Shown: positions 1-64,000 of the stretch, one piece after another | Layout of the letters: each line of letters starts with the position of its first letter | Numbering within the stretch: position 1 is the first letter of the stretch | DNA from: Dendrobates tinctorius | Taxonomy: Eukaryota | Assembly: GCF_039654945.1 (NCBI RefSeq) | Contig: NW_027361695.1 | Coordinates: 16,182,001 to 16,246,000, forward strand | DNA: 64,000 bases | Direction of reading: 5' to 3' | Program-made: the position numbers and the translations under genes | Notes under the pieces: model-generated | What the model saw: only the letters and a program-made list of their open reading frames with translations | Told to the model about the DNA's origin: nothing | Databases searched by the model: none

Positions 1-780
1 AGGAGACGTGGAGGGAGCTGTAGGAGGGCTACTACCCAGCAGCAGGACCCCTACCTCCTCCTTTGTGCAGGGAGGAACAGGAGGATCAGTGTCAGAGCCC
101 TGCAAAATGACCTCCAGCAGGCCACTAACATCCATGTGTCAGCTCGGACTGTCAGAAACAGACTCCATGAGAGTAGTATGAGAGCCTGACGTCCACAAGT
201 GGACGCTGTGCTTACAGCCCAATATCATGGAGGGCAATTGGCATTTACCAGAGAACAACAAGATTGACAGATTTGACATTGGCGCCCTGTGCTCTTCACG
301 GATGACAGCAGGTTCACACTGGGTACATGTGACAGACGTGACAGAGTCTGGAGACGCCTTGGAGATTCTTCTGCATACAACATCCTCCAGCATGACCGGT
401 ATGACAGTGGGTCTGTAATGGTGTGGGGAGGCATTTCTTTGGAGGGTTGCACAGCCCTCGATGTGCTAGCCAGAGGAACAATGAATTCCATTAGGTACCA
501 GGATGAGATTCTCAGACCCATTGTGAGAGCATATGCAGGTGCACGGGGCCCTGGGTTCCTTCTGATGAATGACAATGCTAGGCCTCATGTGGCTGAAGTG
601 TGTCAGCAATTACTGCATGATGAAGGCACTGATGCTATTTACTGGCCTGCCCGTTCCCCAGACCTGAATCCAATCGATAACCTATGTAACTCTGTAACAT
701 CTGGGACTTGTCTTATTCCATCCATCAATGCCACGTTGCACCACAGACTGTCCAGGAGTTGGTCCTCATCAGGACCATGC
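1..780 (+). pseudogene. Degenerate Tc1/mariner (DD34E-type) transposase fragment, cut by the window start
   Basis: ORF 289..843 has the Tc1 motifs LFTDDSRF, VMVWGGIS, NDNARPH and WPARSPDLNPI, with 34 residues between the second D and the E position (here D). Frameshifts occur before and after. Confidence 0.9.
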
Positions 781-789
781 CCACCTGGA

Positions 790-972
790 CTCAGAGAGAT
801 CTATGTCAAGACTATAGATCTTAACAGCTCGTTTACATGTTAAGAAAAACGTGAATTTCTCTGGAATGAGACATCGGATTACAGATATCAATATATCAGT
901 TAAATTCACTTCCTATGACCTACATGCCCATATAGAAGGCTTAGGGGGATTGATTCTACTGACAGATTCCCT
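790..972. mobile_element. Right arm of a T2/Kolobok-type MITE
   Basis: Ends TGACAGATTCCCT+TTAA and is similar to the right arm of the MITE at 2064-2530. Confidence 0.65.
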
Positions 973-996
973 TTAAGTTTATATTGTCAAAAATTA

Positions 997-1260
997 AAGT
1001 TTTACACTAGCGTTACCGGGTGTAGCGCACGGCCGCCGCTAAGCTCCGCCCCCAGCCATGCCCCCTCCGATCAGCTCCTCCTCTGATCGCATGACGCTGC
1101 ATGGCATCAGCGTACCCTATATTTGGTGTTGGGTACGCTGGTCGTGCGCTGGTACACTTTTGCCGGCGCTTGTGCCCTTTTGACCGGAGGGGGCATGGCC
1201 GGGGGCAGAGCTTAGCGGTGGCCGTGCGCTGCGCCAGGTAATGCTAGTGTGAAACTAGCC
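997..1260. mobile_element. Palindromic Harbinger/Tourist-type MITE
   Basis: Inverted arms TTACACTAGCGTTACC...GGTAATGCTAGTGTGAAACTAGCC followed by TAA. The right end resembles the TIR of the Harbinger at 23519-28889. Confidence 0.7.
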
Positions 1261-2063
1261 TAAAGCCCTCATACTGTCAATTGCATTGTGTCAAGCTTGG
1301 GTTCATGAGCTACAACCAATGTAATAGATTATACCGCAGTTTTGCTCTTTAAAGGTCTTGTTCTACTAAAATGAAAAATCCAAATATTCAGTCAATGCAT
1401 GTATGAATCATTTACTTAACTTTTCTATTTTCAGTCAATGGCATGTAAAATAGAAAAAGAAGAATAACATTGCAAATGCCTATTTCATTTGCTAGGACTG
1501 CTTGCAAATCATCTCATTACATTTCCAAACTAGATATGTCATACTATATTCTAAGCATTAGGCTAAAATGAAATGCCGTGATCTGCGGAGGTGGAGGAGC
1601 AGTCTAAAATTTTCATATAGATAGATTTGCAGTGGGTACATAGAAACTGATCTTCGGAGTTTGCATTGAAAGAAATATTAGACTCATTTTGCAAACAGCA
1701 CTTAACATCAAGGACCAAAATTAAGAAAATGTTTATTTTTTTCCTTTTTCATTCAGAAATGGTCTGTTTTCTCATGGACAGTCAATTGGATTATGTACAT
1801 GCAGGGAAATAGAAAAATAAGCTATTTGCATTATTTCCAAAGTTTGTATCTGAAGCTAATAGTATACTTTCATGCAGAGATGAATAAAAAAAAATAAATG
1901 GGAAAATCTCACAAATGTACTGCTAAAGTCAAGAAACTATCTTGTGTATTCGCAGGTCACATTAGTAGTAAAAGCATAGAGAGTGGATTGCTCTGTTCCG
2001 GTACTCTGATGGAAAGAATGAAGAGTTTCTGGAGGGATTCATTGATTAAAGTTCTCGTGTTAA

Positions 2064-2530
2064 AGGGAATCTGTCGGTAGGATCAACCATCCTAAGCCGT
2101 CTATATGGTCATATAGGTCATAAAGCGTTGAATAAAATGATACTTTGATATCTGTCATCTGATGTCTTATTGCAGAGAAATCCATGTTTTTCTTAATATG
2201 GAAATGAGCTGTTAAGATCTATGGGCCGGACGTAGATCTCCCCTAGAATCTGCCTTCAAAGCTTATTTTAGATGAATAAGGCATTATCAGAGATCAGGAG
2301 AGTTGTCAGTCATTACATGTCTCACACTGGTAATGCTCTGGAGGTAGATTCTCAGGGAGATCTATGTCCGGCCCATAGATCTTAACAGCTCATTTGCATG
2401 TTAAGAAAAACATGAATTTCTCTGGAATAAGACATCGGATCACAGATATCAAATTATAATTTTATACAACTTCCTATGACCTACATGGACTTGTAGACAG
2501 TTTAGGGAGGGTTGCTACTACTGTGAACCT
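2064..2530. mobile_element. T2/Kolobok-type palindromic MITE
   Basis: Starts TTAA+AGGGAATCTGTC. Long internal inverted repeat (GAGCTGTTAAGATCTATGGGCCGGAC / GTCCGGCCCATAGATCTTAACAGCTC); the right end is eroded. Confidence 0.7.
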
Positions 2531-3534
2531 TTGAAGCAAATTAAACATTATTAATAATTTCTGGTTATAAATCTATGCAAAAGGCTGATGCATTAATACT
2601 CCATCGCAACAGGCATCAATGATATATTCCTTATCTCCTCACCTTCCATCTTCTTCCTTCTTACCTGTAGAGAGGTGGCATGTGCTGGCACTTACTTGTC
2701 AGTGTGCGATAGGGTCGATGGAATAAGGGCAGTTGTTGAAATGGAACCTGAGTAAGGAAGATGAGATAGAGAGAGAGCAACTTCACAGAAGCCCACCAAG
2801 CTCAAAATTTGCAGGCTCACATGCAAGCGGTTCAAAGAAAGCTGCCCTGTCTGTATACTCTTTTTTGCTTCCTCCTCTGCCCAGGAGCTGTTCCTGCATG
2901 GTCAGACATATCCATTACACATTACACAGCAGGGGCACAATTATAAGATTATCTCAGCACAGGAACATTATTTTAATCACATCCAGTTGCGGAACTTATT
3001 ATTCAAATATCTATTAATTAAAATGTACGCTGCTCATGGGAAAACCCCTTTAATATCCCTCTTCCCAAAAATATGTACACACCAATATTATAGATGGTAG
3101 GTAGGGGGGCTCTGTTAAAAATTCCGGAAGCTTCATACCATGGTTTGTTTGTTGTTAGCCAACGGACAGGGAGCAACGTGAGCCACTGAAGAGTTGATGT
3201 ATATTTTTTTTTTTTTTTTTAAATTTTTTCGGGACATGTTACTTAGCAGCTTGATGAGAGTCCGGCAAATCTTTTGCCTTTCGTTGTCCCAGTGCAGATT
3301 TTTGATTTGCCGGGACTGGTGTGACATCATCTGTGCATGATGATGTGGCGCCAGCCCTGAAAAATCAAATGCCCGCCAAGGAGGCCGTAAGGTAAGAGAT
3401 TCGTGAGACTCTCGTCTAGCCGCTAGGTAACACTGATCTGGATGCTGGACTGGAGTCCCACAAATTGTTTTGCTCACCTCTATTTCTCACCGATATTATG
3501 GCTAGGTAATAATGCCATTGGTGTCATAACCTAA

Positions 3535-4137
3535 ATAAACACATCCATCAACATTTTTTATACTTTTAATATATTGCAATCATCATATTATAATATTATA
3601 TAGCACTGTGTACTTACATTTGTTTATTTTGGCTTTCTACCCAGCTAATTGTTCTATTTTCCATTAAGTCTATGATATCCTCTCCCCTCTGCACCAGTCT
3701 GTCATTGTAAATTTGATGTGGAAACTTGTTTACTGTTAACGATAACTATAACTTTGTATGTAATCCACCTTCTCATGTACAGCACCATGGAATTAATGGC
3801 GCTATATAAATAAATAATAATAATATCATGTGATTAATAACTGACAATGTGAACTAATGCTCTATGGAGAACTAAGAGGTCAATTTTCCCTGTATGAATC
3901 ATGAATCACTGCAAAAGTCCCTGGCAGGGGGAACAGGGAACAGTTGGATCAGGAGATGAAGTGGGGGATGATAAATACAGGGACAAGAGACTTCTTGTTT
4001 CTACATAGAGCAGAGAAAATAGAAGAATTTACTAGGTAGAAAGGCAAAATGAGCAATTGTAAGTACACAGTGCTGTATAATATGATGACTGTGATATATT
4101 AAGAGGAGAAAAACTTTGATAGAAGCGCTTCTTTGAG
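3535..4137. mobile_element. Old palindromic MITE with a short L2 3' end inserted (about 3680-3825)
   Basis: Inverted arms AGCACTGTGTACTTAC / GTAAGTACACAGTGCT. The central piece ends GGCGCTATATAAATAAATAATAATAAT, like the L2 3' tails elsewhere in the window. Confidence 0.55.
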
Positions 4138-4830
4138 TGAAGTATTCACATGGCAACGCTTGATGCTAAATAAAACTTCTTCTTGGCGCATAATGTATGG
4201 GAGCGGCTCAATCAAAGCATTTCATTTAAAACCAACTCCTGAACTTGAAACTGTTTCAAGGTTATTAAAATAAGATAAAAACTGTCAAGGAGATTAAAAT
4301 TAAGAAGCCTTATAATTTTAAACTGCAGAATTTCATTTTGGCTGATTGCTATTTAGAATAATTATTTTGTCTGCCTTGATTTGGTAGAGAAGGACTGAAG
4401 CTCAGCGCCCTGCTTCAGGGTCACTAGATTTCTTTATCCCCTTCATGTGGTGCAGTAATGTGAATTTACTGTATAATTGCATTAACACTGATAGTTCATA
4501 TCAAACTATACGCTCTGACAATGTATTTATATTTCCAAGATTCTTGAAATACATATTATTCATTTCTAGCACCCATGCATAAAATTAGTAAAATACTAAA
4601 AAATACTAAAATACTAACAACAATTCAAAGTCTAAACTGTGATCTCATTTGGCGGTTTATATACTAAAAATTAGAGTTGAGCGAAACGGGTCGAAAAAAT
4701 TCAAAAGTCGCCGACTTTTGGCAAAGTCGGGTTTCATGAAACGAAACCCGACCCTAGGATGAGGTCGGCCACGAGGTCGGCGACTTACGCGCCAAAGTCG
4801 CGTTTCAAAAGTTTGTTTTGCGCTCTTTTT

Positions 4831-4980
4831 CAGCCAATCAGGATCCACGGACACTGTGGGCAACGTGATGACATAGGCACGGGTCACCACCATCTTTCAG
4901 AAGGGCATGCAAGTGATTGGCTTGCTTTGGTGAGCGTCACAGGGGGTATAAAAGGGCGTGCACGCCGACCGCCATCTTAC
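4831..4980 (+). promoter_or_regulatory. Putative Pol II promoter of the hAT transposase
   Basis: CCAAT (4834), reverse CCAAT (4916), TATAAAA (4947) and a YY1-like GCCATCTT (4971). The same motifs in the same order are kept in the diverged copy at 53221-53370 (minus strand). Confidence 0.7.
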
Positions 4981-5240
4981 TTCTGCCGATCTTAGTATAG
5001 GGAGAGGTTGCTGCTGATTCTGTAGGGAGAGCGTTAGGCAGGGAAGAAGACAAAAAAACTGCTTCTGCTGCTAGCGATTTGGCCTGCACAACACACAAGT
5101 CACTGTGTGTGCAGTGCAAGGGGAGGCTATATTGTGGTGTATCAGTGGTGTTGGTTGTTGGGCTGCCTTTTAAGGCTTCCTGACACGCTGGCATTGCTGT
5201 TTACCCACTGCTCCGCAAACTGCTTTTTTAAAAGCAATCC

Positions 5241-8200
5241 AATCTCCCTTATCCTCTCGTCACTTTGGTCACAGGCAGCTGTGCCATCGAGCGTGTCACA
5301 TAGCGCTCAGATATCAGTGGGCCGCACACAATCCACAAGTGTCCACTGTCCACAAGTGTACGCAGAGATTCAAAATCTCCATTATCCTCTCGTCACTTTG
5401 GTCACAGGCAGCTGTGCCATCGAGCGTGTCACATAGCGCTCAGATATCAGTGGGCCGCACACAATCCACAAGTGTCCAGTGTCCAAAAGTGTACGCAGAG
5501 ATTTAAAATCTCCATTATCCTCTCGTCACTTTGGTCACAGGCAGCTGTGCCATCGAGCGTGTCACATAGCGCTCAGATATCAGTGGGCCGCACACAATCC
5601 ACAAGTGTCCAGTGTCCAAAAGTGTACGCAGAGATTCAAAATCTCCATTATCCTCTCGTCACTTTGGTCACAGGCAGCTGTGCCATCGAGCGAGTCACAT
5701 AGCGCTCAGATATCAGTGGGCCGCACACAATACACAAGTGTCCACTGTCCAAAAGTGTACGCAGAGATTCAAAATCTCCATTATCCTCTCGTCACTTTGG
5801 TCACAGGCAGCTGTGCCATCGAGCGTGTCACATAGCGCTCAGATATCAGTGGGCCGCACACAATCCACAAGTGTCCAGTGTCCAAAAGTGTACGCAGAGA
5901 TTCAAAATCTCCATTATCCTCTTGTCACTTTGGTCACAGGCAGCTGTGCCATCGAGCGTGTCACATAGCGCTCAGATATCAGTGGGACGCACACAATCCA
6001 CAAGTGTCCAGTGTCCAAAAGTGTACGCAGAGATTCAAAATCTCCATTATCCTCTCGTCACTTTGGTCACAGGCAGCTGTGCCATCGAGCGTGTCACATA
6101 GCGCTCAGATATCAGTGGGCCGCACACAATCCACAAGTGTCCACTGTCCAAAAGTGTACGCAGAGATTCAAAATCTCCATTATCCTCTCGTCACTTTGGT
6201 CACAGGCAGCTGTGCCATCGAGCGTGTCACATAGCGCTCAGATATCAGTGGGCCGCACACAATCCACAAGTGTCCACTGTCCACAAGTGTACGCAGAGAT
6301 TCAAAATCTCCATTATCCTCTCGTCACTTTGGTCACAGGCAGCTGTGCCATCGAGCGTGTCACATAGCGCTCAGATATCAGTGGGCCGCACACAATCCAC
6401 AAGTGTCCACTGTCCAAAAGTGTACGCAGAGATTCAAAATCTCCATTATCCTCTCGTCACTTTGGTCACAGGCAGCTGTGCCATCGAGCGTGTCACATAG
6501 CGCTCAGATATCAGTGGGCCGCACACAATCCACAAGTGTCCACTGTCCACAAGTGTACGCAGAGATTCAAAATCTCCATTATCCTCTCGTCACTTTGGTC
6601 ACAGGCAGCTGTGCCATCGAGCGTGTCACATAGCGCTCAGATATCAGTGGGCCGCACACAATCCACAAGTGTCCACTGTCCACAAGTGTACGCAGAGATT
6701 CAAAATCTCCATTATCCTCTCGTCACTTTGGTCACAGGCAGCTGTGCCATCGAGCGTGTCACATAGCAGTCAGATATCAGTGGGCCGCACACAATCCACA
6801 AGTGTCCAGTGTCCAAAAGTGTACGCAGAGATTCAAAATCTCCATTATCCTCTCGTCACTTTGGTCACAGGCAGCTGTGCCATCGAGCGTGTCACATAGC
6901 GCTCAGATATCAGTGGGCCGCACACAATCCACAAGTGTCCACTGTCCACAAGTGTACGCAGAGATTCAAAATCTCCATTATCCTCTCGTCACTTTGGTCA
7001 CAGGCAGCTGTGCCATCGAGCGTGTCACATAGCGCTCAGATATCAGTGGGCCGCACACAATCCACAAGTGTCCACTGTCCACAAGTGTACGCAGAGATTC
7101 AAAATCTCCATTATCCTCTCGTCACTTTGGTCACAGGCAGCTGTGCCATCGAGCGTGTCACATAGCGCTCAGATATCAGTGGGCCGCACACAATCCACAA
7201 GTGTCCACTGTCCACAAGTGTACGCAGAGATTCAAAATCTCCATTATCCTCTCGTCACTTTGGTCACAGGCAGCTGTGCCATCGAGCGTGTCACATAGCA
7301 GTCAGATATCAGTGGGCCGCACACAATCCACAAGTGTCCAGTGTCCAAAAGTGTACGCAGAGATTCAAAATCTCCATTATCCTCTCGTCACTTTGGTCAC
7401 AGGCAGCTGTGCCATCGAGCGTGTCACATAGCGCTCAGATATCAGTGGGCCGCACACAATCCACAAGTGTCCACTGTCCACAAGTGTACGCAGAGATTCA
7501 AAATCTCCATTATCCTCTCGTCACTTTGGTCACAGGCAGCTGTGCCATCGAGCGTGTCACATAGCGCTCAGATATCAGTGGGCCGCACACAATCCACAAG
7601 TGTCCACTGTCCACAAGTGTACGCAGAGATTCAAAATCTCCATTATCCTCTCGTCACTTTGGTCACAGGCAGCTGTGCCATCGAGCGTGTCACATAGCAG
7701 TCAGATATCAGTGGGCCGCACACAATCCACAAGTGTCCAGTGTCCAAAAGTGTACACAGAGATTCAAAATCTCCATTATCCTCTCGTCACTTTGGTCACA
7801 GGCAGCTGTGCCATCGAGCGTGTCACATAGCGCTCAGATATCAGTGGGCCGCACACAATCCACAAGTGTCCACTGTCCACAAGTGTACGCAGAGATTCAA
7901 AATCTCCATTATCCTCTCGTCACTTTGGTCACAGGCAGCTGTGCCATCGAGCGTGTCACATAGCGCTCAGATATCAGTGGGCCGCACACAATCCACAAGT
8001 GTCCACTGTCCAAAAGTGTACGCAGAGATTCAAAATCTCCATTATCCTCTCGTCACTTTGGTCACAGGCAGCTGTGCCATCGAGCGTGTCACATCGCGCT
8101 CAGATATCAGTGGGCCGCACACAATCCACAAGTGTCCACTGTCCACAAGTGTACGCAGAGATTCAAAATCTCCATTATCCTCTCGTCACTTTGGTCACAG

Positions 8201-8838
8201 GCAGCTGTGCCATCGAGCGTGTCACATAGCGCTCAGATATCAGTGGGCCGCACACAATCCACAAGTGTCCACTGTCCACAAGTGTACGCAGAGATTCAAA
8301 ATCTCCATTATCCTCTCGTCACTTTGGTCACAGGCAGCTGTGCCATCGAGCGTGTCACATAGCAGTCAGATATCAGTGGGCCGCACACAATCCACAAGTG
8401 TCCAGTGTCCAAAAGTGTACGCAGAGATTCAAAATCTCCATTATCCTCTCGTCACTTTGGTCACAGGCAGCTGTGCCATCGAGCGTGTCACATAGCGCTC
8501 AGATATCAGTGGGCCGCACACAATCCACAAGTGTCCAGTGTCCAAAAGTGTACGCAGAGATTCAAAATCTCCATTATCCTCTCGTCACTTTGGTCACAGG
8601 CAGCTGTGCCATCGAGCGTGTCACATAGTGCTCAGATATCAGTGGGCCGCACACAATCCACAAGTGTCCACTGTCCAAAAGTGTACGCAGAGATTCAAAA
8701 TCTCCATTATCCTCTCGTCACTTTGGTCACAGGCAGCTGTGCCATCGAGCGTGTCACATAGCGCTCAGATATCAGTGGGCCGCACACAATCCACAAGTGT
8801 CCACTGTCCACAAGTGTGTGCAGAAATTCTAAATCTCC
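5241..8838. repeat. Tandem array of about 27 x 133-bp units between the hAT promoter and the ATG
   Basis: The unit CATTATCCTCTCGTCACTTTGG...GAGATTCAAAATCTC repeats every 133 bp with only 0-3 substitutions per unit. Confidence 0.97.
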
Positions 8839-8915
8839 CCTGTCCTATAGACACCTTGTACCTTGTTTTACATTACTATATAGTTTGTTGGATTTTGTCT
8901 ACATTTCTACCAAAA

Positions 8916-11900
8916 ATGAGGAAGGCTGGTGGAAGAGGCCGTGGAATTGGGCGGGGGTTGGCAGCTGGTAATGATGGTGTTGGTGGTGGATCTGATGGTA
9001 GTGGCAAGAGCAAAATAGGACCGAATGCAGGAGGTGCTGACCCTGCGTCATCGTCTGGCTACATAAGGCCTCGAACGCTTAGTTTTCTAGGAGTTGGCAA
9101 ACCGCTTTTAAAGGCAGAGCATCAGGAAAAAGTTTTGTCTTACATTGCTGACTCAGCCTCCAGCTCTATCGCCTCCTCTTCTTCAGTTGTAAAAAGTAAA
9201 AGCACTGAGTCGTCATTGGAGGCTCATGTTCATGAACCACACCTTTCCTTGTGTCCTTCACCCCAACCAAGATTGAAGGATGACGCAGGCCATACTACTG
9301 ATTACTCCATGGAGCTGTTTTCACATACCATGCCTGGATTATCAAGTCAAATGGTGAATTACCCAGGCCAAGATGAATCTGACATGGAGTGCACTGATGC
9401 ACAGCCGCTGATGGATGATTCTGCTGGTACATTCACTCAGAGCACTACATTGTCCTCGCAGTGTACAGAGCCAGATTTTGACCCTGATGAGACTCAGGTG
9501 CCCCTTCCCGCACACTATACCACCATACACGGTGACACAGAGAAAGGTGCACATGACATAGAAGAGGAGGTGATGGATGACCCAGTTGTTGACCCAGATT
9601 GGCATCCATTGGGGGAAGAGGGTGCTGCTTCCAATAGCTCAGATGAGGAGCATCCACAGCAGACATCGACATCGCAACAGCTGTTATCTGGCAGGCCCGG
9701 AGCACTCCAAAGACAGGTTCCAAACATCAAAAGAGTTGCTGGACAGCTTGTCAAGAGGGTCAAAAGATCACAGCGTGCTAGGCCGCAAAATGTCTGCCAA
9801 AGTAGGAAGAGTGCAGTGTGGCACTTTTTTGAACAAAATCCTCATGATCAGGCCAAGGTTATCTGTAAGAAGTGCGCAAAGACCTTTAGCCGAGGGAAAA
9901 ATCTGAAAAATTTGAATACCAGTTGCATGCTTAGACATTTAACCAGCATGCACTTGCAAGCGTGGACACAACACCAAACCTCAAGTGCCACATGTGCAAC
10001 TGATCACAACGAAGGTAGTCAGCAACGCTACATTGTTTCCCCCACTGTAAGCCCACCGGTTAGCACAGCAGCAAATGTTGAGGTGTCGTTGCAAGGCCAC
10101 AGCAGTCAGGGAATCCCACTGTTATATCAACGAAAGACTGATTCTAGGCAATCAGTAAGAACACCAACTCCATCACCATCATCAACCCTCTCTCAGTCCG
10201 CCCTCTCCACCGCTACTTCCACCATATGCAGCTCTCAAGTCCAGCTCACCCTCCCAGACACTATGAGTAGGTCAAGAAAGTACTCAGTCTCTCATCCGCG
10301 TACACTGGGTTTGAACGCCCACATTGCCAAACTAATCTCGTTTGAGATGATGCCCTTTTGGTTGGTGGAAAGCACAGCTTTCCGCGAACTCATGGCCTAT
10401 GCAGTACCACGCTATGACCTACCCAGTCGCCACCTCTTCTCTCGCAAAGCCATCCCAGCCCTCCACCATCATGTGAAAGACCGCATTGTCCATGCACTCA
10501 AGCAGTCAGTGAGAGGAAAGGTGCACCTCACAACTGATGCATGGTCCAGTCAGCATGGCCAGGGCCGTTACGTGTCCATCACTGCGCACTGGGTTAATGT
10601 GGTGGATGCAGGGTCCACAGGGGACAGCGGTGGTGGGACAGTGCTGCCTAGCCCACGGTATAGGAAACAGTTGGCTGTAGGCGTTCGACCCTCCTCCTCC
10701 TCCTCCTCCTCCAGAAGCGACAGCTCGTCCACAGAGCGCAGTCGTACGAGCACTCCATCTGCAGCTGCCACTGTTGCACACGATGTGTCCCCCTATCGAG
10801 CAGCTAGTGGAAAGCGTCAGCAGGCTGTGTTGCAGATGATGTGTTTGGGCGACAGACACACCGCCGAGGTGCTGGCCGAGTACTTGAAGCGACAAACTGA
10901 GTCATGGCTGGGCAGTGTACATCTTGAGGCAGGCAAGGTAGTTAGTGATAACGGCCGTAATTTTGTGGCAGCCATAGCCCTTTCAAAACTCAGCCACATA
11001 CCTTGCTTGGCTCACACCTTGAACCTGGTGGTGCAGTGCTTCCTTAAAAATTATCCGGAGTTAACAGCCCTGCTCCAGAAGGTGCGAAGACTGTGCGCGC
11101 ACATCCGCCGGTCGCCTGTACACTCCGTTCGTATGCAGAAGCTGCAGCGATTGCTCCACCTTCCCAACCACCGCCTCATTATCGACATTGCAACAAGGTG
11201 GAACTCCACCCTGCACATGGTGGAGCGGCTGTGCGAGCAGAGGCAGGCCATAATGCATTTGTGGGAGGATACACGGCCAGGCACTTTGAGAGCAGACATG
11301 GAGTTGACAGGCGTGCAGTGGTCGAAGCTGAAAGACCTTTGTAAAGTCCTTCAGTGTTTTGAGGAATGCACACGGCTGGTAAGAGCAGACGACGCCATCC
11401 TAAGCATGAGCATCCCACTTATGCGTCTGCTCATGCAAACTTTGACACACCTTAAGGAGCAGGCGTCTGCAGCCAATGTTGATGAGGAGGAAGAGGAGGA
11501 GGGAATCCTTGATGACATTCAGCCATTGTCTGCTCAGGGACCTCTCCTGGACGAGGTGGAGGAAGAAGAGGAGGAGGAGGAGGAGGATGATGGGGATGAT
11601 TACTTAGGGGAGGAGGATGCATCTCGTGGGGCAAGTGAAAATGTTGGCGTGGCAAGGTCTGGTACAGGGTTTGTGCGTGACTGGAGGGATGTGGATTTGC
11701 CAGAAAGTGCTCTTACACCCAGCACTCGCAGTGCATCATTGACACCGGGAACATTGGCCCACATGTCAGATTATGCCTTGCGGATCCTAAAAAGGGACCC
11801 CCGCATTGCCAAAATGATGAACGATGACGACTACTGGTTGGCCAGCATCCTGGATCCACGCTATAAAGGCAAATTACAAAACATCATGCCACAGGAGAAC

Positions 11901-12461
11901 CTTGACCTAATATTGGCTAATAAACAAGCAACTCTGGTAAATCGGTTGCTTGAGGCATTCCCAGCACACAGCAGCGGTGATGGTTCTCACACGAGCCGTA
12001 CGGGCCGGGGGCAGCTTGGCAGAGGTGTTCGTGGTGCACACAGCAGAAGTGGCGTTGGAGACAGGGGTTTCATGACAATGTTGTGGACTGATTTTTCAAA
12101 TACCGCTCACACAACTGGTAATACTGCATCGATGGAAAGTGACAGGAGACAGCAGTTGTCAACTATGGTTACAAACTACTTTTCCTCCCATATCGATGTT
12201 CTCCCACACAGGTCATTCCCCTTTGACTATTGGGCCGCTAAACTGGACACCAGGCCTGAATTGGCACAATATGCCTTACAGGAGCTCGCTTGCCCAGCTG
12301 CAAGTGTGCTATCGGAAAGAGTCTTCAGTGCAGCTGGATCAATCCTGACAGAAAAAAGGACCCGTCTGTCAACCCAAAATGTGGATGATCTAACCTTCAT
12401 TAAAATGAACCACGCATGGGTTTCCAAGGATTTTGTCCCACCTTCCCCTGATGACACATAG
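8916..12461 (+). CDS. hAT transposase (BED zinc finger, DDE core, hAT dimerisation domain), 1181 aa
   Basis: First ATG after the array (MRKAGGRG). BED finger SAVWHFF..CKKC..HLTSMH; HLTTDAWS, VVSDNGRN, CLAH, TRWNST; C-terminal CPAASVLSERVFSAAG..RTRLS. No stops or frameshifts. Confidence 0.93.
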   Translation: MRKAGGRGRGIGRGLAAGNDGVGGGSDGSGKSKIGPNAGGADPASSSGYIRPRTLSFLGVGKPLLKAEHQEKVLSYIADSASSSIASSSSVVKSKSTESSLEAHVHEPHLSLCPSPQPRLKDDAGHTTDYSMELFSHTMPGLSSQMVNYPGQDESDMECTDAQPLMDDSAGTFTQSTTLSSQCTEPDFDPDETQVPLPAHYTTIHGDTEKGAHDIEEEVMDDPVVDPDWHPLGEEGAASNSSDEEHPQQTSTSQQLLSGRPGALQRQVPNIKRVAGQLVKRVKRSQRARPQNVCQSRKSAVWHFFEQNPHDQAKVICKKCAKTFSRGKNLKNLNTSCMLRHLTSMHLQAWTQHQTSSATCATDHNEGSQQRYIVSPTVSPPVSTAANVEVSLQGHSSQGIPLLYQRKTDSRQSVRTPTPSPSSTLSQSALSTATSTICSSQVQLTLPDTMSRSRKYSVSHPRTLGLNAHIAKLISFEMMPFWLVESTAFRELMAYAVPRYDLPSRHLFSRKAIPALHHHVKDRIVHALKQSVRGKVHLTTDAWSSQHGQGRYVSITAHWVNVVDAGSTGDSGGGTVLPSPRYRKQLAVGVRPSSSSSSSRSDSSSTERSRTSTPSAAATVAHDVSPYRAASGKRQQAVLQMMCLGDRHTAEVLAEYLKRQTESWLGSVHLEAGKVVSDNGRNFVAAIALSKLSHIPCLAHTLNLVVQCFLKNYPELTALLQKVRRLCAHIRRSPVHSVRMQKLQRLLHLPNHRLIIDIATRWNSTLHMVERLCEQRQAIMHLWEDTRPGTLRADMELTGVQWSKLKDLCKVLQCFEECTRLVRADDAILSMSIPLMRLLMQTLTHLKEQASAANVDEEEEEEGILDDIQPLSAQGPLLDEVEEEEEEEEEDDGDDYLGEEDASRGASENVGVARSGTGFVRDWRDVDLPESALTPSTRSASLTPGTLAHMSDYALRILKRDPRIAKMMNDDDYWLASILDPRYKGKLQNIMPQENLDLILANKQATLVNRLLEAFPAHSSGDGSHTSRTGRGQLGRGVRGAHSRSGVGDRGFMTMLWTDFSNTAHTTGNTASMESDRRQQLSTMVTNYFSSHIDVLPHRSFPFDYWAAKLDTRPELAQYALQELACPAASVLSERVFSAAGSILTEKRTRLSTQNVDDLTFIKMNHAWVSKDFVPPSPDDT

Positions 12462-12641
12462 GGTGACAGAAAAATGGCTTGCTTTGGTCCACCTCTTCCT
12501 GGTACTTCACCTATTTCGCCTTTTGCATCAGTTGAATGTCCAACATCAACATATGCCACTTTCTAAAACTCCCTAACTGTGCTGCCTTCCCCCCCATGGC
12601 CGGGGTCACCACCTAGCGCACGACACCGTGCGAGTGCCGTT

Positions 12642-12822
12642 GCCCTGGACAGGTGGGTAGGCCGACTCTTGGGCGCGGGCACTGGCACAGGGTCCCTCAT
12701 AGTGCAATCAAGTGTCTCTGACGGTGGTGGTGCACACCCGCCGTCAGACACACCGCTGTACTATGAGGGGCCCAGTGCCAGTACCGACGCCCACGAGTGG
12801 GCCCCTCTTGCTTGGCCAGGGC
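12642..12822 (+). other. About 180-nt imperfect hairpin in the transposase 3' UTR
   Basis: GGCACTGGCACAGGGTCCCTCATAGT pairs with ACTATGAGGGGCCCAGTGCCAGTACC, with further outer and inner stems. A homologous hairpin lies at about 43975-44160. Confidence 0.7.
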
Positions 12823-12880
12823 CCCAGCATTTGCAATCTTTACCTCTCCCTGCTCCTCCGCTGTGTAATCTGGGCCGTCA

Positions 12881-15488
12881 AATCCATACTGTGCCTGACA
12901 CCGTCTGAGCATGCCTCCTGAGACACATATTTTGAATGTGTACGCTATCCATACATGTTATCCGGGGATACGGTACCCTTTCTAACCTTTATGCAATGAC
13001 GTGCAATCCATACTGGGCCTAACACCGTCTGAGCCTGCCTCATGCTGTATAGACATATATTTTGAATGTGTACGCTATCCATACATGTTATCCGGGGATA
13101 CGGTACCCCTTCTAACCTTTGTGCAATGACGTGCAATCCATACTGGGCCTAACACCGTCTGAGCCTGCCTCATGCTGTATAGACATATATTTTGAATGTG
13201 TACGCTATCCATACATGTTATCCGGGGATACGGTACCCCTTCTAACCTTTGTGCAATGACGTGCAATCCATACTGGGCCTAACACCGTCTGAGCCTGCCT
13301 CATGCTGTATAGACATATATTTTGAATGTGTACGCTATCCATACATGTTATCCGGGGATACGGTACCCCTTCTAACCTTTGTGCAATGACGTGCAATCCA
13401 TACTGGGCCTAACACCGTCTGAGCCTGCCTCATGCTGTATAGACATATATTTTGAATGTGTACGCTATCCATACATGTTATCCGGGGATACGGTACCCCT
13501 TCTAACCTTTGTGCAATGACGTGCAATCCATACTGGGCCTAACACCGTCTGAGCCTGCCTCATGCTGTATAGACATATATTTTGAATGTGTACGCTATCC
13601 ATACATGTTATCCGGGGATACGGTACCCCTTCTAACCTTTGTGCAATGACGTGCAATCCATACTGGGCCTAACACCGTCTGAGCCTGCCTCATGCTGTAT
13701 AGACATATATTTTGAATGTGTACGCTATCCATACATGTTATCCGGGGATACGGTACCCCTTCTAACCTTTGTGCAATGACGTGCAATCCATACTGGGCCT
13801 AACACCGTCTGAGCCTGCCTCATGCTGTATAGACATATATTTTGAATGTGTATGCTATCCATACATGTTATCCGGGGATACGGTACCCCTTCTAACCTTT
13901 GTGCAATCACGTGCAATCCATACTGGGCCTAACACCGTCTGAGCCTGCCTCATGCTGTATAGACATATATTTTGAATGTGTACGCTATCCATACATGTTA
14001 TCCAGGGATACGGTACCCCTTCTAACCTTTGTGCAATGACGTGCAATCCATACTGGGCCTAACACCGTCTGAGCCTGCCTCATGCTGTATAGACATATAT
14101 TTTGAATGTGTACGCTATCCATACATGTTATCCGGGGATACGGTACCCCTTCTAACCTTTGTGCAATGACGTGCAATCCATACTGGGCCTAACACCGTCT
14201 GAGCCTGCCTCATGCTGTATAGACATATATTTTGAATGTGTACGCTATCCATACATGTTATCCGGGGATACGGTACCCCTTCTAACCTTTGTGCAATGAC
14301 GTGCAATCCATACTGGGCCTAACACCGTCTGAGCCTGCCTCATGCTGTATAGACATATATTTTGAATGTTTACGCTATCCATACATGTTATCCGGGGATA
14401 CGGTACCCCTTCTAACCTTTGTGCAATGACGTGCAATCCATACTGGGCCTAACACCGTCTGAGCCTGCCTCATGCTGTATAGACATATATTTTGAATGTG
14501 TACGCTATCCATACATGTTATCCGGGGATACGGTACCCCTTCTAACCTTTGTGCAATGACGTGCAATCCATACTGGGCCTAACACCGTCTGAGCCTGCCT
14601 CATGCTGTATAGACATATATTTTGAATGTGCACGCTATCCATGCATGTTATCCGGGGATACGGTACCCCTTCTAACCTTTGTGCAATGACGTGCAATCCA
14701 TACTGGGCCTAACACCGTCTGAGCCTGCCTCATGCTGTATAGACATATATTTTGAATGTGTACGCTATCCATACATGTTATCCGGGGATACGGTACCCCT
14801 TCTAACCTTTGTGCAATGACGTGCAATCCATACTGGGCCTAACACCGTCTGAGCCTGCCTCATGCTGTATAGACATATATTTTGAATGTGTACGCTATCC
14901 ATACATGTTATCCGGGGATACGGTACCCCTTCTAACCTTTGTGCAATGACGTGCAATCCATACTGGGCCTAACACCGTCTGAGCCTGCCTCATGCTGTAT
15001 AGACATATATTTTGAATGTGCACGCTATCCATGCATGTTATCCGGGGATACGGTACCCCTTCTAACCTTTGTGCAATGACGTGCAATCCATACTGGGCCT
15101 AACACCGTCTGAGCCTGCCTCATGCTGTATAGACATATATTTTGAATGTGTACGCTATCCATACATGTTATCCGGGGATACGGTACCCCTTCTAACCTTT
15201 GTGCAATGACGTGCAATCCATACTGGGCCTAACACCGTCTGAGCCTGCCTCATGCTGTATAGACATATATTTTGAATGTGTACGCTATCCATACATGTTA
15301 TCCGGGGATACGGTACCCCTTCTAACCTTTGTGCAATGACGTGCAATCCATACTGGGCCTAACACCGTCTGAGCCTGCCTCATGCTGTATAGACATATAT
15401 TTTGAATGTGTACGCTATCCATACATGTTATCCAGGGATACGGTACCCTTTCTAACCTTTGTGCAATCACGTGCAATCCATACTGGGC
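12881..15488. repeat. Tandem array of about 20 x 130-bp units downstream of the hAT transposase
   Basis: The unit AATCCATACTGGGCCTAACACCG...GTGCAATGACGTGC repeats every 130 bp and is near-identical between copies. Confidence 0.97.
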
Positions 15489-18400
15489 GTGAGAACGGCT
15501 GGCGAGCTGTTAAGCAAGCTACAGCACCTGTCCAGACAAGTACAGGGATTCCCTAGCGAGGAGACTTATTTGATTGTTTTCTATTTTGGGACAGCAATTT
15601 TTGGGGAGCACTATACTCTGGAGAATGATAGATGGGGCCCACCATACACTGGAACATTCCAAAGGTGGACATCAGACACTGGAGCAGCATTTACATGGCC
15701 CATTATACACTAGAGCAGTAGAAATGGGGCCCATTATGTTTGGATCATTATTTGGGCCCATAAGACAGTGGAGCTTCATCCATGGGGACCAACATATACT
15801 GTAGCATTATGTGGAGCTCATCATATACTGTTTCAAACATTATATGGGACCAATGATTCTGTATGGAGAAATAGATGGGCCTCGTCATGAGATGTAAAAA
15901 GTGAGGTATTTTTCATTGTACTATACCACTATTTCTCTGCCGTATCGGAGCATGATGAGTTGTGGTATGTGTTAAAGGGGCGCTCTTTCGCCCAGGGCAC
16001 ATGAAAACCTGCAGCCAGCCCTCCCCCCCACAAATTTAGCCAAATAACCCCCATTTTTCAGTGCGTAACTTGTATTATGAAGTTAATTAAGGTTGACAAG
16101 CTTAAGTAAGAAGAATTGATGCTTTTGGCATTCAAATGGGCACTGTAGGTGTGTTTCCTGTCCTCCTCTCACTGCCGACTTTTATTCCCCATTGACTTAC
16201 ATTGGGTTTCGTGTTTCGGGACGACCCCGACTTTTCCCTATAATCGGACGATCTTGCTCGACCCGACTTTTGGAAAAGTCGGGTTTCACAAAACGAAACG
16301 CGACCCTAAAAAAGCAAAAGTCTCTCAACTCTACTAAAAATGACTTATTTTCTACCAATTTTTGTTATACGATGTTTTCTTCCCCATTTGCACCCAAAGC
16401 TGTTTGAAAAATTCTGTTGCTAAATGGAGCCAATTCGCTAATCAGAGTTGTCAGAGTTGTCAATTCAAATAGCGCCATGGGTACAAAATTCAACAAATTT
16501 TAATGAAAAGTTCACTAATCAACCTGGGTCAGTAAAATCCCATAGTAAAAAAGTGTGACAGCATGCAAGGGGTTCTTCAAAGATCATTCAAGTCTTTCCA
16601 TTGACAATAAAAAAAAATACAACTAGAGAGGAGCAAAATTATTTGTCCAAATCTGATTATTTTTGCTATTTGCTTTTGGCCAACCTAGAAAAATTGGGGC
16701 TGGCAGGCTCACAATTTGCTGGTTGCAAACAAGGCTGGGAAGGGGTTATAAATTATTAAAATATAATGCCTTTCCACAGCCTTCACTTCTTTCTTTGCAC
16801 AGCTCACCCCCAGCCTTGGGGTTCTCTTCTAGGTTCCTCTGGTCAACTTCTCAGTGCCTCCTGTCCCTTTTCCATCTTTACAGTGGTCTTTGAGTCCTTT
16901 GGCACTGACTACACCTCATGATGGAGCGATGGACATCATAACATTGCATAAGGCTTGATCCCAGCCAAAGGAACCAAAAATCACTGTGAAGACGAAAGAG
17001 GGTGGCTCCTAGTAAAGGACCAGAGAACCTTGAGGTGGGCTTTGCAGAAGGACAGGTGAGGACCAGAGAGAGTGAACATATATTTTTTGAAGCCTATGCT
17101 CATTAGGCAAAGGCCTTAGTACGTCAGCAGGATATTCATCATCTGTCAGCTGTTGCTAGTGCTACTAATCTAAAAAGTCCTGGAAAAACCTTTGCTGATC
17201 CCTTGATGCCCATGAGATCCAAAGGTACTCCATTCCTCAGTTAAGTCAAGCCAAGTCTGTTACAACCCTAGAAAACCACAACTTACACATAGGCAGTGAG
17301 ATTTGGAAAATTACAGTTCCCAAGATGACTCATGCCCCCTATTTATCTTGGTCTTTTTGTTTTTTTCAGCAGCTGCACCATTGACAATAAATGTTCGACT
17401 TGTCCTATGTAAGAGTTGTCATTAGTGGTCGGCACAGACAGTGAAAGGATGATGACATGCCAGATGTATGGAAGGTGAGCTGCAAAGTATCAGGTCTTTT
17501 TCCATTAGTAAAAAGGGATTATTACTACGTATCCCCATTGCTTGCCTCTAGATAATATATTCACAGTCATCCATATCTGATTTTTTTTTACATAAGGAAA
17601 TAATGAGCCTCACACCAAATCAATCTTAATTTTTTTTTGTTTTTGGTTTCAGAAAACCCCTCCACCCCAGCTGCAGTTTGCTTTACAAAACAAGCTTTAC
17701 TTTTCTTACTCTTTTTGGGTCCAGAATTAAGTCTCCACCGCTGCACCCAATGTTTGTTATTGGCTGACGTCACACCGACAGCGCTGCAACCTACCAGTGA
17801 GCTCCCCAGGTTTGCCTGAACTGACTGCACGAGCCACTCAAAGTAATTGGGCTGAGTCCGTGACTGTATAAAATTAAGGTTTTAATGGCGCCTTTATCAA
17901 TTTAAAAAAACAAATGTAACATTTAGGTATTTTACTTTGAAAAAGGTTCAGTTGCGGCAATGAAGACCCTTAAATGAGGTTGTCTGCTTCACCTTTGGAA
18001 TATATTATAGAGTCAGAACATAGTCAGAACTTAAACACTCTTATTCCTTGGATCTTACAGCACTTAGGGGACCAATGGAACTTTACTGACTCCTTCAGCT
18101 TTAATTAATAGTCCTGACTTTACCGATTAAACTTAGTACAACATTAAATGGAACTTGTCACCAGTTTTTGTGTCTCTGAACAAACACCGCCACCTTTATA
18201 TGCTCCTTCACTGCATTCCACAAACATTTCTATCATCTTCTGACTTCTTCTTTATAACCCCCAAAAATACCATTTTAATTCTCTTATGCTGTATTTAAAT
18301 GAGGATGGTCCAGACCAATCAACATCCTTGCTGCCGAATCTGTACCTCCTCTCTGCTCCTAATTGCCATCCTCCGGCTTTGATTGAGGTGGATGAATCCT

Positions 18401-18798
18401 TCTGCATCATTCACATAGCGAAATGACATTTCACACCTGTGCAGTAACCTCACAGGCCTGCTAGGCACAACTCGCTCTACCCTACTGTGGGCAGAGGATA
18501 AAACATCACTGCTCAAGCGCTGAGTGGCGTGATTCCACTCTTATACGGTGGCAGGATATGTTGGAGCCGGAACGACATTACGTTGGCACTTGAGCTGTGA
18601 AGTTTTATGCTGTGCCCACAGTAGGGCAGAGCAAAGTGAGCCTATGTAGGCCATTGAGGCTAATGTGCAGGCATGAAATCTGATTTTGCTATGTGGATGA
18701 TGCACGTCAATCAAAGTTGGAGGCCAGTGATTAGGGGCAGAGAGGAAATACAGATTTGCCAGCAAGGATGCCTATCAGACTGGACCATCCTCATTTAA

Positions 18799-20307
18799 AG
18801 GGAACCTGTCAGCAGCTTTGGCTGATATAAGATAAGGCCATCACCTTTTATTATTATTATTATTATTATGCATTTATATAGCGCCATTTATTCCATGGCG
18901 CTTTACATGTGAAAAGGGGAAATATAGACAAGTAAAATAAACATGTGTAAGACAAGGGACACACAAATACATAAGGAGAGAGGACTCTGCCTGCGAGGGC
19001 TCACAGTCTACAGGGATGGATGAGGATACAGTAGGAGAGGGTAGAGCAGGTCGTGCGGTGGTTCAGTAGACCGACGATCATTTCAGGCTGTAGGCTTGTC
19101 GGAACAGGTGGGTCTTCAGGTTCTTCTTGAAGGTTTCTGTTGATGGTGAGAGTCTGATGTGTTGCGATAGAGCGTTCCAGAGTATGGGGGAAGCACGGGA
19201 GAAGTATTGTATGAGGCTGTGGGAATAAGAGATAAGGGGAGAGTAGAGAAGGAGATCTTGAGAGGATCGAAGATTGCATGTGGGTAAGTACCTGGAGACC
19301 ATGTCACAGATGTATGGAGGAGACAGATTGTGGATGGCCTTGTATGTCATGGTTAGGGTTTTGAATTGGTGCCTCTGGGCAATAGGAAGCCAGTGAAGGG
19401 CCTGGCATAGGGGGGAGGCTGGGGAATAGCGGGGAGACAGGTGGATTAGTCGGGCAGCAGAGTGTATGATGGACTGGAGTGGTGCCAGAGTTCTAGAGGG
19501 GAGACCAGAGAGTAGGAAGTTGCAGTAGTTGAGGCGGGAGATGATAAGAGCATGCACTAGTGTTTTTGTAGTTTCGTGATGGAGGAATGAGCGGATCCGG
19601 GAAATATTTTTGAGTTTGAGGCGGCAGGAGGAGGTGAGGGCTTGGATATGTGGTTTTAGGGCTTGTATATAGCATTCTATAATGCTGTATATAAGCCCCC
19701 AAACCGACCTGGAAGAAATGAAAAATAAATTTTATTATACTCACCTGCGGGACAGTCCGGTCCAATGGGTGTCGCTGGTATTGGTCCGGCGCCTCCTATC
19801 TTCTTATGATCCTCATCCTCCTGCTTGCTTCTTGTGGATGACGTGACACTGCATAATCCACACAGTCTCCCCGGCATCGCGCTCCTGCACAGACATACTT
19901 CTCTGCCCTGTTGAGGGCAGAGCAAAGTACTGCAGTGCGCAGGTGCCAGAAAAGGTAAAAATTTCCTGGCACCTGTGCACTGTAGTACTTTGCTCTGCCC
20001 TCAACAGGGCAGAGACATACACCTGCACAGGAGCGCAATGCCTTGGAGCCTGTATGGATGATGTAGGGTCATGTCATCCACAAGAAGCAAGCAGGAGGGT
20101 GGCATCGCAAGAAGATGGGAGGCGCCGGACCAAGAAGAGCGACACCCCTCTGACCGGACCGCCCCCCAGGTGAGTATAATAAAATTTATTTTTCACTTCT
20201 TCCAGGTAGGGTTGGGGGATTATATACAGCATTACAGAATGTTATATATAAGCCCTGAAAGGTGATGGTCGCATCTTATCTTAGCCAAAAATGCTGACAG
20301 GTTCCCG
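18799..20307. mobile_element. T2/Kolobok-type MITE B inserted in MITE A
   Basis: TTAA duplicated at 18795-18798 and 20308-20311; TIRs AGGGAACCTGTCAGCA / TGCTGACAGGTTCCC; long palindrome centred near 19950. Confidence 0.85.
18851..19653 (-). mobile_element. 5'-truncated L2 LINE inserted in MITE B
   Basis: ORF 19078..19557 (HALIISRLNYCN..LHWLPI..FKKNLKTHLF) is an L2 ORF2 C-terminus; (TAA)n tail at the 3' end. Confidence 0.88.
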
Positions 20308-21376
20308 TTAAATACATTGTAGCAGTGATTAAAATGGTATTTTTGGGGGTGTACAGTGGGGAGTCAAGAGATGATAGACATGTTTGCAAAATACATCGCA
20401 GTAGATAAAGGTGGTAGCATTTGTTCAGAGACACAAGAACTGGTGACAGATTCCCTTTAATGATGTTTTTGTGCACCCATCTCATGGATAGGTACTGTAT
20501 CTCCGGCACTGTTAGAAGAGTGTCAACGAACAACAAAATAACACAGCAGAACAAGGAAACCTGTTATCCTGACTTTCCGAAACAAAGATGCAAGAAGACA
20601 AAAAAAAAAAGAAAAGAGCGGAATCCAATTTTAAGAAAATAGAGCACTCAATATGCAGAGGTTGCATTCTCATTCCTCAGTGTTCCCTTAGCAAATCTTT
20701 TCTTAATATCTTGAAGTCTCAATTTATTTAACATTGAATGTGTAAAAAAGAATCCTGGGTAAATATTTGATGACTGCATCTCATTAATGATGATATCATC
20801 AATAGTAAGGGCATTACAAGAGGAATTATGTGAAGACTGAAATTTTTTTCTTTGTAAATCTGGGCGTCAAATTTCATGGATAAAAGTGCTGCAGTTTAAG
20901 AAAAAATCCAACTATCTATATTCATCCCTAGAGCTTCTGAATGGAAGACACATATTGTAAATGGTCTAACTCCATATGGTTCTTTTCCTTGAATTTTTTT
21001 ACCGGGGGATCAAAAATGTATCTACTAACTACTAACTGCACATATAGGGCAATATCCATCAGTGTATGCAAATGTCTCTATAGTCTTGTCTCTCGCTCTT
21101 CAACATGTATATCTTTTATTATCATAGAGCCATGTGAGTTGGTTGTCATTGTTGATCTACAGTCGAAGACATACTGTTTATGGCAATTTTTTGTATATTT
21201 TTTAGAATCTTGTCATTAGTACATCCTATAAAGGACCAGACAGGAGAAATTGGAACGATGGAGGACAGTTCAATAACTTTTCTTGAGCTTCTAGATTGAG
21301 GCACAATTTTGATCCTGTTTCAATTCTTCTATATGGTTAGCAGATGGAACAATAGTCTCTCTCTGACTCACTTTTA

Positions 21377-22279
21377 GGCTGTGTTCACACGTAGCTTTTT
21401 TTGCGTTTTCGCTGCGTTTTTTAACGCACGTAATTGCCGCAAAAACGCAAAAAAAAGCATCCCATGCAATCCTATGGGATTCCGCACATGCTGTGCTAAT
21501 GCTGCGTATTTTTCCATGGCGGAATCGCATCGCGGAAAAATACGCAGCATGTTCATTCTTTGTGCAGAATTGCGGGAAAATCCGCACACATAGGATTGCA
21601 TTGTTCCGCTTACTTTGCATGTAGCTATGCCCACCATGCAAAAAGTAAGCGTAAAGTTTGCGGATGGTAACCACGATTCTCCTCCACGCCCTTTGTACCA
21701 TATCCCTGTTAAAAAAAGAATTAAAATAAAAAATTGTGATCTTCTCACCTTCCAGCATCCCACGCAGCGTCCCCAGGCCTCAGCGATGCTCCCGGCAGGT
21801 CCTGTTCCCAGAGATGCCTGGCGACAATGACCTTTGATGACCTCGCGTCATCAAAGGTCATTGTCTCCAGGCATCGCTGGGAACGGGACTTGCCGGGAGC
21901 AGCGCAAGGATCGGGAACACTGCGGGGGATGTCTGAAGGTGAGAATGACACAATTTTTTATTTTTTTATTATTTTTAACTATATATCTGTTTACTATTGA
22001 TGCCGCATAGGCAGCCTCAATAGTAAAAAGTTGGTCACACTTGACAAACACTATGTTTGACGAGTGTGACCAACCTGTCAATCAGTTTTCCAAGCGATGC
22101 TACAGAACGCTTGGAAAACGCTAGCATTCTGCAAGCTAAATATGCTTTCAAAACGCTAGTTTTTTCACGGGAAATACACGGGAATTTAAAATGCGGATTT
22201 CTCGCATATTTCCCACGGCAGGGAATTCCAGAATTCCCGCGGAAATTTCAGAGGGAATTCCACACGTGTACATATAGCC
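21377..22279. mobile_element. Non-autonomous Harbinger element
   Basis: TTA TSD at 21374-21376 and 22280-22282; termini GGCTGTGTTCACACGT / ACGTGTACATATAGCC; internal palindrome about 21720-21970. Confidence 0.8.
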
Positions 22280-23259
22280 TTACTCTTCTTTTGGGTGCAC
22301 TTGTGCTGGTGATGACCACCTAATACATGGTATCTTCTGGCTCTTTCATGCCTACCTGAGCCACAGCTATCTGGCTACATTCTCACACGCCTCTCTATAT
22401 ATTTCACTTTCTCATGCAGAGGCTGCGTCAGATTCATGAGTTGCTTGCCTGCTCATACCATCTTCTGTCTGGGCTCTTCCATGCCTTGTAGCCTCAAAGA
22501 CCCACCTTACTCCTATGGCCTCAAGGGCTTGGAACTTCTGCCCTTAGACTTCACTCCTTGCATGATGGCCTATCTTCTTCATCTCTGGTTCTGATTCTAC
22601 TTGACTTTAGCAGAGCAGAGACATATTAATTTCTCTGAGTTTTACTTCTAAAGCACTCTCTGTTGAGATGGTAGAGACACTCACATATGGTCTGTCTTCC
22701 ACGAATATGAGAAGTCACAGAGGCAAACTCCCCTTTAGAGATGTAAGATGAGGTGAGACAACACCTTTATCCATATTACTGACTCGCACCTATAAGTCAC
22801 AAGCTGTTCTTCGGTAACATACAGTAGTTCCTACTCACTCCATTTGCTCCTAGGTGCTGGAAAACATAGATCTTTATAGACAAGGGCATGCTGAGTGCGT
22901 TTTGACGATTCCCACCGGCATAGCCCTTCCTATATGAGCCACATGCAACTCACAGCTTCAAGCATCTTCACACATTTTCATGCAACTCCGGCCCCACATA
23001 ACTACTACAACCCTTATGTACATTACTTTAGATATTCCAGAAATACATAAAAAGAGATTTTGTCTGGAACCATTTGCCCAAGGGCCATTCTTGTACTCTT
23101 CTCTCTTTCACAATATCCACTCAATGTACGTTTTCCCAAAACAGCACTTTCATATATGGAATAAGTGCAATGGAGAAAATCTATCGCATGCACAAGGAAA
23201 GGGTGAGACATCCAACAAAAGCATTACCAACATGATAGAACTCAAAATAGTGCAGCAAG

Positions 23260-23504
23260 TAGGATTGAGCAGACCCATGGAAGTAGGGGTTCGTCGGGTT
23301 CAACCAAACGTTAGTCCAAAGTTCAGTTCGGGTACCAGAAGTGTATCTGAACTTGAACCTCAACTTGAATCCCATAGAAATCAATGTGACCTGAACTTTG
23401 GAGCTGGAAAATCTCTCTTTCTCCTCTCCGAGCTCCTGAACTGTAAAATGGACTTCCAGGAGATGTCCGTGTTCAGAGTTCAGCATCGGGTTTGCTCATC
23501 TCTA
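23260..23504. mobile_element. Short hAT MITE
   Basis: Ends TAGGATTGAGC / GCTCATCTCTA, the same TIR family as the large hAT; GTTC/GAAC subterminal repeats; TSD eroded. Confidence 0.6.
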
Positions 23505-23928
23505 GTAACAACACATAAGGCCTCTTTCACACATCAGGTTTTCTGCTTCAGGCGCGATCCGGCGCTTTTGACTAAAACCGGATCCGTCGAAATGCAATGC
23601 CGGATCCGGTTTCCCCCCCATTGACTTGCATTAGAGCCGGATCGAGCCGGATGGCCATGCGTTTCATCCGATTTTCGCCGGATCCGGCAATGTGACGCGA
23701 TCCGGCGTCTGGAAAAAACGGTGACTGTAACGTTTTTTGTATCCGTCGAAAAAGCCGGACACGCCGAATCCGGCGTGTCCGGCTTTTTCATACAATGAAA
23801 GCCTATGAGCGCCGCAATGCGCCGGATCCGGCGACCGGATCCGTTTTTTTTGGTCTGAGCATGCTCAGTAGCTCTGCCCACAGGACATATATAAAAGCAA
23901 GACAATGGGACCCTCAGCCACACCCAAC

Positions 23929-26574
23929 ATGCCACCCAAGCCAAGAACCAGGAGCAGGAGAAGGCAGCAGACATCTGCAGCAGCAGCACCATCAGCACCA
24001 CCCCAAATGGAGCAGCATGCTGAACAACGGGAGGGGAGACCAGCAGCAGATGAGAGACGGTAATTATCAAATCCCCCATTCCTCCAAACTAGGGCTATGG
24101 AATATCAAGATATTCATTGGCCCTTTGTTTCTCTTTATTCAACAGCCGCCCAATAGATGCAGCAGCAGCAGCAGCAGCAGCAATGGCAGCAGCAGAAACA
24201 CCACCCACAGCCATGGAGTCTGGCCATGAGGAAGACAGCACATCTTCTGGGAGCCCTCCCTCGCATCGTCAGCGTTTGACGGTAAGTTTCTATTTCCAAA
24301 ATCCATCATCTCTGTAATATATGTGTATTCATTGCCTTTTATTTCAAAACAGGAATTACAAGATGAAGAGGAGCTCCCAGAAGAAGAAGGAAGGGGTGGA
24401 CAGACACTTGGAGTGGGCTCACAATTGGTAAGTTTTTTGCATCAAACGCAGAAACACAACATCACACTACACACAACACATAGAAAACAATGTTCTGCAG
24501 ACCACACACAGCAAACAAATGCCTACATCCAAAGACATAACATTTTTTGTTTTCTTCTCTAGTCTTCCCAATCTGGTGCTCGGCCAAGAGGTCCTCGCAG
24601 TGCCTCCCAGGGTCGTCGGCGACAGCAACGCGGCGGTCACCAGCGTGTAAGTATAAATATTTTTGCTTTGTTTTTTTTGCACTTTTTATTTCATTTCTTT
24701 TGTGGAGGCTAATTATGTTATTTTTGTCTTTTTCTTTAACAGCCTTCACAGCGTGCTCCCGACTCTGACGGTGAGGATGGAGGGATTGATGTCGACCGCC
24801 TCATCGATCTCGTCAGAGAAAGGGAGCCGCTCTGGAATATGGCTGACCGACGCCACGCTGACCTGATCGTTACCCGACGACTCTGGGAGGAAATCTGTTC
24901 GCTCCTTGTGGACCGCTGGGAGGACCTCGAAGCTCGGGCACAGATTAAAGAGCGTAAGTATATACAGTACCGGTTGCTTGATTTAAACCTGTGTTTCCCG
25001 AACTCCAGTCCTCGTGGTCCCCACGGATCATGTGTTCAGGATTTCTATTTACTTTGGAAATCCGGAAAACATGACCCCTGGGGACCATGAGGACTGGAGT
25101 TTGGGAAACACTGATGTTGTATACTAACCACTTTGTCCTTTCTCGTTTCAGGGGAGAGAATTGTGAAGCGGTGGCGGTCTGTGAGGGATCGTTTCAAGAA
25201 GGAGTTCAATAAAGAGATGCGGGCCCCGAGTGGATCTGGAGGACGCAGGAGCAAGTACAAGTACGCACGAGCCCTGTCGTTCCTCCGGGAGACAATGCTC
25301 ACCAGAAGGTAAATATTACACACCACATGTGACAAAAAAATGTTTAGATGTAACTTTTTTTTTTTCAGCCAGGGCCATACCATGTCACTATTTTAATTGT
25401 TTTTTTTTTCTCTTTATTCCACAGCACGGTGAGCAGCACTCGGGAGCCTGCACGATTGGACCCTTCTGAGGCGATCCCTGAGGAGACAGGCACCGAGGGA
25501 GACTTCGACCGCCCCGGTACATCTGCACCTTCCCAGCCTTCCCACACATTCGACCCATCAGTCCCATCCACCAGCACAGGAGCATCGTGGCCGCCTACAT
25601 TACATGAAGCTGCTGGTGAGGAGATCGCTTTCCCTTTACCCCACCCTTCTGCCCCTGCCACCTCTAGTACACCTGCGGGTACTGGGCGGCAGCGGCAGAG
25701 GGGTCAGGAAAAGACTTATGCGCCAGAGTTCTTGCATCTGAATGCATCTTTCCAGAACTGTCTAAAAGTCTTGTCAGAGCAAATCTCCGCAGGCTATCAG
25801 CAGATCAACTCCAGCATTCTGGAGGTGAAGACACTTCTGCAAACCATGCATTCAGAAGCAAGATCTTCGCCAAACCACACCTTTTTCAGGTTTGTTGTGG
25901 AGCGCATGGAAACTCTCTCTCCTGCCCAGCAGATGCATGTAATGCATTCATGCCACGCTGCTCTCCAGCAAGTTACCTCCCAACCTCTTCCTCCCACCAC
26001 AGTAGTTCCTCCACCTGCACCCCCTCCAGCCACTTTCCATCCTCCCCCTCCTATTACATCTACACCCCCTCCAGCCACTTTCCATCCTCCCCCTCCTATT
26101 ACATACCATCCACCTCCCCAGCACCATCCACCTCCCCAGCACCATCCACCTCCCCAGCACCATCAACCTCCACAGCACCAGCAACCTCCCCAGTACCAGC
26201 AACCTCCCCAGTACCAGCAACTTCCCCAGTACCAGCAACCTCCCCAGTACCAGCAACTTCCCCAGTACCTGCAAACTCCCCAGTACCAGCAACCTCCCCA
26301 GTACCAGACATCTCCCCACTTCCAGCAACCTGCCCCGTACCAGACATCTCCCCACTTCCAGCAACCTGCCCCGTACCAGACATCTCCCCACTTCCAGCAA
26401 CCTGCCCCGTACCAAACTCCTTCCCCATACAACTTGCCATCAACATCATCTGCTCCTACAGTCCCTGCCCAACCCTCCACTCCACCACCCACCACCTCTT
26501 CTGCTTCCCACATGTCCACCCATTCTGTAATTTTTTCCACACCTTCACCTCTAACTGTTCCTTCCCCACCATGA
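23929..26574 (+). CDS. Harbinger MADF (Myb/SANT-like) DNA-binding protein, 7 exons, about 647 aa
   Basis: Exons 23929-24059, 24146-24281, 24353-24427, 24563-24646, 24743-24953, 25152-25308 and 25425-26574, all GT-AG and phase-consistent. MADF motif IDVDRLIDLVREREPLWN..WEEIC..KRWRSVRDRFKKE..KYARALSFL. TATA at about 23890, AATAAA at about 26674. Confidence 0.85.
24989..25113. mobile_element. 125-bp palindromic hAT-type MITE in intron 5 of the MADF gene
   Basis: Inverted ends CTGTGTTTCCCGAACTCCAGTCCTC / GAGGACTGGAGTTTGGGAAACACTG; no intact TSD. Confidence 0.65.
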
Positions 26575-27160
26575 TCCCAGTCCTCTCTCCACACTCCCAG
26601 TGTCGAAGTGTCCCGCAGCCCCTACAGCAGTATTTCCACCACACACTACGCAGATTTATAATGTGTGTATTTAAATAAAAATGACCAGTTTTATGGTTTC
26701 AGTTTTATGGTTTCAAAGCTTTATTAAACAAGTTTATTAAAATTTTAAAAAAGTTTACTAAAAAAAACATTTTTCAATAAAAGTTAAATTATTTTACACT
26801 GGTTGTCTGTCATTTCTTTCTGCGGCGAAAAAGGTTAAATACAGGGTATTTAAAAGGTGAAATGGTATTCAAAACTAGGTATATAACTGTGGGTAAATTT
26901 TAGCTTTTTGCCACAGTTGTGTTCCTGGTTGTGTTTGAAGCAAAGTATTTCACCTAAAAAGTTGTGTTTATTGTTGGTGATTTCCTAACAATGTACACAA
27001 CTTTTGTTAAAAGGTGAAATTCTTTGCATAAAACACAACCAGGTACACACCTGTGGCCTAAAGCTAAAAATAGAGACCATGACAAGATAGCCAACTTTGG
27101 TTGGCAAAGGTATATACTGTTGGTACAGAAGGTACACAAGTTTGGTTGGGCACAAATCTT

Positions 27161-28543
27161 TCACACTCTGTCATCCTGCCAGTGTACTCTGCCTTGAGGT
27201 GACATAAAGTATAGTGCAAAATTGTCCCTCATTACTGAAACCGTCACAGAACTTCTAGTGGTAATGTCATGGTAATCTTGCAAGGTGGTTTCTTCAGAGG
27301 TGTCCTCAATGGAAATGGGTTCCTTGCAGATAACAAAAATGTGGAGTACCACGCACGCTTTGATCACCTCGTCCACAGTTTCTGTCTTGAGGTTGATCGC
27401 AGTCAATAGGACCCGCCATTTGGCTGTCAGAATACCAAAGGTACATTCAACCATTCTTCTTGCTCTTGTGAGGCGGTAATTAAAAATGCGTTTTGGTCTT
27501 GTCAATCCTCTGCTAGAGTACGGTTTCAAAAGGTGTTCTGACAGCTGGAAGGCTTCATCCCCTACACAGACAAATGGCATAGGTGGACCAGATGTTTGCG
27601 GCAGCGGTCTAGGTGGTGGGAAATGGAAGGTGTTTCCATACAGTTTACGCCCCATGGCAGACAGTTTGAAAACTTGAGAGTCATTGGAGCGGCCATAGGC
27701 CCCAATATCAACCGCAATAAATTTGTATTCCGCGTCAGCGATGGCCATGAGGACAATTGAAAAATATTTCTTGTAATTGAAATATTCCGATCCCGATCCA
27801 GCTGGCTTTACAATGCGGATATGTTTCCCGTCCACAGCGCCCAAGCAGTTGGGAAACTGACATATCTGTTGAAACTTGTCAGCAATTTCAATCCACCTCT
27901 CTGTTGTGGGCTCTGGTAAAAACTCTTCAGCTAAGGAGTCCCACAGTGCACGGCATGTGTACTTCACTATTCCAGATATGGTGGAAATCCCGAGTCTGTA
28001 CTGGAAATGCAGTGACGAAAGGGATTCTCCAGTTGCAAGAAATCTGTGGGGAATTAAAAAACAATAAATTAGTTTTAAATCACAGCATTACATACCAAAA
28101 CTGAGCTATAACACTTGGAGATACAAACTACCACCAACAAGATTGCAGTGAAAGTGTGCTCTGATGCGATCACATCCAATAAATGTGGCTTACCTTAAAG
28201 TCACCATCAGACGCTCTGTGGGTGAAACAGAGAAGCGGCAATAGGTGTCCGCTTTTCTTATGAGGTGTGCAATGCGCTCCACCAAGTAATCAAAATTCTC
28301 CATTTTCATCCTAACATATCCAAAAAATTTATCCGGGTTTCGTCGAAGGTCCATGCAGAGTGTAGAATAGACCCCACGCGTCATTCTCTTGGCTGTGACG
28401 GGGTGGATCCACAAACGTCGTCTACGATGCCTGATGCGCTGCTGTCTCGCTCTCTCCTTCTCCAGAACAATCACCCTCAAACGATTCGCCTCCGCTATAA
28501 AATCCGCCAAATTCTTCAAAATATTTCCAATGACAACATCCAT
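27161..28543 (-). CDS. Harbinger DDE transposase (HARBI1-like), 2 exons, about 410 aa
   Basis: Exons 28543-28194 and 28043-27161 join as VTLR/FLATG. Catalytic motifs GAVDGKH, VGDEAF and RRMVECTFG; open throughout; TATA-like element at about 28623. Confidence 0.92.
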
Positions 28544-29090
28544 CTTCGCCAATAACTTGCTCTTCTCTCCAACCTGCACTTTCTCCTCTACAACCTGTCA
28601 AAGAAGGGCTGTAGGAACATGCTATATATAGTTTTCCAGTAGCCAATCCCGTTCGGAAGGCCACAAGGGTCAATTTTAAAAACCGGATCCGGCGTAATCC
28701 GTCGAAAAACGGATAGAAAAACGGATGAACCGGATGAGACGGATCCGGTTTTGTCTGTCAAGAAAAAGACGGATCCGGCAGAAAAACGGATCCGTCACAT
28801 CCGGTTTTACTAAACATTTGCCGGATCCGGCGTTCCGGCACGACGCCGGATCGCGCCTGACACCGAAAGCCTGAAGTGTGAAAGTAGCCTAAGTGTGTGT
28901 GGAACTGCCCAAAATGCCATTATCGTGCATGTTTTTTTGTCCATGTGACCATTTTGCCAATCTCTTTGACATCTGTTAATAAATAAATGAAGGGCAAATA
29001 CAATTTACCATCTTTTTAATTGTAATGTGTGCGAAAAAATCTCATGACAGATGGATGGTAACCTGTGTGCGAACTGTTTTTTACACACCT

Positions 29091-29092
<2 letters not shown>

Positions 29093-29123
<31 letters not shown>

Positions 29124-30085
29124 CTTTATTTATATAGCACCAACATATTCCTCAGCGCTTTACAGTTTAACAGTTTCAAAACACAAGTCATAAGTAACAA
29201 TGTTAACAATACAATAATTAAAGCAAAATAAGACGACCCTGCTCGTGAGAGCTTACAATCTACAATGAGGTGGGGAGATACAGAGTACAGGTGTGTATTT
29301 ACAATGATGTATTTACAATGAAGGTCCAGCCATCTTGAGGGAGTGAAGGATGGATGGAGATAGTGAATGGGCTACACATGCACCCTTACACATAGAATGA
29401 CTTTGATTAGTGAACGTGATAGGCCGCTCTGAACAAATGCATTTTGAGGGAGCGCCTAAAACTGTGCAAATTGTGGATAGTCCTAATTTCTTGGGGTAGA
29501 GCATTCCAGAAGATTGGCGCAGCATGGGAGAAGTCTTGGAGTCGGGAGTGGGAGGTGCGGATTAGTGCAGAGGTTAGTCGAAAGTCGTTTGCGGAGCACA
29601 GCGGTCGGTTAGGCCGATAGACAGAAATGAGGGAGGAGATTAGGAGGATGCCACACTGTGGAGAGCTTTGAGGGTTAGAACAAATACTTTGAATTGGATA
29701 CTATAATGAATGGGCAGCCAGTGTAATGATTGGCGAAGCGTAGACGCGTCCAAGTACCGATTAGCTAGATGGATAACCCTGGCCGCTGTATTAAGTATGG
29801 ACTGGAGAGGGGATAGTCGAGTAACGGGGAGGCCAATTAATAGAGCATTGCAGTAGTTCAGGCGGGAGCGGATCAATGCGACAATGAGGGGTTTTGTTGT
29901 TTCCATGGTGAGAAAAGGGCATATTTTGGAGATGTTCTTTAGGTGTAAGCGGCAAGAGCGGGCAAGAGATTGTATATGGGATGTAAAGGAGAGATTGGTG
30001 TCAAACATAATTCCCAGACAACGTGCCTGCTGCCGGGATGTTATTATGGTGCCTCCCATGGAGAGGGAAATGTCAGATTTAGGGA
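29093..30085 (-). mobile_element. 5'-truncated L2 LINE fragment
   Basis: ORF 29640..30059 (ARCLGIMFD..SRLNYCN..LHWLPI); (AAT)n tail at 29093-29122. Confidence 0.88.
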
Positions 30086-33000
30086 CTTATTTATTGACTT
30101 ATAATGGGTGAGCCTGACCCAGAATATGGATCAATGTAATGTATTTTGTGATTTTATACACACAGACAATCGCTCCATGTGTAAAAACATTCATGTGAAC
30201 TACCACATTGATTTGCATTGGTCCTTGCTCTGTCTGTAACCTAACCATTTTGCATCCAACAACACACGGACCCTGAAGCAGTGTGATAGTGGTGTATTGA
30301 TCCAAAATGGCAATGTAAAAAAAATTATGATGCAAATCCTCCTATCCTCCTACCTAAAAGTTGAGATCAGAGAGAAAGCTAAATAACTGCCAGGACTTTT
30401 AGGGCTATTCAGACATCACTTTTTCAAGTGCATGTTCTATTCGTACTTTTCACGAATCGAACTCACAGCTATTATAGTCTATGAGGATGTTTATATGTAC
30501 ATGTATATTTGTGGACCAATTGGTCCACACTAAAACACAGAGACGTGTTTAATTTTGATCCATATCATGGATCAAGCTCGCCAATGCAAGTCTACAGGTT
30601 CACTAATTCAATCCTTAACAAAAGTTCACATTTTTTGGAAGATTTATATACCACTATAATGTAACACTAACCACGTTAAACTGTATGGATGAAAATTGAA
30701 TCCATAAAAAAACATTTTGAACATTTTTTGGAGCTTTATATACCACTGTAATGTGACACTAAGAACGATAAACTGTATGGATGGCAACATAGTCAATTTT
30801 TTCCCCCAAAAAAAGAATGTGGTTGTGCGCAGCAGCAATATATTTAGGAACGGACTGCAAAGCCCTAAGCCCTGCCTAGAAGCTATGTTCTGCCACTCTC
30901 CCTGCTCCTGCAAATGTCCCTAGACTAACTGCAGGATGTATCTGATACAAACGGCAAAACACAGGATTAGTCCTTCAAAGGATTGTTGGTGTGATTGTTC
31001 TGCATCAGCACCAGTATCAACACTAGAGGACTCTCTCCCTTCAATCAGAATTGTCCTTGAGCTGTGCAATGGCATCAGTGAGCTGAGCGTGACTGCATTT
31101 GCCCTTTTATAACCTTTGATGAGGTAATGCGCCCAGCCAATCACAGTAATGCCACTACCAGGATGGCTACGAGATTTCAGTGACTGGCAGGCAATCCCGG
31201 CAAGCTTATTGGCTGTGTAACTGGTGCCAAACATGCAGGGATTCGAGCTTCAAATTCGAACACCAGACAATGCTCATCAAGTGTCGAGCACATCCGAGCA
31301 CCCAGGTACTCCTGTGATATCTGAGCATCACCAAGCACGTTCGCTCATCCCTAAATATTATGCAATGTTTGGCATGAGTATTGGTAGAAACAATCAATTG
31401 GCAGAGACCATGACTTTTGATATGATGGATCATACTTGTGGCGCCGTCATGACACTTAGAATACGTCTCAAATATCACTGTAAACAGTTCGTTCTTGGCT
31501 GGAATAGAACATTCTGTGCTTTCCCATGATTTCTGAGAAAAAGGGGGTTTTGTACAGCCAAAAAATCCCATCTGGTCAAGGTCAACTATTGCTCAGTTTC
31601 AGGAGATCAAGGATGCTTATGGAGATATAGATGATAACCACAGAAAAACAAATATACGCTGAAAAACAGAGTTTAACCATTTCTTTAACAACACGGAAAT
31701 GTGATAAGCCATATAGACAATGATAGGAATGAGGTCTGTCCATGAAAAACACGGATAGAATGCATATATGAAAAACGGATATCTGAATGAGCTCTTAGAG
31801 AAAATGTCATCGCCGATTACGGTAAATGCCGACTAGCACTGACAAGCCAAAGTCAGTCTCATGTGAGCAACTGAGTGGAAACAATTGTTGGAAGCAGGCA
31901 CCCAATATTGTCCTCCAGAGCTCAGAATCATAAATAACCCACACTACTACCAATGTTGCACTGCCGAAGCCGTGCCAGATATCCCATGTTAGGGAATTAT
32001 ATTTATCCTTCAATTTTTACAGAGCAATAATAATAATAATAGCTGCATCTAAAATCAGAGAATAATATCTGATTCATATGAATGGGGTGAGGAAAACCAA
32101 ATTCTCAAGTATAGGATGTAAATTTAATGAAATCGGAAAGATATGAGCATACCCTAAGGCTGGAACACTCAGGAACTGCAGGAGGCACAGGTGTCGCAGC
32201 CCTAATATGGCTGCTAAAATGCGTCCATAGTAAACCAACCTGTAAGTAGGTCATTGCTAGACTTTACAGATTAATGGTTTAACTACTAGGTTTCAACTTT
32301 CAAAGTTGCTTGGTTTTGAAGCTTTAGATGATTTATTCCCCCTTTATTTTACCATTGTAAATTTTTTAAAGTTGAAGAAACATGGCGGCCAGGCTGTCTC
32401 TGAATTGGACAACGATTTTCCTTTACACGCATATTTCATATTCTTTTACCAAACTCTTTTAAAAGTCGTTAACTAACTGGGAAATCTTTTCAAATCAGTC
32501 TTTAAAACATATTTTCATGCAAGGCAAACTGAGCATTGAAGACAAACGGTGTTGAGATGCAGACAGTTTATCCGGATCGTTGCAGCAGCGTGAAACACCT
32601 GTGTGCTCCAGACAGACGGGAGCTTTGAAGATGAAATTTGGCAGGGTCATAATGGAAAAACTCAGATGCATTATTTCAAAGTGGAAAGGAACATAGCGTT
32701 AGGAAACTTTTCCTTCGCTTATGGAAGAGCTGATCTACAAAAGCAACTAATTTTTCGAAAGCTTTAATCTGATGTCATATACTTTAATAATTAAAGGAAA
32801 TGAGCAATTTTATGTCTGGCTTTATGTCTTTTTTCACATTTTTACAAATAGACGTAGCAGATCTCAGTCTTTAATTTATTAGCTTTTCTAAGGCCACAGT
32901 TGCTTATTTTTCATTTTATTACATTTGGACAAATGGCAATTTCATGTCACTCTGGGTCAGGAGAAATTAACAAAAAATCCTATGGGCAATTTGATGGCAG

Positions 33001-34782
33001 CTCCAGCATATGATACAAAAGCCTGTGGGCAAGAGGGAAGGCAGCCGCCAACTGTTAAACGTTGCTGCCTTTTTATCTAATTTTATTAAACTCCAAAATC
33101 TGGTCACAATTTATTTAATAATGTCTCTTGCGTATGTCTTGTGTATACCTGTTTTAGCTGATGTGCCATTCATGAGATATCTGATTTCCTCTAAATCTAT
33201 AAACGCTAATATAATTCCAATAACGCAGACTACACTTCCCGTGATGTCTTTGTAGAAGGGAAAAATCTAATCACATTTAACTTTCTTTGCACCTGGTCCT
33301 ATTTAAGGGCAACATTGATAGAGCAGTGGCATGTAAGTAATGTTCTTAGACTTGCAATGGAGAATCACAATGTATTCTATGTAGTATAGCTGTCTCCTGC
33401 CTTCCCTGTCTTCTGCTTGCAATTGGTTTCTGCCTGTCAGCTCTTACAAGCAGGAGTCAGGGAAAAGGACTGAGATTTTGCTTTTACAGGATACACTGAA
33501 GATTCTGTACACAGCAATCACAAATACTATAGACAGTCAACGTGAGTCACTCTATTATAACTCACTCTAATCACTGTATAAACTCACCTACAATATTATT
33601 GCTCTCATTTATAAAGCAGAACTGATATCTACAGTTACGTAAGAAAGATTCAAAGAATCAAGGAAGGTAGAACTCCGTGGAGAGGTGTCTTAAATCTGCC
33701 AAAATGAATTAAGAAGATGATGTCATCTGGTCTCTCATTCTAGATGTAAAAGCTATTGAGTGAGACATATTGTTTCTTACTGGACACTCTTGTTGACCAC
33801 AAGTTGCCACTGATTGGCCTTATTAATGGAAGTATAATGGTGTGTCTGAGACATAGAGCTTGCACTCTAGTCACTGGGAAATGTTTTATTATTGCAAAAT
33901 TAATCTGATGGCGTGCACAGACAGAAAAGCACATCTGTACAAGAACAATATATGGGCTCATTCCAGGACAGTAGTTCATCATAATGCAAAATTCCACCGA
34001 TTAAGGCCCCCTTTATGTCTTGGGCCCCTGTGTGGCTGCACGGGTTGCACCACTGGTATGTGATGGATAACAAATGTGAAGCATTGCTCAGAAATATGAT
34101 GTCCAATCCATGTACAATGTGAAGGGAGGTTAACGCCTGAGTGATACAATTCTCGGCTAGGCTGATGTGGGCAAAGAAGAAGAAAGGAGCAGACATCAGC
34201 AGCAGGACAAGGCCTTCATGTTGGTTTTAGAATGGCTGTGTTTATGGCAGTTTGCTAAGCAGCTCCAGGCTGTAACTTTGATGTGTCTGTGAGTCACCAG
34301 GGTAACTTATCAAGAAGAATACAATTTCCACAAAGAAAAAGGCAACACGATGACAGCGATCTTTCAAGCATACACATATATAAACCTAATGTATTTATAT
34401 TCCCCCTGTACTTTGAAACTAGACAAACTAAAACATCAAAGGCAGCGACAAATTTAAACAGCACTAAAAAAGAAAGAACACATGGTCATTTCAAACCAAT
34501 ACACCACTACAAATACAAGGGCTGCAGGAACAAAGAAGTGAGAATTTTGCCTTCTGATATTTATTTGTGAGTGATAAGGATGAATATTTCCCAAAAATTT
34601 AAGATAATGTCAATCAGAGCTGTAGCTAGGCTTCAATTCACCCAGGGAAAAGGTTCAGTGTGCTGCCCAATACGACCAGGTAAAAAATGCGAAAGATGTA
34701 GCCAAGCGTATATTGACGGATACTGCGCCATCTGCATAGCTTGTCACAGGTTATTTCACTTATAAGGATTAAGATAATTTAA

Positions 34783-35207
34783 ATTGGCTGTTCGGACTAA
34801 AATGAAAACTTTGCAGTCACTCGGTGTGACTGCAGACCTTTGAATCCCCCCACTGTGAGCTAGGAGGATTCGCTGGTTTCTGAACTGGGAACGGTGGTGA
34901 TGTCTACGATTTGAATTCTCCCGGGAAGATGCTAGTGGACACGGCTTTGCTCCTTACAAATGTATGGAGCAAGGGCACAGCTGTTTAGTGAGCACAGCCA
35001 TCTAGTGGGTGCGGCCTCATTTAATACACATGCATGGAGCAAGACCATGCCAACTAGACAGCTTCTGCCCGGAAGTATGCGTATCATATACATCACCCCC
35101 GTTTCTGACTCAGAAACCGGCAAATCCTCCTTTAATCTGGGGGGATTCAAAAGTCTGCAGTCACGCCGAGTGACTACAGGCTTTTCATTTTAGACCGGAC
35201 AACCCCT
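34783..35207. mobile_element. T2/Kolobok-type MITE
   Basis: TTAA-flanked; inverted arms TGCAGTCACTCGGTGTGACTGCAGAC / GTCTGCAGTCACGCCGAGTGACTACA. Confidence 0.7.
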
Positions 35208-36363
35208 TTAACATTGCACAAAACAATGATCAATGTCAGGTTGAAAATCAAATTCAAGCTTTTGCACCATGATATCCTGTTTGTTATTATTCTCTGGTGG
35301 GTCTTTGGACCCCACAGCACAAAAAACATAAGATGTAATAAAAACCTTATACTCCCCTAACTGCTCACCTGTCTGATTCTCTCTTCTCAACCCCGTCATG
35401 AGCTGCATCTCACTGTAAGTCATGATTTCAAGCCACAAAAAGACCTCAGAAATCACTGTGCATTGCACGTCGTCGTGTAACGGGCATGCAACATGCAGTG
35501 ACCTCTGAGGCCTAGTCATAGAGTGAATAGGCAGAAAAAAGAGGCCCTGAGGACTGGATGGCAGATTCTGCCCACCTTACCATCCTTTTCTTGCAGCTGC
35601 TGTATCTTCAGCCTATGCGTATATCCTAATCATCTTCCCCTTTGATTTATCACTCCTTCTGTTTCCTTGATTTCCACTCTGTGGTTTTGTAAATGCTTTT
35701 GTATGATTGCAGCTTTCTTTTATCCCTATCTGTTTCCCCTGTCTGTCAGGTTTGTGCTATCCAATACACTGCTGTCTCACACCTCCCTGAGTGAGGAAAC
35801 AGTTCAGTGTGCATATAGAAGCATACAGTAGCAAGATACAAGGCCCCAGCATCTCCACCATCAGGTGTAATCTGGGGAACAGGGATAGCCTAGGGTCCCC
35901 CTAGCTTGAGGGACAGGAAAGGAACCCATTCCCCTAGGAAATCCTGCTACAGTATTGTGACAGTATTGCTGTAAAGCAACAGAATACAGCACAGAAGAAG
36001 CATATCTATAGTGGGAAAAGGGGTTGCAATCCCCCTCATTGTGCCTAAGGTGAGCCCAAAACTTGGTATCAAATTATCCCTCTTGGATATCTAAGATTGG
36101 GTCTACAAGCTTTAAGTTAAACGATTACATGCAAAGTCTCATGCAAGGAAGAATAACATAACACTCTCCAAGCAAATCTGATGGCGACATAATGGACACA
36201 GTACGATTGTTGGAGAAGGTAGAGGATTGGGTTGGGCGTTGCTTGATCGTGGAACAGTAATAAATAGAACTATTAGTCCTGTTATGACAGATAGACTAAC
36301 TTGAGAAAATGGAAACGGTCTTAGGAGCGCAGGAAACAGACTCAGACAAGAGATGGGGTTAAA

Positions 36364-36404
36364 CCACAACGCGTTTCGATGGAGGATCCGTCTTCATCAG
36401 GTGG
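36364..36404 (-). ncRNA. Minimal hammerhead ribozyme motif of Penelope-like element type
   Basis: Minus strand reads CCAC-CTGATGA-AGACGGATCCTCCATC-GAAA-CGCGTT-GTGG: both core boxes, stem I CCAC/GTGG and a palindromic ACGCGT stem III. Confidence 0.6.
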
Positions 36405-36689
36405 AAGTTTGCTCCTATCCTCCATTGGAGGTTTTCGGCTGGAGCTGCGGTGGAGACCTGACATTTTTGTCTGCCCCTGGGTTGCTTCCTAAGCGCTCCT
36501 CTATGACCGCTTATCACTGACTTTTATTTAGATAGACTAACTTGTCACATCCTATAGCTACTCCCCTAGCCATTGATGCGGGAGAGGGTATTAGACCACC
36601 ACGTGCTTATACTTCTTCATCAAATCCATGTGGTGTTCACCAGAACTTCCATTGCGGCAAATACTCTTGAAAAGAAGAGAAAGTGAAGC

Positions 36690-36910
36690 TGAGTGGTTAG
36701 CGCTGTTGCTTTACAACATTGAGGTCCTCGGTTAAAATCCCACCAAAGACAACATCTGCAAGGAGTTGGAATGTCTGTCATGTTTGTGTGGATTTCCTCT
36801 GGGTTCTCCGGTTTCCTCCCACAATCCAAAGACATACTGATTGGGGTGTTAGATGGTGAGCACCAATGGGAACCGTGATGATGTCTGTAAACCAATGTGA
36901 GTAAAATAAA
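36690..36910 (+). mobile_element. tRNA-derived V-SINE-like element
   Basis: A/B-box-like head (GAGTGGTTAGCGC..GGTTAAAATCCC), V-domain-like GGATTTCCTCTGGGTTCTCCGGTTTCCTCCCACA, A-rich tail. Confidence 0.7.
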
Positions 36911-38076
36911 TAGGAAACCCTATTGCATCTTTCTCAGTTTATCATTCTTTTCACATGCATACACTCTATATTCATTCTTTACTTCGATGTAAGTAGTATT
37001 CTTTGTAACAGTTTACATTGTGGATAGATTCTAATTCATGACCTTTGAGAAGAAAAGATTAGATCTGTGTAGCTTCTTGTTGGGTAATTTTTCACAGTTA
37101 TGTGTATCACGTCCGATTTAGGATTTCATTTGTGAATTTATTTTGTTTGAAGTAAATATATACAAGAAAATGGTCTCAGAGTGAGAAGGAAGCTGAAGGA
37201 TGTGAGAAAATTAAGTGCACAGGATGAAATCTGCTTAAATTCAAGGAGCGTAAAGGGTGTAGTCATCTGGATAATTCAAGCAAGGTGTTAATATTCTATC
37301 ATTGTGGCACATAAACTGCTTTACTTACGCACTGGAGAGTGACCGCCGAGTAAATTAACTAGTCCTCTTGGAAGAAAAGTAGATTAATGAATTAAAATAT
37401 CAATAAGGACTGTTGTGACTACTACTCTCAGCAAGTCGGGATTTCCTCTAATTGACAAAACATGCAGAGAAGCGGAATTTGATAAGAGTTGAAGTTGAAT
37501 AAAAGAATTTAACATCGTACTGTGGAATAAGTAACTTAAATGGGGTCTTCCGAGACTACAATATGGTTAACTAATCCATAGTATGGGCAATGTGTATCAG
37601 ATTGGTGGGGTTCCAGCTATTGTAATCCCAATCAATTATTTGAGGGGTTCCACCGAGTTCTTTTGAGTGCTGCAATCTCTGTGATCTTGTGATTAAGAGC
37701 CCCATTGGGGTTCGGAACACCAAGTCTTTCTCTATGTATTCTTGCCTTTTTTGTTTCTAAATCTTTCCTAATAAATGTGAAGTTTAATTTTGATGCTGCG
37801 GATGTTGGAATAACCTCTTTGGCTATGTCCATCTGCTGCAATCTCCATACCGGCTGCTATACCGGATTACCTCAATAGGACAATGCTGCAATGTGCAGAA
37901 CAACATCTTGAAGTATGCAGAGAAAAGTAAAGAGGATGAAGCACGGCGACCCCTTCAAACAGCCGATTGGTAGGGGTACCGCCATTGGAAATTGTGATAC
38001 CATTCCTGCTCCCAACTTAGGCTCATTTGGCTCTGGTCAGTATGTGCATGGAAACTTTATCACTTGAGATTTAGCT

Positions 38077-38555
38077 ACCTTATTTTATAGACCAAGTTTT
38101 TCCCAAAAAAACTTTTGATTAAAGTGGGGGAAAGTGGGGAATTCATTTTATAGTAGGTACCTGGCTGTCGCTGTGGATTGGGGCGGCAGTTGAGGAGCGG
38201 GTCACAGGAGGCAGGAGCCGGCGCTGGGGCTAATACGTGTGCTCGCTATTAAAACACATCAATATGCACTGCTCCCCTCTCTAATAATCCTACCCACCTC
38301 TCTAAACTGAAGCCAGCACTGATAGGTGGGCGGGAAAGTGGGCGTGGGGAGCAGTGCATATTCATTTCTTTTAATTTAATAGCAGGCGCACATGTAAGTC
38401 CCAGCGCCGGTTCCTGCCTTCTGTGACCGGCTCCTCAATCACCGCCCCAATCCATAGCGACAGCCAGGTACGGACTATAAAAAGAATCTCCCACTTTCCC
38501 TCACTTTCATCAAAAAATTTTTGGCAAAAAAGTCGATCTTATGGTCCACAAATCC
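38077..38555. mobile_element. Palindromic MITE, possibly pogo/Tigger-type
   Basis: Inverted arms of about 200 bp (GTACCTGGCTGTCGCTGTGGATTGGGGCGG / CCGCCCCAATCCATAGCGACAGCCAGGTAC); family assignment is tentative. Confidence 0.6.
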
Positions 38556-40369
38556 TGGGTCAAGATGTGAAATTTATGACTATCTGATTTACTCATGTCT
38601 TAAGATCCACTGGCTTTTTCCTTATGATCATGGCAACAGCATGAAAGGAATTATTCAAAGTAACAATTTTAGATTAATATGATAGAATCTTTTAGGCACA
38701 AATGGTCTGGTGAATGTAACTAAACCAGGAGGCAACAAATCTTGGCTTGCTTGATTGTTGGCCAACCATATCAAGACAGATGTTAAATTGCCAATTGTTG
38801 GGTTCCAAATGCAGAGCACGACCCAAACTTGGGCTATGAAGTCCTTTATATAAATTAGGCTAGGGTCACACAAGCTTTTATTCTTTCATCAGAGAGAATC
38901 GAGTCTATTACTCAAATCACACTCTGATCTGATTCTCTCAGATAAAGAGAAGACAAAAAAAAATTCTCCATCTTCTCCATTCGAGTGCAGTCCGATGGTT
39001 TCCACAGACTTATTGACTTGGATGGAAGAGTGCGATCCAAATGTCAGATCAAACTCGGGCATGCACCGATTTTTATCCCTGTACTGGCTCTGTCAAAGGA
39101 AAAAAAATCAGACAAGTGCACAGCTCCATAGAATAACATGGAGATGAGTGCTATCTGTCAAATTGACGGAGAGCACTCGTCCGATTATTATGGTCATCTG
39201 AACGAGCCCTGTGATCATCGAATATGCGAATCATCACTCTAGACACTATCCATGACAGAGATAGCGGAGTATAGTCAGCTCCCAGTGATCAAATCCCAGC
39301 AAATCACAACTTATCCTTTATCCTATGGAGAGGTGGTAACTAATAATTTGTTACTGATGACCAATTTTATTAATTTTGTGATCTTCTATACACATAGAAT
39401 ATGTCCAATTTCATAAGAATCTATATAAATAGCCTCGTCAGGATGGAAGATGTTAGGAAATCTAGTGCCAATTATTGGAAGCAACAATCCTAAAATCCAA
39501 TATCAACCCTTTAAAGAGCTTTACCGCATGACTTACGAAAAGAAGCCAAACCAGAAATCCCATTTGCAGACAAATGTTTCGGTATGTTTGTCCCTCATCA
39601 GTGCAATAGAGGAAAACTGGTTTGTGTGGGTGAAGGGCTTTGAGGAGCAATGTTGCTCATTATGGATGCAAAATAAAGGGTCAATACTGATTTCTAAGAT
39701 ACATTTCAATAAGTGGCTCTAGAGTTTCTGTCCTCTTTCACTCTGAAGAGGCTATTGGCATATTTACATTTCTAGAGGAGCATTGCATGATCTATAACTA
39801 TGCCCCTTAGAAACCCCTTAGGAAATATAGTTTTTTATAAGACGTCAACAGTTGAGATGAGCGACTTTGCTTCTTTTAGGGTCGAGTCGGGTTTCATGAA
39901 ACCCGACTTTCTCAAAAGTCGGGTCGAATGAAATCGGCCGACTATAGGGAAAAGTCGGAGGCCGGCTGAAACACAAAACCCAATGCAAGTCAATGGGGAA
40001 GCAAAGTCAGCAGGGAGTGGAGGACAGTAAACCCACCTACAGTGCCCTTTTCAATGGCAAAAGCATCAGTTCTTATTACTGAAGCTTGTCTACCTTAATT
40101 TACTTCATAATAATAGTTACGCATTGAAAACTGGGGGTTATTTGGCTAAAGTTGTGGGGGGGTAGGGTTGGCTCCAGGTTTTCATGTGCCCTGGGCCAAA
40201 GAGTGTCAGTGCGCCCATTTAACACATACCATAACTCATGATGCTCCGATACGCCACAGAAATATAGGTATAGTATAATGGCAAATACTTCACTGCTTAC
40301 ATGACATGACTGATATATTTTAAATTGTACAATAGCTCAAAAAAAGGACAGTATATTACTCCATACAGT

Positions 40370-41025
40370 ATTATGGCCACCACATTGTGCGCCATACAGA
40401 ATAATGAGCCCCATATATTTCTCCATACAGAATAATTGGCCACATATAATGTTCCATACAGTATATGATGAGCTCCACATAATGTTCCAGTATATGATGG
40501 TTCCCATGGACGATGCTCCAATGTGTTATGGGCCCAAATAATGCTCCACATATAATGGGCTCCATTTCTAATGCTCCAGTGTATAATGGGCCCCGTAGAT
40601 GCTGCTCCAGTGTCTGATGTCCCCCATTAGGAATGCTCCAGTATATGATGGGCCTCATGGATGATGCTGCAGTGTCTTATTGGCCCTAATAATGCTCCAT
40701 ATATAATGGGCCCCATTTCTAATGCTCCAGTGTATCATGTGCCCCATAGATGCTGCTCCAGTGTCTGATCTGACCCATTTGGAATGCTCCAGTATATGAT
40801 GGGCCTCATGGATGATGCTCCAGTGTCTTATGGGCCCTAATAATGCTCCATATATAATGGGCCCCATTTCTAATGCTCCAGTGTATCATGTGCCCCATAG
40901 ATGCTGCTCCAGTGTCTGATCTGCCCCATTTACAATGCTCCAGTATATGATGGGCCTCATGGATGATGCTTCAGTATCAGATGTCCCCCATTTTGAATGC
41001 TCCAGTATATCATGGGCCCCATTTT
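40370..41025. repeat. About 30-bp minisatellite with a 151-bp higher-order period in the hAT 3' subterminal region
   Basis: Repeats of ATGCTCCAG(T)...GGGCC; CATTTCTAATGCTCCAG recurs at 40563, 40714 and 40865. A shorter homologue lies at about 15600-15880. Confidence 0.8.
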
Positions 41026-41036
41026 TAATTAACCTA

Positions 41037-41402
41037 GGCTGCCACATCCTTCACTTTTGGTGTGGGTGAAAGACACAAGGAAAGTGGTTGCTCCTGACCA
41101 GAAGCCCGCACTTACGACTCAGTGCTTGCATTTTTTTAAACTTCAGAAGAGGAGGCGATAGAGCTGGAGGCTGTTTCAGCAATGTAAGCCAAAAACAGTT
41201 CCTGATGCTCCAGCTTTAAAAGTAGTCTACCTACTCCCAGAAAACGGAGCCTTACAGGCCTTCCAGAGCTACACCATGACGCAGGCTCAACACCCCCTGC
41301 CTTAGCTGCTATTGTGTTTTTGGCACTACCAGCAGATGCACCACCACTACCATCAGTACTAGGAGGCCCTCGTTCACATCCTCTTCCACCATACTTCCTC
41401 AT
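41037..41402 (-). pseudogene. Second, truncated copy of the hAT transposase N-terminus
   Basis: ORF MRKYGGRG..FLGVGRLLLKLEHQELFLAYIAETASSSIASSS parallels 48280-48650 and the N-terminus of the transposase at 8916. Confidence 0.88.
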
Positions 41403-42087
41403 GTTTTAGAAAATTGACCCAAAATACCAACAGATATTATGGTACTGTATCAGAAGCGTACAGCTCTATATAGTCTAGGGATAACAGTAATTCTCCGTAT
41501 ATATTTCCGTATATATTTCATACACAGACGCTCACAGGCTCAGTATGGATTACCCAATAAAATAAAAAGGTGAAAAAGGGTACAGTATCACCAGATACAA
41601 GGTATATATAGTATAGTGTAAACATTCTGAATTTCCGTATACATTTCAGGAGGCAGACACAAACGCTCTCAGGCCCAGTATGAATTACACAAGAATATGA
41701 AAAGCTGTAAATGGGTAATGTAACACAAGCGTACAGCTGTATACAGTATTGGCCAAATTTGAAATCTTAGTATATATTTCCGGAGTCACCCTCAAACGCT
41801 CACTCAGTCTGGGTTTGACCATAATAAAAAATGTTGTAAAAAAGGTACTGGATAACAAGATAGCAAATATATATATTATAGGGTACAATTGAAATCTCCG
41901 TATACATAGTCCCGTAGTCAGTCTCAGACGCTTACCCAGTATTGATTTGACCGTAATACTAAATGTCGAACAAAGGTACTGTATAACAAGATACAAGCTG
42001 TATCGAGTATAGGGTAAAAATTGGTATCTCCGATTCACCGTATATATATAGAAGGCGTAAACCACACACGCTCACTCACAATGGATG

Positions 42088-43098
42088 ATAATAATAATAT
42101 AATAATAAATTTTATTTCTATTGCGCCGACATATTCCGCAGCACTTTACATTTCAGAAGGGATTTGTACAGATAATAGACATTACAGCATAAAAATAATC
42201 ACATAGATTATAACAAATACCAAGAGGAATGAGGGCCCTGCTCGCAAGCTTATAGTCTATGAGGAAAGAGGTAGACACAAAAGGTGGGTGGTAACAGTTG
42301 CCCTGATTGTATGGACCAGCCATATTGTTAAGTGTGTAACAGTACAGACACAGAGGGCTAATGGATGCATAAAGCATGTGGGAACATGATGCAGGGAACC
42401 TGGTTATGGTGAAACTTTTGCCTGTGCCACACAGGGATAGATTAGGTTAATGTGTTGAGGCGATAGGACAGTCTGAATAAATGCGTTTTCAGGGCACACT
42501 TAAAATTGTTGGGATTGGGGACTAATCGTATTGACCTGGGAAGTGCATTCCAAAGAATGGGCGCAGCACGTGTAAAGTCTTGGAGACGGGAGTGCGAGGT
42601 TCTGATTATTGAGGATGCTAACCTCAGGTCATCAGCAGAATGGAGGGCGCGGGTAGGGTGGTATACTGAAACAAGGAAGGAGATGTAGGGTGGTGCTGAG
42701 CCATGGAGGGCTTTGTGGGTGAGGGTAATAAGTTTATACTGAATTCTGGAGTGGATGGGTAGCCAGTGTAATAACTGGCACAAGGTAGAGGCATCGGTGT
42801 AACGATTGGTGAGGAATATGATCCTGGCTGCAGCATTCAAGACAGATTAGAGAGGGGAGAGTTTGGTAAGAGGGAGACCGATTAGAAGAGAGTTACAATA
42901 GTCAAGACGAGAATGAATAAGAGAAACAGTAAGAGTTTTTGCAGAGTCAAAAGTAAGAAAAGGTCGAATTCTAGAAATGTTTTTGAGGTGCAGATGACAA
43001 GAGCGAGCCAGTGATCGGATGTGGGGGGCAAAGGAAAGCTCAGAGTCAAGTATGACCCCAAGACAGCGGGCATATTGCAGGGGAGTAATAGTGATGAT
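42088..43098 (-). mobile_element. 5'-truncated L2 LINE inserted in the decayed hAT
   Basis: ORFs 42847..43209 and 42442..42840 (ARCLGVILDSEL..SRLDYCN..LHWLPI..LKTHLF); (AAT)n tail. Confidence 0.9.
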
Positions 43099-43339
43099 AC
43101 CGTAATACAAAATTTTGAACAAAGGTACAGTATCAGCACATACCAGGTGTATCCAGTCTAGGGGTAATTTTAAATTTCTGTCTATACTTCCAGAGTCAGA
43201 CACAGACACTCACAGGCTCAGTATGTATTACACGAGAATTTAACAAGTAGAAAAAGGGAAAGGTAGTCGAAGCATACAACAGTATACATTGTTGTGGTAC
43301 TTTTACATCTTTGTATATATTTCAATCTCAGTAAGCCAG

Positions 43340-43930
43340 TCCAGACTCTCCGCTACTGGAAACTACATGGATACAAGTACAGATGGAAAGTCGAGTGTTA
43401 GCAGAAATTTGGGAATTACTCATCGCAAGAAAACCTCCCGGTACATGTTGCAGAGGCGATACAGACCCTCAATTACTGTATCTGTGGAGACAGCGAAAAT
43501 GGTTCTTTGTGAAGAAAGGATTGCTTTATCGCAGTAGCGTGGATCACATCACTGTTATTCATCTCCATCAAACTGTGATCACAGGGAGCGATGTAGACAT
43601 GGTCCTCACTGCCTATCATGATGTGTCTGGTCATTTTGGAGTGCAAAAGACAGAAGCCACAGACCGTAGGTCTATTGGATTGGCATTAGAGGAAACATTG
43701 AAAAATGGTGGCAGGAATGTCACATGTCTGTGACTATCACAACTGTGAAAGGTGATCATAAAGCACCACTGCATCCGCTTGTAAGTTGACGTCCAATACA
43801 AATGGTAGCCATTGATCATCTGAAGGTAGAGGCCAGCAGAAAAGGCCATAGCTACATCTTACCCATCATCAATCAATAAACCAAATTTCTAGTGGCCATC
43901 CCTGTGAAGGATTTAACTGCCCAGACTACA
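43340..43930 (+). pseudogene. Gypsy-type integrase fragment (HHCC region plus start of core), without LTRs
   Basis: KKGLLYR..YHDVSGHFGVQKT, then frameshifted YWIG..EC and APLHP..VAIDHL..TKFLVAIPVKDLTAQTT. Confidence 0.8.
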
Positions 43931-44320
43931 CAGCAGTGGAGCAGGGAGAGGTAAGTATTGCAACTTACAAGTGCTGTGGCCATGACCAAGCAGGGGGGGC
44001 ACACTCGTGGTCGACGGTACTGGCACCGGGCCCCTCATAGTGCGCTGGTGTGTCTGCGGCAAGTGGGCCCCCCAACATCAGAGACACTGTATTGTACTGT
44101 GAGGGGCCCTGTGCCAGTGCCGTTGGCCATCTGTGGGCTCATCCACTTGTTCAGAGCCACAGCATTTGCCCAGGTGCGCCAGGTGTTGACTCGAGCCACT
44201 TAGGGAGGTTTAAAAAGTGGCATGTGTTGATGTGTTGGCTGGACATTCAGCTTCTGCAAAGGGCGGAATTGGGCAAGTCCGGGGAAGAGGAGGACAAAAG
44301 CAAGGCAGTTTTCTGGCAAC

Positions 44321-47300
44321 CTATGTGTCATCAGGGGAAGGTGGGACCAAATCCTTTGAAACCCATGCATGGTTCATTTTATTGGAGGTTAGATCATCAA
44401 CATTTTGGGTCGACAGATGGGTCCTTTTTTCTGTCAGGATTGATCCAGCAGCACTGAAGACTCTTTCAGATAACACACTAGCAGCAGGGCAAGCGAGCTC
44501 CTATAAGGCATATTGTGCCAATTCAGAACAGGCGTCCAGTTTACAGGCCCAATAGTCAAAGGGGAATGACTTGTGAGGGAGAACATCGATATGGGAGGAG
44601 AAGTAGTCTGTAACCATAGTTGACAACTGCTGTCTCCTGTCACTTTTAATCGTTACAGTATTAGCAGTCGTGTGAGCGGTACTTGAGAAATCATTCCACA
44701 ACATGGTCATTAAACCCCTTTCTCCAGAGCCACTTCGGCTGTGTGCAACACGAACAACTCTTCCATTGTGCCCACTACGGCTCGTGGGAGAACCAGCACC
44801 GCTGTTGTGTGCTGGCAAAGCCTCAAACAAATAGTTTACCAGAGTTGCTTGTTTGTTAGTCAATATTATCTCTAGGTTCTCCTGTGGCATGATGTTGTGT
44901 AATTTGCCTTTGTAGCGTGGAACGAGGATGCTGGCCAGCCAGTAGTCATCATCCCTCATCATTTTGGCAATGCGGGGGTCCCTTTTTATGATCTGCAAGG
45001 CATAATCGCACATGTGGGCCAATGTTCCAGGTGTCAATGATGCACTGCCAGTGGTGGGTGGAGGAGCACTTTCTGGCAAATCCACATCCCTACAGTCACG
45101 CATAAACACTTTACCTGACCTTGGAACACCAACATTTTCTCTTGTCCCCTGAGAAGTATCCTCCTGCCCAAAATAATCATCCTCCTCCTCCTCCTCCTCT
45201 TCCTCTTCTTCCTCCACCTCGTCCATGACAGTTCCCTGACCAGACAATGGCTGACTGTCATCAAGGCTTCCCTCCTCCTCCTCCTCTGCTGCAGATGCCT
45301 GATCCTTAATGTGTGTCAAACTTTGCATGAGCAGATGAAAAAGTGGGATGCTCATGCTTATGGTGGCGTTGTTTGCGCTTACCAGCCGTGTGCATTCCTC
45401 AAAATACTGAAGGACTTAACAGAGGTCTTTCAGCTTTGACCACTGCACACCCGACAATTCCATGTCTTCCCTCAAACTGCCTGCCCGTGTATCCTCCCAC
45501 AAATGCATTACAGCCTGCCTCTGTTCGCACAGCCTCTCAACCATGTGCAGGGTGGAGTTCCACCTTGTTGCAAAGTCTATGACTAGGCAGTGCTTGGGGA
45601 GGTGGAGCAATCGCTGCAGCTTCTGCATACGAGTGGAGTGGATGTTTGAGCGACGGATGTGCGAGCACAGTCTTTGCACCTTATGGAGCAGGGATGTTAA
45701 CTCCGGATAATTATTAAGGAAGCACTGCACCACCAGGTTGAAAGTGTGAGTCAGGCAAGGTATGTGTGTGAGTTTTGCACGGGCTATGGCTGCCACAAAA
45801 TTACGGCCATTATCACTGACTACCTTGGCTGCCTCAAGATGTAGACTGCCCAGCCATGACTCAGTTTGTTGCTGCAAGTAGTCGGCCAGTCCCACCGCGG
45901 TGTGTCTGTTGTCACCCAAAGACATCATCTTTAACACAGCCTGCTGACGCTTACCACTAGCTGTTCCTTAGTGGGACACCTCGTGTGCAACACTGCCAGC
46001 TGTGGATGGAGTGCTCATGTGACTGCGCTCTGTGGACAAGCTTTCGCTGATAGAGGAGGAGGATCGAAAGCCTACAGCCAACTGTTTCCTATACCGTGGG
46101 CTAGGCAACACTGTTCCACCGCCGCTGTCCCCAGTGGAGCCGGCATCCACCACAATAACCCAGTGCGCAGTGATGGACATGTAGTGGCCTTGGACATGCC
46201 TACTGGTCCATGCATCTGTTGTGAGGTGCACCTTTCCACTCACTGACTGTTTTAGTGCATGGACAATGCGGTCTTTCACATGCCGGTGGAGGGCAGTGAT
46301 GGCTGTTATGAATGAGTCACCGTAGGAGGCAAAAACAAAAATACTAGCTAAGTCCAGAAAACCAGAGAAGTTGGCAGCTATCGGATTGCAGACCCCTGAA
46401 CCTATCAACAACAACTAGCAGTTGCCGTGGGGGGTTCTTACGGTGCCCTAGACCCCTCGATCACAGCCAGAGAACTAAATAGCCTAAATACAGAAAGGGA
46501 AATCTACACTGCCCCAGAGCAGACCCCAAAGCAATAGGCAGCCCCAACATAAAATGACGGTGAAGCAAGATGAAAAAACACTCACACAGATAGAAAGATA
46601 GGCTGAGCAAATGATGGGGCCCAAGCTAACTAAATAGGACAGGATAGAAAAGCTGCTGTCTGCAATCCGCCAAAACCCTATCAAAACAAGAGCCAACAGA
46701 CTGATAGGGAAAAAAGCCCTGAAGACGCTAGGCTTCAAAAAGACTATATCAGTACTCAGGTATTTTCTGAAGACAGAGCAGAAGGAATTCAGCTCACCCC
46801 AGCAGGGAATGGCAGAAATCCAGAAAAACAAGGCAAAACAAAACCAAAACACAAATGCAAAAAGCAGAGCAGAAAACTTAGCTTTTGAGGAGCAGGAATC
46901 AGACTGGTCTCCTAGAATCCCTCTGAGAAATCACCAGCAAGGCAGAAGGGCGTCGGCTGCCTTATATCCAGTCAGCAATTCCAGTCACCCAGTCATCATC
47001 ATCCTGCTCAGGTGCTTGGTAATTAGCCTCACTACCTTCCTTCACCAGAAGAGGGAGTTCATCAGACCTCAATGGTGAAGGGGAAAATGAACTCACAACA
47101 GATGGCTTTTCGAGAAAAGAAGTGCCGACTTGTTAGGTCATAGTGTGGGACAGCGTAGGCCATGAAGTCGCGGAAAGCTTTGCTTTCAACCAAACGGTAG
47201 GGCATCATCTCTAGTGAGATTAGTTTGGCAATGTAGGCGTTCAAACAAAGTGTACGCGGATGAGAGGATGAGTATTTTCTTGTCCTACTGAGAGTGTCTG

Positions 47301-48650
47301 GTAGGGTGAGCTGGACTGGAGAGCTGCATATGGGGGAGTAGCGGTGGACCGGACTGAGTGAGAGGGGGTTGGTGATGGTATTGGTGGTGATGACATAGAT
47401 TCAGTGTTGTGTTGCAAAACTATTGCGATTCCCTGAGTGCTTTGGCCTTGCGACGACACCTCCACATTTAGTGCTGGTGGTGTGCTTAACGGTGGCGGTG
47501 GTCTTACACTGGGGGAAGCGATGGAGCGTTGCTGGCTACCTTCAGTTGGAGCAGGTGCACATGTGCTACCTGAGGTTTTGTAGTCCGTCCACGCTTGCAA
47601 GTGCATGTTGATTAAATGTCTAAGCATGCAACTGGTATTCAAATTTCTGAGTTGTTTACCTCGGCTAAAGGTCCTTTCGCACTTCTTACAGGTAACCTTT
47701 GCCTCATCAGTAGGATTTTGGACAAAGAAGTGCCACACTGCACTCTTCCTACTATGGTAAACATTTTCTGGCCTTGCACGCTGTGCTAAGTTGACCGTCT
47801 GGCAAAGCTGTCCTGCAACTCTTTTAGTTTTTGTTCCACGTTTTTGGACAGCTACGGGCGTGGTAGATAACCGCTGCTGCGATGTCAATACCTGCAGCGG
47901 ATCCTTCTCCTTATCTGAACTATTGCCAGCGCCACCCTCCTCCCCCAATGGATGCCAATCCAGGTCAAGAACTGGGTCATCCATCACCTCCTCTTCAAAG
48001 TCATCTGCACCTTCCTCTTTACCTTCCTCTGTGTCACCGTGTAAGGTGGTATAGTATGCGGGAAGGGGCACCTGAGTTTCATCAGGGTCAGATTCTGGCT
48101 CAATAGACTGCGAGGGCAATGTAGTGCTCTGGGTCGATGTACAAGCAGAATCATCTAGCAGTGGCTGTGCATCACTGCACTCCATGTCAGATTCATCTTG
48201 GACTGGGGAATTCTGGATTTGACTGGATAACCCAGGCATGGTATGTGAAAAGAGCTCCATAGAGTAATCTGAAGTTTGGGCTGCCGCATCTTTAACTTTT
48301 GGTGGGGGTGAAGGACACAAGGAAAGGTGCTTTTCCTGACCAGAACCCTGCACTGACGACTCCGTGCTTGCAGGTTTCGAACGTTCAGAAGAGGAGGCAA
48401 TAGAGCTGGTGGCTGTTTCGGCAATGTACGCTAAAACCTGTTCCTGATGCTCTGGCTGTAAAAGTGGTTTTCCTACTGCAAGAAAAGGCAACCTTACAGG
48501 CCTTTTTGGGCCAGATGATGATGCAGGCTCAACACCTCCTGTCTTAGCTGCTATTGTGCTTTTGCCAGAACCAGTCGATGCAACACCACCATCAGTACCA
48601 GCTGCACCCCCCTGCCCACGTCCGCGGACTCTTCCACCATACTTCCTTAT
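44321..48650 (-). pseudogene. hAT transposase pseudogene
   Basis: Colinear with 8916-12461 (BED finger CERTF/HLINMH, HLTTDAW, VSDNGRN, TRWNST, PSPDDT*). Start codon reads ATA; stops/frameshifts present; interrupted by a solo LTR. Confidence 0.93.
46304..47100. mobile_element. Solo LTR (797 bp) inside the hAT transposase pseudogene
   Basis: Termini TGTTATGA...TCACAACA; 6-bp target duplication GATGGC at 46298-46303 and 47101-47106; the transposase sequence resumes on both sides. Confidence 0.85.
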
Positions 48651-49993
48651 GTTTGGGAAAATGTACCAAAAATACCAGCAGAGAGATGGTACTGTATGAG
48701 GAGCGTCCAGCTGTGTAAGGTGTATTAAAAAAATTAAATCTACGTATATATTTTGTTAGTCACAGACGCTCTCACAGTATGTATTGGACCGTAATCCAAC
48801 AAGCAGATATACGGAGCTGCATCAGAAGTGTACAGCTGTATACGTTTTTGTGTAACTAACAATCTCCGTATATGCATTTACGGAGTGTCACACACATGCT
48901 GACTTGTGTATAGATGTGACTGTAATGCAAACGGCAGATATACAATACTGTTTGAGAATCAGACAGCTCTATACGGTATCAGTATGGAAAATTGTCAATC
49001 TCCGTCTATTTGTATAGGGACTGACACACGCTGTCTCTGTCTAGTTTTGACCGTCATCAAACAGCAGATACACGAAACTGTTTGAAAAGCGGACAGCACT
49101 CTAAGGTGTCGGTCTGGAAAAACTCCTCAGCTTTTTTTTCCAGAGTCACACAAAAAGCTTCTATTTCTCCATGATACAAGGCGGTACACGGTGGTGTCTG
49201 AGGAGCGTACACCGCTATACGGTGTCTGTATGGAAAATTGTCAATCTCCGTCTATTTGTATAGGGACTGACACACGCTGTCTCTGTCTAGTTTTGACCGT
49301 CATCAAACAGCAGATATACAAAACTGTTGGAAAAGCGGACAGCACTAGTGTTGAGCATTCCGATACTGCAAATATCGGAATTCCGATACCAAGTACCGAT
49401 ATTTTTACAATATCGAATACCGGAATCAGAAGTTCCCATAATGCAATGAGCCAGTGTTGTGGCTGTGATTGGCTGCTGAAATGATGTCATCATGATGCGC
49501 GGTCTGTGCGCATCATGATGCGCGGTCTGTGCGGGCCTGCTGGGGGTCTGTGCAGGCCTGCCTGGGGTCTGTGCGGGCTGACGGGGGTCTGTACGGGCCT
49601 GCTGGGGGTCTGTGCGGGCTGCCGGGGGTCTGTGCGGGCCAGCCGGGGGGTCTGTGCGGGCCTGCCGGGGGTCTGTATGGGCCTGCCGGGGGTCTGTGCG
49701 GGCCTGCTGGGGGTCTGTATGGGCCTGCCGGGGGTCTGTGAGGGCTGCTGGGGGTCTGTGTGGGCTGCCAGGGGTCCGTGGGGTCCGTGCGGGCCTGCCG
49801 GGATTTGTGTGTGTGTGCAGGCATCGTCCGATGGGGCTACAAGTCATGTAGTATGTAGTATGTAGTAAGTATGCATGTATGTTGTATGAATGTAGTATAT
49901 ATGTAGTATGTATGTAGTATGTAGTATGTATATTGTATGAATGTAGTATGTATGTAGTATGTATGTAGTATGTATGTATGTTGTATGAATGTA

Positions 49994-51560
49994 CAGTCAT
50001 GGCCAAAAGTTTTGAGAATGACACAAATATTATATTTTCACATGATCTGCTGCCCTCTGGTTTTTATGTGTGTTTGTTAGATGTTTTTATCACATACAGA
50101 AATATAATTGCAACAATATTATGAGTAACAAAAGGTTATATTGACAGTTAGAATGAGTTAATGCAGCAAGTCAATATTTGCAGTGTTGACCCTTCTTCTT
50201 CAGGACCTCAGCAATTCTCCCTGGCATGCTCTCAATCAACTTCTGGATCAAATCCTGACTGATAGCAGTCCATTCTTGCAAAATCAATGCTTTTATTTTG
50301 TCTGAATTTGAAGGTTTTTGTTTGTCCACCTGTCTCTTGATGATTGACCACAAGTTCTCAATGGGATTAAGATCTGGGGAGTTTCCAGGCCATGGTCCCA
50401 AAATCTCTATGTTTTGTTCCCTGAGCCATTTAGTTATCACCTTTGCTTTATGGCAAGGTGCTCCATCATGTTGAAAAAGGCATTGTTGATCGCCAAACTG
50501 CTCTTGGACGGTTGGGAGAAGTTGCTCTTGGAGGACATTCTGGTACCATTCTTTATTCATGGCTGTGTTTTTAGGCAAGACTGAGAGAGAGCCCATTCCC
50601 TTGGCTGAGAAGCAACCCCACACATGAATGGTTTCAGGATGCTTGACAGTTGGCATGAGACAAGACTGGTGGTAGAGCTCACCTCGTCTTCTCCGAATAA
50701 GTCGTTTTCCAGATGTCCCAAACAATCGAAAAGGGGATTCATCAGAGAAAATGACTTTACCCCAGTCCTCAGCAGCCCACTCCCTGTACCTCTTGCAGAA
50801 TATCAGTCTGTCCATGATGGTTTTTCTGGAGAAAAGTGGCTTCTTTGCTGCCCTCCTTGAGACCAGGCCTTGCTCCAAGAGTCTCCGCCTCACAGTGCGT
50901 GCAGATGCACTCACACCTGCCTTCTGCCATTCCTGAGCAAGCTCTACACTGCTGGTAGCCCAATCCCGCAGCTGAAACACTTTTAAGAGACGGTCCTGGC
51001 ACTTGCTGGTCTTTCTTGGGCGCCCTGGAGCCTTTTTGGCAACAAGGGAACCTCTCTCCTTCAAGTTCTTGATGATGAGATAGATTGTTGACTGAAGTGC
51101 AATCTTTCTAGCTGCGATACTCTTCCCTGTTAGGCCATTTTTGTGCAGTGCAATGATGACTGCACGTGTTTCTTTAGAGATAACCATGGTTAACAGAAGA
51201 GAAACAATGATGCCAAGCACCAGCCTCCTTTTAAAGTGTCCATTGGTGTCATTCTTACTTAATCATGACAGATTGCTCTCCAGCCCTGTCCTCATCAACA
51301 CCCACACCTGTGTTAATGGAGCAATCACTGAAACGATGTTAGCTGGTCCTTTTAAGGCAGGGCTGCAATGATGTTGAAATGTGTTTTGGGGGATAAAGTT
51401 AATTTTCTAGGCAAATATTGACTTTGCAAGTAATTGTTGTTAAGCTGATCACTCTTTATAACATTCTGGAGTATATGCAAATTGCCATTAGAAAAAAAGA
51501 AGCAGTAGACTTTGTAAAAATTAATATTTGTGTCATTCTCAAAACTTTTGGCCATGACTG
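49994..51560 (-). mobile_element. Full-length Tc1-superfamily DD35E element (Traveler/TR-like), 1,567 bp
   Basis: Perfect TIRs of about 38 bp (CAGTCATGGCCAAAAGTTTTGAGAATGACACAAATATT) with TA on both sides. Confidence 0.95.
50171..51187 (-). CDS. Intact Tc1-like transposase, 338 aa, DD35E
   Basis: MVISKETR.. HTH region, GRPRK, IFSDES, FQHDGAPCH and WPGNSPDLNPIE; 35 residues between the second D and the E; no stops. Confidence 0.93.
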   Translation of the reverse strand: MVISKETRAVIIALHKNGLTGKSIAARKIALQSTIYLIIKNLKERGSLVAKKAPGRPRKTSKCQDRLLKVFQLRDWATSSVELAQEWQKAGVSASARTVRRRLLEQGLVSRRAAKKPLFSRKTIMDRLIFCKRYREWAAEDWGKVIFSDESPFRLFGTSGKRLIRRRRGELYHQSCLMPTVKHPETIHVWGCFSAKGMGSLSVLPKNTAMNKEWYQNVLQEQLLPTVQEQFGDQQCLFQHDGAPCHKAKVITKWLREQNIEILGPWPGNSPDLNPIENLWSIIKRQVDKQKPSNSDKIKALILQEWTAISQDLIQKLIESMPGRIAEVLKKKGQHCKY

Positions 51561-53220
51561 TAGTATATATGTAGTATGTATGTATTATGTAGTATGTATG
51601 TATGTATGTTGTATGAATGTAGTATATATGTAGTATGTATGTAGTATTTATGTATGTTGTATGAATGTAGTATATATGAAGTATGTATGTAGTATGTAGT
51701 ATGTATGTATGCTGTATGAATATATATGCAGTATGTATGTAGTATGTATGTAGTATGTATGTTTTTATTTTTTTTTTTACATTCAACACATTAGCCGGAT
51801 GATGGGACTACTACTGTCCCATCATTGGCTAATGTGTCAACCACTGTCATTGTAGCAGGCATAGCCCGATGGGACTTGTAGTACCATCGGACGATGCCTG
51901 CACACACACACAACCCCCGGCAGCCCCACACAGACCCCCGGCAGCCCGAATAGACCCCCGGCAGGTCTGCACAGACCCCCGGCAGCCCGCACAGACCCCC
52001 GGCAGGCCCGCACAGACCCCCGAGAGGCCCATACAGACCCCGCCCGCACACACAGACATGCACAGTGTCCGCCCATGCACCTCCCACACTCTTCCCCCCT
52101 CCCGAACTGGATGTGCAAGTAAAGAAAGGGGTTTTTTAATTCCAATATTTCTGTCCCATTAACTTGCATGGGTTTCCTGTATCGGAATCGGCGATACCCG
52201 ATACTTTTTGGGTATCGGTCCGATCCAATCCGATCCGATATTTCCCGATATCGGAAAGTATCGCTCAACACTAGACAGCACTCTAAGGTGTATGTCTGGA
52301 AAAACTCCTCGGCTTTTTTTTCCAGAGTCACACACAGATAGCTTCTATTTGTCCGTGATACAAGGCGGTACACGGTAGTGTGTGAGGAGCGTACACCGCT
52401 ATACGGTGTCTGTATGGAAAATTGTCAATCTCCGTCTATTTGTATAGGGACTGACACACGCTGTCTCTGTCTAGTTTTGACCGTCATCAAACAGCAGATA
52501 TACGAAACTGTTTGAAAAGCGGACAGCACTTTAAGGTGTAGATCTGGAAAAACGGAAAAACTCCTCGGCTTTTTTTTCCAGAGTCACACCCAGATAGCTT
52601 CTATTTGTCCGTGATACCAGCCGGTACGCGGTAGTGTGTGAGGAGCGTACACCGCTATACGTTGTCTGTATGGAAATTTGTCAATCTCCGTCTATTTGTA
52701 TAGGGGCTGACACGCTGTCTCTGTCTAGTTTTGACCATCATCAAACAGCAGATATACGAAATTGTTTGAAAAGCGGACAGCACTCTAAGGTGTAGATCTG
52801 GAAAAACGGAAAAACTCCTCGGCTTTTACTTCCAGAGTCACACCCAGATAGCTTCTATTTGTCCGTGATACCAGCCGGTACACGGTAGTGTGAGAGGAAC
52901 GTACATCGCTATACGGTGTGTGAAAAAATGAACGCTCAGTAACTCACCAGGACAAAATAATATAAGTTGGAGTGCTTTGAAAAAAGCAGTTTGAACAGCA
53001 GTGTGCACACAGCAATGCAGCTAGCAGGTAGCCTTAAAAGGTAGCCTAATCACCACCAGCACTGCTGCATGCAACAAAAATCCTCCCCTTTCACTGCACA
53101 CTAACTGTACAGTGAAAAGCACTATCAGCAGAAGCAGTTTTTTTTTTCTTCTACCCTGCCTAACGCTCTCCCTGTTCAGAATCAGCAGCAGCACCTCTCC
53201 CTATTCTAAGATCGTCAGAA

Positions 53221-53370
53221 GTAAGATGGCGGTCGGCAGTCATAGCCTTTTATACCCACTGTGACTCCACACAATGCCAGCCAATCATTTCAATGCCTTT
53301 CTCTAAGATGGTGGTGGCCGCTGCCCATGTCATCGCGTTGCCTACAGTGTGTGTCCACCTTCATTGGCTG
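53221..53370 (-). promoter_or_regulatory. Conserved CCAAT/TATA/YY1-like promoter of the decayed hAT
   Basis: Reverse-complement counterpart of 4831-4980 (AAGATGGCGG, TTTTATA, AGCCAATC, ATTGGCTG). Confidence 0.6.
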
Positions 53371-54289
53371 AGAAAAGGCGCTGGAAGCATTATCTGAAAC
53401 GTGACTTTGGCGCTCTGATCGGTGACCTCATGGCCGACCTCACGCTATGGTCGGGTTTCGATCGGCGAAACCGTGACTTTAGCTAAAGTTGGCTATTTTT
53501 GAATTTGACCCATATGGCTCAACTCTAGTCAACAGATATATTTTGGTGATATGGTGCAGTGGCATAATTTATTTGCTTCGGATGAAAACAATACAGTATG
53601 TTTCTACTGTAAGGATTTGTACTCAGTTAGGTGCAGTAGGAGGAAAAACAGGAGGCGTGCTTCTTTAAAAGAGTCTGTGTGGGTTTAATTGCCCCATAAA
53701 CCTCAAAGCAACAACACAAGGTAACCGGCCTTCACAGCAGGCAAAAGCAACACAAAACAGTCCTTAGCTGGGCTTTGTTCCCTCTGGCCCTGTGAGCACA
53801 CAGACTAGGGCAATGTCCAGCCCGGAGGCTCTGTCGATCCATACACACAGGAGGCCTTCTTCCTCCCAAGTTACAGACCATGTGCTAAACCACAGCCTAC
53901 ATTATGTAGGCTGTAACAGCACCCATAGGTGAGGTATGGATCACATGGGCTGGTCACATTGTCATGACCTCACTGCAGGTCCTCAAACACCTGCAGTTCC
54001 TGAAGGAAAACAGGGGTACAGTGAGCACCCTCACCCAGAGGTGTGGTAATATGGGTAGCCAGACCCTCCCATCTCTCATATCTACCCACAACCCGGACCC
54101 AGGTGCACTAAACAACATCTTTAGTGCTCATGTGCACTAAAGACAAAATACTCCGGGTTGCATCGGAGGGAGCATCCATACCTGTCCCATATACCTTCCA
54201 TTAACCACGTGACTACCAATCACACCACATATTCCCTCCCTCTGCCAAAAAATGGGGGGCTTGGCACCTTCCATTAACAGACCAGAGAC

Positions 54290-55315
54290 TCTTCTCTGTC
54301 GTCTCTGACAGTTAAACGGTCTGTCAAAGTTGGGCCCTGCTACTGAACCCTTTTGAAGGCGTCCGTCATCCGACTCTGTCACGTCCTTTGATAGGGATGC
54401 CCCCTTGTCAGACCACCCGCATCCGCAGCGGTCAGTATGTAGGCATAATTCCCTTGCACCCATACGTCTTGTCTGGACTGACTCCTTGTCATTTCGACCA
54501 CTACAGGGTCTCCCGCTTAGGTCACTCAACCCTGAGCTAACTGAGGCATCACTGCTTCTACTTCTTCCATCAGGCCACCTTCTGTTATCTCTCTGCTGTC
54601 CATTTCTCCCATGGTCTTTATTGCCTGGAGAGCAGTCCTTCCATCTCTCCCTTTGTGCTCTATTATCTCCAGTTTGAGGACTTCCAGTCTTATGCGAACC
54701 TCTTTGCCTCTCTATACCACGTGTTGAAGGCGGGCAGCCATCTTCTTCTCATTACCTGCAGCTCTCTGTTGATCTGCTCCCTCTCAAGTCTTAGCTGCTC
54801 TACTTCTTTCAGGTATGCCACACGATACTCCCAAGGCCCTCTATGGATCCGACGAGTAATGGAACCATCCCATCTTCACCCACGACCTGGGCTTTGTTAT
54901 CAGCCGGAATCCTCACTCTCATCACACCGGACCTATTCACCATCTCCTGCATTACTTTCCCAAGTCTTACAATGACTTTCCTCACCAGACCTTTGGACAC
55001 TTGAATGATGTCCTCCACAAAGCCCAGCCAACTTTGTGCTTTCCTCGCCTGCTCCAGACATCAAGCGGCTTCATTATTTCTCAACATGATCATCTGTTTT
55101 GTGCAGCGGCATTGTAGGTGCATGTCCCTCAGGATAGCCACCCGCTTCATTGTGACTTCCTTAGTCGAAAGTAGGACCAACTGCTTTGTCTCTGGTGCCC
55201 AGTTCACACTACATGCTTCTACGGCCTTTCTAAAGGCCTCATGGAAATCCTCACTGGCACACGCTTCTCGCATGTCTTCAGGTACCTCTATTATGCACTT
55301 GAAAACTGAAGTCTC
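54290..55315 (-). pseudogene. FXR1: Captured intronless FXR1/FMR1-family segment (KH0, KH2, NES helix, C-terminal tail) inside the LTR element
   Basis: FKCIIEVPEDMREACA..KRVAILRDMHL..RNNEA, FVEDIIQV..KVI..GKVMQEMVNRSGVMRVRI..EDGMVP, EYRVAYLKEVEQLRLER and QRDNRRWPDGRSRS..VTESD match recalled FXR1 blocks in order. One stop and small frameshifts are present. Confidence 0.85.
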
Positions 55316-56000
55316 ACCTTCTTGGCCAAACTGTTGGACCTCCTCTTCCTGAGCGTCAGTGCAGTTTTCCAAGACATTGATGTCCCTTGTATGGCCCTCT
55401 GTGTGGCACTTCCCCTGCTGGACTTCTTCCTCCGTGGAGGCCCCTTCTTTAGTCAGCCTCTCCAGCTCACTCTCTTTCATTGTGATCAGACAGAGAGAGC
55501 ACGACAGTTCGATTTCCCAGTCATCTGTGTGTTTCTGGAGCTGGGCATTAGCCTCCTTCTCTATCTTGAGCTCTCGGAGAACTTTATCCCGCTCCTGTGC
55601 CAGGCAGCGACGCTCATCTTCTCTCCAGAGAAGTTCCTGCTGATGCTTCGCTTGCGCCTCTCTGAGCACCTCCATATCTTTGAATAAGGCCTTGTTCATG
55701 GTTTGACACTCTGACAGGTGACCTCTGAGCTCAGAGACTTCCTTCTCCAGCTCATCCATTCTGTGCTCAACCGCTTGTCTCAAGACCCTTTCTTGCTCGA
55801 CATGCTCTTTCACTGTCTCTTTAAGCTGCTCTATCTCGTGATCCTGCTCTCTTTTGGACAGCACGTGTCACACCATCAGTTGTTTAATCAGATTTTCAGA
55901 TGGGCTCTCTTGCCCACCCATACTCTGCCTCTTCAGAGCTCCACCTGTTCCTGCATCCGCCTCTATGGTCTCAGTAACTTCAGAGAACTACAGCTCTTCA
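55316..56000 (-). pseudogene. Coiled-coil coding segment in frame with the FXR1-derived region; origin unknown
   Basis: The N-terminal part of ORF 55061..55864 is E/K/R/L/Q-rich with heptad character and shares a frame with ORFs 55988..56539 and 54809..55018. Confidence 0.55.
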
Positions 56001-56624
56001 GCATCAGGTACTCTGGAGCCTTCATGATACTGAGCCATTTCACCCTTCCCTGGCATCGCAGATGTGGGTGTCCCACAGATCTGTGTTAATTCCAGCCCAT
56101 CACCAACTACCTCTGTGCTGGGGTTTGTCAGAGATAAGGTGACCTCCTTATCAAGGACAATAGCTGGATCTGCACCTGACCCTGTCTCTCCCACATCCTT
56201 CTGCTGAGAGGGTGTAGCCTGTCCCGCCTTGCCGCGGCCCCTACGGCGAGAGGAAGATCTGCCATTTTTACTCGGCTCCACCTTACTGCACACTCTTTCC
56301 CTTGCATTCGAGTCACAGTCTGAATTGGAGTCACCCCCACTCTCCCTGTCATCCTGGAACAGCAAGTCCTCACTTAAAATGGTGTCGGACCCCTTTTCTG
56401 GAGTTACCCCGTTTCTCACGGTCCCACGTTTGGTCACTCCAGCTAAATTCCCAAGTTGGTCAGACCCACCCTTTCTTCCGGTCACCCGGAACTCTGGACT
56501 ATCTACCTTAGGTAGTGCTACCTCCTTTTTATACATCACACCACCGGAACCACTACAGCCACCTGCTGTGGTGGGGCTCCCTTAGGGTCATTCCGGCTTC
56601 CCCCTGAGCAATCAGGCACTCCCC

Positions 56625-56895
56625 TTTCTTCCCACAAATCCCAAAACCATTCAAAGTCCTGGCCTATTACTACAGGGTATGGCAAGTATGGGATTACAGG
56701 GACATCATCGCTGGAAAAAATAGTGGGCGTCTCAATGATTACCCTGGACACTGGATAATCCCTAGCAACCCCATGAACGCAGTGGACTTCCATCTTCCTT
56801 CCGGGAATCAGATAGACAAAGAGTGTGGTGCTCACCAGGGTCACCGGGCTCCCTGAGTCTAGAACTCCAGTCATGCACTCTCCATTGACTTCTAC
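56625..56895 (-). pseudogene. Retroviral-type aspartic protease domain
   Basis: VEVNG..VLDSGSPVTLV..CVHG..YP..LPYPVVIGQDF in ORF 56536..57126. Confidence 0.85.
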
Positions 56896-58722
56896 AGAAC
56901 AACTCTGTGGCAGCTTGTCAGATGGAAAGTCAGCACAACATCCTGGACATGCGTTGTTCGAACATTGAACCCGGCAACAGTCCGTCGGCGCATTCACCGC
57001 CAACCCTTTTTGGGTTACCGCCCCATTTTGGGACTCCACCCCCTTTTGGGTCACCGCCCCCTTTTGGGACTCAATCCCTTTTTGAGCCATCATCCCTCCT
57101 TGAGGTGCATGCCATGGACTCCCCATGTCCCTCTATAGGCCCTTCACCGCCTGAACAATCTACCTGCCCCAACAGTTCCTCACAGCGAGGCTCCTCACTG
57201 TTCTACTATGTCAACTCACCAGCTCCTGCAGGTGCTACAGTTACTGCTGCTGCATAACCTCTTGTTGCAACTGCTGCCGCAATTGCGGCAGAACCTCTTG
57301 CTGCAAGGCTCCACACTGGCTCTGCACTGCAAGGCTCCGCACAGCTCTACACAGCTCTGCAAACCTCCAGATGGCTCTGCGTTGAGGATGTTTACCACCT
57401 TCGTAACCCCGCCGAGTTTCCGCCAGAAGCTTTCAGTCTTCATGGCCCTGCCGAGCCACAGCAAGCTAAAGTTGGAAAAATTTCTTGGACCCGCAGATCC
57501 ACAGCAAATCTTCTTGACCCCACCAAGCCACAGCAATCACCTCCATGCATGCTTAGTGGACCGTTGCCCGCAGTCTAGCACCAACTGTAAGGATTTGTAC
57601 TCACATAGGTGCAGTAGGAGGAAATACAGGAGGCATGCTTCTTTAAAAGAGTCCAGGTGGGTTTATTTGCTCAATAAACCCCAAAGCAACAACACAATGT
57701 AACTGGTCTTCACAGCAGGCAAAAGCAACACAAAACAGTCCTTAGCTGAACTTTCTTCCCTCAGGCCCTGTGAGCACACAGGCTAGGGCAATGTCCAGCC
57801 CGGAGGCTCCATCTTGAGCCATACACACAAGAGGCCTTCTACCTCCCAAGTCACAGACCATGTGGTAATCCACAGATCCATTATGTAGGCTGTAACCACA
57901 CCCACGGGTGAGGTATTGATCACATGGGCTGGTCACATTGTCATGACCTCACTGCAGGTCCTAAAACACCTGCAGGTCCTGAAGGAAAACAGGGGTACAG
58001 TGAGCACCCTCACACAGAGGTGTGGTAATATGAGTAGCCAGACCCTACCATCTCTCATAGCTACCCAAAACCCGGACCCAGGTGCACTAAATGACATCTT
58101 TAGTGCTCATGTGCACTAGAGACAAATTACTCCAGGTTGCATAGCAGGGAGCATCCATCCCTGTCACATATACCTCCCATTAACCACGCGACCACCAGTC
58201 ACACCACACAATGAATACCTGTAATCTGAGCTTTATATAAATTCTGAATATTGTCTATTGTAAAAGTTTTCCCAGTAACTGCGTTGCAAAAAAAAAAAAA
58301 GCTCACACTCACGTATGGTCACGGTAAAAGACATCTTAAAACTTCTGTAACTTTATTTACTGTAATTCACTGACTGTTTCCACTGGTTTGGATCGAGACA
58401 ATGGCAGTTATGTGTCACATTTTGTTACAGTCTTGGTGACCAAAGTAATGAGACCATCAATCACTCACCCTTCCAGGGTGAGTAAAAATGTAAGCAATTT
58501 GTATAATAGTCATAAGGAGAATCCGCCAGAGTTTCAGCACAACAGAGCAGAATGCTCACAAAATAATCTTTTACAGGCAAGACCCATAGAAAGGCAAAAC
58601 ACAGAATGAAGATTCAAGCTTGTAAAAAAAGGGTTTATTGCTGCTGGAAAAAAGGAACAGGAGGAAAGGCAAACTTGTCAAAGTGATACAAATAGATAAA
58701 TCATGAATAATGATTATACAAA

Positions 58723-60043
58723 GAGAGATGAGTGGATTGATCCACGGTGGATCGAGTACAAGTCGAATTTCCTGAAACTTCTTGCTGCACGTGAATTTGA
58801 AAATTTTGAGTTTTGATTAGAGGTTCACAAAAAAAAACATTGCACATCACCTTCTCTCACAGTGCTGAAGTAACAGATATTGGGCTAATGTTATTTTGTG
58901 TTGCTGTTCTGGCCTCCCCATAATGCCCAGCAGCTGTGACATCTTACAGATTATCACAACTTGTACAGTGGTGGTCAGTATTGCGGCTATGACAGATCAA
59001 TGGTTTCCAGTGGTGCACATTTGTATGGCAGAGTCATTTTCCATCTTCCGAGTTACTGCGTGTCTCTGTCTCCTGTAGAATGTAGGCTCTTATGGTCAAC
59101 TGGGTCCTCTCTTTCTCTTCTGTAGAGTGTAAGCTCTTATGGTCAGCGGAGTCTTCCCTCCATCCCGCTCTCTCCCTCCTGTAGAGTGTAAGCTCTTAAG
59201 GTCAGCGGAGTCTTCCCTCCATCCTTCTCTCTCTCTCCTATAGAGAGTAAGCTCTTATGGTCAGCATGGTCCTCCCTCCCTCTCCTTTAGAGTGATAACT
59301 CTTATGGTCAGTGGGGTCCTCTCTCTCTCCATTATAGTGTAAGCTCTTATGGTCAGCAGGGTCCTCCCTTCATCCCTCACTCTCTCTCTGTCTCCTGTAG
59401 AGTGTAACCTCTTATGGTCAACAGGTTCTTCCCTCCATCCCTCCCTCTCTCTCTGTCTCCTGTAGAGTGTAAACTCTTATGGTCATCAGGGTCCTCCCTC
59501 CATCCCTCCCTCTCTCTCTCTCTGTCTTCTGTAGAGTGTAAGCTCTTATGGTCAACTGGGTCCTCTCTTTCTCTTCCGCAGAATGTAAGCTCTTATGGTC
59601 AGCGGAGTCTTCCCTCCATCCCGTTCTCTCCCTCCTGTAGAGTGTAAGCTCTTAAGGTCAGCGGAGTCCTCCCTTCATCCCTCCCTCTCTCTGTCTCCTG
59701 TAGAGTGTAAGCCCTTATGGTCAACGGCGTCCTCCCTCCATCCCTTCCTTTCTCTCTGTCTCCTGTAGAGTGTAAACTCTTATGGTCAGCAGGGTCCTCC
59801 CTCCATCCCTCCCTCTCTCTCTCTGTCTTCTGTAGAGTGTAAGCTCTTACGGTCAGCAGGGTCCTCCCTCCCTCTCTCTCCTATAAAGTGTAAGTCTTTA
59901 TGTTCAGCAGGGTTATCTCTCACTCTCGTCTTTGCCACGTTTATTTTCCGAGGCATTAGAAGCTTTCCAGTATTAAGAATCATACAAATTATTTGCTACA
60001 AGTCAAATTTTTGCAGAAACTTCCGTGGATCCGCTCATCTCTA
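58723..60043. mobile_element. Old hAT MITE containing a minisatellite
   Basis: Ends GAGAGATGAGTGGAT / ATCCGCTCATCTCTA; no TSD retained. Confidence 0.5.
59066..59920 (+). repeat. Minisatellite of about 45-65-bp units derived from an L2 3'-UTR motif
   Basis: Roughly 15 copies of TGTAGAGTGTAAGCTCTTATGGTCAGCAGGGTCCTC followed by a variable CT-rich tract. Confidence 0.85.
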
Positions 60044-61475
60044 AAACTAATCCACTGCTAATACCTGCAATCTGGTGAATATTGTTGTGCAATGAGCTGA
60101 GAAGCAATGCTTGGTGCAAGTTTGCACTTCATTGAAAAGGATTCATATTGTTGACTGTAAAAAAGGGAAAGAGGGGGATGGAGCTGCAGTTTCTGCATCT
60201 GAAAAACAGCATGCAGAAGAGCTGAGTTATCAGATTGGCTCAGCACTTTAGAATCACATGAGAAAGTGCATTTTCACTGAAGAGATATAGCAAGCAAAAA
60301 ATATGTATTTGCATGAAAAATTCCTAAAGGTGAGGCAGTTTCCCATTTTAGGATCTAATAGTTATTATGGCTATGCAAATTCATCCTAAGTCTGTTCCTA
60401 CATCTATCCTAATCTTCCTAACTACAGAACTTACATAGAGATTACTTTTATACCCTTTAGATTACTTTAAAAAACAAAAAACAACTTTCTTGTACTATCA
60501 CTGCAACTCCTTGATTTGTCCTCCGCTCGCTCCCTACAGTCTTTGCATCAGTCATTGGATATTCTGGTACTTACCAGGTCTCACTGATTACAGTAGTGAT
60601 AAATATGTTCACCAGGATGGAACAGAATGTTCTACAATTCCTGCTCAGTCCATGGAAACATATGATCTTTTCAGGCTATCACTGGTTGGCTGCACCAATC
60701 ACATTCCCACCCAACAGGAAATAAGGAGACCAGCAGGGGAACCAGTGCAACGCTGGAACAGGAGAGGCGGGTGTCAGTAAAGTGACTATTATTAATTGTA
60801 TTATATTATAGCCTTCTAGCTTTTTTTCTTAAGTTTTCAGCTTTAAAATCCACATTAATTAATGGTGACTTTCAGACAGATCATACATTTTCTAAGATTT
60901 CACTCATTTATTCATCAGCAAATTAATAATTTATTTAGTTACCTGACATTTTCATTTGGTTATTTATTGACAAAATGTAAAATTGGAAAGGGCTGTATGC
61001 TTAATTAGAAACAAAAGACCAGACAAGCTTTTTAATCATAAAATCAGTGCTAACGTTGTCAAAATAGATTAGACTTTGACATTATGAAGTTGTAATCACG
61101 CCGAATATAATGAAATTAGTAGTGACAACATCAGAGGCATTCTCAGAAGTGGACAATCAGGCTTGATGTTAGCTTTTCAGATGGCTGGTAAATTATGAAC
61201 ACTAATAATATCACTGCTCGTTTCACTGCCAGCTTGTACATGAGAGGGTGACCTACATCTTACATGGGTGTTTGGCATGCTAAGATAGAAAAAGTTGCAA
61301 CAGTAATTGGTGTTATGCGATTGCATGGACTTGTTCTAAACTACGGGTTTGTATCAAAATTATTTCTCATAGACCTAAAAAAAATACAGTTTTTGTGGAT
61401 TTTTGGGATCCCACAAGAAGTAATTTTGATACAAACCCCCAGTTTAGGACAAGTCAATGTCCATATAATGACTTG

Positions 61476-61747
61476 AATGTAGAAGGATTTCTATGGACAA
61501 ATTTTGCGCTGCTAAAAAGATTGAGATGTAGATCCAGGCAGGATTTGAAAGAAGAATAGTGGTTTATTCGACGCGTTTCGAAGTTAAAAGCACTTCGAAG
61601 TAACCAGATGTGGTTACTTCCTGATGAAGTACTTTTTAACTTTGAAACGCGTCGAATAAACCACTATTCTTCTATCAAATCCTGCCTGGATCTACGTCTC
61701 AATCTTTTCAGCAGTGCGGAATTTGTCCACAGAAATCCTTCTACATT
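61476..61747. mobile_element. Inverted pair of Penelope-like terminal repeats with a hammerhead motif (61618-61656, + strand)
   Basis: Inverted arms of about 120 bp; TTC-CTGATGA-...-GAAA-CGCGTC-GAA followed directly by AATAAA. Confidence 0.65.
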
Positions 61748-64000
61748 TGTGCTAAACGGCCACTTGCTGACTCGTGGATCTGCTGCAGCCGATACCTGCA
61801 TTTTATGGTCTAACAACAGATACATCAGGTTAGTATAATCTGATAAAAATTATATAGAGTCTATAGGATAAGACGCTATTTGCACTAATTTCTCCTACAG
61901 CCTCATCGATTCATTTAATGACATGGAGGGGCCACAATGATTATTAAAGGCTAAGGTTATCTGTGTACCGAGCATGATGTTAGTCAATAAAGGAGTCAAG
62001 CATTTTTCCGAGAGAACTGTACTTGATGGTTGGGAATGAAAAAGAGCGAGAGATGCTCCGGTTCTTGTAATAAGCTGATTTGAATCAGAGCAAGCCGAGA
62101 ACTCCCCTGCTGGAAGAGCAGGGATTCCTCTGTCAGTCGGACTGTTTGTGAGCTCTCTCTTATCTACATCCATGAATCATATGGACACATCCCCATCCAG
62201 AGACCCAGCCACAGCAGCACAGAGTTGCAGGCTCTCCTGACATCCTCTGTGCTGATGTGGCTGACTTTCCCAACAAACCCAGTCCTTATGTGGCTGGATC
62301 TCCTGACATGCTCTGTGTTGCTGTGGCTGTCTCTCCTGACATCCACTGTGCAGCTGTCCCTGGAGAGGCCTTTGTGATTGGATGGTGCAGATGAGAGAGA
62401 GCTCACATAGAGTCTGGCTGACAAAGGAGTGCCTGCGTTTCCAGCAGGGGAATTCCCGGCTTCAGTGTGGAGTGTGAATCAGATTCAAATGCGCTTATTA
62501 CAGAACCCGAGCACTTGACCACCACGTGATACTCGGTACTGCTCGATACTCGATTGAGTGCCACAATGCTCAATCAAGTATCAAGCAATGCTGAGCACGT
62601 TCACCCATCACTTGAAATTACCAAAAGTGGAATAAGAACAAAGATGAGCAAATTGGCTCAAGGTCACTCAAAATTGACACACATTTTAGAATTAGATTCA
62701 CATAGCTGGCCACCGTTTTGCTGGATTGTAGAGGACCTGGAACATGATGTTTATTATTATTTCTTTTTTAATTATACCTATCTGCCCCATTCCTTTCCTA
62801 CCAAGAAGTTCATCTATTGTCTGGTCTTCTTGTTCTTCTTCTGTTCTGTCACTGGTTTGGTCTTTTCAAATCCATCTTCGTCTCCTCTAGAGCCTAGACT
62901 TTTCAGCGACTCCGGCATGGACTAGGCCTGCAATATTATAACATAGTCCACACCAAAAACACTGAAAATGCACTTGAAGAAGCCAAAATGGTAAATAAAT
63001 AAGCGCAGGTCTGCATGGCAAGACAGTGGAGGAGTGAAACTCCTGCAGTGTTGGTGATCTTGGAGGATTGTGCAGGTCAGTTTAGATTGTTGTAATGACC
63101 AAAAGCGGAAAAAAGTTGTAGTGCAATCATTGACAATTTTGGAAAAATGATTGGATTGACCCTTAGTAGTACTAGGAAATTATCCGTATTTCCCAAGCTT
63201 TGTTACAATAATGGATTCCAAAAGGTTGTTTTAGGGAGTGCAGGAAAAATCAAAGAATGGCCCACAGAACAGAGGACAAGGAGCTTCGACTGCATAAAGA
63301 AAGGATGAACGGTTGGCATAAGACAGATGAGTATGTATGGACTATAATTTTTTAAAATATTTTTTAAGTACTCAAAATTAAATAGCAAGATGGTGACCAT
63401 CTGATCTTCCTTTTACTGAATAATGTGGATCAAATCCCACAAATTTTAGATTTTCCGGAATTGGACATTTTTGGTACATTCATGACTTTGTTACGAATCA
63501 AATTGCTTATCTCTAGTCTTAAGTTTGCAATGATAACCGATAACAATACAATTAAAAGTGTGTGAGTACATATTCTATAGAGATGGAGGGGGCCCCAGAG
63601 AATCCATTCCTCTGGTGAGAACTCTATTCCCCCCACTGCTAGTCAGGTCTGTCACTCATTGGTCAGTTGTTTAGGGTAATCCTTCTAGCCTTGTGATCAT
63701 GTGCCTTTGATTTGCTTTACTATCACTCTTCCTGATTATGACTACACATCCTCTGTACACCTCATCCTCTATTTTGATTACTCCTCTTGATTCTGACACA
63801 TGGCATTTGTGACATTAGTCCTGGTCCTGACTCCTGGCTATGCTTGACTAAGTTACTGCCTAAACTCTCAAATACTAAGACTAGTATCTCTGGTGCGACT
63901 CATGGTCTGGTTCTGGTTTCAGGTGTGCTCTAGAATTTATTACTGGCACATCCTTTTTCCTGACTGTTTCTTATAACAACAGTTGGTTGCCACCATTCCA

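Follow-up and report, generated by a model that had tools for sequence, protein, structure and literature searches.

A family of LTR retroelements carrying a captured, domain-deleted FXR1 sequence in poison frogs and their relatives

How did an FXR1-like sequence come to lie between two LTRs in the genome of Dendrobates tinctorius, and does it belong to a mobile family or to a single dead chimera? The locus lies within the window, that is, the whole stretch of 64,000 nucleotides analyzed here, which contains no N. An LTR pair of about 620 bp, a PBS and a PPT enclosing 3.36 kb without RT or integrase had been proposed in the initial annotation, and this description held, except that the PBS is only a PBS-like site (Table 1). 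The two LTRs have TG..CA ends and are 91% identical (K2P 0.0945), and parts of the 5' LTR are 76-88% identical to LTRs of two relatives (L001 and L006). PBS-like sites following the 5' LTR were homologous in all relatives and best kept as TGGTGGAGAATGCGGGCAT (L001, L005); the primer may be an Ala-like tRNA. All relatives also have a G-rich tract at the PPT position.

Table 1. Features of the window copy, listed in the direction of the element
Feature	Position	Strand	Remarks
5' LTR	57586..58208	(-)	623 bp; TGTGGTG at start, CTTACA at end; direct repeat with 53608-54229
PBS-like site TGGTGCTAGACTGCGGGC	57566..57583	(-)	2 nt downstream of 5' LTR
Leader hairpin array	57403..57531	(-)	four units (57531-57514, 57502-57485, 57459-57442, 57420-57403); 7-bp stem, GGCG-type tetraloop; partly decayed
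Cys-rich stretch and retropepsin-like domain	56539..57132	(-)	open; frame differs from remaining ORF
12-aa repeats (36 nt, tandem), coding QKG(A/V)..ESQKGAVTQ	57000..57084	(-)	TRF period 36, 2.4 copies; ORF start
Linker	55991..56581	(-)	Arg-rich motif SSSRRRGRGK at 56257-56228
Long helix / coiled-coil segment	55538..55867	(-)	preceded by in-frame stop 55868-55870; a/d heptad spacing in VEHRMDELEKEVSELRGHL
KH0, FXR1-derived	55064..55303	(-)	Pfam KH_9; followed by in-frame stop 55061-55063
KH1-loss junction	55022..55060	(-)	about 59-60 codons absent
KH2, FXR1-derived	54812..55021	(-)	short FXR1-type loop; stop 54809-54811
NES-helix block (YLKEVEQLRLE...)	54693..54830	(-)	FXMRP1_C_core match; separate frame
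FXR1 C-terminal tail, diverged	54244..54748	(-)	colinear with intact 1178-aa ORF of L006
PPT AGAGGGAGGGAA	54232..54243	(-)	directly upstream of 3' LTR
3' LTR	53608..54229	(-)	622 bp; pairs with 57586-58208

On the minus strand, the enclosed sequence is a broken ORF, and no gag, RT or integrase profile was detected in any frame. Four ORFs reported to share one frame do so, because each ends at a coordinate equal to 1 mod 3, and the suggestion of a formerly continuous ORF reaching the PPT was also supported: the frame of the tail remains open beyond the PPT and ends inside the 3' LTR at a stop (54137-54139), and the single ORF of intact relatives likewise extends into the LTR. Besides the stops listed in Table 1, the linker contains one at 55988-55990, and a frameshift relative to intact copies falls between about 56540 and 56600; the NES-helix block is read in another frame, which implies a frameshift on each side. 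With three frameshifts and several stops, the window copy is dead. It is decayed and about 19 My old. However, no TSD was visible around it (ATTG vs GTAG), so it may be a recombinant of two copies, in which case its age is overestimated.

The resemblance to FXR1 proposed in the initial annotation was confirmed by profile, structure and tree. The window KH0 matched Pfam KH_9, the KH0 domain of FMRP (E=5.6e-23; 81.6 bits, cut-off 24.2), and, among PDB sequences, the FMRP structures 4ova/4qvz (E=7.5e-17). Matches of the other parts were weaker: the NES helix scored 25.5 bits against FXMRP1_C_core (E=2.5e-5), under the cut-off of 29.6, and the KH2 piece reached only E=0.06 against KH_1, for which the threshold was met in the intact proteins P0007, P0005 and P0048. 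The tail of the Anomaloglossus element scored 58 bits against FXMRP1_C_core and also matched exons of host FXR1 (L007, 32272 and 35414). Phylogenetic analysis grouped all element FXR modules as a single clade (100/99) whose sister is FXR1 (100/98), separate from both FXR2 and FMR1; the captured gene is thus FXR1. The donor species remained unresolved because FXR1 was represented in the tree solely by one Ranitomeya imitator sequence. This single clade, together with DNA homology between the retropepsin-like and linker regions of the window and of Anomaloglossus (65.6% over 816 nt), supports a single capture of FXR1.

An intronless, domain-deleted capture had been claimed, and both properties held. 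Host FXR1 (L007) has introns of 0.9-1.2 kb between the exons for amino acids 227-276, 277-307, 308-346 and 347-403, and 3 kb separates two of its C-terminal exons; in the elements, all these exons are joined seamlessly. The FXR1 part is a copy of a processed mRNA, extending from within the exon in which KH0 starts to near the C-terminus. Both the Agenet domains and KH1 are missing from the window module. The borders of the KH1 deletion are identical across dendrobatid copies, whereas KH1 is retained in Anomaloglossus (L005, P0011 and P0012).

That the element is a mobile, non-autonomous family also held. LTR-flanked copies of the same architecture, with intact ORFs of 734-1178 aa, were found in D. 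tinctorius, R. imitator and R. variabilis; these ORFs are continuous, follow the part order of the window and run through the PPT into the 3' LTR. In total, six LTR-flanked copies occupy unrelated loci in four frog species. Their LTR pairs are 98.5-99.8% identical (K2P 0.002-0.013), their TSDs measure 4 bp (CCCT and CTGC being the clean cases), and insertion ages of copies with young LTRs are 0.3-2.6 My. For one D. tinctorius subfamily alone, 11 protein models are annotated, with identities of 95.8-99.4%. Seven copies were examined, representing at least four species and at least five subfamilies, and in every one the interior measures 2.8-3.9 kb and is filled entirely by the ORF. Within the sequences searched, the family appears limited to Dendrobatoidea (poison frogs and their sister family). 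For context, the youngest LTR class in D. tinctorius consists of ERV1 elements (PMC11152451).

Two other explanations can be judged against these data. First, the locus could be an isolated, dead chimera or resemble FXR1 only by chance, as the broken window copy without a TSD might suggest; the strength of the KH0 match, dozens of related proteins and the six related loci all but exclude this. Second, a host gene family of domesticated FXR1 retrogenes might have been segmentally duplicated and merely lie between LTR-like repeats. NCBI does label the family proteins 'fxr1-like' or 'uncharacterized', and their dN/dS is below 1. However, each copy is enclosed by a pair of nearly identical LTRs of its own with TG..CA ends and has a PBS, a PPT and 4-bp TSDs, the sequences around the copies are unrelated to one another (a 32-bp satellite, (AT)n, introns of other genes), the ORF extends into the LTR and the insertions are only 0.3-2.6 My old, which makes this explanation very unlikely.

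The history of the family can be followed in its parts. In an ancestor, one fusion ORF took the place of the gag-pol interior in a retrovirus-like element. The front of this ORF is element-derived, namely the 12-aa repeats, the Cys-rich stretch, the retropepsin-like domain and the Arg-rich linker. The repeats also occur in L005 and at the N-termini of P0001, P0003, P0004 and P0007, the Cys-rich/retropepsin-like region of the window has a homologous counterpart at the corresponding place in family members, and the linker with its Arg-rich motif is kept as far out as Anomaloglossus. Later, on the dendrobatid branch, KH1 disappeared through an in-frame deletion and a heptad-spaced helix of about 75 residues was added; this helix is missing from Anomaloglossus, and no homologs of it were found outside the family. 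The family split into several subfamilies, with insertions within the last 0.3-2.6 My.

Selection on the ORF was analyzed between intact subfamilies. The FXR module had a dN/dS of 0.24-0.41 (dS 0.46-0.84), with bootstrap confidence intervals of 0.15-0.64 and none of 1000 replicates reaching 1. The KH0-KH2-NES module is under purifying selection, and the result that would have refuted the initial annotation, a single copy with neutral dN/dS, was not obtained. Values were 0.23-0.69 for the helix segment and close to neutral (0.8-1.0) for the C-terminal tail in several pairs. With an omega of about 0.3, the ORF is under moderate selection, much looser than would be expected for host FXR1; the estimates are limited by partial saturation of dS and by the crudeness of NG86 as an estimator.

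Structural predictions agreed with these assignments. The AF2 model of an intact relative had an overall pLDDT of 81, exceeding 90 in both KH0 and KH2, and its best Foldseek matches were KH1-KH2 and KH0 of FMRP: KH0 superposed on FMRP KH0 at 1.1-1.2 A, and KH2 matched the fold of FMRP KH1-KH2 (2qnd) with E=2e-10. The GXXG of KH2 is present in all intact copies; the window has VRLG at this position (54970-54959). In the model of L006, the helix segment forms one 75-residue helix (pLDDT 95-98).

The protease assignment, by contrast, held only at the level of motifs. The window has DSG at 56859-56851 and IGQD at 56667-56656, but no Pfam, PDB-sequence, profile or fold comparison matched the retropepsin-like stretch significantly; its profile lies in register with the active site of M-PMV protease, yet with E of about 2. 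Its identity is thus not statistically confirmed. In intact copies, the catalytic D-S-G is replaced by DPG, DSE, DSK, ESE or DSR, and the intact ORF of P0005 begins downstream of the site. Self-release by protease is therefore not a general feature, and the proposed release of the FXR1 part by the element's own protease is disfavored.

The hairpin unit of the leader recurs in the leaders of all relatives, in 1-5 copies each. Double compensatory changes were observed at three of the seven stem pairs, and half of the leader matches to the loop motif (19/38) had all seven pairs, vs 2/1069 elsewhere; the covarying hairpins are confined to element leaders. GACG tetraloop hairpins serve packaging and heterodimerization in alpha- and gammaretroviruses, including the defective Harvey sarcoma virus (PMC516450). 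By this analogy, and as an inference from sequence, the array is a candidate packaging or dimerization signal, with a packaging role likely.

On balance, we lean towards a helper-dependent LTR retroelement family that took up FXR1 cDNA by transduction and relies on the resulting fusion protein. In this view, the element would be transcribed from its LTR, its RNA would provide in cis the signals that reverse transcription and packaging require (PBS, PPT and the GGCG-tetraloop hairpin array), and a related autonomous element would supply gag, RT and integrase. No such element was found: the search for a partner, which included no DNA-level search of frog genomes, returned family members only. 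To spread, the element would itself require the fusion protein, which would most likely act as a multimerizing RNA-binding protein that binds its own transcript and may stabilize it or escort it into helper particles. This cis-RNP or packaging role is proposed by analogy, without expression, protein or RNA-binding data.

The roles initially suggested, RNA-localization factor or anti-silencing decoy, likewise remain inferences without functional data. As a decoy, the truncated FXR1 of the same family could act dominant-negatively against host FXR1/FMRP-linked RNA granules or small-RNA silencing, shielding element or helper RNAs. The region for FXR homo- and heterodimerization reportedly lies within KH0 (Siomi 1996), and FXR proteins are linked to Argonaute/piRNA pathways and virus replication complexes. 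In favor of this possibility, the Agenet domains and KH1 were lost yet KH0, KH2 and the NES helix were kept under selection, and host FXR1 is still present and looks intact. However, the added coiled coil, Arg-rich linker and leader hairpins suit RNA handling at least equally well, and a decoy acting in trans would aid every competing element, which predicts weaker selection on each copy's ORF. The two roles cannot be separated on present data.

It is also conceivable that a replication-competent complex retrovirus carries the ORF as an accessory gene and that the copies are internally deleted derivatives of this virus. The rv-cyclin of walleye dermal sarcoma virus is such an accessory gene. 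The element-derived ORF front (repeats, retropepsin-like domain) and the retrovirus-like LTR, PBS, PPT and leader hairpins would fit, and since no helper was identified, a full-length form with both gene sets is not excluded. We consider it unlikely, as the interiors of the seven copies leave no space for gag-pol-env and the shared junctions suggest that the short form itself replicates.

For the preferred helper-dependent family, the closest known systems include the replication-defective v-onc transducing retroviruses such as Harvey sarcoma virus. In these, gag-pol has given way to a processed host cDNA that is joined in frame to what remains of the viral coding sequence; LTR, PBS, PPT and the packaging hairpins of the leader are retained, and a helper is needed. 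GACG-type tetraloop hairpins mediate co-packaging with that helper (PMC516450). However, v-onc viruses are exogenous, somatic and short-lived, carry growth genes and are selected via cell transformation, whereas the frog family is germline, predates the Dendrobatidae/Aromobatidae split, has diversified into subfamilies, carries an RNA-binding protein and has hairpins with a GGCG tetraloop, repeated in tandem 1-5 times. In plants, Bs1 of maize and other LTR retrotransposons are likewise non-autonomous, with RNA-captured host gene fragments and a hybrid ORF (PMC13317346). Bs1 is low-copy, and none of its three transduced gene segments is a full-length ORF, according to a review (PMC13317346); the frog family instead carries one large multi-domain block from a single gene, with intact predicted folds and purifying selection, and has multiplied in several vertebrate species. 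ETn/MusD and VL30 of the mouse are non-autonomous LTR elements mobilized in trans, and ETn/VL30 interiors are non-coding. ETn/VL30 share with the frog family an LTR, PBS and PPT without gag-pol and mobilization by a related autonomous element (inferred for the frogs), but the latter encodes a conserved protein of about 730-1180 aa. LINE-1 ORF1p would resemble the frog protein in function only, combining a coiled coil, an RNA-binding domain and a basic region in a retroelement that must mark its own RNA; there is no homology, and cis-preference in the frogs is only inferred. The frog family appears to have kept its captured FXR1 piece in working order, and to have gone on multiplying, over tens of millions of years, which is rare and, in vertebrates, apparently undescribed. 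Compared with host FXR1, the module retains KH0, KH2 with GXXG and a short loop of the FXR1 type, the NES helix and some of the C-terminal core, but lacks Agenet/Tudor domains, introns and, in dendrobatids, KH1, and is fused to element-derived sequence. Its identity to FXR1 is 37-42% in dendrobatids and 50-59% in Anomaloglossus, and in the tree the element stem branches are about 10 times longer.

A phmmer search of 1.84 billion representatives with a 268-aa coiled-coil and KH0 piece returned 42 matches, and the top nine displayed the whole architecture of the window copy rather than FXR1 proper. All nine shared the same order of 12-aa QKG repeats, a protease (PR)-like domain, an Arg-rich linker, a coiled coil, KH0, KH2, the NES helix and a tail, with KH1 missing. 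They were unbroken ORFs (734-999 aa as annotated) and came only from Dendrobates tinctorius, Ranitomeya imitator and R. variabilis; one D. tinctorius subfamily comprised 11 protein models on different scaffolds with 95.8-99.4% identity. At the six related loci fetched (L001-L006), every ORF was free of introns and lay between its own LTR pair, starting approximately 0.5 kb 3' of the primer binding site (PBS) and extending across the polypurine tract into the 3' LTR. Divergence within these LTR pairs (K2P 0.0017-0.013) corresponded to 0.3-2.6 My at the D. tinctorius rate (PMC11152451). The window copy was much more diverged (91% identity between its LTRs, K2P 0.0945), which gave an age of about 19 My when this rate was applied. 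Its closest relative was the D. tinctorius locus L006 (81.5% over 1226 nt).

The identification of the captured part as FXR1, which the initial annotation had made, proved to be correct on the basis of Pfam KH_9, FMRP structure matches and a phylogenetic tree. First, KH0 of the window copy matched KH_9 (E=5.6e-23; 81.6 bits, cut-off 24.2) and the N-terminal structures of FMRP (4ova, E=7.5e-17). The remaining blocks of this decayed copy gave lower scores: FXMRP1_C_core fell slightly below threshold on the NES helix (E=2.5e-5), and the KH2 piece matched KH_1 only weakly (E=0.06). In three related proteins (P0005, P0007 and P0048), KH2 reached the threshold with an intact GXXG motif, and the model of the intact L006 segment gave a fold match to 2qnd. 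No Agenet match was found by Pfam in any member. Second, the maximum-likelihood tree placed all element modules in one clade (100/99), with FXR1 as its sister (100/98) and with FXR2 and FMR1 falling elsewhere. Since FXR1 was represented by only one sequence (R. imitator), the donor species remained unresolved. Similarity to FXR1 started at approximately aa 243-262 of the FXR1 protein P0010, which is within the exon encoding aa 227-276 and not at an exon border. In R. imitator, the host FXR1 gene (L007) encodes aa 227-276, 277-307, 308-346 and 347-403 in separate exons with introns of 0.9-1.2 kb, and two C-terminal exons are 3 kb apart. All of these exons were joined seamlessly in the elements; thus, the FXR module was derived from spliced mRNA. 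These results show that FXR1 cDNA was transduced once and became fused to leftover coding sequence of the element. The frog module falls outside the FXR1 orthologue group, as it has neither Agenet domains nor introns and is joined to other sequence.

KH1 was absent from all dendrobatid copies, whereas it was present in the element of Anomaloglossus baeobatrachus (Aromobatidae; L005, 7530-12747). This element had the same LTR, PBS, leader, repeat, PR-like and linker front as the window copy (65.6% nucleotide identity over 816 nt), retained KH1 and a full or near-complete FXMRP1_C_core (58 bits), and had no coiled coil. Because this front is common to Anomaloglossus and dendrobatid elements, the chimera is older than the divergence of these two frog families, and the KH1 deletion and the gain of the helix were later than its formation. 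The crown of Dendrobatidae has been dated to about 36 My (PMC11152451). In the tree, dendrobatid (100/100) and Anomaloglossus (100/99) elements were reciprocally monophyletic with long stems. The analysis as a whole shows long persistence, diversification and recent insertion of a non-autonomous LTR family. Exon skipping was considered as the cause of the KH1 loss, since the missing block is close in extent to the exon for aa 347-403 of P0010 (57 aa). The gap is not exon-exact: the first codon of this exon is retained (LEC in L006), whereas the next exon lacks about 3-4 codons. As the borders are off the exon and KH1 is still present in Anomaloglossus elements, this explanation was rejected. 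The deletion borders were identical across all dendrobatid copies. For the coiled coil, no homolog beyond the family was found among the 1.84 billion representatives; two candidate outside homologs, P0018 and P0029, were rejected as fragments of family members. The Anomaloglossus element sits within a gene model bearing acyltransferase domains, and its repeat, PR-like and main ORFs occupy three different frames.

The window sequence is free of N, and the structural features of the window copy are listed in the table below. Both the window copy and the six related loci had direct LTR pairs with TG..CA termini. No tRNA gene, with which the PBS could be matched, was found in the window or the fetched loci, and an Rfam search of the window gave no matches. 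A target site duplication (TSD) was absent at the window copy (flanks ATTG and GTAG). Relatives carried 4-bp TSDs, namely CCCT (L001, R. imitator), CTGC (L005), ATAT (L002 and L006) and TACT/TACC (L004). The ATAT duplications lie in low-complexity, AT-rich DNA. The R. imitator copy is inserted in a long array of a 32-bp satellite (unit approximately CTGTATATATACACTGCACAGTACCACTCCCC, at 7814-8324 and 13513-17809 of L001), and its TSD is unambiguous because of this context. Pfam detected no domain of gag, RT, RNase H or integrase in any frame of the 3.36-kb interior of the window copy, and none in the intact relatives; therefore, the element is non-autonomous. Regarding reading frames, the initial annotation had assigned four ORFs of the window copy to a common frame. 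This assignment held, and the ORFs of the PR-like region and the NES helix lie in other frames. The KH2 GXXG position of the window copy reads VRLG.

Coordinates of the LTR element, its lesions and DNA-transposon ORFs in the window
Feature	Position	Strand	Remarks
5' LTR	58208-57586	minus	623 bp, direct repeat; starts TGTGGTG, ends CTTACA
PBS-like site	57583-57566	minus	TGG-initiated 18-mer, 2 nt downstream of 5' LTR; tRNA complementarity not established
Leader hairpin units	57531-57403	minus	four, decayed; window copy
Frameshift	between ~56600 and 56540	minus	comparison with intact copies
In-frame stops	55988-55990, 55868-55870, 55061-55063	minus	comparison with intact copies
Stop	54809-54811	minus	comparison with intact copies
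Frameshifts on both sides of NES-helix block		minus	comparison with intact copies
Polypurine tract AGAGGGAGGGAA	54243-54232	minus	directly upstream of 3' LTR
3' LTR	54229-53608	minus	622 bp, direct repeat; starts TGTGGTG, ends CTTACA
DNA-transposon ORFs	8538-12461; 47241-48491; 50171-51220; 27161-27967	plus; minus; minus; minus	

Comparison of natural intact copies from five subfamilies revealed that the KH module is under purifying selection. Nei-Gojobori dN/dS for KH0, KH2 and the NES helix was 0.24-0.41 (195-198 codons, dS 0.46-0.84), with bootstrap intervals of 0.15-0.64 and no replicate reaching 1; values were 0.23-0.69 for the coiled coil and 0.4-1.0 for the tail. As the insertions are young, the differences between subfamilies arose mostly in active lineages. 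GXXG was retained in all intact copies. For the intact segment of L006, AF2 (pLDDT 81) modelled a 75-residue helix (pLDDT 95-98) and, after a disordered spacer, KH0, then a long helix that spans the KH1 scar, followed by KH2 and the NES helix. The top Foldseek matches of this model were FMRP KH1-KH2 (E=2e-10) and FMRP KH0 (rmsd 1.1-1.2 A).

The protease proposed in the initial annotation was supported only in part: its motifs are present, every statistical test failed, and the region cannot be filed as a retropepsin. D-S-G and I-G-(R/Q)-D motifs lie approximately 65 residues apart in the window copy and in two related proteins (P0007 and P0055), within an all-beta region followed by a helix after GRD. 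Neither Pfam (window piece and five intact proteins) nor phmmer against PDB gave a significant retropepsin match. A family profile searched against PDB placed the M-PMV protease active site in register at a non-significant E-value (1.9-2.1), and the AF2 model of the domain from a 9-sequence alignment (pLDDT 48) had no Foldseek match at E <0.5. In other intact copies D-S-G was replaced by DPG, DSE, DSK, ESE or DSR, and the ORF of P0005 begins downstream of the domain and lacks it. Self-cleavage is thus not a general feature of the family, and the most plausible interpretation of the region is a remnant of the pro gene of the parent element. The L006 subfamily of D. tinctorius (protein P0048) carries two tandem PR-like modules with linkers (aa ~185-300 and 352-470); DSG is replaced by ESE in one of them and by DPG in the other.

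In every copy, a conserved array of 1-5 tandem hairpin units lay between the PBS and the ORF, with a period of approximately 39 nt (dendrobatids) or 49 nt (Anomaloglossus). Each unit consisted of a 7-bp stem with a GGCG tetraloop, followed by GAAG. Three stem versions were observed (GTGGA/TCCAC, GTAAC/GTTAC and GTGGC/GCCAC), with double compensatory changes in three of the seven stem pairs. Although 98% of cells pair, this figure is partly so by construction; in an unbiased count, all seven pairs formed in 19 of 38 leader loop-motif matches, compared with 2 of 1069 elsewhere (250 kb, both strands). The exact motif was absent from viral and metagenome collections. In alpha- and gammaretroviruses, GACG tetraloop hairpins take part in packaging and helper-defective heterodimerisation (PMC516450). 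The frog array, with its GGCG loop, 7-bp stem and 1-5 units, resembles the GACG-capped paired stem-loops of gammaretroviruses but does not match them. A role as a packaging signal is an inference. The hairpins, the 4-bp TSDs and the fact that ERV1 is the youngest LTR class in D. tinctorius (PMC11152451) together point to a class I ERV-like parent, which is also an inference. In L006 the ORF starts farther upstream, within the leader, and a hairpin unit (L006 10055) is translated.

How the family is mobilised can only be inferred. Trans-mobilisation by an unseen helper, an autonomous relative, would be required, and such a helper has not been found: a word-indexed protein search that used both PR-like modules of P0048 as queries returned family members only, and searches with full-length P0005 and with its FXR module gave few clusters, the full-length search being swamped by low-complexity words. 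The fusion protein might be a multimeric RNA-binding factor favouring the fate of its own RNA, which is untested. The main rival explanation is that it acts as a decoy on host FXR/Argonaute pathways; neither the decoy nor the RNA-binding role has been tested. A bolder version of the RNA-binding reading, which we consider possible while leaning slightly against it, is that the family is a gag-pol-less parasite of a parasite. It would survive by means of an FXR1-derived coiled-coil KH protein that attaches to its own RNA, the GGCG array being a possible site, followed by either delivery into helper particles or shielding from FXR/Argonaute-linked silencing. If true, this would represent a new route, by host-gene transduction, to a Gag- or ORF1p-like function, kept across the poison-frog radiation.

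Gene transduction by LTR elements is already known from oncogenic retroviruses and plants, and the frog family operates in the manner of transducing helper-dependent retroviruses or of maize Bs1. What is unusual here is a long-lived, amplified family in a vertebrate germline that holds a conserved captured host RNA-binding module under selection and is still inserting. We found no description of FXR1 in poison-frog transposons in the literature searched, although absence there is not proof of novelty. As a natural experiment, the combination of KH0, KH2 and the NES helix without Agenet or KH1 can show which domains of FXR1 are enough for an RNA-centred function, and the family offers a tractable case of non-autonomous elements competing for a helper.

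Caution is also needed with current annotations, since NCBI models label the family variously ('uncharacterized', 'fxr1-like', 'FMR1 homolog' or 'restin homolog') and contain false introns in at least two cases (P0048 and P0004). In XP_073425164 (999 aa; L006 10001-13537, D. tinctorius) and XP_077155914 (893 aa; L003 10001-12748, R. variabilis), in-frame or frame-changing 'introns' were cut from continuous ORFs of 1178 and 915 aa, respectively. A further model, P0056 (R. imitator, 813 aa), is chimeric: its last ~120 residues are element linker (89% identical to P0005), attached to repetitive coding sequence that is unrelated.

The window is rich in DNA transposons with long open frames, typical of TE-rich dendrobatid genomes. 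One ORF encodes a 1307-aa hAT transposase with a BED zinc finger and a hAT dimerisation domain, and another also has a BED finger; a Tc1/mariner DDE_3 transposase and an ORF of the Harbinger type (DDE_Tnp_4) are present as well. Just beyond the element, at 59060-59500, lies an array of at least eight units of 45-65 nt with the core CTGTAGAGTGTAAGCTCTTATGGTCAGC and CT-rich runs between them. On the other side, approximately 0.7 kb past the low-coordinate end of the element (53608), a 169-nt direct repeat (52500-52668 and 52754-52922) shows 94% identity at a spacing of 254 nt.
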